Shown here piece by piece: positions 1-64,000 of a DNA stretch of 64,000 bases. This DNA comes from Styela clava (lineage: Eukaryota): contig NC_135253.1 in assembly GCF_964204865.1 (NCBI RefSeq), positions 13,764,001 through 13,828,000 on the forward strand. Direction: 5' to 3'. Both the position numbers and the translations under genes were made by a program. Under the pieces are notes generated by a model. The model was given only the letters and a program-made list of their open reading frames with translations, made no database searches and had not been told where the DNA came from. The number at the start of each line of letters is the position of its first letter. Position 1 is the stretch's first letter.

Positions 1-149
1 CTTATTTTAACGTTTCCACTGATTGGCCTTAGAGTAGAACATGTTGGACCGACCGCGCTGTCAGCTATTTTTAGTTTGCAAGGCGCGCGCGGTGTTGGTG
101 TTTCGTTTCCATAACAACTGGCTCTTCCATCAAATTCAATTCTAGTTTA

Positions 150-3100
150 GTTCTTCAGTGGGTGTCAAGGACCCATCACAACTCCATTAAAATCCTTTTT
201 TCTACTCACTAAATTCATTACTAACCTTCCGTCGCAAATGCTCTCCGTCGATAGGGGAAGAGAATTTCTGGATTTATCACATGTTAACTGTTGCTGCCAA
301 GCATCAATATTTTTTACTGCATAAAGAGAAGCTTGTCATAATTAAGTTATTTTGTTTAGCTTATTTTGTTATCAAGATGGAAACATTTTGAATTGAATCG
401 GAATATACTTAAAAATTAATTTTTCTCTTATAATTGTAGATAGATACCTGAATTTATGTCCCAAATCAGGAATTAATGAGCAACCAGCAAACCAATTACC
501 GTTTGATCAAGATGGTCGCACAACAATTAACGATATCTTGTAACTGCGAATTTGGGTACTCCCGTAGTATGTGAACCAAGATGGCGGACACCGGAAAGTA
601 GTATGTGTACCAGGTTAGGGTTAGGCCATCATTTTATTCCAATTTTCCTTATTTCAGTTCTATTACGAGTTCGGGGACTAGCCAAGTTTCCCGTAGTCTT
701 GTAGTATTTGAACCTGAAATTATGGAAATTATGGAAACCCTAACCTGGTACACATACTACGTCCCAGTGTTCGCCATCTTGGTTCGCATACAACGGGAGT
801 ACCCGAATTTGTACCTTAAAATAGGACTTATGGTTGTGTTAAGAATTCCCATTACTCGCTAGATTAACGATTAATGATTTTGACACTACTACCAAGTTCT
901 GATGCGGACTCACTTAACATCTGTGATTGGTTTACCTCTCTGCCGTGGCAAATCTCGTAAAGTTTCCATGCTCTTAAGATGATGTTTACTACCTGGAAGT
1001 AGTACTTATAATGAAAATTATAAATATCTCACTCCATCGAATTTTCTCGCAGACAGCTGGCTTTGTTCTCTTTTTGCACAGACATTCGTCAGAAAGATCT
1101 GGGCAATCTATGATTCCATCACACAGACTATTGAAGGCAATTACAGTTGGATGAGTCAAACAATGAAAACATTGCTTGTTGAGAAAACCTTGAAAACGGA
1201 ACAATAAGCTCAATAGCAGATTACTTATTTTATTGGCAAAAATATGGCAGTTGTATAAAATATTTGATAATAAGTAGTTACAAAAAAAATAAATAAAACG
1301 AATAAAATTGCCGAAATTTTATCATTGAGGTATCAGTCTAAATAGATTCATTATATATATCATTAATTAAAATGTTCGATGTGTAAAGGGCCAGCTAATT
1401 TTGAAGACAAACAAAAGCAAAAACATGCTAATTGGCGAATTGTATGCGGATAAATGATGTATTCGAACGGATTTATCGACTTTACTCTCCATCGGGAAAA
1501 ATATTAAAATTCCTAAACTATTAGGTGTGCGAGCTCGTTTATGTAGAATTTTCAATATTTTTCCGAGATTAAATGAATATATATATAAATTTAAAAATGC
1601 CTGTATTTCATCATACTTCGTTGTTTCGTAGAATTGTCATTGTCACAAAAACACTCGTCAGCCCCTGTAAAATATAACAATGTGTGCTACGCTAAATCAA
1701 TACACGAATATAAGAAATAAGGTCGAATGAGAATCCAGTTTTTGCCCAATAATGAGTTATTTGTGACCGAGTTTATTCACTATCAGATAACATGTTTTGT
1801 GTACAGTACTCAATTGTACCTTTTCACAATAACAAAATTACCAGCTGATGCTAACGATTGTTTAGCATTTACACCCAAAACACAAGTTATGGTATTGAAT
1901 CAATATAGTTTGTATTCAATGGATTTCCTTTCATTGTGTTGTTGACCCACTGCCGGGTTCGATAGAGAGAGAAATTTGTAACAGGCTTCTGGGCTAATCT
2001 AATGGTATCATAACGGTCATTTTATACATATTGTAACGGATTCCATTTGAGTGTACTTTCAAATTAGTCGGTAGCTTTCATCTATCATTACTTATCGATT
2101 TTAAGCGGTAAGTATGTTGATAGGTATTTGTCTGTCTGTTTGTTTGTTTCTCTGTCTGTTAGATGCAGGCGATATCTCACGAAAGCAAGATTGAATTTGC
2201 CCCAGATTTTGCATGTGCGTTCATCATATGTCCTACCAGAATCCTATTGATTTTGAATTAATTATGTCGTATAATTAGCGAGTTATTAATTAATTGGTGT
2301 CACTATGGAGTAAGAGCGCTGTTTTGGGGGATCCCTAACTTTCGATCGATAAGTCTTCGGTCTCTGACCGATATTCTAGTTTATTTATCAACGAAATTAA
2401 ATTCTGAAGAGAGAATGTTTCTAAGTAGATGTTTCTCTATCAATGTTGACTTGAATTGCTTCTAGTATGATGCCAACTACTTTTTACTGACACTTTTGTT
2501 CCAGCATAAACCTGTGTGAGCTTTTAGGGCTAGGGCGTCAGTGTTCATTCATTGCAAACAGTAATACTTCCACGTTTTTAACGGGCTCGCTATCTTCTCT
2601 ACGGGAGACGGGCGCATTTTATAATTCGGCACAATCCTAAACTAAAAAGGGGTGAGCCAATATCACAGAGTCTAGCAAACGTTCACGTTTCGACTTATAT
2701 TAAATAAATCAAACAGTAACTTACTGACGACAAAAAGTGTAAAACATTGCATCTTACTGCTGCTTTCGTTGAATTTATATTTGATTGTGATTTGTGTCTG
2801 CTCTACATTAGATCAAACAACAAACAAACAAAAAAAGCTTTGTAAAATGGTTACCCCCGACACAATGATCAATTCCGTCGCACATGTAGTGCTCGGGTAA
2901 AAGGCATCGCTTTGGATTACGAGTTGAGAACACGCCATCGCAAAATATTTCTTCTCCAATTCGTTGTGCCATGCTATCGCGCTCGTCAGAACCATCACTG
3001 GAAATATAATCAAATATAAAGATTTAAAATTTTTAGTACGGATATCAATAGGTAGATACGTTTTTATGGGCTTTGTAAAATCAAGATCACAAGCTTTCAC

Positions 3101-3931
3101 ATTTTACACACAAAGTAGACATATGTATCGTTTTGCTAAATTGATGTTGTTACTATTCTTCCTCTTGTTTTTGTGAAGAGTCCATTTTCTATTTCAATGA
3201 TTGTTGTTATACATAGAAGGCTATTACTTTTACTTGTTTTAAAAGTTTCTGTGATTTCTATGCAATTCGTTTTTCACTTCGAAGTTTTGTGTGATGACGT
3301 CATCGAAATAAAAAATTGCGCACCGTGTGGCGTTTCCAACATCAAGATATTTCAGCGATCTCGTGGTCAGCGAAGTCGGCAGTTTTTGATAAGGAAGATT
3401 ACCGGTACTGTGAACGATTTGATACTACTTCGTTTTGGCTTTCGTTTCCATATATTTGAGCATTACTCTCTTGTTATAAATCGCCATCATTTATAGAGAG
3501 AAGATGCACCACGTTGTTGGGCCAATTTTTCTGGGGAATCATCAGTGCATATACAGTATATATATATATTAATTTATATGATACTGGTTATTTCATAAGG
3601 CAAAATAGTAGTTCCAAATAGTATGCAATGTAACGCGATATATATATATAAATTGTTTCTAGAAAAATACGTTATGATTTTAAAAACACTGGTTAAAGAT
3701 GGAAGTTTTGAAAACTATTACGTTCAATTTTATTCAAATTTAGAAGATAATTACATAATAGCATATTTCGCCAGCAAAAGAAAATCATAAAATTGTGGTT
3801 CAAGACCATAAGCTCTATTTAATATATAACAAGAAAGGTATTTTCTATTTGGGGGAACTTACAGACAATCTGGGTGACCGTCGCAAAATCCCATAATGCA
3901 AGATTTTCCATCGAGGCATCTAAAACGATCT
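150..3931 (-). CDS. Multi-exon LDLa-repeat protein (partial), resembling the ectodomain of ascidian LDLa-repeat GPCRs
   Basis: GT-AG exons 3931-3863, 2997-2855, 1664-1617, ~1189-1034, ~992-914 and ~317-225 join in frame. They give FRCLDGKSCIMGFCDGHPDCL/DGSDE, CLLPEHYMCDGIDHCVG/GADECFC, CFHCLTHPTVIAFNSLCDGIIDCPDLSDECLC and ESICDG. 5' and 3' ends are unresolved. Confidence 0.75.
555..803. mobile_element. Merlin-type MITE, copy 1
   Basis: TIR GGTACTCCCGTAGTATG...CATACAACGGGAGTACC; 8-bp TSD CGAATTTG (547-554 / 804-811); internal GGTTAGGGTTAGG. Confidence 0.8.
2087..2380 (+). mobile_element. Helentron-associated (HINE/DINE-1-like) non-autonomous element
   Basis: Subterminal inverted repeats CTTATCGAT...ATCGATAAG, internal (TGTC)n, 3' hairpin CGGTCTCTGACCG, ends CTAGT; second copy at ~35059-35336. 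Confidence 0.7.
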
Positions 3932-5133
3932 CTGAAACACCCTGATAAAGAAATGATGAGTAGAAAACGAAGTTCTTAATTCAAAGACCTCATGAGGATA
4001 AGGGTTGTAATATTTACGCTATAGGCAGCAAATGACGGACAAAGGACAATATTCAACAATTGTTGGACATTCCTACTTCAGCGTTGATTAAGAAACAGCA
4101 TACGCTTGGATACGTTGCTTTTAAGATTTTCGTATCCGATTCGATTTATAAGAACTGGCTTTTGGTATGCAACTTTTAGCTTATCTTTTATAGAATTCTT
4201 TTTTCATTTTTACAAAGAGAGAAAAGTAAGAGCGATCAAAGTTTGAAGACGTTTTAACGCATATTATTGGTTTGTCAGTCATGTCTTTGTCATATTTGGG
4301 GGCTTAGTAACTGTCAATATCCTATATATATTCGGTAATATTAAAACATAACTACCAAATGTATAAAATTTTATTACATGTATAAAAAGAATGAAATATG
4401 TTTATAAAGTTTCGAAAAAATTGCATAATCTTACACGGGTCCAGAAATATAAAGTGTCAAAATCTTTGTTACGTTCGACAGTAAGCAGATGCTATCGTGC
4501 CTCCGATATCAGGGTTTGAGTTTAAATTAGTACGATTGTCTAGCCCTAAGGTAAGCCGAAGTGTCGAGATATCGTCACTGATATTATATGAGAAGCCATA
4601 TCTCAATATGCAAGATTTCTAGCCAATCTAGCCAAAACAATAAAGAAAATTGGGTAAAAAAGAAACTACATAATTCCGTGAAAAAAATAAAAAAAAATTC
4701 ATCAATATTGTGCATCAGTGTAATTTGTTTCAAGTACAGGACATCCTTTCAATACCATATTTTGAATCTGAGAACCAAAGCCCATTAGTCACACTATACT
4801 GAGTTGTTAACTAATAAAATAATTGAACATATATGAAAAATATGGCAACATTCTTCCGACGTAAAATACTATCTCTATACAGTGATATTTCAAAACAAAA
4901 TTTATTTTCAAAATAAGTTTAATTACATAGTTTACTTTCCATACTTACATACCTTGTGAAGAACGAAATCCAAACAATAAAATTAAATGTAAAATGACGA
5001 TAACGTTGAAAATCAACATGATATAACTGTTGTGATGTGATGATCTTCACTATTACGCTATGAAATATAATAACCACTGCGGTAGAAAAAATAAAAATAA
5101 AATGAATAAAAAACGTAACAACTATTCAATCAT

Positions 5134-8100
5134 CTAAGAAGAATCGTATGTATATATATATACTGAAAGCAATTACACATATGCAAAAATCCTCATCTAG
5201 ATAGGTTTGATTGCTAAACATCACTTCAGACAAACGTCTGTTATAATATTCTTCCGCAGTTTTCTGGGCAATGGTAAAGACTCAGAAAACACTATTTCAC
5301 ATTGCTATTGGCGTATCGTTTAGGAAAAAAAGCGGATTTTATTTCGAATGATTATTTCCATCACAATTTTCAAAGTCGGGAAAAGACAAGCGTGAAGAAA
5401 ACAAAATTAAATTTCTCAAATAGTATTAAAACATTACGAAGAAATTATTGTAACTGCATAACTGTAACCGAGAAGAATTATGAGTAACTATAGAATAATT
5501 GCGTTGAAAACTCTGAACTATATCGAAGAGAAAAAGACTAATATTTATGGATATGAGCGCCATATCTGAGATGATATCGAGAACATCATCATGATCATAG
5601 GAGGAGTACTTTGTCTGTTCCAATTTAATAAAAAAGCTTTCCAACGTACTATATTTGTTCCATATTTTTTGTGCGCACCCAATTTCTACTAAGATTAGAT
5701 TTCGTTTTTTTTTACTTTTTTAATGTACTAAATCGTACCAATTGATACTCTGAAGTAATAAATATATTAATGTAATGAAACCTATTCAAAACGCGCTCGT
5801 TTATCATTCAATAAATTTTAGTTTAATCGCAGTGGAAGTACATGACCAATCAAATAGAAGAGAATGGTTCAGTATTATCTGTTCACAATCCACAATAGCC
5901 GCAGGTAAATATTTTCGGTCAGTGTTTCCAAGCAACGAGAATTGCGGGCACAACCACTTATGCACACAAATTAGCCATGCATAATGTTGTCAAGAGATGA
6001 AAGTTTCAAACATCGGTCTATTATATTATATTAGCAAAACTAATGGGTCAAAACGCGATTTATCTTGTGCCAATTTGATCTTTCATCATCCAAATCGCTC
6101 ATGTATGAAGTAGTTCGTATAGCAAATTAAATCGCATTTGAAACAATGCCAACATGTAACTTTCCATTCGTTGCCTCCAAACATTTTATACTCTGCAAAC
6201 TAATTTGTTATATTGTTATTCAACAAGAAAAAAAAATCAAAATGAAAAAAATGGATATTAAGGAATCTGATATTAACGAAAAATGCTAATTGAGATTGAT
6301 TAATTTCAATATGCCCTTAAACTGTTTTGGTAAGTACTAAAAGGAACCAAAACAAATATTAACTGCGGGAGGAGAAATAATGAAACCCAAGGTATGAACG
6401 AAGTACAATTGGACGATGAGACTGTGAAACAAGCAGCAATGGTAGTTGATGGCACAAAGTGCGATTGCTGGAAATCCATTTTGCGTTTTAAATATTTTTA
6501 GCAACATATCTGCTGCAGAATTTATTTGGAGAAATCGCAAATTGTGCAAGCTGGATTACCTATAACTATAGATCATATTTTACTTTTTCAACTCAAAATT
6601 GACGACTGTTTTCAATTTGCCATGAGTGAAGACTCCACTTCCTTTGTACAAATTATTCGATTTGAACTTACCTCAGATAATAAAAAAAGCAAAAAATGTG
6701 ATACAAATAGGAACAATCATAAACCGTGTACTGCCGAAAAGGGTGCATGTTTTAACGAACATAGTTGCTTCATTTTAAGAACAATTTCTCATATTTACCT
6801 GTTTCCATGTCAGATAGGTGTAGACAGAAAAGTATTATTCGAATATTCCAATGTGCAATGGGACAGATATTTCACAATTTCACATATTCGTTTTCATCAA
6901 CGGTCGAATCAAATTGAATTGAATAAAAATTTTCATGAATCTATAGTTTTCAATTTTATATTGTATCGATTTGGACTAGTGAATATTTGTGAACTGAATA
7001 TTAAAATTTTATTGTATTTTTTTTTTGTTATTGTCCCGTATCAAGTCTATTTGAGCATAGAGAGACTAGTGTATTGTTTATAAAACGGTAAATGGGAATT
7101 TTTGTGTCTGTATGAAAAACGTTTCATGAGTTTGGATGGTATTGAAAATTTATATTTTGTTAACTGTGTATTATGGCTGCCCGTTTCTTCATATATATAC
7201 AGGGTGGTCGTCAGAAAAGCAGAAAATTTGGACGTCAGATGAGATCACAATAGGTTGAATTGGAACGATATCCCACAAGTTAACCTTCAAAACGTTACAC
7301 GAGGTTTGACTTCTAGGTTAAGACACTGCTCTGCTCTGCACGGACGAAATTTTGGTAGTCTATAAGTGTAATATGTCTTGAAAAACTTTGTATGAGTTAT
7401 TCTTTGTAAAAAATAAATAGATGTTTGACAAATTTTCTATTTTTCTGACGACCACCTATATGGATAGGGTTTTATTTTTTATCAATTCTAAAAAAAACAT
7501 TGTGTTTTAAAACAAGGGCTTGTTTTAAATTAAATTTTTTCTGTATTTTTTGTATTTTTTAATGAAATACCCATTGCATCGCCGCGAAACTACGTCAAAA
7601 CGTTGCATTCTGGCAGCTGCACACGCAGCCGGAATTATAATTTCAAAAATGTAAGTAAAATTTTTTATTTTGACTTTTACTTCTATTGCGTACATTTATC
7701 GCTACGTTTGTATCTCCACCAAAGTCATAAGATTTTACCCGGAAAGTTTAGCCGAGATATCAGAGAGACGTTTTGAGTAAGAAAAATCATGAAAATCAGC
7801 TCACGAGCCTACTACAAAAGCAATTATATCTAGTGCAGCCCTTCAGCAAAACAAGGGGGTTGCGATAACGAAGAATATGCTTATATCGATGGTAATATAC
7901 TGATATAAACGATAAGACCCTATAGCCTAGCCTATGGTAATTGTAAGGGTCCTCTGATGCAAAGACGTCACAACTAATCTGTTATGACGCCATAATATGG
8001 ATTTCGAGTTCATGTATTGACCTTTTTCTCATAAAATGAAGGCATTATCACGCTTAATACTGTTCGGGTAATTTATGCTTAGCATACTTTGTTGTTAAGG

Positions 8101-11100
8101 TTGAAGTGATAGAGTTTTTCAAGGTTATACAAACTCATTTATTCGATCGCATTTCAATTTTCGAAAGGTGGTTTCATCGCAGCATGGTCGTTCACGTGAT
8201 GGCTTGTCGGTTGCGTCTTACGGCGCCAACCTCTGAACTACAGCTTGAGAAGGTGTGCATGAGCCTCTATCGATATCTATGGCGTTTTGAACGATTTATT
8301 GCAAATAAGAAGCGCTTGGTAAATTTTTACATTCGTTTTTCTCCAACCTATTTAATTAATACAAAAAAATCAAATAGTGGGGCCATTTTGAACAAAACAG
8401 GCAAAAAAAAAATTGATTTAGAACAATTCTTTTTGAATAAATCCCTATATATATATGCCGGATTCGAGAGCACAAACTCATTCCTTTTTATAAGATAATA
8501 TGCAGCATTGAAAAATGGCAAACTTTACACGAACGGAAGAAAATAGAACATATTTAAAGATGAGAATGATCATATTGGTATAAACTGATAATTGTTGTAT
8601 CCATTTATTATATATATAGAGAGAGTATTCTAGTTCATGTGACATGTCAGACCGAATTCATAAACAAACACAGCCTTGTGGAGGTGAAAATGTGATCTCT
8701 AATAAATTGCAAAATAACTTTGTTTACGTTTAGTTGGAAGACAACAGCAGCCATTTTAACATAATAGCGATATTACATATTAAATAACTAATGAAACCGT
8801 GCAAACTTATTTTGTGATGCTGGTTTAAATTACATTTTGGCATGCAGAGCCAAAAGAGCCACGTTGCATTCCGCCGTAAAATGTTTTTTGTTCTTTTTTA
8901 TCCAGTGTCTAGCACTATAAATAAGAATACGTGACCAGCTGAACCGGGCACGTGGATTATCTATTTTACTCATTCCACTGTGGGAAGTTTCCCATTGTAT
9001 CGCTTTCGGTGAATAGTTTAAAAACAAATCAAGGACAATAGTCCAGAGATTAATGCCTGGCAAAAACAATGAAACTGCGAACTTGATGAAGCTCATCCCG
9101 CTCACGTTTATTGTAAATTGATGCATCGTTGTATCATGAAACAATGATTTGCTAGATAACGGTAGATGATGCAAAAACATCATTGAAATTCATTTCCCGG
9201 ATATCTGGGTCGGTTTAGAGAAAATAGTTTTGAGCTGGGCCATTTCATTTGAGTCGCTTGAAAAAAATTTGGGAACCACTGGTCTAAGTAGAATCGTATG
9301 TATACGCTGAAACCATTTACCTATATGCAAATACCCTTATTTCGATAGGTTTTATCGCCTAACTTCACATTCAGCCAAACGTCTGTTTTAATTCTGCCAC
9401 AGTTTTCTGGACAATAGTAAAGACTCAGGAAACGCTATTTCATATTGTTATCGGCGCATCGTTTAGGCTTAGGGTAACAAACACACCGTTTTTTTCCGGT
9501 TTCAAATTTATTTCGAATGATTATTTCCATCACAACTTTCCAAATCGGTAAAAGGCAAGCGTGAAGAAAGCAAAAGTAAATTTCTTAAATAGTATTAAAC
9601 ATTACGAAAAAATTGTATTGTAGCAAAACAGATTGATATTTGTGGACATGAGCACCATATCTGAGATTATGAGGAGTAATTTGTCGAGTTTCAATTCAAT
9701 AAAAAAGTTTCTAACCGACTATATTTATTCCACGTTGCTCATGCCGTTGGATATGTATGTGACCTGTATCGCGAGGTTTTTTTTTGATTAGCATTTATAA
9801 CTCATCGTCGCAGTCAATGACAAACGATCATATTTACCATATATATGTATATCGTGTATGCAAGTATTTGTTTCGATCTCAGTTAAAAACGCCAGTAAAA
9901 TAAAATAAAAAACTATCAAGTATAACTATACTCAAAGTAGAAGTTTTCGTATAGATTGGCAGGGGTGAGTAACATCAACTGAGTTTATATAAGTAGTCTT
10001 GATAACTAATTCTTTTTTTTTGGTCAAATTTTTTAATGTGCTTGAATAATAAATGGTAACAATTGATATTCTGAGACTTAATAAGAAATATATTAATGTA
10101 ATAAAACCCAATCAAAATAAGATGATCGTATATCATTCAAGAAATTTTAGTTTGGTTGAAGTGGGTAAAGGAATAATCGAATAGAAGTAAACGGTTCAGT
10201 ATTATTCGTTTACAATCCACAATAGCCTCAGCCCTAGTAAATACTTTTGGTCAATGTTTCCAAGCAACGAAAATTGCGGGCACAACCACTTATGCACATA
10301 AATTAGCCATGCATAATGATGTCAGGTGATGAAAGTTTCTAATATCGGCCTATTATATTATATTAGCAAAACTAATGGGTCAAAACGCGATTTATCTTGT
10401 CCCAATTTGACCTTTCATCATCCAAATCACTTATGTATGAAATAGTTCGTACAGCGAATTAAAATGCATTTGACACAATGCCAACATCCAACATGTAACA
10501 TTTCATTCCTTGCCTTCAAACATTAATATTCTACAAACTAATTTAATATATTGTTCTTCAACAAGAAAAAGATCAAAATCTGATATTGAGGAATCTGATA
10601 TTATAGCAAAATGCTAATCAAGATTGATAGATTTTAATATGATTCTAATATGCTTTGACAAGTACCGGAAGGAACCAAAACAGTTGGTATCTGCGAGAGA
10701 GAAGAAATATATGGATCCCAGAAAGCAGATACTCTCCCGTCTACCCAGGTCTATGTGATCGCGATCGTAACAATTATATAGAATGATATAAGATAACATA
10801 TAAGCACTAATTTTATTTATTTTTTCCAAATAATATGCATCATTGAAGAATGGCAAACTTTGCATATACCGGAGAAAATAGAACTTATTTAATGATGACA
10901 ATGATAATATTGTTATAAACTGATAATTGTTGCATATATTTATTATATTTATATAGAGTATTCTGGTTCATGTGATTTTGTTCTCAACATCTCAGACCGA
11001 ATTCATAATCGAACACAGCCTCGCCTGGAGTGAAGGTGGAAATGTGATCACTGATTTGCAAAATGTCTTTGTTCACGCATTTGTTTTACAAACATAATAG

Positions 11101-11695
11101 CGATATTACAAATAAAATAACTAAAAAACATATAAAATTATTTTGTGATGCTGGTTTAAATTCCATTTTGGTATGTAAAGCCAAAAGCGCCATGTTGCAT
11201 TCCGCCGTAAAATGTTTTTTTTTTGTCATTTTTTTTATCTATAGTGTAGCACTATGATTGCAAATACGTGACCTGCCGAACCAGACATATGGAATATCTA
11301 TTTTACTCATTCCACTGTGGTGGAAAGTTTTCCATTGTATCGCTTTTGATGAATAGTTTATAAATAAACCAAGAACAATAGTCCAGAGATTAATGTCTGG
11401 CAAAAACAATGAAACTCAGAACTTATGAAGCTCATCCTGCTCACGTTTGTTGTAAATTGATGCATCGTTGTGACTTCGAACAATGATTTTCCATATATCG
11501 GTGGATGATGCAAAAACATCATTGAAATTCATTTCCCAGATATCCGGGTTAATTAAGAGAAAATGGGTTTGAGCTAGGTCATTTCACATCCAACCATGTT
11601 AACGGTGGATGATGCAAAAAGTTCATTGAAATTCATTTCCCGGATACCTGCGTTGGTTAGGAGGAAACAGGTTTGAGCTAGGTCATTTTACATTC
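5134..11695. repeat. Old tandem segmental duplication (A..B-A'-B')
   Basis: ~5134-6360 aligns by eye with ~9284-10690, and ~8490-9250 with ~10830-11590; an extra ~90-bp local repeat lies at 11501-11695. Confidence 0.8.
7200..7458 (+). mobile_element. Internally deleted Tc1/mariner element
   Basis: TIR CAGGGTGGTCGTCAGAAAA...TTTTCTGACGACCACC flanked by TA; internal relic WNDIPQVNLQNVTRGLTSRLRHCSALHGRNF resembles a mariner-type transposase C-terminus. Confidence 0.7.
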
Positions 11696-13103
11696 ATTCA
11701 TGTTACGTTTTTATTGAAATGCCTATGGTATATATTGAAGTTTGTCAGTACTCTCAGTATGCTTCCCAGCTTTTCAAATTTGAGGGCTGGTACATATTTT
11801 GCTATTAGCGATAAAACTAAACTAAATAAAAATGTGTTATTTATTTGACTTACCACCTGTACCGGAAGATAAGCCATTTTTGTATATTCGAATACAATTC
11901 TATTCAAATTATTCACTAATTAGGGGTGCATTTAATTGGATGGGGAAATCACTGATCACGCTATATCCAATTCACAAAATGTAGTATCGCCTATAAAATT
12001 AATACTAAGAGCACCAAAATTTACATCTAGAAGCGACAATTTTGGGACAGTCAGAAATAAATTACCAGATACTGTAAAGCTGTAATAGGAGCCCGTACTC
12101 CCTAAAAGCTTTCTAGAATCCAAAGGCGTCATATAAAACGAATATTACATGTATCCATCCATAATAAATCTGTGAATAGGTGATGTGGGAATGCTTAATT
12201 TACACGAATTGCCATGACTCTGGCTCACAAATCTCAATTTTGTTTTTATTCATTTTCCATATCAATTATATATTAAAAAACACTTACAATACCTATATAT
12301 ATATAGTAATTTCCATAAAAATAGTCCTCGCTGCCTATCGCAGATCTTTGTGAGTAAGTCGCCTTTTTTCGACGTTTTATTACAGTTACTCTTTCCATTT
12401 TGGGAATATGGGATAAAGCTTCACCAGTTGAGCAACAAGGCGTTCGTAACAACGCGTTAATTATCTTGTTATTGAGAAATTTGATCTCAGTTTCAATGTG
12501 ATGCACGAAAGTTATTATTCTCTATTCTATTCATCAGAACACTTCCCTGAGCGTGATGTCATGAACAACGCTTTTAATGGGAAGTAACGAGGATTTCCGT
12601 CAGACCATATTTTATGATGAGATAACCCAATGGGAGATATTGTGCGCAACACAAAATTTTTTGAACTAGTGTTTTCATTGCCAGGCAATAATATATGTAT
12701 GTATTCATCATATTGTTCAGATTGCATATTACAAAGCACTTCGAGTTGACGAAATTTCCGTCTCGAATTTAGACTACGAAGTTTCTGAAAACACGACTTC
12801 TGGTCCGACCTCAATATAATGTTTACCATGACCACGCATTACAATGTAGAAGTCATCTTGATTTAAAGATTTTAGGTGCTTACAGAGTCTTGTTCCAAAA
12901 TAGTATGCAAAAACTAAAGAACAATGTTTCTTGGATAAATGATAGATTTTTCTGATTTAATTTCTGGTTTTAGCTTTTATGAAAATCTAACAATGCCAAT
13001 TTATGTCCAGCTGCAAGACCAAAGCTACCCAAAATATTTGTTGAACCGAAACCGGTCATGCCGTTCAGAAAGTGATAATTAGGTATACTATAATGGAGGT
13101 TTC

Positions 13104-13136
13104 TTCCGGAATTCTGAAAAACTTAGCTTTAAAAGG
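13104..13136 (+). promoter_or_regulatory. Putative core promoter of peptide gene 1
   Basis: Palindromic TTCCGGAA (ETS core) at 13104-13111 followed by TATA-like TTTAAAAG at 13128; same arrangement at the paralog. Confidence 0.4.
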
Positions 13137-13209
13137 AGCAGTTTGAAATCTGGAAGCACATTTGTTGGCCTTGGTTTAATAGTCGATATATATCAAAAGC
13201 AGCCAAAAT

Positions 13210-14382
13210 ATGAAATCACTTGTACTTATTTTGGGGTTGGTGTTGCTCGCGGTCAGTTTTGGCGACGGTTACTATCACCGTAGACGTTACCACCACTCCT
13301 ACCATGCCCATCATCATTACGCGCAGTATAACCGATTCTCCCGATCCCTTACGTCTCTTTATCGCATCGGAAGAGGATTGCGAGTCACTGGGAACAGACT
13401 TATTGGTCTTTATCGTTTGTACAGGTATTGAATTAGTGATTAATATCTTGACCTCACAAATATATTTTATTCGTGAAACACTATTTATAAAATTTTGATG
13501 TTTCTGCATCAAAATTTTCAAACTACGCACAGATAAAAGTTGCGCAAGTTTTAGGGCAAATCTAACAAAAAATCAATTAGCAAAATTTTGAAAAATGACA
13601 AAATTATTATTTGTTTTGTCAGTTTGAGACCACAATTCAGTTTTTGAATAGTATTAAATATTTATATTCAATAATAAAGATAAACCAAAACATTTCTTCA
13701 AAATTATATCGTAAATCGTTACGCCTTCAATCTCTATTCTAAATTATTATGGACAAACTTGATTTATATAAGGTTCCATTTTTGATCCCCAAATATATCG
13801 ACAAAGCTATATATTTTTGCAATAGAATACTAATAACATCCACGTTTTTTAGACGCATGCTGATTAACATGCATCATTACGGGTACCATGGTGACGAAGA
13901 CGACTTGTCTTTACTTGATGAAGATACTAGTTCGTTTGAGGTGAGACCGAATTGAAAATAATATAATAAAGTTAATCGAAGCCTTTTGCATTTCACGAGT
14001 AAAGTTCAAAAACTCGTTTTGAATGGAAAATAATAATTATCAAATTCCGTTTCCGTTACAGAAAGATGAAATGAACATGCCAGAACAACTAGCTGATAAC
14101 GCCGGTAAGTTATATTATAAATCAAATGTACATAATAATTTTATTACAACATTTATTTCTATTCCAACGGGGGCCAATGACTGGCCCTTATGATTATAAT
14201 ACACAATTTGTAAGTCAGCATACATCTTTGGCATATTTTTAGCAATCAGGCGCAACTAGATAAACTTGACTAATAAGACTTCAACTATTACGATTAATGT
14301 GATAACTGTAATGTATGATTTTATCTTTATAGAAGACAAGGACGATGGTCAAGCAGAAGATGATATATCCATGACGGAATAG
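13210..14382 (+). CDS. Secreted His/Tyr/Arg-rich cationic peptide precursor with acidic C-terminal propiece (131 aa); candidate antimicrobial peptide
   Basis: Exons 13210-13424, 13853-13940, 14062-14104, 14333-14382 (GT-AG, 396 nt). Protein: MKSLVLILGLVLLAVSFGDG|YYHRRRYHHSYHAHHHYAQYNRFSRSLTSLYRIGRGLRVTGNRLIGLYRLYRRMLINMHHYGYH|G|DEDDLSLLDEDTSSFEKDEMNMPEQLADNAEDKDDGQAEDDISMTE. AATAAA near 14470. Confidence 0.85.
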
Positions 14383-14790
14383 ATCAATTGTTGAAGATAC
14401 TGAAAGTCGAATCTTCTCGTTTTAACATTGCAATACATTTTATGCATGAAAAATATATATGGTATATATAATAAAAATATTTGGACAACTTCATATATGA
14501 GTCAGTGTTTGGTGTTACTTCATTTCGAGTCTCGATTTAGGTCGATTCTCTGAACTGGGTCTTGAATTCAATTTTATCAGCCTGTAGAGCGTAGGTAATG
14601 AGAAATCTTCTATATATAATAAAGATTATCGAAGCAAAGTCAATCATAATGCGCACACAGCCGTGGCCTAAACACCAGTATGGTTGTATAATATTCAACA
14701 GGAAGTTTGCTTCCAATTGCACGCTATCGGGTGTTGGTCGAGCGCGCAAAATCACCTTCTCGTTAAATTTTCTAGCTTTGACCTGTAGAG

Positions 14791-15985
14791 TAGGGTTGCC
14801 ATACCGTCCGGAAAATTTAGGGTTAAATTTTGCGTCCGGAAAGAATTTAAAAAAATGCTCTAATGTCCGGAATTTTACTGCATTTGCAATCGTACCGTGC
14901 ACACTGCTAATACTACGAGGTTGTGTGGAATTATGATGTAACAGAGCGTTCCTTATCAATGATGTTCACCACTTGGAACTTTCTGATTATTATTCGCTGA
15001 CTGTTTTACTCGTTTCGTTGTGCAGCTGCAAGTGTATTTGATAGCAGCTAGTTCCTTGTTAAATTAGCTAAATACAGAAGTTTTATACCACGAAGTTTTA
15101 CTTGTGGATTTTCTATTTGAATAGGAAGCAAGTCAGGAATTCGGGATCGAAAGTGCTAGTCCCTGGAGCTTTTTGGTTCAGTTAGTCTGGTGGTAAATTA
15201 CTTTGTTTTTTGAAGTACGCATTTTTATTTGGGTTGTATTTATTGTTAATAAAAAAAGATATTATTTTAAATGGCTAATTTTAAACGAAAGTACACATTC
15301 ACTAACGAGATGCGAGAAAAACATCCATGTTTTAGAAAAAGCAGGAATGATTATGGGGCAGAATGCTTGGTTTGCGAATCAGGAACCTATATATATATAT
15401 CTGTCGTGCACAATGGTAATGGTGATTTAAACACACATCTGCAATCAGAAAAACATCGCAAAGCAGTAAGAGTGGCTGTTGCATCAACGAAAATGACAAA
15501 TTATTTTGTTACAGCAGGAAGTAAATGCGAAGATGAAATCACTGCCGCAGAAGGCACGCTTGCATTTCACGCTGTTAATCATCATCATAGCTTTTTGTCC
15601 ATGGACTGTACATCTGATTTACTTGAAAATATTTTCCCTGATTCTAATGTAGCGAAGAAGTTTAGTAGTGACCGCACAAAGACAGAAAAAGTTGTTACTA
15701 GCGTACTTGCGCAATATTCTATTGATGCTGTTCTGAAAAGTTTTGAAGAAAACGATATCGCGTACTTTGGCGTTGCAACAGATGGCAGCAATCACAATGA
15801 ACTGAAATTACTATAATTATTCAATGTTTTGACTGGAGGAAAGGTGGCTTGCAATCAAAATTGATGAGTTTACAAACAAGGCAAACGAGACTGCCGACAC
15901 AATTTCCACTTATGTAAGAGACACCTTAGAAAAAATGATGCTTTTGAAAAAATGTGTGGCATTTACAGGAGACAACTGTAAATGC
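14791..15985 (+). mobile_element. hAT (Blackjack-like) transposon 5' fragment with disrupted transposase
   Basis: Left end TAGGGTTGCCA with repeated GTCCGGAA. ORF 15271-15816 has Zn finger C-x2-C...H-x5-H and YFGVATDGSNH (first catalytic D), then frameshifted CVAFTGDNC. Confidence 0.8.
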
Positions 15986-16163
15986 CTTATTGAAGAGAAT
16001 TAGATCTCCAGAAAAATATGCATGGTCAAAATAGTAAATTTGCAGTGACTTGACTTACAAGCGTGTATGTAATTTGTTTTAAGCTGTAATCACTGGGCTT
16101 ACTTTTTGGCACAACCTAATTCTCAATATTATTTTCCACTCTGAACTTGAGATTCATTTAGAG

Positions 16164-16961
16164 CAGTGGTCGGCAAACTTTATGTACTTGCGGGCCAAAT
16201 ATACACATTTCCGGTAGCGCGCGGGCCGCAATAATTCCACTTTCGAACAATCATTACATTAAACTCCCAATTATGGCGCATTCGCACCTTCTATTGCTGT
16301 GTTAAAAGTCCGCCACAATGAGATGTGTATGTGGCGTTTTTTCGAAATATTATCTGACAATACATTGTTTTTATTTACCTATTATCAATGTGACGGATGA
16401 TGTTTTTATGGCAACTTGCCCGCGGTACGTCGTCCAAATGACTAGTATAAAATTTATTGTAAGTGTAATGCATTTTAGATTAAGCTGCTGACAGCAATAT
16501 GAGCTTCTGAACGTGCAGAATACACGTTTTGCACTGTCGCACAAATGAGCTGTGGCTTAGTCTCGGGTATCGGGGTCGAATTTTCGATGAGACGTTTCGT
16601 AACGAGTAGAACATTAAATACCTTAAATATTTGCGATGCTGACCGGACATATGAAGCTGGTTTTGGAATGCGCGAGAAAGAAAAATATATTTGCGTCCAA
16701 GCACTTTGGAATCGTCGCGAACCCTCCGTTTCCAAGACAATTTTAATATCAAAATTAACCCGAACGGCATAGAACTGACGCTACTCATTTCAAAACAAGC
16801 GTCGTACAGCAGCACTTGTTATCACATAAATCTGTGTGTGGACAATAATAAATTAAGGATCAATTTTTGTTATATGTATTAAATGTCGGGTCTATCGAGG
16901 GCCGCAATAAATTAGCTCGCCGGCCGCATTCGGCCCGCGGGCCGCAGTTTGCCGACCCCTG
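16164..16961. mobile_element. hAT (Charlie-like) MITE
   Basis: TIR CAGTGGTCGGCAAAC / GTTTGCCGACCCCTG; perfect 8-bp TSD ATTTAGAG. Confidence 0.9.
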
Positions 16962-17071
16962 ATTTAGAGCTATATTTAGAGAGTGCCCGCCTGGCGCGTT
17001 GGAATGAGTATCGTACAGCGTTTGCAGCCTTAGAATTTCGGTAGCGCATATATATGGTCTCGTGAAAATAT

Positions 17072-17162
17072 GGAGCTCCGGAAGTATGTGCACCAAGATG
17101 GCGCACAACCTGAACATAGTATAGGTTGTGCGCCATCTTGGTGCACATACCTCGGGAGCGCC
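17072..17162. mobile_element. Minimal (91 bp) hairpin Merlin-type MITE
   Basis: Near-perfect palindrome GGAGCTCCGGAAGTATGTGCACCAAGATGGCGCACAACC...; TSD GAAAATA(T/C). Confidence 0.75.
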
Positions 17163-18630
17163 GAAAATACTCATGCACTGCCCGGAATTTTGCTTCTTCA
17201 AATATGGTAACCCTATTGTAGAGTCAAATATTGTGCGAAATAGGTGAACAAATGTCACTGAAAAACGTTTTTCATTTTTGTAGACTTTGCGTAATATCAA
17301 GTCTTTGATCATTTTTGTTAAGTTTCGATCAGTGTCGCAAAAAAGTGGTAGCAAGGAGGAATCCAAAACCACTGCAGTATTCTGAGTCCTATGCTGGCCA
17401 AATCCAGGCCATTTCGACAAAACTTCCATCGCCATCCGCTATCGACTCCTAATAGCCTATATATTAATAGCTGATAAAACCATTTGACATCAAAATTGTG
17501 TTATACATTGTGTTAGCCGGCAATAGCTGTTGAAGCCAAATGAGTTGTCCTTTCCGTTGTAGTCAAATATAAAATATCTTACTATTTGCTATAATTAATT
17601 CATTTATGAATCGGTCTGATTTCATAAACACAATTTTTTGAAGCTAATAAAGGAATCGTGAGCTTAAGCTGAAATATTTGAACGTTTCGATGTTGATATA
17701 TCTTAGTTCTATCCTAATTATATATATAAAAGAACTTGTCAGAACCCTCGTCACAAAGAAGCAATATTTTTGTCCACTGTGCTCGTGTATAGGCCAACGC
17801 TATTTTTCTACAAAAGAGATGCTGCAATGCTTCAACCATTCAAACGATACAGTATGGATACACTGTTATTTATAACCTCCTGAAAGATGCTGAAAGCTAT
17901 TTGACTGATTGCTTTATATCAGAATTAGGACATACTTTACTGCTCTACGTGAATAATTTGTTTTGGCTTGAGCGATTATTTTTGAACTCGAGTCTCTTTT
18001 AGCCGTTGAGACGTAAGCGCGTTTACAGCTTTGCTCTAAAAAACTAATTTCCAGAAACTATTTGCTCCAGTCAAGTACACTAACCAACACATGTGTTTAT
18101 CAAAATCTTCCATTTTTTTTTTATCCAACTCCAACTTAGTATATAATGAAATATTAAGTACAAATGTAATGTGAGCATGAAATCGGACGAGCAACCTTGA
18201 TCAAAAGATTTTATGTGATTTATCAGTAATTTCTATGAATGACAATGTGAAGAAGGTCTGTCATTATGTGGAAAAATAAGCACATATACTGTATTTTCAT
18301 TTACTTGGCACTTAGTACAACTACATTGAAAAAAAAATCGTTTTTTTCAATTTAGCACAGAGACACTGTAATGTTATTGAAGGGTGTCCGACATCACATA
18401 ATATTGGAGAATCATATTACTTCGATCGTGTCATGGATTCAGCAACAGCATTTTTTTCAATTTTATCGACATTGCCACGCAGACAAAGTTAGCTTACTAT
18501 CAATCCAGCATGCCCAATTCATACATGTATGATGGCAATATGATCTGTAGGATATAGTTGTTCCGCGATAAAACGAATATAATTTTACAACACTAAATTT
18601 TGTGAAAAATTTTTTTTAAGAGGAAATGAT

Positions 18631-18656
18631 TTCCGGAAACTATTTTTTATAAAAAG
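18631..18656 (+). promoter_or_regulatory. Putative core promoter of peptide gene 2
   Basis: TTCCGGAA at 18631-18638 and TATAAAA at 18648, about 50 bp upstream of the ATG. Confidence 0.45.
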
Positions 18657-18701
18657 AAAACACATGAAGTTCTTTATACAGTTCCTGATGTGAGAGTCAA
18701 C

Positions 18702-20449
18702 ATGAATCTGAAAACATCTATCTTTATTTTGTTCATCACATTCCTTGTTTGTGACATCGGAGGTGCTATTCGTGGCTCAAAGAGACGACGAAGTTACGTT
18801 GCCGCCAGAGCCCTACTAAAACTACGTCGTATTGGAATAAATCTGCGTGCAACTGGTAGTAAGATCCTTCGTCTTTACTCTCTGTACAGGTATGGCTTAC
18901 ATTAAAATATTTGTCCGCGGCTGTTGAGTGTATTACGCGAGTTATAAAAAGTAAGATTCCATGCTAGTATAATTTATCAGAATGTACAGGTATGGCCTAA
19001 ATTAAAATCTTTTTCCACGGCTGTTAATTAAGTGTATTACACAAGCTTGTCTATGGGAAACGTACCATGGGATGAGACGGGACAGCACACATTTGTATTT
19101 CCCATGGGAGACGTGGGACACGAAAACCGTATGATTTTCGAGAAAATGCTGATAAAACAATTTGTCATGGACTTCGTGTCCATATATTTGAGCATAGCTC
19201 TCTTGTTAGTTATAAAGAGCAAAATATATTCAGCATTGACAGCATTAACAATATACTTCGTGAAGGGGATGATGGACACATGTATAATAGTAGTAATTTA
19301 GTATATATACAATATATATAATAGTAGTAATATAGTAATTTAGTAGACGCTAAACCTGAATTTAGTAATTTTTATTGAATTTTATACCAATTGGGATCCC
19401 ATGGGATGGGGTGGGACAGGCATAATTGCTATGGGATGGGAATGAGACAAGAAAATATGTCCTGTGGACAAGCCTGGTATTACATGAGTAAAAAACTCAA
19501 GACTTTACGCAAGTATAATTTATCAGAATGATTTGAAGATTCACAAAGGGTTCAAAATTTCTCGGAATACTGTGAATCTAAAAAACAAACTCTTCAGACA
19601 AAAGCAAGCAGACCGGTCACATAAAGTCGTGGTCCATCGGGGATATTGGCTTTAAAATAAAACACCATTATAACTGACATGCATTTATTCACAGCAATCT
19701 CTTCAACTTTGCTCGAAGCTGAGTCAGCAGCTCCCCATCTATACTGAACCCCTCATACCGGCAGTTATATTGAAGGGAACAAGCGTTCATTTATACACAA
19801 TTTATGAAAACCCAACAAATGATTTAAATATTTCTGTTCCAGGCGTTTTGTTCTACGGACAAGAAAAAGGGGTGACACCGATGATATTGACGATATCAAC
19901 GATGTCAACCCATCAGAAGTAAGTATACCCTAACTAGTATAAGCAGTTGTATTGAAAAGTATAGCTTGAACCCGGATTCTACTTATAACATACACATTTT
20001 TAATGCTATAAAGACTAAGCCTTTGGTGAATATCACAACTCGCGATCGCGCTACAGCATACTAATATAAAAACGATTATCTTTAGGATGAATCCGAATCT
20101 CTCGAGAAGTTCGAAGAAATGCCGGGTATGAAGTTTTCTTATTATCTTATCATCTAGAATTCTAGAACGACTGTGAAATGAACAATTTTGAACGCTTCAG
20201 TGGGTAGAAATGTATAAATTGAATATGGGTAGGGTATATCACCGGGTATAGCAGTACTTACAACATAGCCTATAGATTCTATGTATCACGCTGGAGATTG
20301 TCAAACACCATTTACAAAAAGAGCTCTGGAACGATATAATTAAAATTAATTAGTACTATATAAAAAAAAAAACTTTATCGGCTTGACAGATATTATAAAC
20401 AAGGTCTCACATACTATTTTTGATTTCAAATATGCTAGAAGAGGAATGA
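18702..20449 (+). CDS. Secreted Arg/Lys-rich cationic peptide precursor with acidic propiece (~104 aa); paralog of the 13210 gene
   Basis: Exons 18702-18889, 19843-19918, 20086-20125, 20439-20449, with the same intron phases 2,0,1. Protein: MNLKTSIFILFITFLVCDIGG|AIRGSKRRRSYVAARALLKLRRIGINLRATGSKILRLYSLYRRFVLRTRKR|G|DTDDIDDINDVNPSEDESESLEKFEEMPEEE. Last exon less certain. Confidence 0.8.
19042..19476. mobile_element. hAT-type MITE in intron 1 of peptide gene 2
   Basis: TIR CAAGCTTGTCTATGGGA / TCCTGTGGACAAGCCTG; 8-bp TSD GTATTACA; subterminal ATGGG repeats. Confidence 0.85.
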
Positions 20450-21148
20450 AGTTACAAATCCTGAAGAGAACCAGAGTTATAAGAAGAAGAAAATATTTAA
20501 TTGGAAAACTCTGCATATTTATTATTTAACTCTGATTCTCAAAATATAATTGCAATGAAGTCAAAATCGATTTAAATATCAATATAAATTTTGATGGATA
20601 GTAAGATGTCAGTTTTAGCCTAATCTTGATATGACTTTCACGTTTGCAGACAATAGAATTATTGAAAAGGCAAGATTCCGTAAAATTGTTAGATATATGT
20701 GATTGCAGAGATTTAGCAGCTGAATAAAAACTAAGTTTGTCAATGTTTTTAGGACTTTGCAACCATCTTAGATTTTTGTATTCCATTCCATTCCAACCAT
20801 TCCAACAAAAACGATTAGATTTGTGCGTCCATTACACAAAAAACTGTTAAAAGGTTTTAATCGAAATTCCCTAACAGAACATGAATACGATTAATACTGC
20901 TAGCGAAATGAGATTTTAAAACGAGTGATTTCTGCCAATTCATCAAACCACGACCACAAAGGATGTTTCTATGATTAGGTCACGAGATGTCGGATTAGTT
21001 TGAAGTGACTAATAGTAATTGTGGATTTTATCGATATTTCAACACAAACCCAACAAATAGATTGTCCAACCATACATGCATAGACAGTTACTTGCGATGC
21101 CATATATTTATACGGTTTATAGCTAACTGGGGCAATAGCACATTTTAC

Positions 21149-21356
21149 GGCGCTCCAAAAGTATATGTACAAATATGGAGGTAACTAATTTTGTTCGCCT
21201 ACTTTACATCAAGTTGTGTAAAGGGACTGAAACATATGGGCTATATTCACTTGGCTAAAACAGACAGTCCCCGAACTCGTAATAGAACTGAAATAGGTAA
21301 AATCGGACAAAAATGATGGCCTAACCCTAACCTGGTACACATACTACGGGAGTACC
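21149..21356. mobile_element. Degenerate Merlin-type MITE
   Basis: GGCGCTCC...CCTAACCCTAACCTGGTACACATACTACGGGAGTACC; imperfect TSD. Confidence 0.6.
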
Positions 21357-23054
21357 CAATTTTCGACTTCTTGGGAAATAAAGAAAACACAGTTTATTTG
21401 AGAAATGTTCAATACTGTGAGCAGAGTTTTAACGTCGACGATGCTGCCGAAGGCGTCGCAGAAATGGAATTATAAACGGTGTTATATAAATAGTTTTGCG
21501 ATATTTAATATACGCCTGTTCTATCCCAATCAACTGAATTTCCATGATAGAAACAATATAGAATAAAGCAGAATACATTCTATTTAAAATTATTAAATTT
21601 CTGGAATGCTAGATATATTTACTGTTTTAACATCGACTGTTGAAGACTTTTCATTTCTTCTGGAACATCAATCAAGTGACATTACATTCTCCATCACTCA
21701 ATATCTAAGCAACAACAGTGATCACCAAATCATTGAAAATGAAGAACAAATCTATCTGTAAGTGGACACAATGCACAAATAATAGGAAATTAAGTTTGGG
21801 GCATAAAATGCCTAATCAACAAACGATCAAAATATGATATGATGTCCCGCAATATAATTCGTGTCAAATTTGTTCCGTCGACTAGCAGATTGGACCAAAA
21901 ATATTCATTGTACTTATAGTTGCGTGATACTGTAATAATTCTAATCAATTAAGTCTAGAATTTATCAGTCAGTTGCACCAGTCATACATGAATTTCTGTT
22001 AAAGAAATTTTGAGAATGTTGCTCTGTTTGGCGAATTTTTTAGCCTCGAAGATTCATTTACCTGATCCACATATATTTCTAGGATGTGACTTTTGCACAA
22101 AACGAACTTTCACTGGCTTTCAATTCTAATCCCAATTCCTAACTAAACAAACGCTTTCCCTTTTTGTTCAAAAGTTTAATCCCTGTCATAACCGATTATG
22201 CTTCTCTTTCACTGCGTTTCAAAGCCCCGGTACGATGCAAACCCACTGTAATACCGTGTGTGTATACAGCAACTACAATGGTTTAAGACTTACATAAGAG
22301 AACTTTCTGGGTTGCTGCTCTTTAGAGAAATTTTCGTTTTGTGGCGTTGTCAGCAGATATGGCGAATGTTGTATGTCTCAGGCTTAGAACTCTGAACCAG
22401 TCTTTAGACAATTTTCTGATTGAAGAGTAACTGGAGGTAGAAGATGAAAATGCATTTTACCAAATAATTTACTTGTATCTTTAGAACGCACAAAATTTTA
22501 CTTACTCATATGTCCGAGATCAACAAAAATCGGCAGGAAATATTTGTTCTGTCAAGTACCGCAAATTAAATTCATTTTTATTTTGGCTTTCGATTTCCAC
22601 CTGCTTTCAACAGTTATACAAATTCCTCACGTTACGTCATATATTTTCCAACGTTCTATTCTAGTACCTATAGCAGTAATTGTAGAGAAAAATAGTAAAA
22701 AAATCAAAATGGGTGAAATATAAAATAATACCATATATTTGCGTAATGAAATGCAGTGCTGGGCACCCATTATGCGTAAGAAAGGGTCACATAAAACATC
22801 TCACATAGAAAAAAAACATGTACATGACAAATCATGTACAGACACAATTAACTCTAGTGAGAGTTTTGCTGCTGTTTCGTCTCCAATATAGGATTGCAGA
22901 CGAGGCCTCAAAGAAGATTGCACAAAACGTAGCTCTGCAGCGGCGTGTAATCAAAGCTATAGTGATGAAAATGTTTTTTCGCATAACGCACAAGTAACTG
23001 GTTGAAAATACGGACAATTGTTTGATTGCTCGATTACCTAGCGATGGGTACCAG

Positions 23055-25898
23055 TATAGCAACTAACCCCCAAATGTACCCCATTTCATGTTAAAAATAT
23101 GAAAACAAAGTTAATTTTCCCCAAAATTCGAACAAAGACTTTCGTAGGAATCAAATTACACCAGGTTTAAGAACATAACAGGTTCCATCCAGTCATTATC
23201 AAATTAAAATCTATATTCTCAAGACCTTTGGCACTGATTGAAATAATTATATGTGAGTTCCCATCCGTACGATGTACCTAATTACCCTTGTTGAGATAAT
23301 AGGAATTTCTGTTTATAACGTGAATCACGAGCTCACGTTTACAGCACTTAATTGGATTTATGATCAACGTATAAATACGACTCCGATATCTTTCGATAGG
23401 GAGAAGGAAGATGATGTAAACCATTCTAAGCTAGTTTGGATAAATGTTATAAGATTTATATTCTGTGTATCGTGGAAATCTGAGAATAAAATCAAACAGA
23501 GTTTTCTCAATATATATGCTATAAATGATTAATTAATATAGCAACTAACCCCCAAATGTACCCCATTTCATGTTAAAAATATGAAAACAAAGTTAATTTT
23601 CCCCAAAATTCGAACAAAGACTTTCGTAGGAATCAAATTACACCAGGTTTAAGAACATAACAGGTTCCATCCAGTCATTATCAAATTAAAATCTATATTC
23701 TCAAGACCTTTGGCACTGATTGAAATAATTATATGTGAGTTCCCATCCGTACGATGTACCTAATTACCCTTGTTGAGATAATAGGAATTTCTGTTTATAA
23801 CGTGAATCACGAGCTCACGTTTACAGCATTTAATTGGATTTATGATCAACGTATAAATACGACTCCGATATCTTTCGATAGGGAGAAGGAAGATGATGTA
23901 AACCATTCTAAGCTAGTCTGGATAAATGTTTTAAGATTAGTATTCTGTGTGTTGTGGAAATTTACGAATAAAAACATATAGAGATTTTTAACGCATCTTC
24001 ATTCACGTGGGCGTTGAAGCTGAAGGGTGAACGGGTAACTTGCAAGTCAGAGACAATCTACGAAATAGCAATATACGGTAACATCACATTCATCTAACAA
24101 TCATTTATGCTATAAATGGTGACAAAGCCGACTTGAATTAATCTTCTGAAACGGACCAGATCAACGGACAATAATCAGGACAAGCAACAATTGGACGGAA
24201 TCAACCAAAAAGCTGACCAAGCGAAAGCTTTCAACAATTGCCGAGAAACAGTCTCTACAATACGTGCGAAAATCAAATTCGACCAATTTACGAACGTCGG
24301 GGAGATTCAAATTGCCTGGAACAACGATTGGAGTAGCAAATTGCTGACAAGCCGAAATATTCAAAAACATTATGAAAAGACAATAATCTCAATTGAAAAC
24401 AGTTGAACTATGGTAACGGACTCTGGAAACGTTAAAATCATGAATATGGACTGTATTGAACATCGATCGAAATGAACTCTTTTAGAACATGATATATGTT
24501 CGAGGTGAAAAACCTAATCAAAAACGAACTGTTGAAAACAATGAACTATATACATGGACTGTTTTACTGTAAATTACGCGCTCTATTCCGAACAATAGAG
24601 AAATTGTCGCGCTTACCTATTCAGGAGCATGTAATTCTACAATTTGTTTCATGATTTGCAGGTTTTTCTCCTCATTGAGACAGACATTTTTCATTCTTCC
24701 ACTATTACTAAGGTAAAGTACTTCTTTTTCTTCTTATATATATATACATGGCGTTTCATTCGGCTTTCAATTTTTATAAATTATTTAATGGTAACAACTT
24801 TGAATATTCTAATTTCAAATACCTTTAAAGAGATTTATATTATTGAATATTTGTGGTTAGAATTTCCTTTCGATTAAATAGATTTCGTTGGAATTAAAAT
24901 GCTCTCTAAAAGTAGATTCGAGCGAGTCATACTTTTAATTATTTACAAAGCCGTCATATAGAACGGTGAAATAATAAGCTCGTTAAACAAAAATTGTATC
25001 CAAAAGCGTTATTTTTTCAAAAAAGCCCTGAGATGGCGTAAACTTAAAAATACGTTTTTTCATCCCGACATGGGACAAGCATATATTGACCAACTAGGTC
25101 TACAAAATCGTAACAATGCGATAAAGCGAGTATAAGTATTTTAACTTAGCGAAATACATTAAATTGAAAATATGTTTTAACCGTCCAAACCAAAATTTTT
25201 CAAATAAAAATACGCCATCCTTCTGTAATTCTACTTTACAACCTTTACCCTTTCTATAAATTCTTCTTTACTTCAATGTCTTGTCTCATTGTAGATCATA
25301 TACATTTAAATATTTTTTTTTTGACCTATATCATTAATTTTAGCATTGTGTATTGTATTTTTCTATATATTTTCAATTTATTAGAGGTGCCAAATCTTTA
25401 AACTTCCAGTTAGTAAGATGGGGAGATAATATAGCAACTAACCCCCAAATGTACCCCATTTCATGTTAAAAATATGAAAACAAAGTTAATTTTCCCCAAA
25501 ATTCGAACAAAGACTTTCGTAGGAATCAAATTACACCAGGTTTAAGAACATAACAGGTTCCATCCAGTCATTATCAAATTAAAATCTATATTCTCAAGAC
25601 CTTTGGCACTGATTGAAATAATTATATGTGAGTTCCCATCCGTACGATGTACCTAATTACCCTTGTTGAGATAATAGGAATTTCTGTTTATAACGTGAAT
25701 CACGAGCTCACGTTTACAGCATTTAATTGGATTTATGATCAACGTATAAATACGACTCCGATATCTTTCGATAGGGAGAAGGAAGATGATGTAAACCATT
25801 CTAAGCTAGTCTGGATAAATGTTATAAGATTTATATTCTGTGTATCGTGGAAATCTGAGAATAAAATCAAACAGAGTTTTCTCAATATATATGCTATA
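23055..25898 (+). mobile_element. Non-autonomous LTR retroelement with three LTRs
   Basis: LTRs 23055-23523, 23537-24114 and 25430-25898, each TATAGCA...TGCTATA; PBS-like TGGTGAC at 24117; PPT AAGATGGGGAGA just before 25430; 4-bp TSD CCAG. Confidence 0.85.
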
Positions 25899-26895
25899 CC
25901 AGTATTCGTTATCAAGAAATATCCAAAATTGTGATAGTAATTCTATTTTAAATCTGGACTGTAAAGTAGAATCACAATTTCAATCAAGTTTTTTCTTTTT
26001 CATCGGGTACATCATATTAATCCCTCTGCAGATTATAGACGCCTCAAACGAAATGAATTTACATTACAAGGTCGTCGGTGGTAACTTGGCACCAGGCTCG
26101 AAACCCTATCGTGCATGCTCAAAATACTGGAAAAGATCTCTCCGGCCCATGCTTTTCGCGCGTCTCGTGACCACCTGCAGGGTTGCAACAGGTTCATATC
26201 TTATTGGAATATTATACTGTTCTTGGCTGTTTTCTGGTTTAAACAAAGAAATATACTCACATCACGTTTCATATGGATGGTCATATTAATCAGGAAAAGC
26301 ATGCAGAACTGAAAAATCACGCGCGCTGATTTTGAGGTTTCTAAATCTTGCGAGATTAGATGGAGAGAAATCGCGATGAATCGGAGGCGAAAAAGCGAAA
26401 AGTGTCATTACTCGGCGCCAAGTTGTCGCGAAAGACGTCGTAATATGACGGCGGAAGAGAAATTGCGTAATAAACCAACGCAACCTAGTCTCCAGTAAAG
26501 CGATTGAGACGGCATAAAAACAACGAAATTTCTCGCGAACCGACAAAAAAGTTTCGCGGACTGGCGGTTGGGAACCACCTTCTGAAGTATATAAATATTA
26601 TATGACTTCTATACCCCCACATGCAATTTACGCGATTTTTCCCCATCTAGGCTAGATTTTATTAAATCGTAACGTTTGTTCAAACAACATATTTCAAAAT
26701 AATTAACTCCATTTTTCCAAACGACTTGGGCGATAATTTTGTTTTTAGCAAGATCTATAGATTCTAGGGCATCTAATTCTTAATGAAGTAACACTGTGAA
26801 ATTTTTTTGAACTCTTTTATACAGAAATATCCAATTGAAGTCTTTTTCACTTTAGACAAACATATATGTAGCGACCCTGCACATACCCACATACA

Positions 26896-27676
26896 ATGGC
26901 TATATTTATAACTGTCAGGCATGGCGAAAATATAAGTAATATTTTCAATCCTGATTGTTATATCGTTAACTTCATAGCCTGCATCAGAAAGAAATGCGGA
27001 ATTCAGGAAGATATGATAGTGGACCTCACCGATGAACAAGGTATTCTTTTTAAAATTACGCGTGACTATTATTACAAATATATATTTATATATCACTGCC
27101 CGAACTCTATCACATCACATATTTGTTATAGGGCTGCTGATTGACGTTTTATCAAGGCATGGATTTGATCGTGCATCAAATTACGTATCTCCGTTTGGCA
27201 CTTACATTCTTGTCGAAAAAGTTCCGGTAAACTTGGGCATGAGTCGAGTGGTGAGAGGATTGCCTTCAGTTCCCGACACACTTTTTGAAGCAGAGGTTAA
27301 AGAAAGAAAGACTAAGAATATTCGGATAATAAAGACTGATTTTCAATACCAATACGTTCCTCTGCTAAAATGTATTTCAGATGAGTATCCCGAATATAGT
27401 ATACACGTTGACGTCGAGAACAAGCCTACGATGCGCAAAAAAGGTGAGATTTTCGAATTTGGTCTTCGAGTGTTTCATCAGAATAATTCTTTGATTTGAA
27501 CTGGTTGAGAAAAACAATTCATACGCAGCGCTCTCAAGCCAGATTATTTTCCAGATGCTTCAACAGGTCGTCGATGGTCTGGTGCCAGCGCCACCTCAAG
27601 ACAACAGAGGAGACCTCTCGCTTCAAACAGTGGACGAAGAACCAGTAGATCCAACAGCAGAAGACCCCTTAAGTAA
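26896..27676 (+). CDS. CXorf65/C22orf15-family protein (192 aa)
   Basis: Exons 26896-27040, 27132-27443, 27555-27676 in frame; N-terminus MAIFITVRHGE..FNPDC..VNFIACIRKKCGI...VDLTDEQG typical of the family; basic Ser/Arg tail. Confidence 0.75.
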
Positions 27677-27812
27677 CCTGTGCAGTTTCAGCCTATCAAA
27701 ACGAAACACTGTCGGTTTAAAAGTCGGATATTCTTAATAATGGGATCCCCTACTGAGATTTTTGAAAAATATATATATACGTCAATATTGTATCCCTAAC
27801 CGTATAATGGCT

Positions 27813-27838
27813 CAATGAGCATGTATATATGCTCATTG
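27813..27838. mobile_element. Micro hairpin with 7-bp TSD (P-element-like footprint)
   Basis: AATGGCT|CAATGAGCAT-GTATAT-ATGCTCATTG|AATGGCT. Confidence 0.6.
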
Positions 27839-27850
27839 AATGGCTTGACT

Positions 27851-28321
27851 ATGGACCTTTGACCCTCGGAAAATTCTCCCTATACTTTACCTTTGCAAAA
27901 TTGTCAGAGCTATTTTAAGAGTGCTTTTGCAAGTAGGCGCTTGTAAAATGCAGTATGAGGGTCAAACCATCATTATGATTCATCGCATACAACAATCTGT
28001 TTTTTAAAAGTACCGGTAAAGAATTTCAGGCTAGTCTATCACAGCTATTTCTACACTAATTTTTATTACTGCAATTAAATTAAAACTCCAAGAAAGACAG
28101 AGTGATCATTGAATTATCTGATTTTTATTTCCCAAAAGTTTAAGTTCCCAAAACACAACTGAAAACTAACGAATAGAGTTCAAAAACGCGAAAACGAGGC
28201 AATGTTTACAATCACGCTTGAAAATCTGTCTGAGTGAGAAAAGTGTCTGAGCGGATGCGAAAAGGGGGCATTGTTACGTCACGAGGTAAACAAGGAAGTC
28301 GATGCTCGGGGAAAGGTCCAT
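27851..28321. mobile_element. MITE (ATGGACCTTT...AAAGGTCCAT family)
   Basis: Homologous to 40346-40848 and its partial repeat 40850-41143. Confidence 0.75.
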
Positions 28322-28548
28322 TGCAGTGGCTTATTTGACAAATCCTTGAAGGTATCCTTGGAGATATTCTTCATCCTATTTCAATTAAACTTGTCCTATT
28401 CGCGGCCCATAAAAGTGCAAGGAATTGGTAAACAGTTTAATACAAAACAAACACTTTCATTGTGGAAACACATTGATCAGTATTTGTCATCTATCGAACT
28501 GAAACAAGCAAACCACCAAAAACTTACTAAAACCTGCAAAAGTCTTTC

Positions 28549-28785
28549 GGTGCTCCCGAAGTATGCGAACCAAGATGGCGGACATCGGAACTTAACATGG
28601 GTAACAGGTTAGGGTTAGGCGATAATTTTTTTTCCAATTTTCCTTATTTTAGTCCTATTATCAGTTCGAAGACTAGCCAAAAGCCTACCGTAGTATTTAT
28701 ACCTAAAATTATGGCCTAACCCTAACCTAGTACACATATTACATTCTGATGTCCGCCATCTTGGTTCGCATACTTCGGGAGCCCC
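28549..28785. mobile_element. Merlin-type MITE
   Basis: TIR GGTGCTCCCGAAGTATGCGAACCAAGATGGCGGACATC; 8-bp TSD AGTCTTTC; near-identical reverse copy at 62785-63020. Confidence 0.85.
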
Positions 28786-29336
28786 AGTCTTTCTATATAT
28801 ATATTTACTTTTAGTGTCAGCTTTCAAACGGACAAAGTGATTCCGCAAATCGAGGGTAATTACTAATATGAGCAGCATTTTTGTAATTCTGTTTAGGCTG
28901 GTTGCAGAAAAAAAACACCCAACAATAATTATATTGTTAGACCATGACATTAATATTTAGTTATCAGGCAGAGGCAGCATAATCAACCTAAGCTTATAGA
29001 ATCCGCACTCAATTTCAAGTTCTCTACGACACCAAAATTGCTAGCATATATTCTCGATCAAAACGATAGAAAGCCAGATAACATCAAGACTGCCAAGAAC
29101 ATCATTCAACTTCGCTAGTTGCCCCAGCCTGCCATAACATTAGCCAATTTAGTGACACAAGTGGTGTAACAATATGTCAAAAGATTATTCCAGTTAATTT
29201 TGTGACGAAACAACACTAAATGCGATTTTTTGATTACTCTTCGAATGCGACGCGGGCCACAGGCCTGGGTTTAGGTCATTAGGACAGCACACTCGTATAG
29301 AATCGGCAATATCAGACTTCTGATGGTGGAATTGGG

Positions 29337-29380
29337 CAATGACATTAAACAATTAATTTTAACAATGTTTAATGTCATTG
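29337..29380. mobile_element. Micro hairpin with 7-bp TSD (P-element-like footprint)
   Basis: AATTGGG|CAATGACATTAAACA-14 nt-TGTTTAATGTCATTG|AATTGGG. Confidence 0.65.
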
Positions 29381-30891
29381 AATTGGGTAAGTGGTTTCAA
29401 CAGTTTATTAAAGAAAGCTTCCAAGGCCATTATCAAACTTTTATTCCCTGCCTATTTTAAAGGCCGGCGTCGAAAGTTCCATTAAATTAGAGTTGGGGTC
29501 AAAATTATAATCAACTCGAATAGGCAGTCGTTAGTAAATGTCGACAGAGTTTGCAATGGGTCAAAAATCCGAGTCAACATTTGAATGGGCTAATTAGCTT
29601 CAGCATCCCCGTAGTTTCACTCACATTTATTCAATAAATAGATATGTCGCAGCATTCAAAAGTTGTAACAATCTCGGGTCGGCACACTTTGTAAAATCTA
29701 CCGAATAGTCATCACAGTTAAAACTACGAATTACATAGACATATATACAAACATATAACAACGAAATGACTTCGTTCGAAAAAATGTACATTTTGTTCGT
29801 CAAAATACGCAGAATTAAAGAAGCAACGGCGATGATTGGATTCATCAGTCGCTAAACTAAGCAACAAGTCTTCACCGTCCGTTGTAGAGGACTGAAACGA
29901 GATATGCCCAAAAATCACACGGACGTGTTAAGGCTTTCGCAAGTTTTGTTTTTCAATCTAAATTTTTATTGATAACAGAAGACACTCCACATGATGCCCA
30001 AAGCTGCGCTGGTGTTCTGAATGACAAAAAGTTGCAAGATTTATTTAAATTCGGCTACGCTAACCACCTTGACAAACCATTGTTTATCACCTGTGATAAG
30101 TGCAAAGGCCGCATTGATCGGCTTTTATCACAGAAGATCCACCAATATGACGTTTCATTAACTTCCTGTGATTAACGAGAATCGTGCGAGTGTGGTGGTT
30201 GACGCATGTAAGCATACAGTTTTAGACATCATCTTGCCCGATGTCAATATGGGTTTGCATTCAACAGATTTATCTGGCCCATGGTTTTTTAGACGCTTTT
30301 CCGGCCGGGTACAAATAATATGAAGAATCCTACCATAAAACTGGACATGAATTAAAACATGTTTCACTGCATCATATTTCATGCGAAAATTGGTCAAAAA
30401 ATAAGTTTGTTGAATACAAACGAAATTTGATATAATTGAAGTTCTCCCTGCATATGCACAAATAAAATATAATTCGCTGATTGACAGACCTCAATTATTG
30501 GATACCTTAATATTTGAATGTGATAAAACTGATTTATCGCATTTATTGTCTGTCAAACATGGGTTCAAATGATTAGATTTCCCGAGCATGGTACGGATTC
30601 CATAATGCTACCGCTTTTGTGGCATTATATCTTTCACAGTCATTTTGGGTCCCCCCTTAAGACATGCACAATATTTCTGGACAGTCTGCAATACCGCAGC
30701 CACCCTTTTGGTGAATTTCGAAAAATTCCAATCTATAAAAATCTTTCTTAGTTCCGTGAATTTGACATCAAGATTCTATTTTGCTGGGTCTTGCCGTGAA
30801 AGATAGACACAGATGACCCTGTTGACCGAAAACTTTCTCGGTTTTCCAATGATGCCAGAGAAAGCAATATAGCTTGGAATCAACTTTCCGA

Positions 30892-33800
30892 TCACGGATG
30901 ACCTACATGATATGCCCGAGATTGTAGTGCGAGCTGTTGTTGAAGAGCTTCACGCTGAACCTTCCTTTGCAATCTGATTGCTTTGTCTTTGCAATTTTGA
31001 CTGATGACCATTCGAATGTCAGTGGGAGATGTACCAGGAAAACGCATTATTGCTTGTTCTATAACATAAAAGATAAAAAATTATCATCCTGAATACATGG
31101 CAAAGTCAACAAATTTGTACAGGATACTTCCGTAGGATAGGTTTTACATATTTCCTATCTATTTTTGAATGTAACATTTCACTGATGTTTTGATGTGCAA
31201 AATTTTTTATTCAAACATGATTATATATTTTGTTGGGCAGGCATATTTCATTCACAAAAGTTGGTGGAGCATACCATGCATAAGAATAATGACTAAAAAT
31301 TGAGCTTAAACAAAGATGAGATAGCTTAGTTACAAACAATTTAAGTCAATTTATTTTCTAATATTCATTTCAATTGTTATTGGTTATGTTAATGGAATTA
31401 AATTATTATAAATAATTTGCTCAGAGAAATGCAAGAAGACTCATCTATTAGCAATCAAAACTGCCACATTTACTGAAACTATATATATTTATTAAATTGA
31501 ATTAACATGCAGTATACGCCAACAAAAGAAAACATTTCAAACATGACTAATAAAATATTTCCTTCATATCAAAATTACTGGTCACATCACAATCTGAAAT
31601 GAGTTATGAGTGTATCAAAAATACTCACGAACAATGAGATTCACAGTATCTTCATCGAGTTTTTCTTTTTCTTGATCACCTTTGCTTTTTCCAGTCAATG
31701 TACTGCTGGCTAGTTCTTCTCGATCAAAGAGAACATTCAGCAATTTATTTGTGAGTTTCTTATAATTGGTTGATTCTTGAACTATCATTTGTATCTCGTG
31801 AGCCATTCCAATTAGACGACACTTTCAATAAAAAGTATAACAGTTATATATCTCACGGTTCATCAACAAACAATCGAATCAGTCGTTTGGCTAACCATTT
31901 AATTGAGATATGTAAATTTCCTATTTACAATATGGGCATGGCACATGCGAACTCATTAGCCTCTATAAATTGATTGAACTACGATAATCAGGTTTTTCCT
32001 TCAACTAGTTATTCATTCAAACCAAAATTATGCATTTGATATACCCTATTATCCTTTGGTTGACGAGAGATTGCCAAAAAATATCGATTTCCAGAGGTCC
32101 GATGGATGCAAACTAATAATAATTTCAATTCTTGATGATGACCTTGGTTGTCCATTCTCTGACACATCAACCACAGGAATTTTCACCTGTATAACTCAGT
32201 GTGAAGTAATCATTAGCATGACGACATGCTTGTTTCCAATTGTCAGCAAAATGTACTACCACACAGTTAAATGTAGGAATTTATTTCATAAAAAAACAAC
32301 TCACATTCGCCGCATTCGGAACAAGGCTTTGATCTTGGCAATTATTATCAGTGACAACTTCAGGTGAAGAAATATATTCTGACTGTACCGAAGTCGAAGC
32401 CTCAAATTGTCCATTCTGATGTAAAATATTTATAGTAAATATCAAAACTGTGGGGCACATATCTCAACTGGGGTTCCACGAGGCCCTGGAGTTCTGACCG
32501 TCCAGTTTAGGGGTCATGCAAATTTCAACTCATTTCCGGAGTCAATATTAATACATGTATATTGTTTAAATATAATCAAGTTGAAGATTGAATCAGCTTC
32601 CTATACTAAAATTAACTTTAAACTCATGTTTAAGTAAAAACAATTCAATGAATGGATGAATGAATTTTTCAGAATTGATTATGGTGATGTTTGAAGTAGG
32701 CTACTAAAACACTTTTTACTTCAATATTGAATAGACAAATATGAATTTAATTTTTGCATTGCGCCAATCCTAATATATTGTAAAAATATTGTCTATGAGC
32801 CAGTGTAAATTTAGGGCAGGTTAAAAGGCTCTTAATTCCAAACAGTGAGCTTATGGAGTGTTCGAAACAAATTATTTTTACAAATATATTTATTCTAGCA
32901 AATAAATAATGAAATGCAATATTTACAAGCATTAAAATCATAGAGCTACGTATATGCAAATTTGTTCAGAATCTAATTAAAACAATATTTTCCATTAAAA
33001 ATGAGCATGATATGAAATAAAACTGAAATTTGAACCTGAAGACTTTGTAGCACCCCCGACTCATCAAATATCTTTTCCGATTTAATTGTTGAAGCTACAT
33101 TGTAAAAATGTGAACTTTGTGGAGAATGAGATTCTTCACTCGATAATATATCAGAACATAATTCGGGTGTTCTCTGAATTAACATATAACAAACAAGAAA
33201 GTTATTTTTATCCAGATCACAATAGGGAAAATTTTTTTCCCAAGATTTGGCCTACCATATAAGTGCAAATGACAAAAGAAGCATAAGGAGAAGTGTGCAC
33301 AAGACTGTTACTGATTTTGTCTCAGGAACAGTGAAAAAAGTTATTGGTTGAAAAACATTAGCTTTTTCATAGTGGTACTTTTACAATTAACAGTATAGCA
33401 CACTTTTTATACTTACGAACGAAAGGAGGAGAATACAAGCGCACTCAAGACTTACTGATTCTGTCCCAGGAATGGTAAAAAAATTATGGTTGAATAACAT
33501 CAGCTTTTACAAGTAAAGAGTATGGCGCACTTTTTATCCTTACGAGTGCGAGGAGGACAAATAGACTAGAAGTCCTCGAAATTCATGTCCATGTTCAAGT
33601 AGGATTACAATTTGAAAGGAAAGGCTTAATATTGGCTGACTATCTGGGCAATTAAATACCTGTAAATGTTATTGGTTAATGTGTATAAGAAAAGTCATTT
33701 TTACAATCAATATAGGCAATTCTGTTGGGCAATACTGTTAAGAAGGCACAGCGCAAAACTATTCCGATATGTTGCTATATCTCTTGGTTCAGCAATGATA

Positions 33801-35475
33801 AAAAAAACTTACAGATGTGGTAGAGGTAACATCATTCACAATTGATTCACCCTGAATAGGCAAAGGTTGCCAGGATTGTTGGTTACTGCTTAATGAATTC
33901 AATTGTTGGTTTCCTTGGGGAGATGAATTTCTTCTTCTCAGTGCAATATCATTCATCCGAAGCTGAGCTTCTAAACTTTCTGATATAGTTTCTCTTACTG
34001 CATTCAACAGACCTGTACAGGGTATACATGAATTACAGCTTTCAAATGATTCACTTACACATTATGTAACAATATTGATTTAGGATGGACAACCTGTGTC
34101 CTATATTTCTGCACATAATTATTAAAAACAGAATTTAAACAGCATTTCATAAAATTGATATCCAATTTCTATACAGTATAAAAGCTATAGTCTCGACGAA
34201 AACAGTAGTTCCAAAACTAAACTTCACGATATTTTTAATTACATAATAGATCCTTTGGTGTTGCTGCTCGATATTTTGTGTAGACTTTTTTACTGGTTGG
34301 GAAAAATAAACAACTTGGTGCATTCAATAATATATCCTTCAAAAACACCGACACTTCATTTCCTCAATGGTTTATAAAATTAAGAAAATTCGATCATTAT
34401 ATTTTAGTTACAACTAACCACATTGCAGGTTATAATTAAGTGCTTCTAACTGCTTCACTCTTCTTTCAAGATATTGATTTCTTTCAATTAGTTCTTGTCT
34501 ACTTTTTGTACTAGATTTGTGTTCATCTACTGCTAGTTTTTGTACAGAAGACGTGCACTGCTTTTTGCTCTGAATAGTTTATACAAAGTGTTGGATAAAT
34601 GTACAAGTCAAATTCCTCTTGATATTGTAATGTTTGGGAGGCAAGCATAAAAGAAATATTTGCTTACTAAAATAGCTCGATTCAAAAATTTTTGATCAGG
34701 TATCCATAAAAATATCTCAAAAAAATTAAAATTACAACATTCGAATCTAATCAAAAATACTGATTATTGCAACAATTTTTTCACATCTTCGAAATATTAT
34801 TTCTACAAAGACTGCATATCTAATACAAATAAAGTCAAATCCTAAGATTTTCTGGCTCCAGAACTTATGTAGTATTATACTCAAACCAACTTTCAAAAAG
34901 ATCTCACTTGTATTGATGTACATTGATCATTGTCTTTTCTCTTCATGGCACAAGTCATTATTTGAACAAGTTGTGAAGCACTTATATTGAGAAGAGGTTC
35001 CTGAAAATACAATAAAAATATTTATTTTTAAAGTCTTTTCACATATAACATAAGTAGTAAACACGAGAATATCGGTCGGAGACCGAAGACTTATCGATCT
35101 TAGATCGGTAATTAGTTAATAACTCGCTAATTATACGACATAATTAACCCAAAATCTATAGGCTACTGGTCCGAGGTAAGATGCATGCACATGCAAAATT
35201 TGGAGCAGATTCAACCACGCGTTCGTGAGATATCGCGTTCATCTAACAGACACACACACACACAGACAGACAGACACACAGACAGACATACAAATACCTA
35301 TCAATATACTTACCGATCTTAAGATCGATAAGTAATAAGTTATTACAGAAGAGAATAGTAGCCTATACATAAAAATTGAATTCTACAAACAGGCAGAAAC
35401 GAAGTGAAAAGTGAAATAAATATTAACCTGGTGTGATGATTCTTCTGCACATGGAGAGTCTTCATTAGAGTCCAT
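30892..35475 (-). CDS. Coiled-coil + C-terminal BEN-domain protein (BEND5/6-like architecture), multi-exon
   Basis: Starts MDSNEDSPCAEESSHQ at 35475; coiled-coil exon RQELIERNQYLERRVKQLEALNYNLQ; BEN domain LLNVLFDREELASSTLTGK...LDEDTVNLIV/QQAIMRFPGTSPTDIRMVISQNCKD over exons 31821-31629 and 31058-30892. Middle exons partly unresolved. Confidence 0.75.
35059..35336 (-). mobile_element. Helentron-associated HINE, copy 2
   Basis: Reverse homolog of 2087-2380 with (ACAG/AC)n microsatellite. Confidence 0.7.
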
Positions 35476-36138
35476 TTTGAAATAGGATAACGCTAAACTA
35501 TTACTAAAACATACAAATAGATCATTGATTGAAAAATTATGTACCAGATTATTGTTCGATTGCTGCTTGCAACATGAATTACACAAATTTTTCCTAAAAC
35601 GTTTTACAATAAACAATAGCCAGTATGAACCCCTTTAATGGACAAAAATCTGAATATTATATTTATGATATTTAGATAAGAAAAGCTATATTCAATATCA
35701 TCACTTTAAAATTTCCATTTTCCTCAACTAAATCATTATCAACAATACAAAGTTCAAAGCAAATCCTTATTTAAGTTACATTAAATGATTTCCGAGCATT
35801 CAACACAATAATCTGAATTTCATTCAACATTTCAAATTTTTTCAAGTCTTCTGTAATTTTATTAACAAAATTTCATAGAAAGACTGGCATATCATCTGCT
35901 TTCTTATTATTTTCCGAGTTTTGGATCAAGAAATTATTACTTGCTTTTTAGTTTTTTTTTAATTATCCAAAAAATTTAAAATATAACAATATTGATTCAT
36001 AAATGTAGAATTTGAAATGTTTTGGGATAGTAAATTACCCCTCCCTGATTGAATAATGTTATAATTTAGCAGCACAAATAGTCAAAACATAATTTTCACG
36101 ACAAATGGATCAGTGCTAAGAAATATCACATTCTACTC

Positions 36139-37011
36139 TAGTGGTTCCCAAACTTTTTGATATCGTTATCCCCAAATTAAATTACCAAAAGTTCAATTAC
36201 CCCTCTCATAAAAAATACAGTAGTCATATTGTTATCACTTTTTCTTTAATCAACAACGATGATGATATCAACACCACCTATTGCATCATCCGATTTTAAG
36301 ATGCTGAACTTGCACTAGTTCAGCATTTCAGCCTAAAATCTGTCAGCCGAAGTATTGGTATTATGTCTCTACGAAGTGCGTGACTAGTCACTAGATCAGA
36401 GTTTCCAAACTTTTTGGGCCGCGGACCCCTATTTTAATTTTGATGGACCCCCATCCTACGCCGTATCAAATTCTGTGCCTAACCAACGAGGAAGGATAAT
36501 GTTTCCTTTGACGAAATAAAACTCATGAATGTCTGATTCAATACATATTGAAGGTGTAATACTGGTAGACCAATGGCAATTCAATAAGATTATGATCTAT
36601 TTGCTACCCAATATCCGGACTGCCAGTACTAATTGAACACATGGACCTAATTTAATTGTGTATATAACTACAGTGTCACACAATTAAGTAAATTAGTTTG
36701 CGATTGCGTGAACTTTATCTCGTTTATGAATGTCTATGTGACAGTGTATATAATACAGTAAAATGTATATGTTTCAGACTCCTTTCATATCGTTGCGGAC
36801 CCCCTGTGCAGTCATCGCGGACCCAAGTTTGGGAAACCCTGCACTAGATGATTAGACTCATTGACTATAGATGTGAACATTGCATGTCCAGATTTCCCGC
36901 AGACTAGTCAAAAGTACGGGGTTACAAAAGGAATTGTGAACATCTGGATTACCCCCTAAAATTTCCAAATTACCCCTTTGGGGGTAATTACCCCCAGTTT
37001 GGGAACCACCG
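36139..37011. mobile_element. hAT MITE (outer element of a nested pair)
   Basis: TAGTGGTTCCCAAACT...AGTTTGGGAACCACCG; 8-bp TSD TTCTACTC. Confidence 0.85.
36397..36841. mobile_element. hAT MITE (inner element)
   Basis: CAGAGTTTCCAAACTT...AAGTTTGGGAAACCCTG; 8-bp TSD CACTAGAT. Confidence 0.85.
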
Positions 37012-37295
37012 TTCTACTCACTAAAATATGCGAAAATACCACACACTAATTATTTCAAATATTTCTACAGTCTACAATATATGATGGTTGCAGTCTATAA
37101 TTGGTTAACACAAGGTTGAAATTTATAACAAAGCAAGAAATGGGAACTTTGGTAAATAATTGACATGTTATATAAAAAAAAAAACGAATCAATTGGTTAT
37201 ATTCAACATAACTGAGTGAATGATTCATATAGCATTAAAAGTCAATCATTTCAAATCAGAACATTATCAACTGGGATCAAATTTAAAACTCAGTT

Positions 37296-39911
37296 TTACT
37301 CGGATTTTGCTGAAAGCCATTCTGATATGCTTTTTCCATCCCTTTTCCACCAGTCCAGCCTTCTGCGGATGTTTTCTAGAGATTGCTGTACTTTGCGTTC
37401 TGCTCCTATTGGTGGATTTTTCTCAAAAAAATCTTTGATTTCTGCAGCTTTCTGTTCAGAGCTGTAATTCTCTGTGGTCATTTGTACCAGTCGATTTATA
37501 AGAAAACTTCCTTTAAACATATCATGCAACTTTTCCCAGTTTTTCTTCACAAATTCCCATGTAATATCTCGACCAATGGGATTGCTGATAGCAGCTGACC
37601 CGATCATGAATACCTTATCATTTGAACGAACCTTGTCAGTCATAGCAAAATCCAAAACTTTGGTGATCAGTTCAGGTTTCTTGACAGATCCTACAGACCT
37701 CTCAATACGCTCTTTTTCTTCATGCAAATCCACTTTTTCATGGAGCTCTAAAAGTTTATCCAATTCACCAGGACCACCGTGAGACACAATCGTGCTATAA
37801 ACAGGTGATCGTAGGTCAGCAACTATACTGCTTTTCTGATTTAGATGATTTTCAAATCTCTTGTTAGCTTCAGCTATTGTTTTTTCACAACCAAATCGAC
37901 CAACACGGCGAATCATCAAGCTTCTCAGCATTGCAGTAAGATGACCTTCTCCAGATTGTGGATCCCAACCTAAAGTTGTATTTGTAGAATCATACAAGGA
38001 CAAGATATATTTTTTGAACTTATTTAAGGCATCTTCATCATTCCAAAGCAAAACTGACAGTGAACCGATATTCGCATCCAGATCACACCAAACAGAATAG
38101 TTGGTTTCGTTTTCATATGCCGATAAAGCATCAAGAAAATCTGTTGTCGGTGCAATACCTGATGCAGCTAAAGCGAACATGTCATTTTCAAACCCAAGAC
38201 GATCACGTTCGGGCAATGACTTATCTTTGATCGCTGGAAGAAGAAGTTCCAGAAGTTCATGACTGTATTGAACACGATAAAAACCATATGTGCCTGGGTT
38301 GGCTTTGATCCAACTTGTTTTTGCAACATTTTCTAGGGTAACTTCCATGGTTTCATCTTTCAGAAGAACATCTTTCACAGGTTTGCTGGGTGATTCGTAT
38401 GTCGAAAATGAAATAGGAATGGACCACATCGGTGACTTGCCATCTTTTATGGTTTTCTGATTTGCATAGAATTTCTTCTGTGACAATTTCAATGTGACTG
38501 AATTGTCAGTCCTAGATTTCACTGTCACACTCACAACAGGAAATCCCATTTGTCTTGTCCATGACCCCATAACATCTCTTACTGGCTTTCCACTCGCATC
38601 ACCGAGAGCATCCCAGAGATCTTCAGTAAATGCATTTTTGTATGCATGCTGCTTCAAATAGTTATGCATTCCTTTACGGAAGTTTTCATCTCCTATCCAG
38701 TTATGCAACATCCTGATCACAGAGGCACCTTTGCTGTATGAAATTGCATCAAATATTTCATCAATTTCCTCGGGATGACCAACTGGAACCTCAATTGGAT
38801 GACTGTTGTCCAAAGCATCCAAATCTATTCCTCGCATATAATCGTGCGATACAAACTGAGTCCAAATATCAAATTTCGGGTGACAATGATCTGTGGCCAA
38901 ATATTCCATGAAGGAAGCAAAACCCTCATTTAACCAAAGATGGGTCCACCATTCCATTGTAACCAGATTACCAAACCATTGATGAGCAAGCTCATGGCAA
39001 ACAACAAGTGAAACCCATTGTCGTGCATGTGCTGATGAGTTGTCTTCATCAATCAACAGAGCAGATTCTCTATAAGTAACCAGCCCCCAATTTTCCATAG
39101 CCCCAGCACAAAAATCAGCAATCGCAATCAGATCCATCTTCGGTAAAGGATAAGGTATGTTGAAATAATCTTCGTAATACGGCAGTGCTTTTACTGCAAC
39201 ATCTAGAGCAAACTGACCCTGTTTTTTTTTACCCAATGGAGTATAAACTCGAACAGGCAAACCTTTTGGCGTTTTGCCTTCAACAAAATCAAATTCTCCA
39301 ACAACAAAAGCAAGCAGGTACGTAGACATGATTGGAGTACGAGCATATTTAACTACTTTGAACTCCTTTTCAAAGTAATCTGCTTCCGAGATAACATTCA
39401 TGTTTGACAAAGCCACACGATCCTTGGGCACTACAAGTGTAACATCAAATGTGGCTTTCAGTGCAGGTTCATCCCAACATGGAAAACTCCTCCGTGCATC
39501 TGTTGCCTCAAATTGTGTCACAGCACCATAACGAGCTTCACCATCAACCATGTAGCGACTTCTATAAAAACCTTTCATTTTATCATTAAGCTCACCTTTG
39601 AAAAGGATGCTGAGAACTCCACTCCCCTGTGCGAGTGTACTGGCAAATTTGATAATAACTTTTTCTTGAGATTCATCAAATTCAATTGCAGATGACTCAA
39701 ATATTTTCATATCTTTTTGACAGTAAGTGACAGAAGATATTTTGATGTCCATGCTGTTCATGACAACCTCAGCTGTGGGCTCTTTTACATCAACCTCAAT
39801 ATCCACCTTCCCATCAAAAGTAAATTCTTCAATACAGGGCTTCAGCCATAAATTATAATTTATAGGCAACACATTTGTCGGGAGACGCGAAAATGGTTTT
39901 TTGGTAGCCAT
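37296..39911 (-). CDS. NPEPPS: Puromycin-sensitive aminopeptidase (M1 family), 871 aa, no CDS introns
   Basis: TQFEATDARRSFPCWDEP, GAMENWG, HELAHQWFGNLVTMEWW, WLNEGFA, FDAISYSKGAS; no signal peptide or TM segment. Confidence 0.95.
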   Translation of the reverse strand: MATKKPFSRLPTNVLPINYNLWLKPCIEEFTFDGKVDIEVDVKEPTAEVVMNSMDIKISSVTYCQKDMKIFESSAIEFDESQEKVIIKFASTLAQGSGVLSILFKGELNDKMKGFYRSRYMVDGEARYGAVTQFEATDARRSFPCWDEPALKATFDVTLVVPKDRVALSNMNVISEADYFEKEFKVVKYARTPIMSTYLLAFVVGEFDFVEGKTPKGLPVRVYTPLGKKKQGQFALDVAVKALPYYEDYFNIPYPLPKMDLIAIADFCAGAMENWGLVTYRESALLIDEDNSSAHARQWVSLVVCHELAHQWFGNLVTMEWWTHLWLNEGFASFMEYLATDHCHPKFDIWTQFVSHDYMRGIDLDALDNSHPIEVPVGHPEEIDEIFDAISYSKGASVIRMLHNWIGDENFRKGMHNYLKQHAYKNAFTEDLWDALGDASGKPVRDVMGSWTRQMGFPVVSVTVKSRTDNSVTLKLSQKKFYANQKTIKDGKSPMWSIPISFSTYESPSKPVKDVLLKDETMEVTLENVAKTSWIKANPGTYGFYRVQYSHELLELLLPAIKDKSLPERDRLGFENDMFALAASGIAPTTDFLDALSAYENETNYSVWCDLDANIGSLSVLLWNDEDALNKFKKYILSLYDSTNTTLGWDPQSGEGHLTAMLRSLMIRRVGRFGCEKTIAEANKRFENHLNQKSSIVADLRSPVYSTIVSHGGPGELDKLLELHEKVDLHEEKERIERSVGSVKKPELITKVLDFAMTDKVRSNDKVFMIGSAAISNPIGRDITWEFVKKNWEKLHDMFKGSFLINRLVQMTTENYSSEQKAAEIKDFFEKNPPIGAERKVQQSLENIRRRLDWWKRDGKSISEWLSAKSE

Positions 39912-40345
39912 ATTTTCAAAATTCTGTAGTCAAGTCGATAATAATCAAACGAGCAGTTTCAGAGTTTAAAGCAGAAAGCTGCGGTAAGCACCAATACAAT
40001 ACAGGAACAATCGGTAATAGAGAAGTAGCGCAGAGACGCAAATATAGGCCATGCGTAAAAAAGTGTTCCCAAAATCCTGTATGAGAGAGGGAGAAAAAGA
40101 ATTTACGGTATGTCTTTTGCTTTATTGACGAACCGGAAAACGCAAACATATACGGTTTTTATTTAGCGATTCGGATATTTATTTCCAACATGCAAAAATT
40201 GATGCACTGAGGAATTCAAAATTGTATGAAGACATGAAAATAATAGTGAGATAATATATAATAAAAATGTACGTACGTAGCAACAAATGAGTGTTCAGAG
40301 TCAAGTTTATCTAGTACTTGAGAAAAAAACATTAAATTTTGTATA

Positions 40346-41143
40346 ATGGACCTTTCCCCGACCTTTGACCCCAGAAAAATTCTTCCTATACTTTACCATT
40401 GCTAAATTCCCGGGGCTATTTTGAGAGTGCTTTTGCGAGTTGGCGCATGTAAAATGGGGTATGTGTTTCAAACCATCATTATGATTCATTGCATACAACA
40501 ATATGTTTTTTGAAAGTGCCGATAAAGAATTTTAGCCTAGTCTATCACAGCTATTTTTACACTCAATTTTTATTACTGCAATTAAATTAAAACTCTTAGG
40601 AAGACAGAGGGATCATTGAAATATCTGATTTATATTTTGAGTTTTCGAAACACAGCTGAAAACTAACGAATATAGCTCAAAAACGCAAAAACGAGGTAAT
40701 GTTTACGACCACGCTTGAAAATCTGTCTGAGTGAGAAAAATGTCTGAGCGGATGCGAAAAGGAAGCATTGTTATGTCACTTTTTGTGTCACGCTGATTGG
40801 CCAATGTCACGAAGTAAACAAGGAAGTTGATGCTCGGGGAAAGGTCCATAAAGACAGAGTGATCATTGAATTATCTGATTTATATTTAAATTTCCGAAAC
40901 ACAACTGAAAACTAACGAATAGAGTTCAAAAACGCGAAAACGAAGTCATGTTTACGGCCACGCCTGAAAATCTATTTGAGCGAGAAAAGTGTCTGAGCGG
41001 ATGCGAAATGGTAGCATTCAATCAATCAATTGCATTGTTACGTTACGTTACATTGTTAGCATTGTTACGTCACTTCTTGCATCATGCTGATTGGCCAAAG
41101 TCACGAAGTGAACAAGGAAGTCGATGCTCGGGGAAAGGTCCAT
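40346..41143. mobile_element. MITE plus tandem partial duplicate of its right half
   Basis: TIR ATGGACCTTTCCCCGA / TCGGGGAAAGGTCCAT at 40346-40848; repeated 3' part to 41143. Confidence 0.75.
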
Positions 41144-42238
41144 CCATAGGCAGAAGAGCAAAAGATTATATATATTCACTCATTCAAAAACAATATTAAT
41201 AAAATAAGAAATGAACAGGTGGGAAGTTGACAACCATATAATATTACTAGAGCATTAAATTGTGCATTAGCGACATTAAGGGATGTGTGTTCGAGACATT
41301 CAAAAATAAAATAAAATTTTTAATCAGAATGTTTAACAAAACAAAATATAATTGTGTTCTATTTTCTAAGAACGTTAGATAATACCTCCGTTGAGTGTCA
41401 CATGTTTATGTTTACTCGAGTTTCAATAGACCTTATTCATTAAAAACCCATCCTACGCGCAAAAATGAAAGTGATGTAAAAAAACAATTTTAACATTAGC
41501 TCTTATGGGGAATGTGATCACCAGAGCAGAAATTTGCCTTTTTTGTAATTTTCTAGATATCTTTCATTGTATACGTGAGCAGTTTTGAGGATAGAATATT
41601 TTTTACATCTTTTTTGATATTTTTATCATGATAAACATGGTCAAGATTTTTGATAATCGTTCCTTGAAATTTTAATGAGCGCGGTGTTTCCGATGACGTC
41701 ATTCTCACTAGACCATGAGATTCTGCCAACGCGCCATGCTCTGTGGATACTGCTTGTGATAACAGAATACTGGAATACCGGTACCGGGACCACAACTGGC
41801 GTTCAACGAAAGACCCATTTTGGTTTTTATTGGATGTTATATATTTCATGAATTCCATGCAACTATGTACATTTCTGGTACGCCTTTCAAAATCAATGGC
41901 CTAACTCAGTTCATGAGGTTGTAGGTATTGGTCATTATCAACATAATTGTTGAAAGAGAGTACAACAGCCCGAAAGTTTATTACTATCGTGTATTTTGTT
42001 TTTTAAGTTTGGCCCAAGCCTCATTTAATTGGGCTTGTGTTTTTGTGTGCGTGCTGGTGGGCAGGCACATGAGATACTTCATGTTTTAAACTTTTTTGTA
42101 GGTTTTGCTTGCCCTCCAGAATTCTCCATTTTAAATTTAGGTTTGTTATGGAGTTTTCGAAATAAACTATCTATCTATCTATATGTTGAGTCTTGTTGAC
42201 ACTTGACACCATGTACCTATCCCAAAATTGGTGATGTT

Positions 42239-42690
42239 CAGGGCTGGATTTAGACCATGAGAGGCCCCTTCATATTTTTGAGCTCAGAATTTCTCTCTAA
42301 ACAACACCACATGTCATTACTTAAAATTTAAAAATATGAGTGCATTAAATTTTTCATTCTCCCCATTCATGGGTGTGAATTTTTAATTAAAGGAATAAAA
42401 ATTTACTTGAGGCAGTTTTGCTTTCAATTTCTTTGATCAAACAACCGCTACAGTCATACTTTAACATATAAACTTCCAGCAGAATGCGCATAATAATAAT
42501 TTCTCTTATTATGATGCTGTGGTTGAAACCAGTTGTGTACAGAATTTTCTACTCTGAAAAGCTTGATATATATATATATGGTTTCGTAGGGTTTAAACTT
42601 GTCAAGTTTTCAAAAGAATTACAAACTTCGAAACCGAATTTTGAGCCTCTAGGTTTCAGCCTGCCTAGCCTATTGGTAAATCCAGCCCTG
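42239..42690. mobile_element. hAT MITE nested in the long-TIR element
   Basis: CAGGGCTGGATTTA / TAAATCCAGCCCTG; TSD GTGATG(T/G)T. Confidence 0.8.
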
Positions 42691-43305
42691 GTGATGGTCC
42701 CTACAGCAAATTTCTGGCCCTAATCACTTAGCAGAATGAAATAAATGGTTTTCAGCATTTATTAGCAAAGATAGATATTTTAATTAAACATATAGTTCAA
42801 CTTAAAGCCTGTATAATGATACTATAAATATATGTCTCATTATTACTGCATTGTGAGAAGGCTTTTCACACTATCAAGTCTATAAGGTTTAAGCGTCTTC
42901 CAATGTCTCAGATGGAAACTTCAGTCTTCATTTCGCATATTCTTTTCATTAATGCCATTAGTATTTGAAGCTTGACTGATTCCAATGTACCTTTTCCATT
43001 GTTGTTTAATGTAATAGCCTAAACTTGACTTACAAATTTTTTTCTCACATCAATCATCACATGTTTGAATACCCGAGCTGACTTCTACTGATTTGTTATT
43101 AATTTATAATTTTTTTTCATAAATTAACTGTCGTACTTGCTAAGTGTCCACTAAGTGAAAATCTACAAAAAAGCAGTGGTTTAACAATGAACTACATGTT
43201 TAACCGAATCCAAAAATATTCCGTAACTTAGTCAACCCTTCCTCCAAGGAGTTTCGTTAAATTGTTCAAACATCTTAATTAACTGTTAATCTTGATAGCG
43301 AACAT

Positions 43306-43325
43306 GGGGGGGGGGGGGGGGGGGG
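43306..43325 (+). repeat. Poly-G tract (~20 nt)
   Basis: Homopolymer run. Confidence 0.9.
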
Positions 43326-45714
43326 CAGGGGCTTTTTAACCTAGTTAGGAGACCGGCATTGTACCATTATAGGTTGGAGATATTCATCTTTTTTGTATAC
43401 CGGTACCGTACAACTTATCCTGCCTATTGGCAGGCTGGCCAACATTTTTGTTTGTAGGCCTATTTCAGTATTTACTAAATAATTTAGTTTTCACCTCTTG
43501 CAGCCTTGGTACGGTACCGGTAGTTTAAATAACACATCAGCATGCCTTCAGTAAATGATTGCTAGCGGTACAGGTATAAATGCGTAAAACCAGTAAACAA
43601 ACGTGATAGAAATGGTATGGGTTATAGATTGTCAATGTTAAACGCTTCCTGTACCGGTACCGTACCCAAAGCGACATTAGCGCCGCATTTGCAGCGCATA
43701 TCCCACAGAGCACGGCGAGTTGGCAGAATTTCATGGTCTAGTGAGAATGACGTCATCGGAAACACCGCGCTCATTAAAATTTTTATGAACAATTATCAAA
43801 AATCTTGACCATGTTTATTATGATAAAAATATCAAAAATAATGTAAAAAATATTCTATCCCCAAAACTACACACATATACGATGAAACATATCTAGGAAA
43901 TCCCCAAAAATGCAAATTTCTGCTCTGGTGATCACATTTCCCATAAGAGCTAATGTTAAAAAAAAATTTTTTATTACTTTTATTTTTGCGCGTAGGATGG
44001 GTTTTAAATGACTAAGGTCTATTGGAACACCGAATAAAAATGAGACAGAATAAACAACATATACACGAAACATAGCTTACAGCAGGGATCACCAAACTAC
44101 GGTCCGCGGGCCGGATCCGGCCCGCGGCGTCATTTTATCCGGCCCGCAATAACACGCAAAAATAGCGAATTTTTTTTCCAACGGAAATTTTCCCCGAGCA
44201 TCGCCTTCCTTGTTTATTTCGTAACATTGGCCAATCAGCAAGATGCAAAAAAGTGACTAATAATAGGCCTTATCACATCCGCTTAGATACTTAGAATACT
44301 TCAAATTTTTTTTTCTGTCATTACGATTTTGTTGAAAATACTGAACCAAACGTTACTATGCATGCGCTCTCATACATTTGTCCCTTACATGATTTTATGA
44401 ATCCAGAATTTCAAAAAAAAACCTTACAATAGTGAGTAATTTGATACATAACTTTATCATATTTCACCAAAACCTGTAGGGTCACATTTTGGCCAGAACA
44501 GCCATAGACCACTTATAACACTATCGCCCTAGAGTGGTGCATACCATATATGTACACACCCTTTGAACTTGACCATTCCCAGTTTTGTACACTCCACCCT
44601 TATCCCTGTTACCGCACCCACCCACCCTCCTTGCACAACTGCCTGTATAAAGGACCATATTGTACCTATTTGACTTACCCTATTATAATTTATATATATC
44701 AAAAGGGGTGTATGCCGCACATTTGTGTATTAGGCCAATAGGGTCTTGTGCATACATTCCGTCTTCAGTATTTATAATTACTTACTCTTTTATATTGCTT
44801 TTACGAGACGAATAAACATACATACATGTAACAAAGAATCATAAGGCCAATTAACTGATAATTGATCTTTAGTACCGATCGCCTATATTTTTGTATGCAT
44901 AAGTAAATTTCTTTAAAATCACCCCGCGGTAGTTTTTCGTTGGTTTTTGTAGTTTTTGCACTGAGACAAGAGGAATAAGCTCGCAACTTGCGTAACGACA
45001 GCAGGCTTCAGTCTATAAAACAGTGTCTACCGGGTTTTGGTCACACTAAACTGACTAATCAATTACAACTCATGATTGACCAACTCGTTAAGCTACCTTA
45101 TCGCTCCCCCCACTCAGAAATGAATATGAAAATCCCGTATATGACCAAAAAGATGTCACACGCGATTAAAGCGTGTAATAATAATAATAAAGCAATATGT
45201 ATAAATATTCGTTAATTTATACGTAACTCACATGAGCCACGGACGAAGTAAAATAGCGAAAAATCACATCTTTACCAGAAGTTTTCGCCTGATTTATTTT
45301 AGCCTCCACGAGATCAACAAACGCAGCATGTTGATGGCAGCCTATCGGTGAGGACGAATGCATCGTAATCGTATATATATGGCCGCGCCCTCGTATTTGA
45401 GTTGCAATTGATTGTAGAATTTTCCGTTTAAATAGGTCTTGTCTAACATTTCTTCATGTTGACGTACTTTTGTTATGGCGGAGAAATCCTTCATTGCTTG
45501 TTTTTATGCTTGTGCCAGTTGTGTCGTATTCAGTTTCTCCAACTCCACATCTTGTAGGGTGTGGATAATTGATGAATTTTGCACATGAGAAAATTTATTT
45601 TCGTTTATTTTAGTTTGTTTTCTGTAAATAAAATATATATTTCGGTGAAAATTCCATCTTATGTACAAAAGTGAAAAGTTTGACTTCATTTCCCTGGGTT
45701 TGAATGTCTCGTTT

Positions 45715-48700
45715 ACAAAAGGGGTATTACTCTAGTGATTAGATCTGTCCGACACATAAGTTGTTGGTTTGTTGGTCTGAATTGTATAAGATGTGATTGA
45801 CTGACAACTGATTTTGTCCCAAACTCGTGAACCGACTCTGTACCATAGATCAGGGCTACTCAACTATTTTTACCGGAGATCCGCATATTTAACAAAACAA
45901 AACAATAAAATTTCAAAAATATTTGGATCCGGTCTTTCCAAAAATTATATTTCGGCATCCTTAAACACGCACTTCCTCGACCGAATAATGATTATCAGCC
46001 AATCAAGATTGTTTATTTTGGCATTATAGTTCTTTTCATTTATATTTAAATCTATACAAGTGATTTTATAAAAGAAAACTTCAAAAGTGGGGCTAATGGT
46101 CCAAAATAAAGAATTAGATGCGGTCCGAATCGAATACCCGAAAGGTCCGGATTCGGACCGCGGTCCGCCAGTTGAGTAGCCCTGCCATAGATTACACTAC
46201 GAAATTTGGAAGACGTAAAATAGCTTTTTATTTGTAGTTTTCGACGATATACAGAATACAATCCTGAAACCTTCTATCCTTGAAAATATATCAAACCAAT
46301 TTATATTCGTTAATCAAACAGCCAATAAATAAAAAACGTGATCTCGTGGCCCACATGTTTAACAGTATCGTAAATATGAGTAAAAAAGTATTTAAATGAG
46401 TTGTACCAGTCGGAACATAAGTTTTTTTATCTGAGAAATAAATCTTGAGTTGATTATCGCAGGACAGACAAGTGTTTTTTCAAACTTAAATTGTATATAT
46501 ACTGCGTAATGTGTTTCCTACAATACTCTTTTACCACTAACAAATTTTTTGTCAATTGTCTTTGATTGAAACTGACAATCTTGTCTATAAATAAAGAGTA
46601 ATGCAAAATGTTGTGTTACTCCATTCATGAATTAAAATACCGGTAGGCTAAATTATAATGGAATGAATTGCCTGACAAATATATATATATATGTTGAATG
46701 AAAATTTTAAAAATCCTGTGTTACCCAATGAATTTAGCTATCCAAGTCATTTCTTTACGATAATATTCTTCTGCTTCTTGTATGGTTGTGGTGAAAGAAT
46801 GAGGCGACGTTTTAGGCATAGCCAACATTGTCAGACCAGCACTCACTCCAAGAACTCCAAATAATGCCTGAAATTTGAATAAACAATTTTTTTTGTACTG
46901 CAAGATAACACATAATTAATAAGTTTGGGCTAAATCACTTTTGTTTAGGCCATAGAGCTTGTGATAATTTTAGATGGAGATTCTCATTTAACGTGGCAAC
47001 ATAGTTTAATCCAAGTCAATTCACAACGGCCAATATTTTATATAATATCTGAGCCTACAGTATTTAGTGCGGCAATGAAATGTTATAATGACAGTTACTA
47101 CGTCTAGCTATTTCGTATACATGCATATGTGCTTTCCGACACAAACGCAAGTAAAGGGATAGTCACATTTCTATAATGCAATATATCTGTAACAGTAACT
47201 GAGAACTCACTTGCGTAACCCATATCGTATCAAACTTTGCGTGAATAACAAATGGAATGATTATTGCACCCAGCCTCGCGCACGTGGATGTGATCGCCAT
47301 GGCCTTCCCTCTGTAACGTAAGCAAACAAATTACTATGACCAATACAATGTTTCAATTTCTCATAAGTAGACTATCTATGTAATAGAAGTATATAGTGAT
47401 TGGCAGCACCCGGATAATGAAAAGTCACTTCTATAGATATGGACATACCTTGTGATAGTCGGAAAAACATCGTTCGTGTATTGGTATGTGGCGTTGAAAG
47501 CAATTGTTGTGAAGAGTTTTCCAGCAATGGAAGCCCATCGCATAATTCCTAATGCAGCTGTTAATGAGTACATTACAGGATAGAATGAGGAATTAGGATA
47601 TGCTCATTATGTCGTCAATCCAAGGCCGGATTTACCATTGTAAAAGGTGGGTTGAAGCCTGGAGACCTCAGGTCTCGACTGCCAACGACTCTAGGAATTA
47701 TCAGAGCGAAGAGAAGTAAATATAAAAGTAATAGCTCTCAAAACTCTCAGATTTTATTCCCTGGAATACAACAGGTCCAGTTTTTGAAAAGAAAAGAAAC
47801 AATAACAACAATTTATAAATCAGCTGATACATCTGCGTATATTTGATCATCAGATTCTACTTCATCGCAAAGTCTAATTACTCACTTTCACTTGTGCTAT
47901 CAATTTTTCCTGTAATCATTGTCACAACACATAATGAACCGGCACCAAACATTCCGACTATAAGACATTGATTTGCTCCATATCTTTTATTGATGATAGC
48001 GAACACAACCACCGAAATGATTTCAGTCGAACCATTCAAAGCTGCATTAAGATAAGGATTCCCTGTAAAGGTAACATATATAAGCATATTGTACTTTCCT
48101 GCCGAAACAGACCATGTTATAGATCGCAATGCCAGTTAGCCATGTCTGTACTTTTGATGCCAGTGACCGTTTTTTTTTGCGATTATTGAAAATAAGAAAA
48201 AATACAAATGTTAGCCTGCTAAACATGTTTGATCAGATTTTATACTATTCCAACTCACGACTATTCACATTTTTCCCAACAGCGAATTCCACTTTATAAC
48301 TGTAGTTATGGGGGAAGGTGCTATCAGGAGTCTGAATTTACTGATTTTTTTTCAGTAAACTTTATTAGTTTTGGAGAAAAAATAACGGTCGGTGATTGGT
48401 CATACATGGATTTGGTGTAAAATGGATTGATTTGGATTTCTAAAAGTAGAAACTATCTGTGTGTGTGATTTAAACACTAAATTAAATTTACATATCGATC
48501 ACACTTTTCCAATAGCGTACGCTACGTTCCGTAGCGTATTTTCAGGTAACTTACCTATAAGCGAACCGACGTTTAGAACAAGTCCGTAGTAAACACAGTT
48601 AACGGCAAACCAATTATACATCACAACAAGTGATACGATTCTTATGAATGGTCGGCGAAAGAGATCGGTCAGATGAGCTCTGTTGTTGACGAATTTCATT

Positions 48701-51612
48701 GTTTTCTTTTCTGTTTCGAGAATTGTTCGCCAATCTTCGTCTTTTATAATTGTACCCTTACTTTTTGCATATCGGTTCAGTACTTTTCTGGCTTCTAATT
48801 CCCTTCCTTTCATAAGTAGCCAGCTGGAGATAATTGCGACGCAGGTAAATATAAGAAACTTCATATTGAAAGTGCAAAATGGGGAAGAGAAAGAAATGGA
48901 AAATTAACTTTTCAAAGTAAGGAAAAATTGGTTCATGAACGCCGAGAAGTAGAGATAAACTACGAATGGATGTGGAAGGTAAAAGTTCGGGGTCTTACCT
49001 AGGCGTTTCTGGTATAAATGGCCACGTGATAATAAACATCAGCGACAATAGACCGCAAGTCAGATTTAAATCTCTCCAGTCACGCAAGAAATATGCCGCC
49101 ACGGGAAATAAAGTGTGAGTAATTGAAGATACAAGAGGCGTGAATGTGGCAACAGTAGGTCTCAATTTTTGTCCCGCTATTTCACTTGCTGAGAAAGAAT
49201 TTAGTAAATATACAGTAATCAGGATGTAGAGTGGTAAAATAAATCAAGTTGGATACAATTTAACAACGTAACTAACCGTAGGAAAACGCAGCACCGTATA
49301 GCGTCACACTTGTAGCACCTTCCAGAAAACGAAATACGCAATAAACAGTGAGTGTCGAAGCTAATGTGCAGCCTATTCCAGATCCCATTAATCCAACAGA
49401 AAGAATGAGAAGAGCTAGTTTACGTCCAAACCTTTTGAAAAAAGTTATTTCTATTATTAACAGTTTGCATAATCGTTACATTAAATTCCAAAGGGAAAGA
49501 GAAGCTATTTTAACAATTTTTTTTTAACTATTGAGCGTATTCACCATTACGATACTTGTCGATTCTTGCACAAAATTCCAAATACAAATTTTAACCAGAA
49601 AATTTGCTGCAGCAGCGATTTCAATAAGGCATAAATGAACGAATGAGGTAGTGGTCGAAACCAGTATAGTCTGAAGTATTTTAGTCAGAGGTTGCATAAA
49701 ACTATCTCATAAGTCTTTTGTATATTTAGAGGTATAACTCACCAGTCAAAGATATATCCAGCTGGGATAGAACCAACGAGTATTCCAACAAAATACAGCG
49801 AATGTATCACAGAATTTAATACATATTTGTCGCAAACCAGGTCCCACTGGAAAAAAATTGAAAAAAAGTTAATTTGGTTTAGATCTAAACAACCGTATTT
49901 GCTATTCCGTTTTAATCAGACTGAATCCAAACATTTAAAATAACATGCTTCTATAAACTCTACACCCTTAAATAGGAGGCTGTGTCATTTTCAAAAATGT
50001 TATGCCTATACTAATATATAATAAGGCTTTGGTATCCGTAAAAATACATGCTAATATATAATATACGACCATTTATTCCCGTGTTACGCTCTTAAATTAG
50101 GGCTGAGTCTCTTTAATTCGTCGAAGTCACTTATAAAAACGCTAAAAAGCCCTTTTCTTGTTCAAAAATTAAAAAAGTCATGCGTCTTAAAAGTAGCTAT
50201 GACTCTTCTAATGACATTGTGCCCATCTAAAAGCGTCATTCTCTTCTTAAAACGGACTATGCCCGATTTTTAAAAGTCTATAGGTATTTAAAAAGTGCAA
50301 ACCGTTTTTTAAATTGATTGGTAAATTGATAGTATATATCAGTACCTCTGACACAACTGTCTTCTCGTAGTAACTCTTGTCGTAATAATAACCATTGTCG
50401 CATTTCATTATTCTATTATCAGAAGCTTCGGTTAGGCAGGATAAATTTCCAGATATCAAACATTCCGTTGTGTTGTAGATATATCGATGACAGGAATCTT
50501 CCAACTTAAAGAATATTTTATAATCAGATTGCTTTAAGCCTTTAAGAAGGTTTAATTATATGACAACCTCAACTAAGCATTTAAAGTAATCGCTTCAAGA
50601 TTACCAAATATGACTTACACATTTTAATAAATAAAGTGACTTTGGTGGTAGCTTGTTATTCGGAAGAGGTTACGTAGATTGAAGGGAGACAAATAGTGTC
50701 AAATGTTGCAATTTGAGACATACGAAATATAGGAACGCCAAGAGATTGCTGCATTCAGAGCAATATAATATTCTTAGATGAATACAGTTTTAAAATTGTT
50801 GTAAAATTATTACCTCAGTGTTATTGTAATGACACCAAAAAAAGTCATGAATTGCGTAACCTATTTTGAAGACCTATTTTTTACCTATCTTATGCCATAA
50901 CGCAAGCAAGCAGTTCCATTCGGAACGTTATAAAATCAAAGTTTTTTTCTACTCACTGGAATGGCTAAAGATGTTATCTCATCTTCACTCACGTTTTTGA
51001 AAAGTGTATTGTTGTCAAATTCAGGTAACAAACATCTGTCGAGTATGGAATACGATTAACTTTAGGTAGGGATCGCATAAATGTTCCACATAAATGCTTC
51101 ATATTTTATTCTCTCATGATAGATTTATAATATAATTCAATATAACTATTTAATTCGCCGAATACCTACATGTTTTTAATTACACACTTCACCAAAGTAC
51201 ATCAATAATCTTTGCTAAGTAAATATAACATTCAATTTTTTCAAAATTTAAACTTGGAACCCCGCCTAACTGTCTGTTCTCGGTTGCGTCTGTTAATTCC
51301 AATTCGCTCCCATCTCGCAAATCGTCATTAAATATCAAAATGTCATATCCATCTTTGGATGTTGAACCCTATCAATAAGCTAAATAATTTTGCCCACCCT
51401 TCGTTATCAGAATCATGGCTATTACAGTATTACTTTCAAGATGTTATCAAACCAATATAACGTAAACCTCACCTGTGTTTTGGTATAGCATTGTAGAATA
51501 CACCTGTTTGCGGTGTGATAGTTGCTGTTGCCGATAACAGTGTAACGGAAATTATTGAAAAAATCTGAATGTTATTAACACTCAATATGCTTTCAAGTTT
51601 TTCCACATCCAT
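45715..51612 (-). CDS. SLC22/OCT-family organic cation transporter, ~12 exons
   Basis: Spliced motifs HR/CLLPE, KTVVSE/WDLVCD, D.FGRK, RFLEG, SEIAGQKLR, RDWRDL, FIPETPR/WLL..GR..EA, DLFRRPFIR, YYGL, GNPYLN, DVFPTITR, MPKT. Last exon uncertain (~45500-45780). Confidence 0.9.
45851..46184. mobile_element. hAT MITE
   Basis: CAGGGCTACTCAACT / AGTTGAGTAGCCCTG; 8-bp TSD CCATAGAT; related copy at ~56420-56791. Confidence 0.9.
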
Positions 51613-54600
51613 TCTTCAACAATACCGATAAGGTATAATTCTTAAGTTCACTACGTTACTAGGTATTTATAACTTGATGAAACTTTTTCTATAACATAAA
51701 GAAGCTACGCTTTTATCGGTACGTATGTCTGTATTCATGCTGCGCTCATGCTTCAAAAATAATGAATGAAGTTTTTAAAACGTAGCGGCTAAGGTCCAAA
51801 CCAAATGTCACCACACGATGACGAATGATTTCAAACAGCTTTCACGTGAAAACGTGATGCTCCCCCATGGAGCGGTGCGGCATAGCGGAAGTTTTGCAAC
51901 GCAACGTGGAAGTACCATGCACGCATGACTTTAATTATTATGATGAAGCGGGAAAGATATATTTTTTACTAGACAGACAATCAATTTTATGGCTTTTGTC
52001 CCAGTATAACGCAGCAGTCCTAAACTGCTGTTATAATTGTTAGGGGTACATGTCACACATCTGTGTCTTAGGCCAAGGTCTTGAACATGTATTCCGTCTC
52101 TGTTAGAAATGATACTTAATCTCGTTATTCTTTGTTCCGAAGCTACTATAGATAATCAACTATATATAAGCGAATAGATATATTATATAATATTAATGTG
52201 GACATGAAAAGAAAACCGAAATTATCTACACACAATTCCCCTCAAAATCATATCTTGAACGAAGCTGGAACTGCGTAACAGTTACCGTAACTTACTGTAC
52301 CAGTGTCGGTGTAGGCACATTCATATATGTATATCCTTTTTATCAAAAGCAAAATAACAGAAATATTTTTATTAGTTATATGAATCGGGTTCAAATCGGA
52401 TTTTTCTTCGACAAAATGAGTTGGTCATAGCAATTCATTTTATAATTATTTGCGGTTGTGCGTAATTCGAGTTACAGACCCGTAGCCCGAGGACAAAACA
52501 TATTGTTATGATCGAACAATCAAGATTATATCTCCCACCGTGCCTGAAAGTACATTAACGTAGAGACTAAATAGAGTATATCTAAGCATGTCACGGTTTG
52601 TTTCAAAGAGGGTGATATGAGGATCAGGCAACCGCATTAAAGGTTACGATAAAGATGAAGCTACGTGCTGGATATATATCATCCGCCTTTACACAAAATA
52701 TTGCGAAAACGTAATAATATTGCTTATACCGGTACTTAGGCCGCTCAAGTGAATCGAAATACCAAAAAAATCAAGTCACAACTACGGTATCGAATCTTTC
52801 ACAGTGCTCTTAGTCTACATTTACCTTATAAAACATTTCCTTCTCAACACATCACTAGAATGCGATTGCGACACCGCCATACGGTGATTTTCAATTTTGA
52901 TGACGTTATCACACAGACTTCAAAGTGAAATAACGAATCCCACAGAATTTTTTGAACCAAATTAAAAAAAATGGCTTTTCAGCGACTACAACAATTTCCA
53001 ATTACTGAATTTCAGAGCAAGCGTTACAGTAGTTGAAGAAAAATTATTCGATTCGTATCTACGTTGGTTTGTTCCGCATTTCCTTGGTAGACTGTTGACA
53101 CTCAACTTGACTGCGGTCGTAATCACGATCTATCGACTGCGTGAGAAAATATGTTCGGTGAAAGCGAAGGAAGAGGACGTATTCACAAAATTATTTAAAC
53201 TTTACAAAGACGAGTTTGCCGGTGTGACTCACAACTAAATTATATTTTTAAAATAGGAGAGCTATTCAACCGCTAGGTTGATATCTATCATAGGAAGAAT
53301 AAGGAAAATTATAATTTCATATAATGACTTTGTATAATTATTAGTGAATGTAGTGTTGTAATTATCTATTTCAGCGTTTAAAGTTTCAAATTGTTTCATT
53401 TTCTCATTTACATTTTCATTCACATTTCTGTAAACGCATGAAAATTATTTATAAAATTTGGTAGCATTAAAAATAATTATTTAATCACGTAATAAACTTT
53501 GTCGCCCCTCAACCCCGGCACGACAACCTTTTCGCTTCCTACAGAGTATTAGTGACAGTTTTAATGACGTTTGTGGGGCATAACGAGAGTTACCAGGCCA
53601 GCACGGGGATAATTGCGTAATACTGTGTGGAAACTATAGAAATAAAATATACCTTCACTACTCAATGTACAATTACAGCAATGATTTCCATTATTCCATT
53701 CAGAAGGCCGGTTACATGCGGGTCGCCTGTGAAGTAAGATGTATAAAAGTTAGCTTGCGTTCCCGCTGTTTATACGCAAACAATCAGCTGCAAGATCCCA
53801 TCTTAGCGCAGCGTGCATGCGCACACTCCTAACCCGTCATTGCTAGCATCTCATCTGAACTCTTGGGTCGTCCTCCCGTCAACAGTAAATGAAACTGGTG
53901 GACGGAATTAAAAAACTGTCCTTGTTGATTGCCCGTTCCTACAGAAAGCAGGACATACGTCCTTGCTCACATTCACTTTTAATAGTTGATATATTTATAC
54001 AGACAATAACCATCTTTAAACATAATGACATTTATTTATCGTCCTACAACGGCCTGTTTAAAACAAATGATCCATGTTTCGGTAACTTAGATAAGAGAAT
54101 GCGTAATAATGCGAAGGCATGAAAGGCACATGGAAAAGACGAAAGTGTCATCATCCGATCACAAATGTTGTCGAGATTAAAGCATTAGAAAAATCGTCAA
54201 AAACTGCTCTGTGAAACTCTCCCAATTTGGAATTTTTTGTTTCTCTCTTCCTATACCTACATGGATTTTTGCTCATTTAGTCTTTAATGAATCTTTATCT
54301 ATAGTGCCTTTTCTTATCTAGAGTGCAAGTCGCACTTTCGCTTTTGTATATACGCTTGTGTATACAAGTATTTAGGTAATAATAAAGAACTAAAGAATAT
54401 TAGTAATACTACAGCAAATGAAAAGCGAAATCCTTTCTTCTCCCAAGAATGCCCAAATACCCCTCTATGGAAAAAAATTTCTCCCCGGTTGGGGAAAATT
54501 GATCTAAATAGGATTCGTCATTTGGCAGGCTGGTCCCAGAATCAAAAGCCGAAACTAAAAATACAAATTCAAAGCTAGTCTGAATGATATGCCCAACCTG

Positions 54601-56177
54601 ACACAACGTTGCAAGTGAGTGCATGAGTGCAAAACACAACATGAGACTGTATCAACAAATGCATAAACGAATAAAATTATTTTGTTTTAAGACACGGTAA
54701 ATACAAGAAAACTGTTTTTTAAGAATTCACGTAATTAGGCGATACAAATTTGCAGGTCAATTTCAGGCTCGAATTTGTCCTCTTTACAATAAAACTTGAC
54801 TCGCATCAAATCGAAACAGGACAAATAACATTTCTCTTGAAATTGATCACCATATATATATATATATATAAGCTTGAATCGTGTTTGTTATAAAATATGA
54901 ATTTATTTTAACACTTTCGCCATAACTCTACAAATAAAATACTCATACTACTGAAAAAATAATTATTGTGATTGTGATTTGTGGAGAAACCTTATAAATT
55001 AAGTTTATAACGTGTACTAATGATATAAGTGCTTACTAACGAGAAAAAACATGTTCAAGGAATACTGATGTTTGAGAAAGTCATTTTTTCTCAGCTTATA
55101 CAAAAAGTTTTTCGTCGCTGATATTTGCGAACATTTTTAATTCGAATTATGGTACTTTGAGAATTTATTTTAGTAGTATCCCTTTCTCCAATTGTCCAGA
55201 TATTAAGTGTGTATCGTCCAAGATAATATACCGGAATTAGTAAGAAATTCTCCTCTGAATACAAGCGCATTCCAAAAAAAAAGAAACCGTTTGTTCAGCT
55301 CCAAGTTCGCTCTGGGTCGGCCAAAAATATGTTATCAGCGTGGGGTTACGAAATAAATCGATAAAATTTAGTATTTCGTCGTTATTAATCAATATTTTTT
55401 GTTTGCGCAGGATCCTTTGAGGACTTTGTTTTTCGAATGCATAAACATATCAAGTATAGCTTTTGAGACTAAGTACCAACCGGATAATGTTTGAAATATG
55501 TCGAAATATGGCAGGATAAACGAGTATAGTGTTTACACAGCCTGATTTTCCGGACAGGACACAAAATGACAGTGAATAAATAAAGAAACTTTCGCCCATC
55601 AACATCACGGACATCCGCATTATGGTGCAATATATCATTCGAAAACTAGCAAATTTAAGTTGGATTCATCAAACAGGATATTATTCTACCGTAGTAGTAT
55701 TATATTATAGACATATCTTCACCAAACTTAGGACACCAATGATTTGTGCCCGACCATAGAAATGTTTTTCATAGAATTACATACACACGAACAAGCATGG
55801 AAATTATTAAAGACGCTTGGTGGTGATGTTGTGATTATGAAAAAGTCAATTTTTGTAGAATCATCCGACATTTAAAACGTTCATCACGCTGTACTTGAAA
55901 CGTAATGACGTACAAAAAAAATGATATCTTGTGTATTGTTTGCCCGTGGGTTTGAATCTTTTTTTTTTCTTGCATAATAATTGTATCCGGGATGTTCCAC
56001 TTCAGTATTTCACTTGAACACCCCGGATGCTTCATTGCTATAAAAGGGCCTGCGTTCGAATATTCTACCAAACCAGCGCAATTTCATTGCGCGCGTGTAT
56101 TTTTGTCGATAACAAAAAGATAAAACAATAGGAAAGAAAATATTGTTTTGCATTACGATAAATATTAGGCAAAAGCG

Positions 56178-59100
56178 ATGTCTACCACAGCTTTATTACT
56201 GTGGATATGGACCCTGCTGGCTGCCAATATTGGGTAAGTTCTATAACCTTTTATGATCATTCTTTTCGTCCATATAAATACAGTTTTTGTAATATTTCCT
56301 TTTTATATTTTTACAGGACAAATGCGTGCTCAATAGGTATGTAATTTTATTATTCAAAATTGTAGGCTGCATTTTAATATCTAACTCGTAATGGAGACAA
56401 AATTTCTACTAGTTCCTTCGTACTCAACTGGCGGACCGCGATCCGAGAGCGGTCCGTTTGCGTATTTGATCTAGACCGCACATAATTATTTATCATTAGA
56501 TCATTGGCCCCACTTTGGATCTGTGAAGGTTTCCTTGTATTAAATGGCTTTTAGAGTTTTAAAGGTTATTTTATATTTTGCATAAATTTACTTCTGACTA
56601 TATATGAAAAAGAACTGTAACACCATAATAAACTATGCAAATAGTGCCATCATGATTAGGAAATAATCGTTGGCCGACTGAGGAAGTGCGCGTTTTAGGA
56701 TGTCGAAATATAATTTCTGTAAAAGACCGAACCCCCACTAATTTTGAAGTTTTGTATACGAATCTTTGGTAAAATTAGTTGAGTAGCCCTGTTATATAGT
56801 ACGAATATTCTCGTAGTCATGTGAAGCAATTGCGACTGAAGTACCAACATTTTTATATTTTCACATTTCATATATCCACTATCACCTCGAATTGACCCAA
56901 AGTTGATTATTTGAGTATATCTTTAAACTAAAAAGCAGTGCTAAAATTGATCAAGGTTTAAAAAGTACATTAAAAGTCAAAAGTGGGCAAAAAAGAAAAT
57001 GAGCCATTTGCGAGCTCGTTTTGGTTAATTAAAAATTGATGAGTGTTCACATTTCAGTCTAAATAATATTCAGAATTTATTTCGTTGGACTTTTTTCATT
57101 TTACTTTATTTTATTTTCACGAAAACCTGATGTAACACTTGTCAATAAAGCTGAATGTTTTCTTTTATACATTTTTCCTATGCTTGCTGCTGATCTATTT
57201 TTCAAATATTCAGAACATATTTTTGAAAGATTTTTTACTCGCATTTTTATTTCCCATTCTAAGGCGACTTGGATATTGGAGAATGTTCTACCCTCATCGG
57301 ACCAGAGTTCTCAAATATTGACTGCACAGCAGATGGGTCTAATATGTAAGTGTACCAACTATGTATATATAAATATATATTTGAAACCATTTTTAAGTCA
57401 TATTTTTGGGGGAATTTATGGAAGAAATTTCGATTATATTTAGTGTTATTTTCTGTGGCATACTATGGCACTCTAATAACAACGACTGTCAAATCCCATT
57501 ATCGACAAAGAACCGTTCATCTAACCGGGTAAATTGTATCAGATAAATAACTCACGCTGGCCGCAAAAAATTAGTGTAATATGTATAATCCGTGGTTTGG
57601 AATTCCAGATTTGTCAAAGACGCCGGACGCAAAATAAAATATGGGTTGTCACAGCCTCTAGTGCAATATAATTCAATCATCGCTTTTTCACTCAAGTCAC
57701 TTGATCTACTTTTCAGAAATTTAAAGAGCATTGAGATATAATCTCAATTGTGTGAAATACACCATATATACACCGTACAAATTTTTTTTCGGTTGAAATA
57801 CAATTGAAAGTAAAATAAAAAAGTTATAATCCATGAATATCAAATTGACGAGCGAACTTAGTTATTCACGTGATAGCATGACGGCAGTTTGGATCAATCC
57901 GTTTGTGTACTCGCGAAACCAATGGATTTTATTCTCTGAAATAACGTCGTTGTGTACGTTTTCCAATCCGGTGTAACATAATCTTTTATGCTAGTACATG
58001 CCTGTTTATTAGCGAAATGATTATCTCCAGAATGTAACGTCATCGAACATTTACGTTAGTGCATGTCCGTTTATTATTACCAACTAGATGATAATTATCA
58101 ACAATGGTCAAAAATACTTGTCATTTATTAAATCGTCTTTATTTCCTTTCAAGAAAATGTGTGGCAAGATGTTTAACCGGATATAAGTTCAAAGACAAAG
58201 ATCCCGGGTATGAATATGAAGTCAATTGTGATACTGGCGAAGGAAGCTGGTCCGAAGACTCCTTTTCTGAATGTGTCGGTGCGTACATTTAATAACATAA
58301 TTTTTGCTGCCTATAAGTTATCCATGTTAATACTATTGATGACGTTGGAAAAATGTATCTTAGAATAATAGACGTCCATGCTTCAGTAGCCTACAGGTGT
58401 ATATTTCGCGCACTTTTTACGCACGTACAGTTTGCACTTACTTCTGGGCTCTACTCCCAGATTATCATGATTGCTTGAAATTGAAAAAACCTTGCAACGT
58501 TTGCATACATTTCCGATTAGTAGATTGATATATATTAATTTATTTATAACCAACGCGATTATCTATACCAGTGCATTTTGGTGCTAAAGCAAATAATATC
58601 TGTGCTCCTAGTTGCTCTATATGTTTTTCTAATATTTTTCAAACTTTTCTGAAATCTTATGCACTCAACTGTCTTATCTTGACCCTAATGATATTGACCC
58701 GAGTTCATCGCATCGATGTTCAAAATTAAAGAATTCCAATTTGTGGTGTGAGATAAAGTGACAGTTTCAATGAGCTAAATCTGAACAATTGCGCTTTGTT
58801 TATCACTCAAATGTCGAGGGAGATAATGTGCATTACCTGTGGGGCGGTAGTCGAATATCAGTCGCGCTGACATTACGCAATTTGGGTCATGTTAAGAGAG
58901 ATACTACTTTACCTGTATGCAATTAATATTTATCCAACCTAAAGCCTATTTATTAAGCAATATCTCTCTATTGACCCCATCAAAATTGATCTCTTCCATC
59001 TACAGACGCGAGATGCGAGATCAACGACCCTGAACATGGGTTTGCAGATTGCGACTACGTAGGCACAACAAGAATGTGTAGTCTGAAATGCGACTCTGAG

Positions 59101-62100
59101 TATCGCCACAGCGGTTCTCACCTCTTCATGTGTGACATGAAAACAGGGGACTGGAGTCCGGAGCTTCCCGAGTTAAATCAATTTCCGTCCTGCATCAAAG
59201 GAATAAAAAGGTATTTTTATTTTTTCACATCATTGCAATTTCTGTGGATGGTGCGTGATATGAGGTAGCACCAAAGAATAATATCTTAATAAATATTTTT
59301 TAATAATTTTAAATTTTAATAATGAAATGTTAAGTTAAATAAACCAAAATTAGCAGAAAAGAACTGTGTCTTGATGACGTTTCAGAGCTGGATTTGTTCC
59401 AAATATGTTTTTTACGCTCTTGCCAATTCAAGGTAATCATTATGCAGCTACGAATGAAATATGTACGATTTATTGAACAGCCGAAACCTGTTGCCAACTT
59501 GTCTAAATCAACTTAAATAATCTTCACTTTTTTGATTCAACGTTAAACATGAACATTACTTTGATATCAATACCACTTTCACGATTCTAATCTCCCATTT
59601 ACATTACGTTATGCATTTGCGTTTTCGAAGAGCTACATAAAAATGAGGTTTTATCCTTATAAAAATCAGTTTTATTATATCCACTTTTTGTGTATATTAT
59701 TTGTATACGATAAGTTTAGAGTCTTAGCCATTACAATTACTTATTAAATTGACTTTTATAAAAAAATTTTAATAGTTAATTTTTTGTGTCGGCGTGTACG
59801 TAATTGTACGTATGTGACGGTAAACTCTGCACGTTTTTGTTACTAGAAAGTGTTATTTAATGGAAGCCTAATTCATGGTACTGTATTGTATTTTACCGCA
59901 TAACGTAAAATTCTTAATTTTATTTTACTTTTTTCTCAAAGGTGTAAAAACATGCGTTCGCCCGTTAATGGCGCCGTTGCGTGTAATATCACCAATGACG
60001 AACAGAGATGTTATCCAGGATGTCCACCTGGTTATAAATTTTCTGCCGAAGTTCCTGATGTGGGGTATTTTACATGCTTAGACGGAAAATGGTCTCCATA
60101 TGACATCATTCCTGATTGCATAGAAGGAGCAGACGAGGTAAGTCAATTAATTGTTCATCAGACGTGTTGTTGTCATCATGGTAATCACGTCATCATAAAC
60201 TCAGATAGATAACTCATGAATCTAAAGATAATCATAATTCAATCGCATGATTTTTGCAGATGAACGCAGTCGGAAACGGGCATTTCACGGGTATTTACAC
60301 GAATTTGAAAGCCCCCGCAGATTTATCTGGCGTTTGTTACACATGGGGACAACATCATTATCGCACGTTTGATGGGACCGTTTTCCGACACAGAGGGGGA
60401 TGTCAGTATTTATTGGCAAGAGATTTCCCGGGAAGAAAATTTCAAATACATGTGAAAAACGATCCAAAATGTGACGGAACGGAACTGAAATGTTCCAGGT
60501 ATGTGGTGTGCAGTAGTTAAACTGATTGACTACTAATCTCCCTTCTCCATCAAGTTATCAAAACAGGGTTTCTAATTTTGAACTTATGCCTGACAAACCT
60601 ATTTTAGGGAAGTTATTATCATGTACGGAGAAGATGAACTGAGGTTGAAGAGAGATGAGGAGGACGAACCAGCAGCCTACATGGATGGCAATAAGTTGAC
60701 TCTTCCCGAAAATGTCTACGGATTGTTTGTTGAAAGAACAGCAAATTACATTATCGTCAAGGTGTGTCTGACGCCATCAATTTAATTTGTCATTTCTGAA
60801 ATTATATTTTTTATGCCAGCCGTGCAACAAAAAACGCTCACTATCATTACAAACGGCTCGCCTATAATGCAGCGGTTGGTAACAGTTGAGAAATACTAAA
60901 AATGTAGAAATTAGTTAATTTTTCTGTGTCATAAATTGTTGTATTTTTGAATATCCAATTTTAATCACAAATCTTTGTAATTTACAGGATCACAACAGCA
61001 ACCTATACGTAAAATGGGACGGAGCTGAACAAATTTGGGTTAAAGTAGACGAAGAAATGGCCAACCAAGTTGTTGGAATGTGCGGAACATTTAACGGGTA
61101 AGGAAACACTTTGTGCTAAAGGTCACGAACGGTATTTCTATAACAATTTTTCGTCACTGTAGGCCACACCTCAAAATGTATTCGAACAGTAATTCTGTTG
61201 CAGACATTCCTTAAATTGGGATTTTTCCACAAAAAAACTAAAATAGTACGATGTCAACTATTAGTAGCTTTTATCGTGTCATTTATCATCAAGAGTCCGG
61301 TCCGACAAACTGTAAAAAGTGAAGCAAAATTTCCCCCTGTTGTCCACGTTCATGTTTTATTATATTGTTATAACGCAATTATGAATGCAATAATTTCATT
61401 TCGCATGTTCATTGTGACAAAATAAACGAGCTTTGGTCAGTCCATTGTGCCCGAAGAAAGCTTTGCAAAGCTAATTGCACATTCACTTTGCATACCTGCG
61501 ATTTTTGGCAGTTCTCATATTTGCGAGCAGTTTTTTTCGACTATAAAAGTTAGCATGTCTGCCCTCCGCACACGACTAACGTACGAGCATTTGCATGATG
61601 TCTTAAGCACACCAACGCAAAATAAGGCCAAACCTCGAGACCAAATATCCAGCACAAGTGAATGAATATGTTTCATGTCTCGTTTCTGTAAGATTCAAGT
61701 GTAATTTCAACACAATACATTCAGATATCCATTTTTGTACCTAATTTTTTGGTTTGCGGCCCGCGTGGTCAATAAATTTCAAAAAGTGGCCCGCGACATG
61801 TTTTGAGTTGGAGACCCCTGCCTTACATGGACCCACACTATTAGTAAATGAATAACTACTGCTGCGAATTGCTCTTGATGTGGAGGTTTTTATATGCAGG
61901 AAATGCTCGGACGATTTTACCATATTGAATGGTGACGCCACAGAGGTTGTATCCGATCTTACGAAGTTTGCTAGTGCATGGGTGACCTCCACGGAATGCG
62001 TGGCTGATGGAAGCGATGCATATTGTAAATGGGGAGAAGGGGCTACAGAAGAAGAAAAACTACTCACAGGTTAACAATTTTAGTTTTATCTTTCTTATTG

Positions 62101-64000
62101 TATTATACCACTGACCTCTTTATCGAATTAGGTTCTCTCGTCATATATACAGAATGTTGTACCGATAGCTTTGTTTGTTTACCAAGAAAAGCAGCATCCA
62201 ACCACTTAAATGTTATTATTTGGATTCGCATTCCGCACAGGCACCGTCACATAACTTCTAATTGTATTTGTATCCTCCATCACTTTCGCTCATCAAAATT
62301 ATTTACAACTGTATGAAGTAAGCTTCGCCCGTGCATTTTACTTTCTCGTGTTCATGTATGCCGTTTAAGAATTCATTCTCTTCAGTTTGATTGTCGTGAT
62401 GTGTTTTTTCACCTATGCGAGTGTGGTTGAAAGGGCACAAACGCTGGTTACAGCATTCGCTATAAACCTTTCCCTATGTTTCGCCCCCTTTCCCGATCTT
62501 TCCGTCGTCTTTGTCTGTGTTTTTTATTCGTGAATCTGGGAAGCTTCGAATGAGTTTGGAATGTATTAAAAGTTTTGGGCGCGGCGAAGGATAAAGTAGT
62601 AATCGATCGATCTAAACAGTTGATTGGTTGTCGCAGTATGCTATAGTAAATACGCCGACTTTATATTTTAAGTTATTCGCTTCGGCAGTCTTTGTCGAAA
62701 AAGTAAGATAAAAGATAATAACTTCGCCCATCATGTTTATAACAAAATAGAGTAATTCACGAATACATAGCCTATACTAGATTGGGGGCTCCCGAAGTAT
62801 GCGAACCAAGATGGCGGACATCGGAATGTAATATGTGTACTAGGTTAGGGTTAGGCCATAATTTTAGGTATAAATACTGCGGGAGGCTCTTGGCTAGTCA
62901 TCGAACTGATAATAGGACTAAAATAAGGAAAATTGGAAAAAAATTATCGCCTAACCCTAACCTGTTACCCATATTACGTTCCAATGTCCGCCATCTTGGT
63001 TCGCATACTTCGGAAGCACCCTAGATTGTTTATCAATACGCTCTGCCTAAGACACCCAGACATTGAAAAGAAAAGTTGTAAAAGACACGAAAGTCTGCGT
63101 CGAGAGTGGTACGGTATGACCTTAGCTGAGCGCCGAGTTTGCTGAAAAAATCGGCGGACAAGTGTGACGGAGTTGGTCAAGCGTGACGAAATAAAGTGTT
63201 CCCCATATGAATTGAAAAAATAGTTTTGATGCAAAAAATATCGAGTTTTATATTACTAATGTATTAGACTTCGGTGGCTTCAACAATCTTTAATCAACGG
63301 AAGTTGAAATTAAATAGACTAATAGTTGGGAGGAAAGCGATCACAACCAACAACAGCAATTCAGCAAAACGATTAATGTGTACTCTCTTTGTTCAATACT
63401 ATACTCCAGAACCTAATAAGTATTTTGAATACAGGGCAAGCTATTGAATTGTGCGGAAATCTTATGAATACCGAATGTAGAGACATTGTCGACCCAAGTC
63501 CGTACTTTGAAGCTTGCAAGGAAGATGCATGTTTCTTCAGAGGAAAAAGAGAAGCTAAATGCAACTCGATGGCAGCCTATTTCAGAGAATGTTCCCAGAA
63601 GGGCGTTCACATTAACTGGAGAGATGAAACTGACTGTGGAGTGATGTGCCCAGTTGGTGAGTACAGTCGAATTAGGCCAGTTTGCTGTTTGTTCTATTTA
63701 ATGATATTGTTGAATCATTACAACATTCAAACAACTTTTTAAAACGGGAACATCAGACAATTCTTTAGATATTATGATGCTTAGCAACCGCCCGCTTCTT
63801 GAAATACGTTTATATCAGTAAAAATATGCATAAATAGTAATTTACTAATATTTGATACTTTATTTTGTTCGTTACAGCTACTTATCGCATTAAATTTCAT
63901 TTAGAATTTCACTCACGTTTTTTAAAAGTTATATAAATATGGAAAAATACATATTGAATCTAATTTTCAAGGTATGGTTTATGACAACTGTGGTACATCA
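56178..64000 (+). CDS. Secreted sushi(CCP)x3-VWD-C8(-TIL) protein, hemolectin/hemocytin/vWF-like; continues beyond the window
   Basis: Signal MSTTALLLWIWTLLAANIG; CCP-like exons ~58154-58278, ~59005-59210, 59942-60137; VWD CYTWGQHHYRTFDG...CQYLLA, VKWDG, GMCGTFNG..LDDF; C8 CRDIVDPSPYFEACKEDAC...AAYFRECSQKGVHINWR. Confidence 0.85.
56420..56791. mobile_element. hAT MITE, diverged copy of 45851-46184
   Basis: TACTCAACTGGCGGACCGCG...TAGTTGAGTAGCCCTG. Confidence 0.7.
61447..61820 (+). mobile_element. hAT (Charlie/SPIN-like) 3' relic
   Basis: hATC dimerization-like motif IFGSSHICEQFFSTIK...RTRLTYEHLHDVL followed by right end GAGTTGGAGACCCCTG. Confidence 0.75.
62785..63020. mobile_element. Merlin-type MITE
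   Basis: TIR GGGGCTCCCGAAGTATGCGAACC...; 8-bp TSD CTAGATTG. Confidence 0.85.

Follow-up and report, generated by a model that had tools for sequence, protein, structure and literature searches.

Two neighbouring genes of the ascidian Styela clava, LOC144422026 (gene A) and LOC144422027 (gene B), raise the question of how a cationic peptide is released from a precursor whose acidic tail begins exactly at a Gly-Asp pair. The blood peptides of this species have been under study since 1997, and ascidian peptides of the linear cationic class are often salt-tolerant. A preliminary description of the locus, spanning 13853..19918 (the first base of exon 2 of gene A to the last base of exon 2 of gene B), proposed that both products are cut N-terminal to the Asp and amidated at the exposed Gly. 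The route itself is not new, having been published for the clavanins and styelins of S. clava (PMC7387483, PMC10608444). To judge by titles and the openings of abstracts, none of the literature found concerns the A and B genes, which are annotated as uncharacterized, and a search covering few subscription journals and no supplements found no publication on either locus or its motifs. Here we describe the two genes, the organization of their predicted precursors and the Gly-Asp junction, and weigh the ways in which the precursors may be matured.

Gene structures and transcripts

Each gene comprises four coding exons with intron phases 2, 0 and 1, and the two products are identical at 33 of 107 positions (BLASTP); by sequence, A and B are tandem paralogs. 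No third paralog was found by tblastn or blastn in the 64-kb window (the whole stretch of DNA analysed). The features are as follows.

13210..13424, + strand: gene A coding exon 1, predicted signal peptide (approximately residues 1-20), His/Tyr-rich arm and start of the predicted cationic helix
13853..13940, + strand: gene A exon 2, in which the cationic region closes and, from the Gly-Asp junction on, the acidic tail begins
13890..13895, + strand: gene A codons GGT GAC for Gly85-Asp86, where the cut is predicted and the Gly would supply the amide
14062..14104, + strand: gene A exon 3, acidic tail
14333..14382, + strand: gene A exon 4, last part of the acidic tail with the stop codon
18702..18889, + strand: gene B coding exon 1, predicted signal peptide (approximately residues 1-21/22), KRRR cluster and predicted cationic helix
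19843..19918, + strand: gene B exon 2, R70-K71-R72 closing the cationic region, followed by the Gly-Asp junction and the first part of the acidic tail
19871..19876, + strand: gene B Gly73-Asp74 codons GGT GAC, directly 3' of the Lys-Arg pair
20086..20125, + strand: gene B exon 3, acidic tail
20430..20449, + strand: gene B exon 4, two acceptors (20430 or 20439)

All introns of gene A are GT-AG, and its assembled product of 131 amino acids is identical to RefSeq XP_077967869.1, 'uncharacterized protein LOC144422026 [Styela clava]'. In gene B the acceptor at 20430, where the assembly letters are AA, gives isoform X1 (107 amino acids), and that at 20439 (AG) gives isoform X2 (104 amino acids); the assembled proteins match both RefSeq isoforms of LOC144422027, likewise annotated 'uncharacterized'. 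A three-exon read-through form of gene B with 111 amino acids was ruled out by the splice joint at 20125 and by the RefSeq models. Arg72 together with Gly73-Asp74 of gene B forms an RGD triplet.

Both genes are transcribed and spliced. Splice joints alone were taken from the contigs of four sequencing runs, whose type 'RNA' is a guess and not on record. In three of the four runs (X1, X5 and X9) each of the three gene A introns is joined, as are introns 1 and 2 of B; the gene B joint 20125-20430 is present in runs X1, X5 and X10, and the first intron of A is also joined in run X10. The last run carries another organism label and was considered as a source of an ortholog; with a depth of 3, one difference in 298 nt and an origin in the same study as X9, it is probably carry-over and was rejected. 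It has no difference at the gene A Gly-Asp codons. Base polymorphism may occur at the Gly-Asp codons, 40 of the 456 contig differences having been inspected.

Organization of the precursors

In both N-termini, as read from the sequence, hydrophobic residues at positions 4-17 are followed by small residues. Signal-peptide cleavage calls for small residues at -3 and -1. Since the aligned site has such residues in both genes, the signal peptide is most likely removed after G20 in A (G20|Y21) and after A22 in B (A22|I23). A cut of A after G18 instead is possible; G18 aligns with a site in B that has Asp at -3. Residues 18-19 of A also form a second Gly-Asp pair. Cleavage after G20 would leave A with the N-terminus Tyr-Tyr-His, an X-X-His copper/nickel-binding (ATCUN-type) start.

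Behind the hydrophobic leader of A, a His/Tyr arm (residues 21-40) leads into a predicted core helix, and a short His/Tyr stretch closes the cationic part. The region before the junction Gly is Cys-free in both products and holds 12 Lys/Arg, no Asp/Glu, ten His and 11 Tyr in A, and 18 Lys/Arg, no Asp/Glu and no His in B, which has three Tyr and no His in all. The predicted cationic part is approximately 64 residues long in A and 50 in B, and the tail is 46 residues with 20 Asp/Glu in A and 34 residues with 17 in B.

The segment most conserved between the paralogs is the core (A 45-73, B 36-64), with 16 of 29 residues identical. AlphaFold2, run on the two-sequence alignment, gave a single helix over residues 40-80 at low confidence (mean pLDDT 56.8). 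The best 18-residue hydrophobic moment is 0.65 in A and 0.60 in B, values reached in 160 of the 2000 shuffles for A and in 778 of those for B, and amphipathicity is thus not convincingly above that of the shuffles.

The Gly-Asp junction

Six-frame translation places YGYH-G-DEDD of gene A at 13878-13904 and TRKR-G-DTDD of gene B at 19859-19885, both on the + strand. The cumulative charge reaches its maximum one residue ahead of the Gly (H84 in A, R72 in B), and the junction Asp is the first acidic residue past position 19 in A and 18 in B. The switch from cationic to acidic, which the preliminary description had placed exactly at G|D inside exon 2 of both paralogs, does lie there (G85-D86 and G73-D74), and the flanks have diverged as it stated, the 8-11 residues before G|D differing between A and B. 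Its further statement that the Gly-Asp is conserved holds in part: G85 and G73 pair in six of nine matrix/gap settings but are left unpaired under MAFFT and at a gap-open penalty of 11. The pairing requires a three-residue gap, the stretch from YRR to the Gly differing between A and B by three residues in length and also in content. The Gly-Asp codons (GGT GAC) are the same in both genes, and G-D-x-D-D is common to the two products, the tails of which otherwise share three of 14 residues in exon 3 and two of 16 in exon 4.

In 100,000 within-segment shuffles, G|D fell at the switch by chance in 5.5% of cases for A and 3.8% for B, with a product of approximately 0.2%. As A and B are paralogs and not independent, the junction counts as one ancestral feature retained in two copies, and the retention of G-D-x-D-D is modest evidence for more than chance. 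In both products the Gly-Asp lies at the cationic/acidic boundary, as in the clavanin/styelin type of processing. The motifs cited for these precursors at the outset, ..HVF-G-DD for clavanin and ..HAL-G-DM for styelin, are those that we take to be correct.

Comparison with known peptides

Homology searches returned A and B alone. A search for orthologs with P0001 against longer proteins left one of 214 candidates, gene A itself; with the RefSeq model P0003 it left one of 12, the query; phmmer against 1.84 billion representative sequences found the query only; and the profile built from alignment A1 left one of 16 candidates, gene B. Among metagenome contigs 129 pattern matches were obtained and none was confirmed, the ESM Atlas held no usable match for either protein, and PDB sequences gave two matches at chance level (E values of 0.63 and 0.79) and no clavanin chain. 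Clavanin-type Pfam models did not match A or B at E values up to 10, and styelins and clavanins were absent from the matches to P0003 and alignment A1, short peptides being able to escape detection in both searches. Nor was any sequence homology detected between A or B and the Ciona antimicrobial peptide precursors.

Clavanin precursors also have an N-terminal anionic piece, which is missing from A and B. Clavanins and clavaspirin resemble A in being cationic and His-rich, and clavanins are described as cut before DD and amidated (PMC7387483, PMC10608444). Clavanins, however, are listed with 23 residues and are rich in His and Phe (PMC10608444), whereas the predicted peptides of 64 and 50 residues have one Phe each and B has no His. 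Styelins A-E come from the same species and have a helical cationic region behind the signal peptide, as predicted for A and B, and for styelins a cut before Asp and a C-terminal amide are reported. They are given as Phe-rich peptides of 31-32 residues (PMC10608444), whereas the mature parts of A and B would be Arg-rich, with one Phe and no Trp, and the predicted cationic parts are two to three times longer than clavanins and styelins. The lack of Trp in A and B excludes a styelin-type bromo-Trp; Tyr, Arg and Lys, which in styelins give DOPA and dihydroxy-Arg/Lys, are present. For long mature forms, the piscidins of fish offer a precedent: these have a signal, mature peptide and C-terminal prodomain, occur as tandem paralogs and have mature forms of 22-65 residues, but their exon layout, with an untranslated first exon, is different (PMC7369796), and no sequence relation is shown.

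The precursors of the linear cationic α-helical peptides of Ciona (Ci-MAM, Ci-PAP, KH.S908.1 and KH.C7.94) have the signal-cationic-anionic order predicted for A and B, a layout reported for 17 of 22 Ciona candidates (PMC7387483). On our reading of the table in that paper, G-D stands at the cationic part or immediately behind it in three of the 22 (KH.S908.1, KH.C7.94 and KH.L14.3), and synthetic peptides of the first two were antimicrobial; a W-N-[E/Q] boundary is commoner, with 11 of the 22, and the other eight have a different boundary or none (PMC7387483). The Ciona screen took in precursors of 50-100 residues only (PMC7387483), as against 131 for A and 104-107 for B. Botryllin of Botryllus schlosseri has, like A and B, a long styelid prepropeptide (158 residues) with an acidic C-terminal piece, and is described as stored in morula-cell granules; it differs in its styelin-like mature part of 37 residues and in its boundary epitope, W-G-K-D and not G-D (PMC9966394).

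A and B have a cationic region free of Cys and, C-terminal to it, an anionic piece, and by sequence they fall within the architecture class formed by the ascidian precursors of linear cationic peptides. Although they would function as clavanin and styelin precursors do, their length, composition and lack of detected homology place them outside both groups. They give the impression of a small new family, in which the His/Tyr-rich arm of A may bind copper.

Proposed maturation and alternatives

The precursors are very probably those of defence peptides, to judge from their sequences, and the explanation that we favour overall, with a little better than even confidence, is that A and B encode secreted cationic host-defence prepropeptides matured at G|D with amidation. 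During storage, probably in blood-cell granules, the acidic tail (20 Asp/Glu in A, 17 in B) would mask the cationic part, which has 12 Lys/Arg in A and 18 in B. An Asp-N-type endoprotease would then cut at G|D and expose the terminal Gly, which peptidylglycine α-amidating monooxygenase (PAM) would convert to the amide, giving His84-NH2 in A and Arg72-NH2 in B. The predicted helix common to both (A 45-73, B 36-64) would bind and disrupt microbial membranes. The His/Tyr arms of A may bring in activity that depends on pH or metal, and DOPA would probably form in them. In this form the two genes would add two candidate antimicrobial peptides, with defined masses, to those of S. clava. The calculated monoisotopic masses of the unmodified amides are 8141.2 for A 21-84 and 8313.2 for A 19-84, and 6025.7 for B 23-72 and 6096.7 for B 22-72.

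The precedent on which this route was proposed is borne out by the published descriptions, in which D and DD mark the point before which styelins and clavanins are cleaved (PMC7387483) and both are tabulated as C-amidated (PMC10608444). Processing before acidic residues has been proposed for ascidian precursors generally (PMC7387483), and both the chemistry of terminal-Gly amidation and masking by anionic pieces have been described (PMC10608444). No name for the enzyme that cuts before Asp was found in the literature searched. Astacins favour Asp at P1', a specificity said to be absent from other extracellular protease families (PMC3186203), which makes an astacin-type protease a natural candidate for the G|D cut; the putative Asp-directed enzyme could be an astacin/meprin/tolloid-type metalloprotease. 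By analogy the route of cutting before Asp followed by amidation is plausible for A and B, and the same species and the same layout as the clavanins and styelins make it the best single guess. The case for a shared route is tempered by the small sample of two paralogs, no ortholog having come out of the searches, by the basic sites that compete with G|D and by the dependence of the Gly-Asp pairing on the alignment.

Lys-Arg is an ordinary convertase site, and Lys-Arg-Gly in B runs in the opposite order to Gly-Lys-Arg, the classic signal for amidation. Maturation by convertases, which we consider rather unlikely, would make use of the basic sites: K71-R72 of B, with the cut behind the pair, and in either gene YRR, the N-terminal RRR cluster or both. 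Its products would be shorter and mostly free acids. A core helix of approximately 30-45 residues would result, and A would yield in addition a short His/Tyr peptide (residues 74-84) that might still be amidated. After a cut behind K71-R72 of B, the Gly would depart with the tail and carboxypeptidase would trim the basic residues, leaving no amide. Basic clusters are present in both genes (A24-26 and A72-73; B27-30, B42-43, B63-64 and B70-72), and the paralogs have in common YRR, where exons 1 and 2 meet, and the RRR/KRRR cluster near the N-terminus. Of these rival sites the preliminary description had named only YRR and overlooked the N-terminal cluster and K71-R72 before the Gly of B. Furin is reported in the morula-cell granules of Botryllus, with furin-type extracellular processing of botryllin suggested to follow release (PMC9966394), and the known S. 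clava peptides have just 23-32 residues (PMC10608444). Against this, there are four R-x-x-R motifs in A but none in B, YRR lies inside the predicted helix, a weak argument against its being a peptide terminus, and the shared Gly would be left without explanation. Mature ascidian peptides, moreover, tolerate internal basic pairs, as with RR near the end of synthetic Ci-MAM-A24, and Ciona boundaries are marked by acidic residues and not by basic motifs (PMC7387483). Because of the competing basic sites, the furin of Botryllus and its W-G-K-D boundary, we regard an amide at the G|D site, argued by analogy, as probable for A and as falling slightly short of an even chance for B. Gene B, in which Lys-Arg abuts Gly|Asp, would discriminate cleanly between Asp-directed and Lys-Arg-directed maturation.

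The composition of A, with 11 Tyr and ten His, would also suit a structural or metal-related role, in which a Tyr/His-rich peptide is converted to DOPA for tunic cross-linking, wound sealing or metal handling, and G|D processing is compatible with it; DOPA peptides of ascidian blood cells have been tied to cross-linking and wound healing (PMC3039461). The helix core is nevertheless kept in B despite its lack of His and its three Tyr, and the precursor layout is that of tested antimicrobial precursors (PMC7387483), so that we consider such a role improbable. Slighter still is the likelihood that the Gly-Asp has no significance beyond marking where an inherited acidic tail starts, in precursors that are secreted whole or nibbled from the tail without a defined site. 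Common ancestry of the paralogs, a per-gene chance of 4-5% and the poor conservation of the rest of the tails speak for it, but G-D-x-D-D has been retained next to upstream residues that did diverge, and boundaries of this type give amidated peptides in S. clava (PMC7387483, PMC10608444).

A bolder form of the favoured G|D route, which we hold to be unlikely, would make A and B a third S. clava family of unusually long amidated peptides, with A a histatin-like metallopeptide joined to a 40-residue membrane helix and astacin-type Asp-N release replacing the Gly-Lys-Arg convertase signal. The features of A that bear on the metallopeptide are the ATCUN start, the ten His and the 11 Tyr as DOPA sites, and if this form were true, gene B would be a natural substrate for identifying the Asp-cutting protease. 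On this reading, the W|N boundary of the Ciona precursors may reflect the same Asx-directed route.

Splicing and upstream sequence of the paralogs

Within 20428-20439, the joint to exon 4 of LOC144422027 (gene B) at 20430 is used in RefSeq isoform X1 and in three of the four sequencing runs, which are presumed to be RNA, and the acceptor at this position reads AA in this assembly. The assembled sequence is probably an allele that has lost the AG, and such an allele would probably splice at the in-frame AG at 20439, giving isoform X2. At its Gly-Asp junction gene B encodes Arg-Gly-Asp (19868-19876), where the tandem paralog LOC144422026 (gene A) has His-Gly-Asp. Arg-Gly-Asp is an integrin-binding motif; its occurrence in gene B may be due to chance or may be relevant to the uncut precursor.

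The palindrome TTCCGGAA is present at 13104-13111, 106 nt upstream of the gene A start codon, and at 18631-18638, 71 nt upstream of that of gene B; these are its only two copies in the whole window, and it is similar to ETS/STAT sites. It is the sole 8-mer common to the two 150-nt upstream regions, but was selected post hoc; for comparison, a unique 8-mer was likewise shared by 220 of 4842 random pairs. Because the 8-mer was chosen after being seen, this evidence is weak. Contigs of sequencing run X1 reach at least 310 nt upstream of the gene A start (12900-13209) and approximately 2.3 kb upstream of that of gene B (16388-18701), and could represent long 5′ ends, read-through or DNA.

Transposons and neighbouring genes

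Between the paralogs lies a 798 nt non-autonomous DNA transposon (16164-16961) with terminal inverted repeats, flanked by the 8 nt target duplication ATTTAGAG. The segment 14791-15816 is probably a decayed transposon of the hAT type. It has a motif resembling a terminal repeat at 14791, and it contains a Cys/His-containing 181-residue ORF (15271-15816) for which a Pfam search gave no match at cut-off. A segment of 450-470 nt occurs in three copies that are 97-99.6% alike (23055-23987 and 25427-25898).

Other coding features in the window
989-1318, -, LDL-receptor-class-A-like exon of another gene, below Pfam cut-off
37296-39929, -, intronless M1 aminopeptidase ORF, 877 amino acids, Pfam Peptidase_M1 and ERAP1_C
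48499-48903, -, sugar/organic-ion-transporter-like exon of another gene, below Pfam cut-off
58990-59268, +, Sushi-like exon of another gene, below Pfam cut-off
63377-63742, +, C8 domain exon of another gene, above Pfam cut-off

The aminopeptidase ORF lies approximately 17 kb from gene B.

What the first reader, a model, noticed from the sequence alone, without database searches (positions are those of the whole stretch)
13210..20449. Tandem pair of unrecognised cationic-peptide/acidic-propiece precursor genes: candidate new ascidian host-defence peptide family
Seen: two 4-exon genes 5.5 kb apart with identical intron phases (2,0,1) and an alignable amphipathic core (LTSLYRIGRGLRVTGNRLIGLYRLYRRML vs LLKLRRIGINLRATGSKILRLYSLYRRFV; shared L.RIG..LR.TG.....LY.LYRR). 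Both have a signal peptide, an N-terminal RRR, a Cys-free cationic segment with no acidic residues (12 Arg; 18 Arg+Lys) and an acidic tail (20/46 and 16/31 D+E). Known: signal-cationic-anionic is the layout of Styela clavanin/styelin and Ciona MAM/PAP precursors. Inference: the predicted mature peptides (~64 and ~51 aa) are much longer than clavanins/styelins and I see no sequence resemblance to them, so this looks like a separate family.
Basis: partly seen in the sequence, partly recalled or inferred. Interest (0 to 1): 0.9.

Follow-up and report, generated by a model that had tools for sequence, protein, structure and literature searches.

The report
Two-gene cationic secreted peptide family

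Summary
Two 4-exon genes on the + strand (13210-14382 and 18702-20449) have GT-AG introns in phases 2, 0, 1. They share a 29-residue Arg-rich core and have the stated charge counts.

RNA-like contigs from three studies show all three junctions of gene 1 and the first junction of gene 2. My models equal RefSeq proteins of Styela clava, LOC144422026 (131 aa) and LOC144422027 (104 aa), both named "uncharacterized".

The two are true paralogs (BLASTP E 3e-9) and old ones: synonymous sites are saturated, while the core is the best-kept part.

Nothing else resembles them:
- no Pfam, PDB or Atlas match;
- a HMMER profile search of 1.84 billion proteins returned only these two;
- whole-genome searches found no third copy;
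- they are not clavanins.

The layout is that of ascidian linear cationic helical antimicrobial-peptide precursors: signal, Cys-free cationic helix, a Gly-Asp junction as in the clavanin gene, then an acidic tail. No activity or tissue evidence exists. I read them as a new sequence family of this known precursor type (confidence about 0.5).

The scan did not find this family before on other DNA. Two other peptide clusters noted elsewhere in this genome were not compared.

The parts
13104..13111 (+). Palindrome TTCCGGAA (ETS-core-like), 17 nt upstream of the TATA-like box of gene 1
   Evidence: It is one of only two occurrences in the 64-kb window. The other sits at the same place before gene 2 (positions). 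A regulatory role is inferred, not shown.
13128..13136 (+). TATA-like box TTTAAAAGG of gene 1, 74-82 nt before the ATG
   Evidence: Read from the sequence. Spliced contigs of X9 and X10 begin at 13193 and 13190.
13210..13424 (+). Gene 1 (LOC144422026) exon 1. It encodes the signal peptide (about residues 1-19), the His/Tyr-rich stretch with RRR, and the conserved Arg-rich core from residue 45 (DNA 13342 onward). It ends inside an Arg codon (phase 2).
   Evidence: Translation; junction seen in 4 runs; equals P0003; AlphaFold2 helices 2-21 and 40-81.
13853..13940 (+). Gene 1 exon 2. It holds the end of the core (RR), a second His/Tyr module, the Gly85|Asp86 junction and the start of the acidic tail. 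The following intron is phase 0.
   Evidence: A genome-wide search with this exon finds only itself.
14062..14104 (+). Gene 1 exon 3 (acidic tail); the following intron is phase 1
14333..14382 (+). Gene 1 exon 4 (end of the acidic tail and the TAG stop). The 3' UTR runs at least to 14453, and AATAAA lies at 14470.
   Evidence: X5 record 15 ends at 14453 followed by adaptor sequence.
18631..18638 (+). Palindrome TTCCGGAA, 10 nt upstream of the TATA box of gene 2
18648..18656 (+). TATA box TATAAAAAG of gene 2, 46-54 nt before the ATG
18702..18889 (+). Gene 2 (LOC144422027) exon 1. It encodes the signal peptide (about residues 1-22), KRRR, and the conserved core from residue 36 (DNA 18807 onward). 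It ends inside an Arg codon (phase 2).
   Evidence: Contigs X5 record 21 and the X9 loose end at 18890 continue into exon 2. Equals P0001.
19843..19918 (+). Gene 2 exon 2. It holds the end of the core, a basic stretch, the Gly73|Asp74 junction and the start of the acidic tail.
   Evidence: its first 26 letters are seen joined to exon 1 (table 7); RefSeq model.
20086..20125 (+). Gene 2 exon 3 (acidic tail)
   Evidence: RefSeq model identical. Not covered by the reads laid.
20439..20449 (+). Gene 2 exon 4 (last three Glu and the TGA stop)
   Evidence: RefSeq isoform X1 (P0002, 107 aa) has three more residues here.

Best explanation
These are two old paralogs of a lineage-restricted gene family of Styela clava. 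Each encodes a small secreted prepropeptide.

Proposed course (inferred):
1. The signal peptide is removed.
2. The acidic C-terminal tail keeps the strongly basic part neutral during storage (net +12 against -18 in gene 1, +18 against -15 in gene 2).
3. Cleavage before Asp at a conserved Gly-Asp-x-Asp-Asp junction releases a long linear helical peptide of about 50-65 residues. It is Cys-free and Arg-rich, and probably C-terminally amidated.
4. The released peptide binds and disturbs anionic microbial membranes.

Shown: the genes, their splicing and expression, paralogy, composition, the predicted helix, and the parallel junction in the clavanin gene.

Inferred: the processing sites, amidation, storage in blood cells and antimicrobial action.

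Gene 1 additionally carries two His/Tyr-rich modules. These could add pH or metal dependence, or be oxidised to DOPA.
For: Real and expressed:
-.

Layout:
- Hydrophobic N-terminus, predicted helical.
- Acid-free, Cys-free cationic segment, then a tail that is 43-52% Asp+Glu.

Helix:
- AlphaFold2 gives gene 1 one helix over residues 40-81, with block-mean pLDDT 78-88 over residues 51-80.
- Gene 2 has helices 27-43 and 48-72, at low confidence.

Amphipathicity:
- 18-residue windows of the core have HeliQuest-type H 0.23-0.46, moment 0.42-0.55 and charge +4 to +6.
- This is at or above the values printed for the validated Ciona peptides Ci-MAM-A (0.428 / 0.380 / +6) and Ci-PAP-A (0.449 / 0.350 / +4) in PMC7387483, Table 3.
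- The conserved Ile, Leu, Tyr, Gly and Thr lie on one face and the Arg residues on the other.

Processing precedent in the same animal:
- The clavanin gene reads ...HVF-G|DDQQ... followed by an acidic tail.
- Clavanins are C-terminally amidated (PMC10608444 table).
- Styelins and clavanins are cut N-terminal of D and DD (PMC7387483).
- Our genes read G|DEDD and G|DTDD.

In Ciona, five of five candidates chosen by such criteria were antimicrobial, one of them Arg-rich with charge +11.

Spliced contigs have high word depth (542-3495) against 9-12 for intron-bearing contigs.
Against: - There is no evidence on tissue, induction, peptide or activity. The run descriptions are coded, so blood-cell expression is unknown.
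- The presumed mature core is the most conserved part: pN 0.31, against 0.60 and 0.68 in the flanking cationic parts and 0.45 in the signal, with synonymous sites saturated. Many defence-peptide families show the reverse pattern. This fits a specific binding partner at least as well.
- As one ideal helix, the 29-residue core exceeds shuffles only marginally (fraction of shuffles reaching it: 0.05 and 0.10).
- The peptides would be two to three times longer than clavanins and styelins.
- The precursors (104 and 131 aa) exceed the 50-100 aa screen of PMC7387483.
- Signal cleavage sites were judged by eye only.
Confidence: 0.5

Rival explanations
1. These are precursors of regulatory peptides (hormone, neuropeptide or cytokine-like). 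Basic sites (KRRR/RRR after the signal, the conserved RR at the exon 1/2 junction) would be cut by prohormone convertases. The conserved core would be a ligand for a receptor, and the Gly would give an amide.
For: - The core is under clear purifying selection while its flanks drift.
- The RR and the RRR/KRRR sites are conserved.
- A Gly precedes the tail.
- By eye, the C-terminal part of the gene 2 cationic segment recalls the C-terminus of NPY-type peptides, and the first intron splits an Arg codon in phase 2. This rests on my own knowledge of NPY genes and is a lead only.
Against: - No Pfam hit at E <= 10, the pancreatic-hormone family included.
- The Gly is followed by Asp, not by the Lys/Arg of the classical amidation signal. 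The split Arg is not next to a terminal Tyr/Phe-Gly.
- Word depths of hundreds to thousands in whole-sample RNA contigs are high for a neuropeptide, though depth is a poor measure.
- The strong charge pairing of core and tail is typical of stored toxic peptides.
Confidence: 0.15
2. These are structural or adhesive granule proteins. Tyr/His-rich cationic polypeptides would be oxidised to DOPA and cross-linked (tunic repair, clotting, extracellular traps), with the acidic tail serving for packing.
For: - Gene 1 has 11 Tyr and 10 His in 66 residues.
- Both genes keep the Tyr residues of LY.LY.
- Styelins are DOPA-bearing (PMC9966394; PMC10608444).
- The same genome has clavanin-headed genes with GYYPPTY-type repeats.
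Against: - Gene 2 lacks the His/Tyr modules (3 Tyr, 0 His).
- What is conserved is the Arg-rich helix, not the Tyr/His parts.
- There are no repeats and no Pro/Gly-rich structural motifs.
Confidence: 0.12
3. The family has some other function not covered above, for example a chaperone or packing factor for other granule contents, or a fertilisation or settlement factor. The precursor-like layout would then be coincidental.
For: An orphan family with no homologs and no expression context.
Against: The combination of signal, acid-free cationic helix, G|D junction and acidic tail is specific. It is matched in the same species by a proven peptide precursor.
Confidence: 0.2

Closest known systems
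Clavanins / clavaspirin of Styela clava (Pfam PF05452)
   Same: Same species. Secreted precursor with a Cys-free cationic helical peptide, then Gly followed by Asp-Asp and an acidic C-terminal tail. His-rich, like gene 1.
   Different: - No sequence match.
- The clavanin peptide is 23 aa and Phe-rich, with a short acidic piece before it. Ours is about 50-65 aa, Arg-rich, with one or two Phe.
- The clavanin gene has its signal on a separate exon and the rest on one exon, on contig C1. Ours has 4 coding exons with signal and core together, on C4.
Styelins of S. clava and botryllin of Botryllus schlosseri
   Same: Styelid blood-cell peptides that are linear, helical and cationic, C-amidated, Tyr-bearing and DOPA-modified, made as prepropeptides with a C-terminal extension (PMC9966394; PMC10608444). 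They are cut N-terminal of Asp (PMC7387483).
   Different: - Styelins are 31-32 aa, Lys- and Phe-rich, with a conserved KHK motif.
- Gene 1 has no Lys at all in its cationic part, and neither gene has KHK.
- No direct alignment was run, because no styelin sequence was available by reference.
Ciona Ci-MAM / Ci-PAP and the other Ciona linear cationic helical peptide precursors (PMC7387483)
   Same: The order signal / cationic amphipathic helix / anionic region. Acidic residues rather than basic motifs at the boundary. Arg-rich members exist. Hydrophobicity, moment and charge fall in the same range.
   Different: - The Ciona precursors are 50-100 aa with active pieces of 14-29 aa.
- No Ciona protein appeared in the profile search of 1.84 billion proteins.
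- By eye, the acidic tails share Glu/Met-rich patches (E-M...Q-[LM]-A-D). This is untested and may be only composition.
Anionic propieces of other cationic defence peptides (general principle; own knowledge)
   Same: The charge of the tail balances that of the core.
   Different: No sequence or fold relation. This is only an analogy of mechanism.

Membership tests
Clavanin (PF05452) | Match to the family profile | tested here: not met
   No hit at E <= 10 for either protein. The same profile finds the true clavanin genes of this genome at 118-120 bits. BLASTP against a clavanin precursor gives E 0.63 and 7.9.
Clavanin (PF05452) | 23-residue His/Phe-rich mature peptide | tested here: not met
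   The cationic segments are 66 and 52 aa. Gene 1 is His-rich, but the cationic segments hold only one (gene 1) or two... strictly one Phe each by my reading's strings; gene 2 has no His.
Clavanin (PF05452) | Gene structure: signal exon plus one exon for all the rest | tested here: not met
   Clavanin profile positions 1-17 and 23-80 lie on two exons about 1 kb apart. Ours have four coding exons, with the signal and core on exon 1.
Clavanin (PF05452) | Gly followed by Asp-rich tail at the C-terminal processing site | tested here: met
   Clavanin has F-G|DDQQ. Ours have H-G|DEDD and R-G|DTDD. Actual cleavage and amidation cannot be tested here.
Styelin / botryllin | 31-37 aa Lys/Phe-rich peptide with a conserved KHK motif | tested here: not met
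   No KHK in either protein, and 0 Lys in the gene 1 cationic segment. The motif is taken from PMC9966394.
Styelin / botryllin | Sequence similarity to styelin precursors | not tested
   No styelin sequence was available by reference. Indirectly, the profile search of 1.84 billion proteins gave no hit beyond the two genes.
Ascidian linear cationic alpha-helical peptide precursor (class as screened in PMC7387483) | Signal peptide | tested here: inconclusive
   A hydrophobic N-terminal run of 12 or more residues, predicted helical, with small residues at -1/-3 of plausible cleavage sites by eye. No SignalP was available.
Ascidian linear cationic alpha-helical peptide precursor (class as screened in PMC7387483) | Cys-free segment with 18-residue windows of H 0-0.6, moment 0.1-1.0, charge +3 to +10, predicted helical | tested here: met
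   35 and 41 windows pass. The best have moment 0.42-0.55.
Ascidian linear cationic alpha-helical peptide precursor (class as screened in PMC7387483) | Anionic C-terminal region | tested here: met
   42 and 19 windows meet the anionic criteria. Asp+Glu are 20/46 and 16/31.
Ascidian linear cationic alpha-helical peptide precursor (class as screened in PMC7387483) | Precursor of 50-100 residues | tested here: not met
   104 and 131 residues. This is a screening limit of that paper, not a biological definition.
Ascidian linear cationic alpha-helical peptide precursor (class as screened in PMC7387483) | Antimicrobial activity and blood-cell expression | not testable with these tools
   This needs synthesis and assays. 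Run descriptions are coded, so tissue is unknown.
Ci-MAM / Ci-PAP | Sequence similarity, conserved family signal peptide | not tested
   These sequences were seen only as text in PMC7387483 and have no reference, so the comparison was left out. No Ciona protein appeared.
NPY / pancreatic-hormone family (PF00159) | Profile match; C-terminal Arg-Tyr/Phe followed by Gly-Lys-Arg | tested here: not met
   No Pfam hit. The Gly is followed by Asp, and the split Arg codon is not at a terminal RY/RF.

The most novel reading that the evidence does not exclude
This would be a third family of Styela clava blood-cell defence peptides, unrelated in sequence to the other two. The peptides would be unusually long (about 50-65 aa) and almost Arg-only helices. 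Their conserved face carries small residues spaced a heptad apart (I-G ... T-G), which would let them self-associate in membranes. They would be released and amidated at a Gly|Asp junction. Paralog 1 would be armed with His/Tyr modules that make it pH-, metal- or DOPA-dependent. The family would be old (duplicates saturated at silent sites) and therefore present across styelid ascidians.
Probability: 0.3. Interest if true: 0.6.

Novelty: new variant of a known kind. Interest (0 to 1): 0.42.

Why it matters
Styela clava gave the clavanins and styelins, which are models for salt- and pH-tolerant peptide antibiotics. A further family with no sequence relatives would widen the known repertoire of chordate-lineage innate effectors. 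Its peptides would be much longer, arginine-based and carry a conserved core.

It would also give a test case for two questions:
- How is the Gly|Asp processing step of ascidian peptides carried out?
- Why would a defence peptide keep its mature core conserved?

If instead the core is a ligand, it would be an unrecognised tunicate signalling peptide. Either way, two RefSeq "uncharacterized" genes gain a testable hypothesis.

Tried and rejected
Searches that found nothing further:
- Whole-genome protein and profile searches with exon 1 of each gene and with exon 2 of gene 1 found only the two genes. There was one chance hit at E 0.36.
It was shortened and rerun.
- Atlas look-alikes: no usable hit.
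- PDB sequence search with the pair profile: none at E <= 10.
- Peptide fragments searched in 8.4 million papers: none.

Readings considered and rejected:
- Clavanin membership.
- NPY-like reading (plus the sequence itself).
- "Cla-H" of a 2026 paper is a His-tagged derivative of a parental S. clava peptide "Cla" and is irrelevant here.
- A shared promoter element with clavanin genes: the exact TTCCGGAA is absent from the clavanin loci, and only GGAT cores are seen by eye.
- The organism B contig (X10) as evidence of an ortholog: it differs by 1 letter in 298 and has depth 3, against 1790 in the same study's organism A run. It is probably the same species or carry-over.
- A conserved tail motif S.EK.E.MPE from MAFFT. 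I do not rely on it because it does not respect the exon boundaries, and an exon-by-exon alignment gives GD.DD[IL] instead.

Weak result:
- Whole-core amphipathicity against shuffles is only marginal.

- The spliced models were searched exon by exon, by reference. The joined proteins were never typed into a search. They came back from the database as P0001 and P0003 and were used by id. Joining in scripts served only for translation and composition.
- Comparison with styelin and with Ci-MAM/PAP was left out, because those sequences have no reference.


Full report
**What is there**

Reading 12800-20800 and translating candidate exons gives two + strand genes.
- Gene 1: exons 13210-13424, 13853-13940, 14062-14104, 14333-14382; 131 aa.
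- Gene 2: exons 18702-18889, 19843-19918, 20086-20125, 20439-20449; 104 aa.

All six introns are GT..AG, and the phases are 2, 0, 1 in both genes. The first intron splits the same Arg codon, directly after the shared LY.LY. The ATGs are 5,492 nt apart.

**Expression and splicing**

One search for sequencing runs gave RNA-like runs of the same organism from three studies. These held 0.3-0.67 of the sampled words of gene 1. It also gave DNA-like runs that held all of them.

I laid four runs on 13100-19099.
- All three gene-1 introns are skipped exactly in X1, X5 and X9. The first is also skipped in X10.
- The spliced contigs have word depths of 542 to 3495. Intron-bearing contigs have depths of 9-12.
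- For gene 2, a 512-nt contig of X5 ends its match at 18890. A contig of X9 continues at 18890 with the first 26 letters of exon 2.
- Junctions 2 and 3 of gene 2 lay outside the 6-kb limit and were not seen.
- The runs are contigs and "RNA" is the tool's guess. However, exact GT-AG skips at high depth next to rare unspliced forms are what RNA gives.

**Identity**

Exon 1 of gene 2, searched by reference, returned a 104-aa NCBI protein of Styela clava. This is XP_077967871.1, "uncharacterized protein LOC144422027 isoform X2", and it is identical to my model. A profile that included exon 1 of gene 1 returned LOC144422026, 131 aa, also identical to my model. So the window is S. clava, and RefSeq already predicts both genes without naming them.

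The joined proteins were never typed into a search. They were used by the ids the database returned.

**Paralogy and age**

- The two proteins align at E 3e-9.
- Identity is concentrated in a 29-residue core (residues 45-73 and 36-64), with the pattern R.L..L.RIG..LR.TG.....LY.LYRR.
- Nei-Gojobori counts show silent sites at saturation (pS 0.71-0.74).
- Replacement differences are 0.31 in the core, 0.45 in the signal, and 0.60 and 0.68 in the cationic parts on either side of the core.
- So the duplication is old, and the core has been held by purifying selection.

**How restricted is the family**

- Whole-genome searches (377 Mb) by protein, profile and back-translated motif find no third member.
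- A full HMMER profile search of 1.84 billion representative proteins returns only these two.
- The word-indexed search of 5.8 billion clusters likewise returns only these two.
- Pfam gives nothing but a signal-peptide-level hit at E 0.15.
- PDB sequences give nothing, the Atlas nothing, and papers nothing.
- These libraries seem to hold few tunicate transcript proteins. Absence from other ascidians is therefore not shown, and the age of the duplication predicts orthologs in related species.

**Shape**

- AlphaFold2 without an alignment gives gene 1 a signal helix (2-21) and one long helix over 40-81. Block-mean pLDDT is 78-88 over residues 51-80. The His/Tyr stretch and the tail are disordered.
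- Gene 2 gets helices 27-43 and 48-72, at low confidence.
- On the HeliQuest scale the core windows have H 0.23-0.46, moment 0.42-0.55 and charge +4 to +6.
- The conserved Ile/Leu/Tyr and the small Gly/Thr lie on one face, and the Arg residues lie on the other.
- Taken as a single ideal 29-residue helix, the moment beats shuffles only marginally (0.05 and 0.10). The amphipathicity is real but not extreme.

**Comparison with the known peptides of the same animal**

The Pfam clavanin profile finds the clavanin genes on contig C1. There the signal lies on its own exon. A second exon encodes a short acidic piece, the 23-aa peptide, a Gly, and then an Asp-Asp-led tail.

Clavanins are C-terminally amidated (PMC10608444). 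PMC7387483 states three relevant points:
- Styelins and clavanins are cleaved N-terminal of D and DD.
- Ciona precursors run signal / cationic amphipathic helix / anionic region, with acidic rather than basic residues at the boundary.
- Five of five tested Ciona candidates were antimicrobial.

Our genes read Gly|Asp-Glu-Asp-Asp and Gly|Asp-Thr-Asp-Asp at the charge switch. They therefore work like this class on paper.

They are not members of the clavanin family. The profile, BLASTP, peptide length and exon structure all fail. Styelin and Ci-MAM/PAP could not be aligned because I had no reference for them. By inspection, the KHK motif of styelins is absent.

**Promoters**

The palindrome TTCCGGAA occurs exactly twice in 64 kb (expected 0.8). 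The two sites are 13104 and 18631, each 10-17 nt upstream of the TATA-like box of one of the two genes. Otherwise the upstream regions barely align. This looks like a retained regulatory element with an ETS-type GGAA core. Its function is inferred. The clavanin loci do not have it.

**Reading**

The best-supported account is a new sequence family of the ascidian "signal / cationic helix / acidic propiece" precursor type. It would release a long Arg-rich helical peptide, probably amidated.

I put this at about 0.5, for two reasons:
- Nothing shows the tissue, the processing or the activity.
- The conserved mature core suits a ligand as well as it suits a defence peptide.

The rivals are a regulatory peptide precursor (0.15), a Tyr/His cross-linking granule or tunic protein (0.12), and some other function (0.2).

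**Earlier notes of the scan**

Two notes lie on this same stretch, one on Gly-Asp amidation and one on the His/Tyr modules. They agree with what I found. I could back the first with the clavanin gene and two papers, and the second only with composition counts. Two other peptide clusters noted elsewhere in this genome were not compared.

**Limits**

- Run descriptions were coded.
- No tunicate genomes other than this one could be searched.

Noticed in passing
L010 (G000:C1:22046398-22049451, gene on - strand); L009 (G000:C10:21156598-21159651, - strand): Both loci carry a clavanin-like first exon (MKTTILILL.LGLGIK, PF05452 positions 1-18). About 1 kb downstream there is an exon of tandem 14-aa repeats. 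L010 has GYYPPTYDQQDNGK, period 42 nt, 10 copies at 97% matches, running off the locus. L009 has DQQDNHDSAKTWG[KN]Y repeats. YPPTY recalls mussel adhesive decapeptides (own knowledge), and DQQDNGK recalls the clavanin acidic tail. These may be Tyr/Pro-rich repeat proteins that share the clavanin 5' end.
   Followed up: partly
window 37296-39911 (- strand): An uninterrupted 871-aa ORF encodes a complete M1 aminopeptidase: Peptidase_M1_N, Peptidase_M1 (E 2e-91) and ERAP1_C. It has no introns in an intron-rich genome, so it may be a retrogene.
   Followed up: no
window 17072-17162: A 40-nt inverted repeat, 93% complementary with an 11-nt loop, lies inside a stretch (16900-17300) with summed contig depth of 6,000-17,000 and many loose ends in all RNA-like runs. 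This is a high-copy, transcribed hairpin-bearing repeat.
   Followed up: partly
window 16159-16966: An element of about 800 nt is bounded by 21-nt inverted ends. Some contigs skip most of it (joints 16197>16841 and 16188>16919), as for a MITE-like insertion that is missing in other copies or haplotypes.
   Followed up: no
window 15271-15816 (+ strand): A 181-aa ORF between the two genes has a Cys/His pattern (C..C ... H...H) near its start and no Pfam hit. It is followed by out-of-frame continuation. This is possibly a decayed transposase. It is covered by low-depth contigs.
   Followed up: no
window 16388-18890: In run X1 a single 2,471-nt contig (depth 145) runs from the intergenic repeats straight through the gene 2 promoter into exon 1 and stops at the donor site (record 7). 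This would be upstream read-through or an alternative far-upstream start for gene 2.
   Followed up: no
window 20424-20449: RefSeq isoform X1 of gene 2 (P0002, 107 aa) inserts Asp-Met-Leu before the final Glu residues. In this window the exon start needed for it is preceded by AA, not AG. It may reflect an allele of the RefSeq individual or a weak model.
   Followed up: no
window 48499-48864 (- strand): An ORF fragment shows a weak sugar-transporter (MFS) match, E 5e-4, below the Pfam cut-off. It is probably an exon of a neighbouring transporter gene.
   Followed up: no
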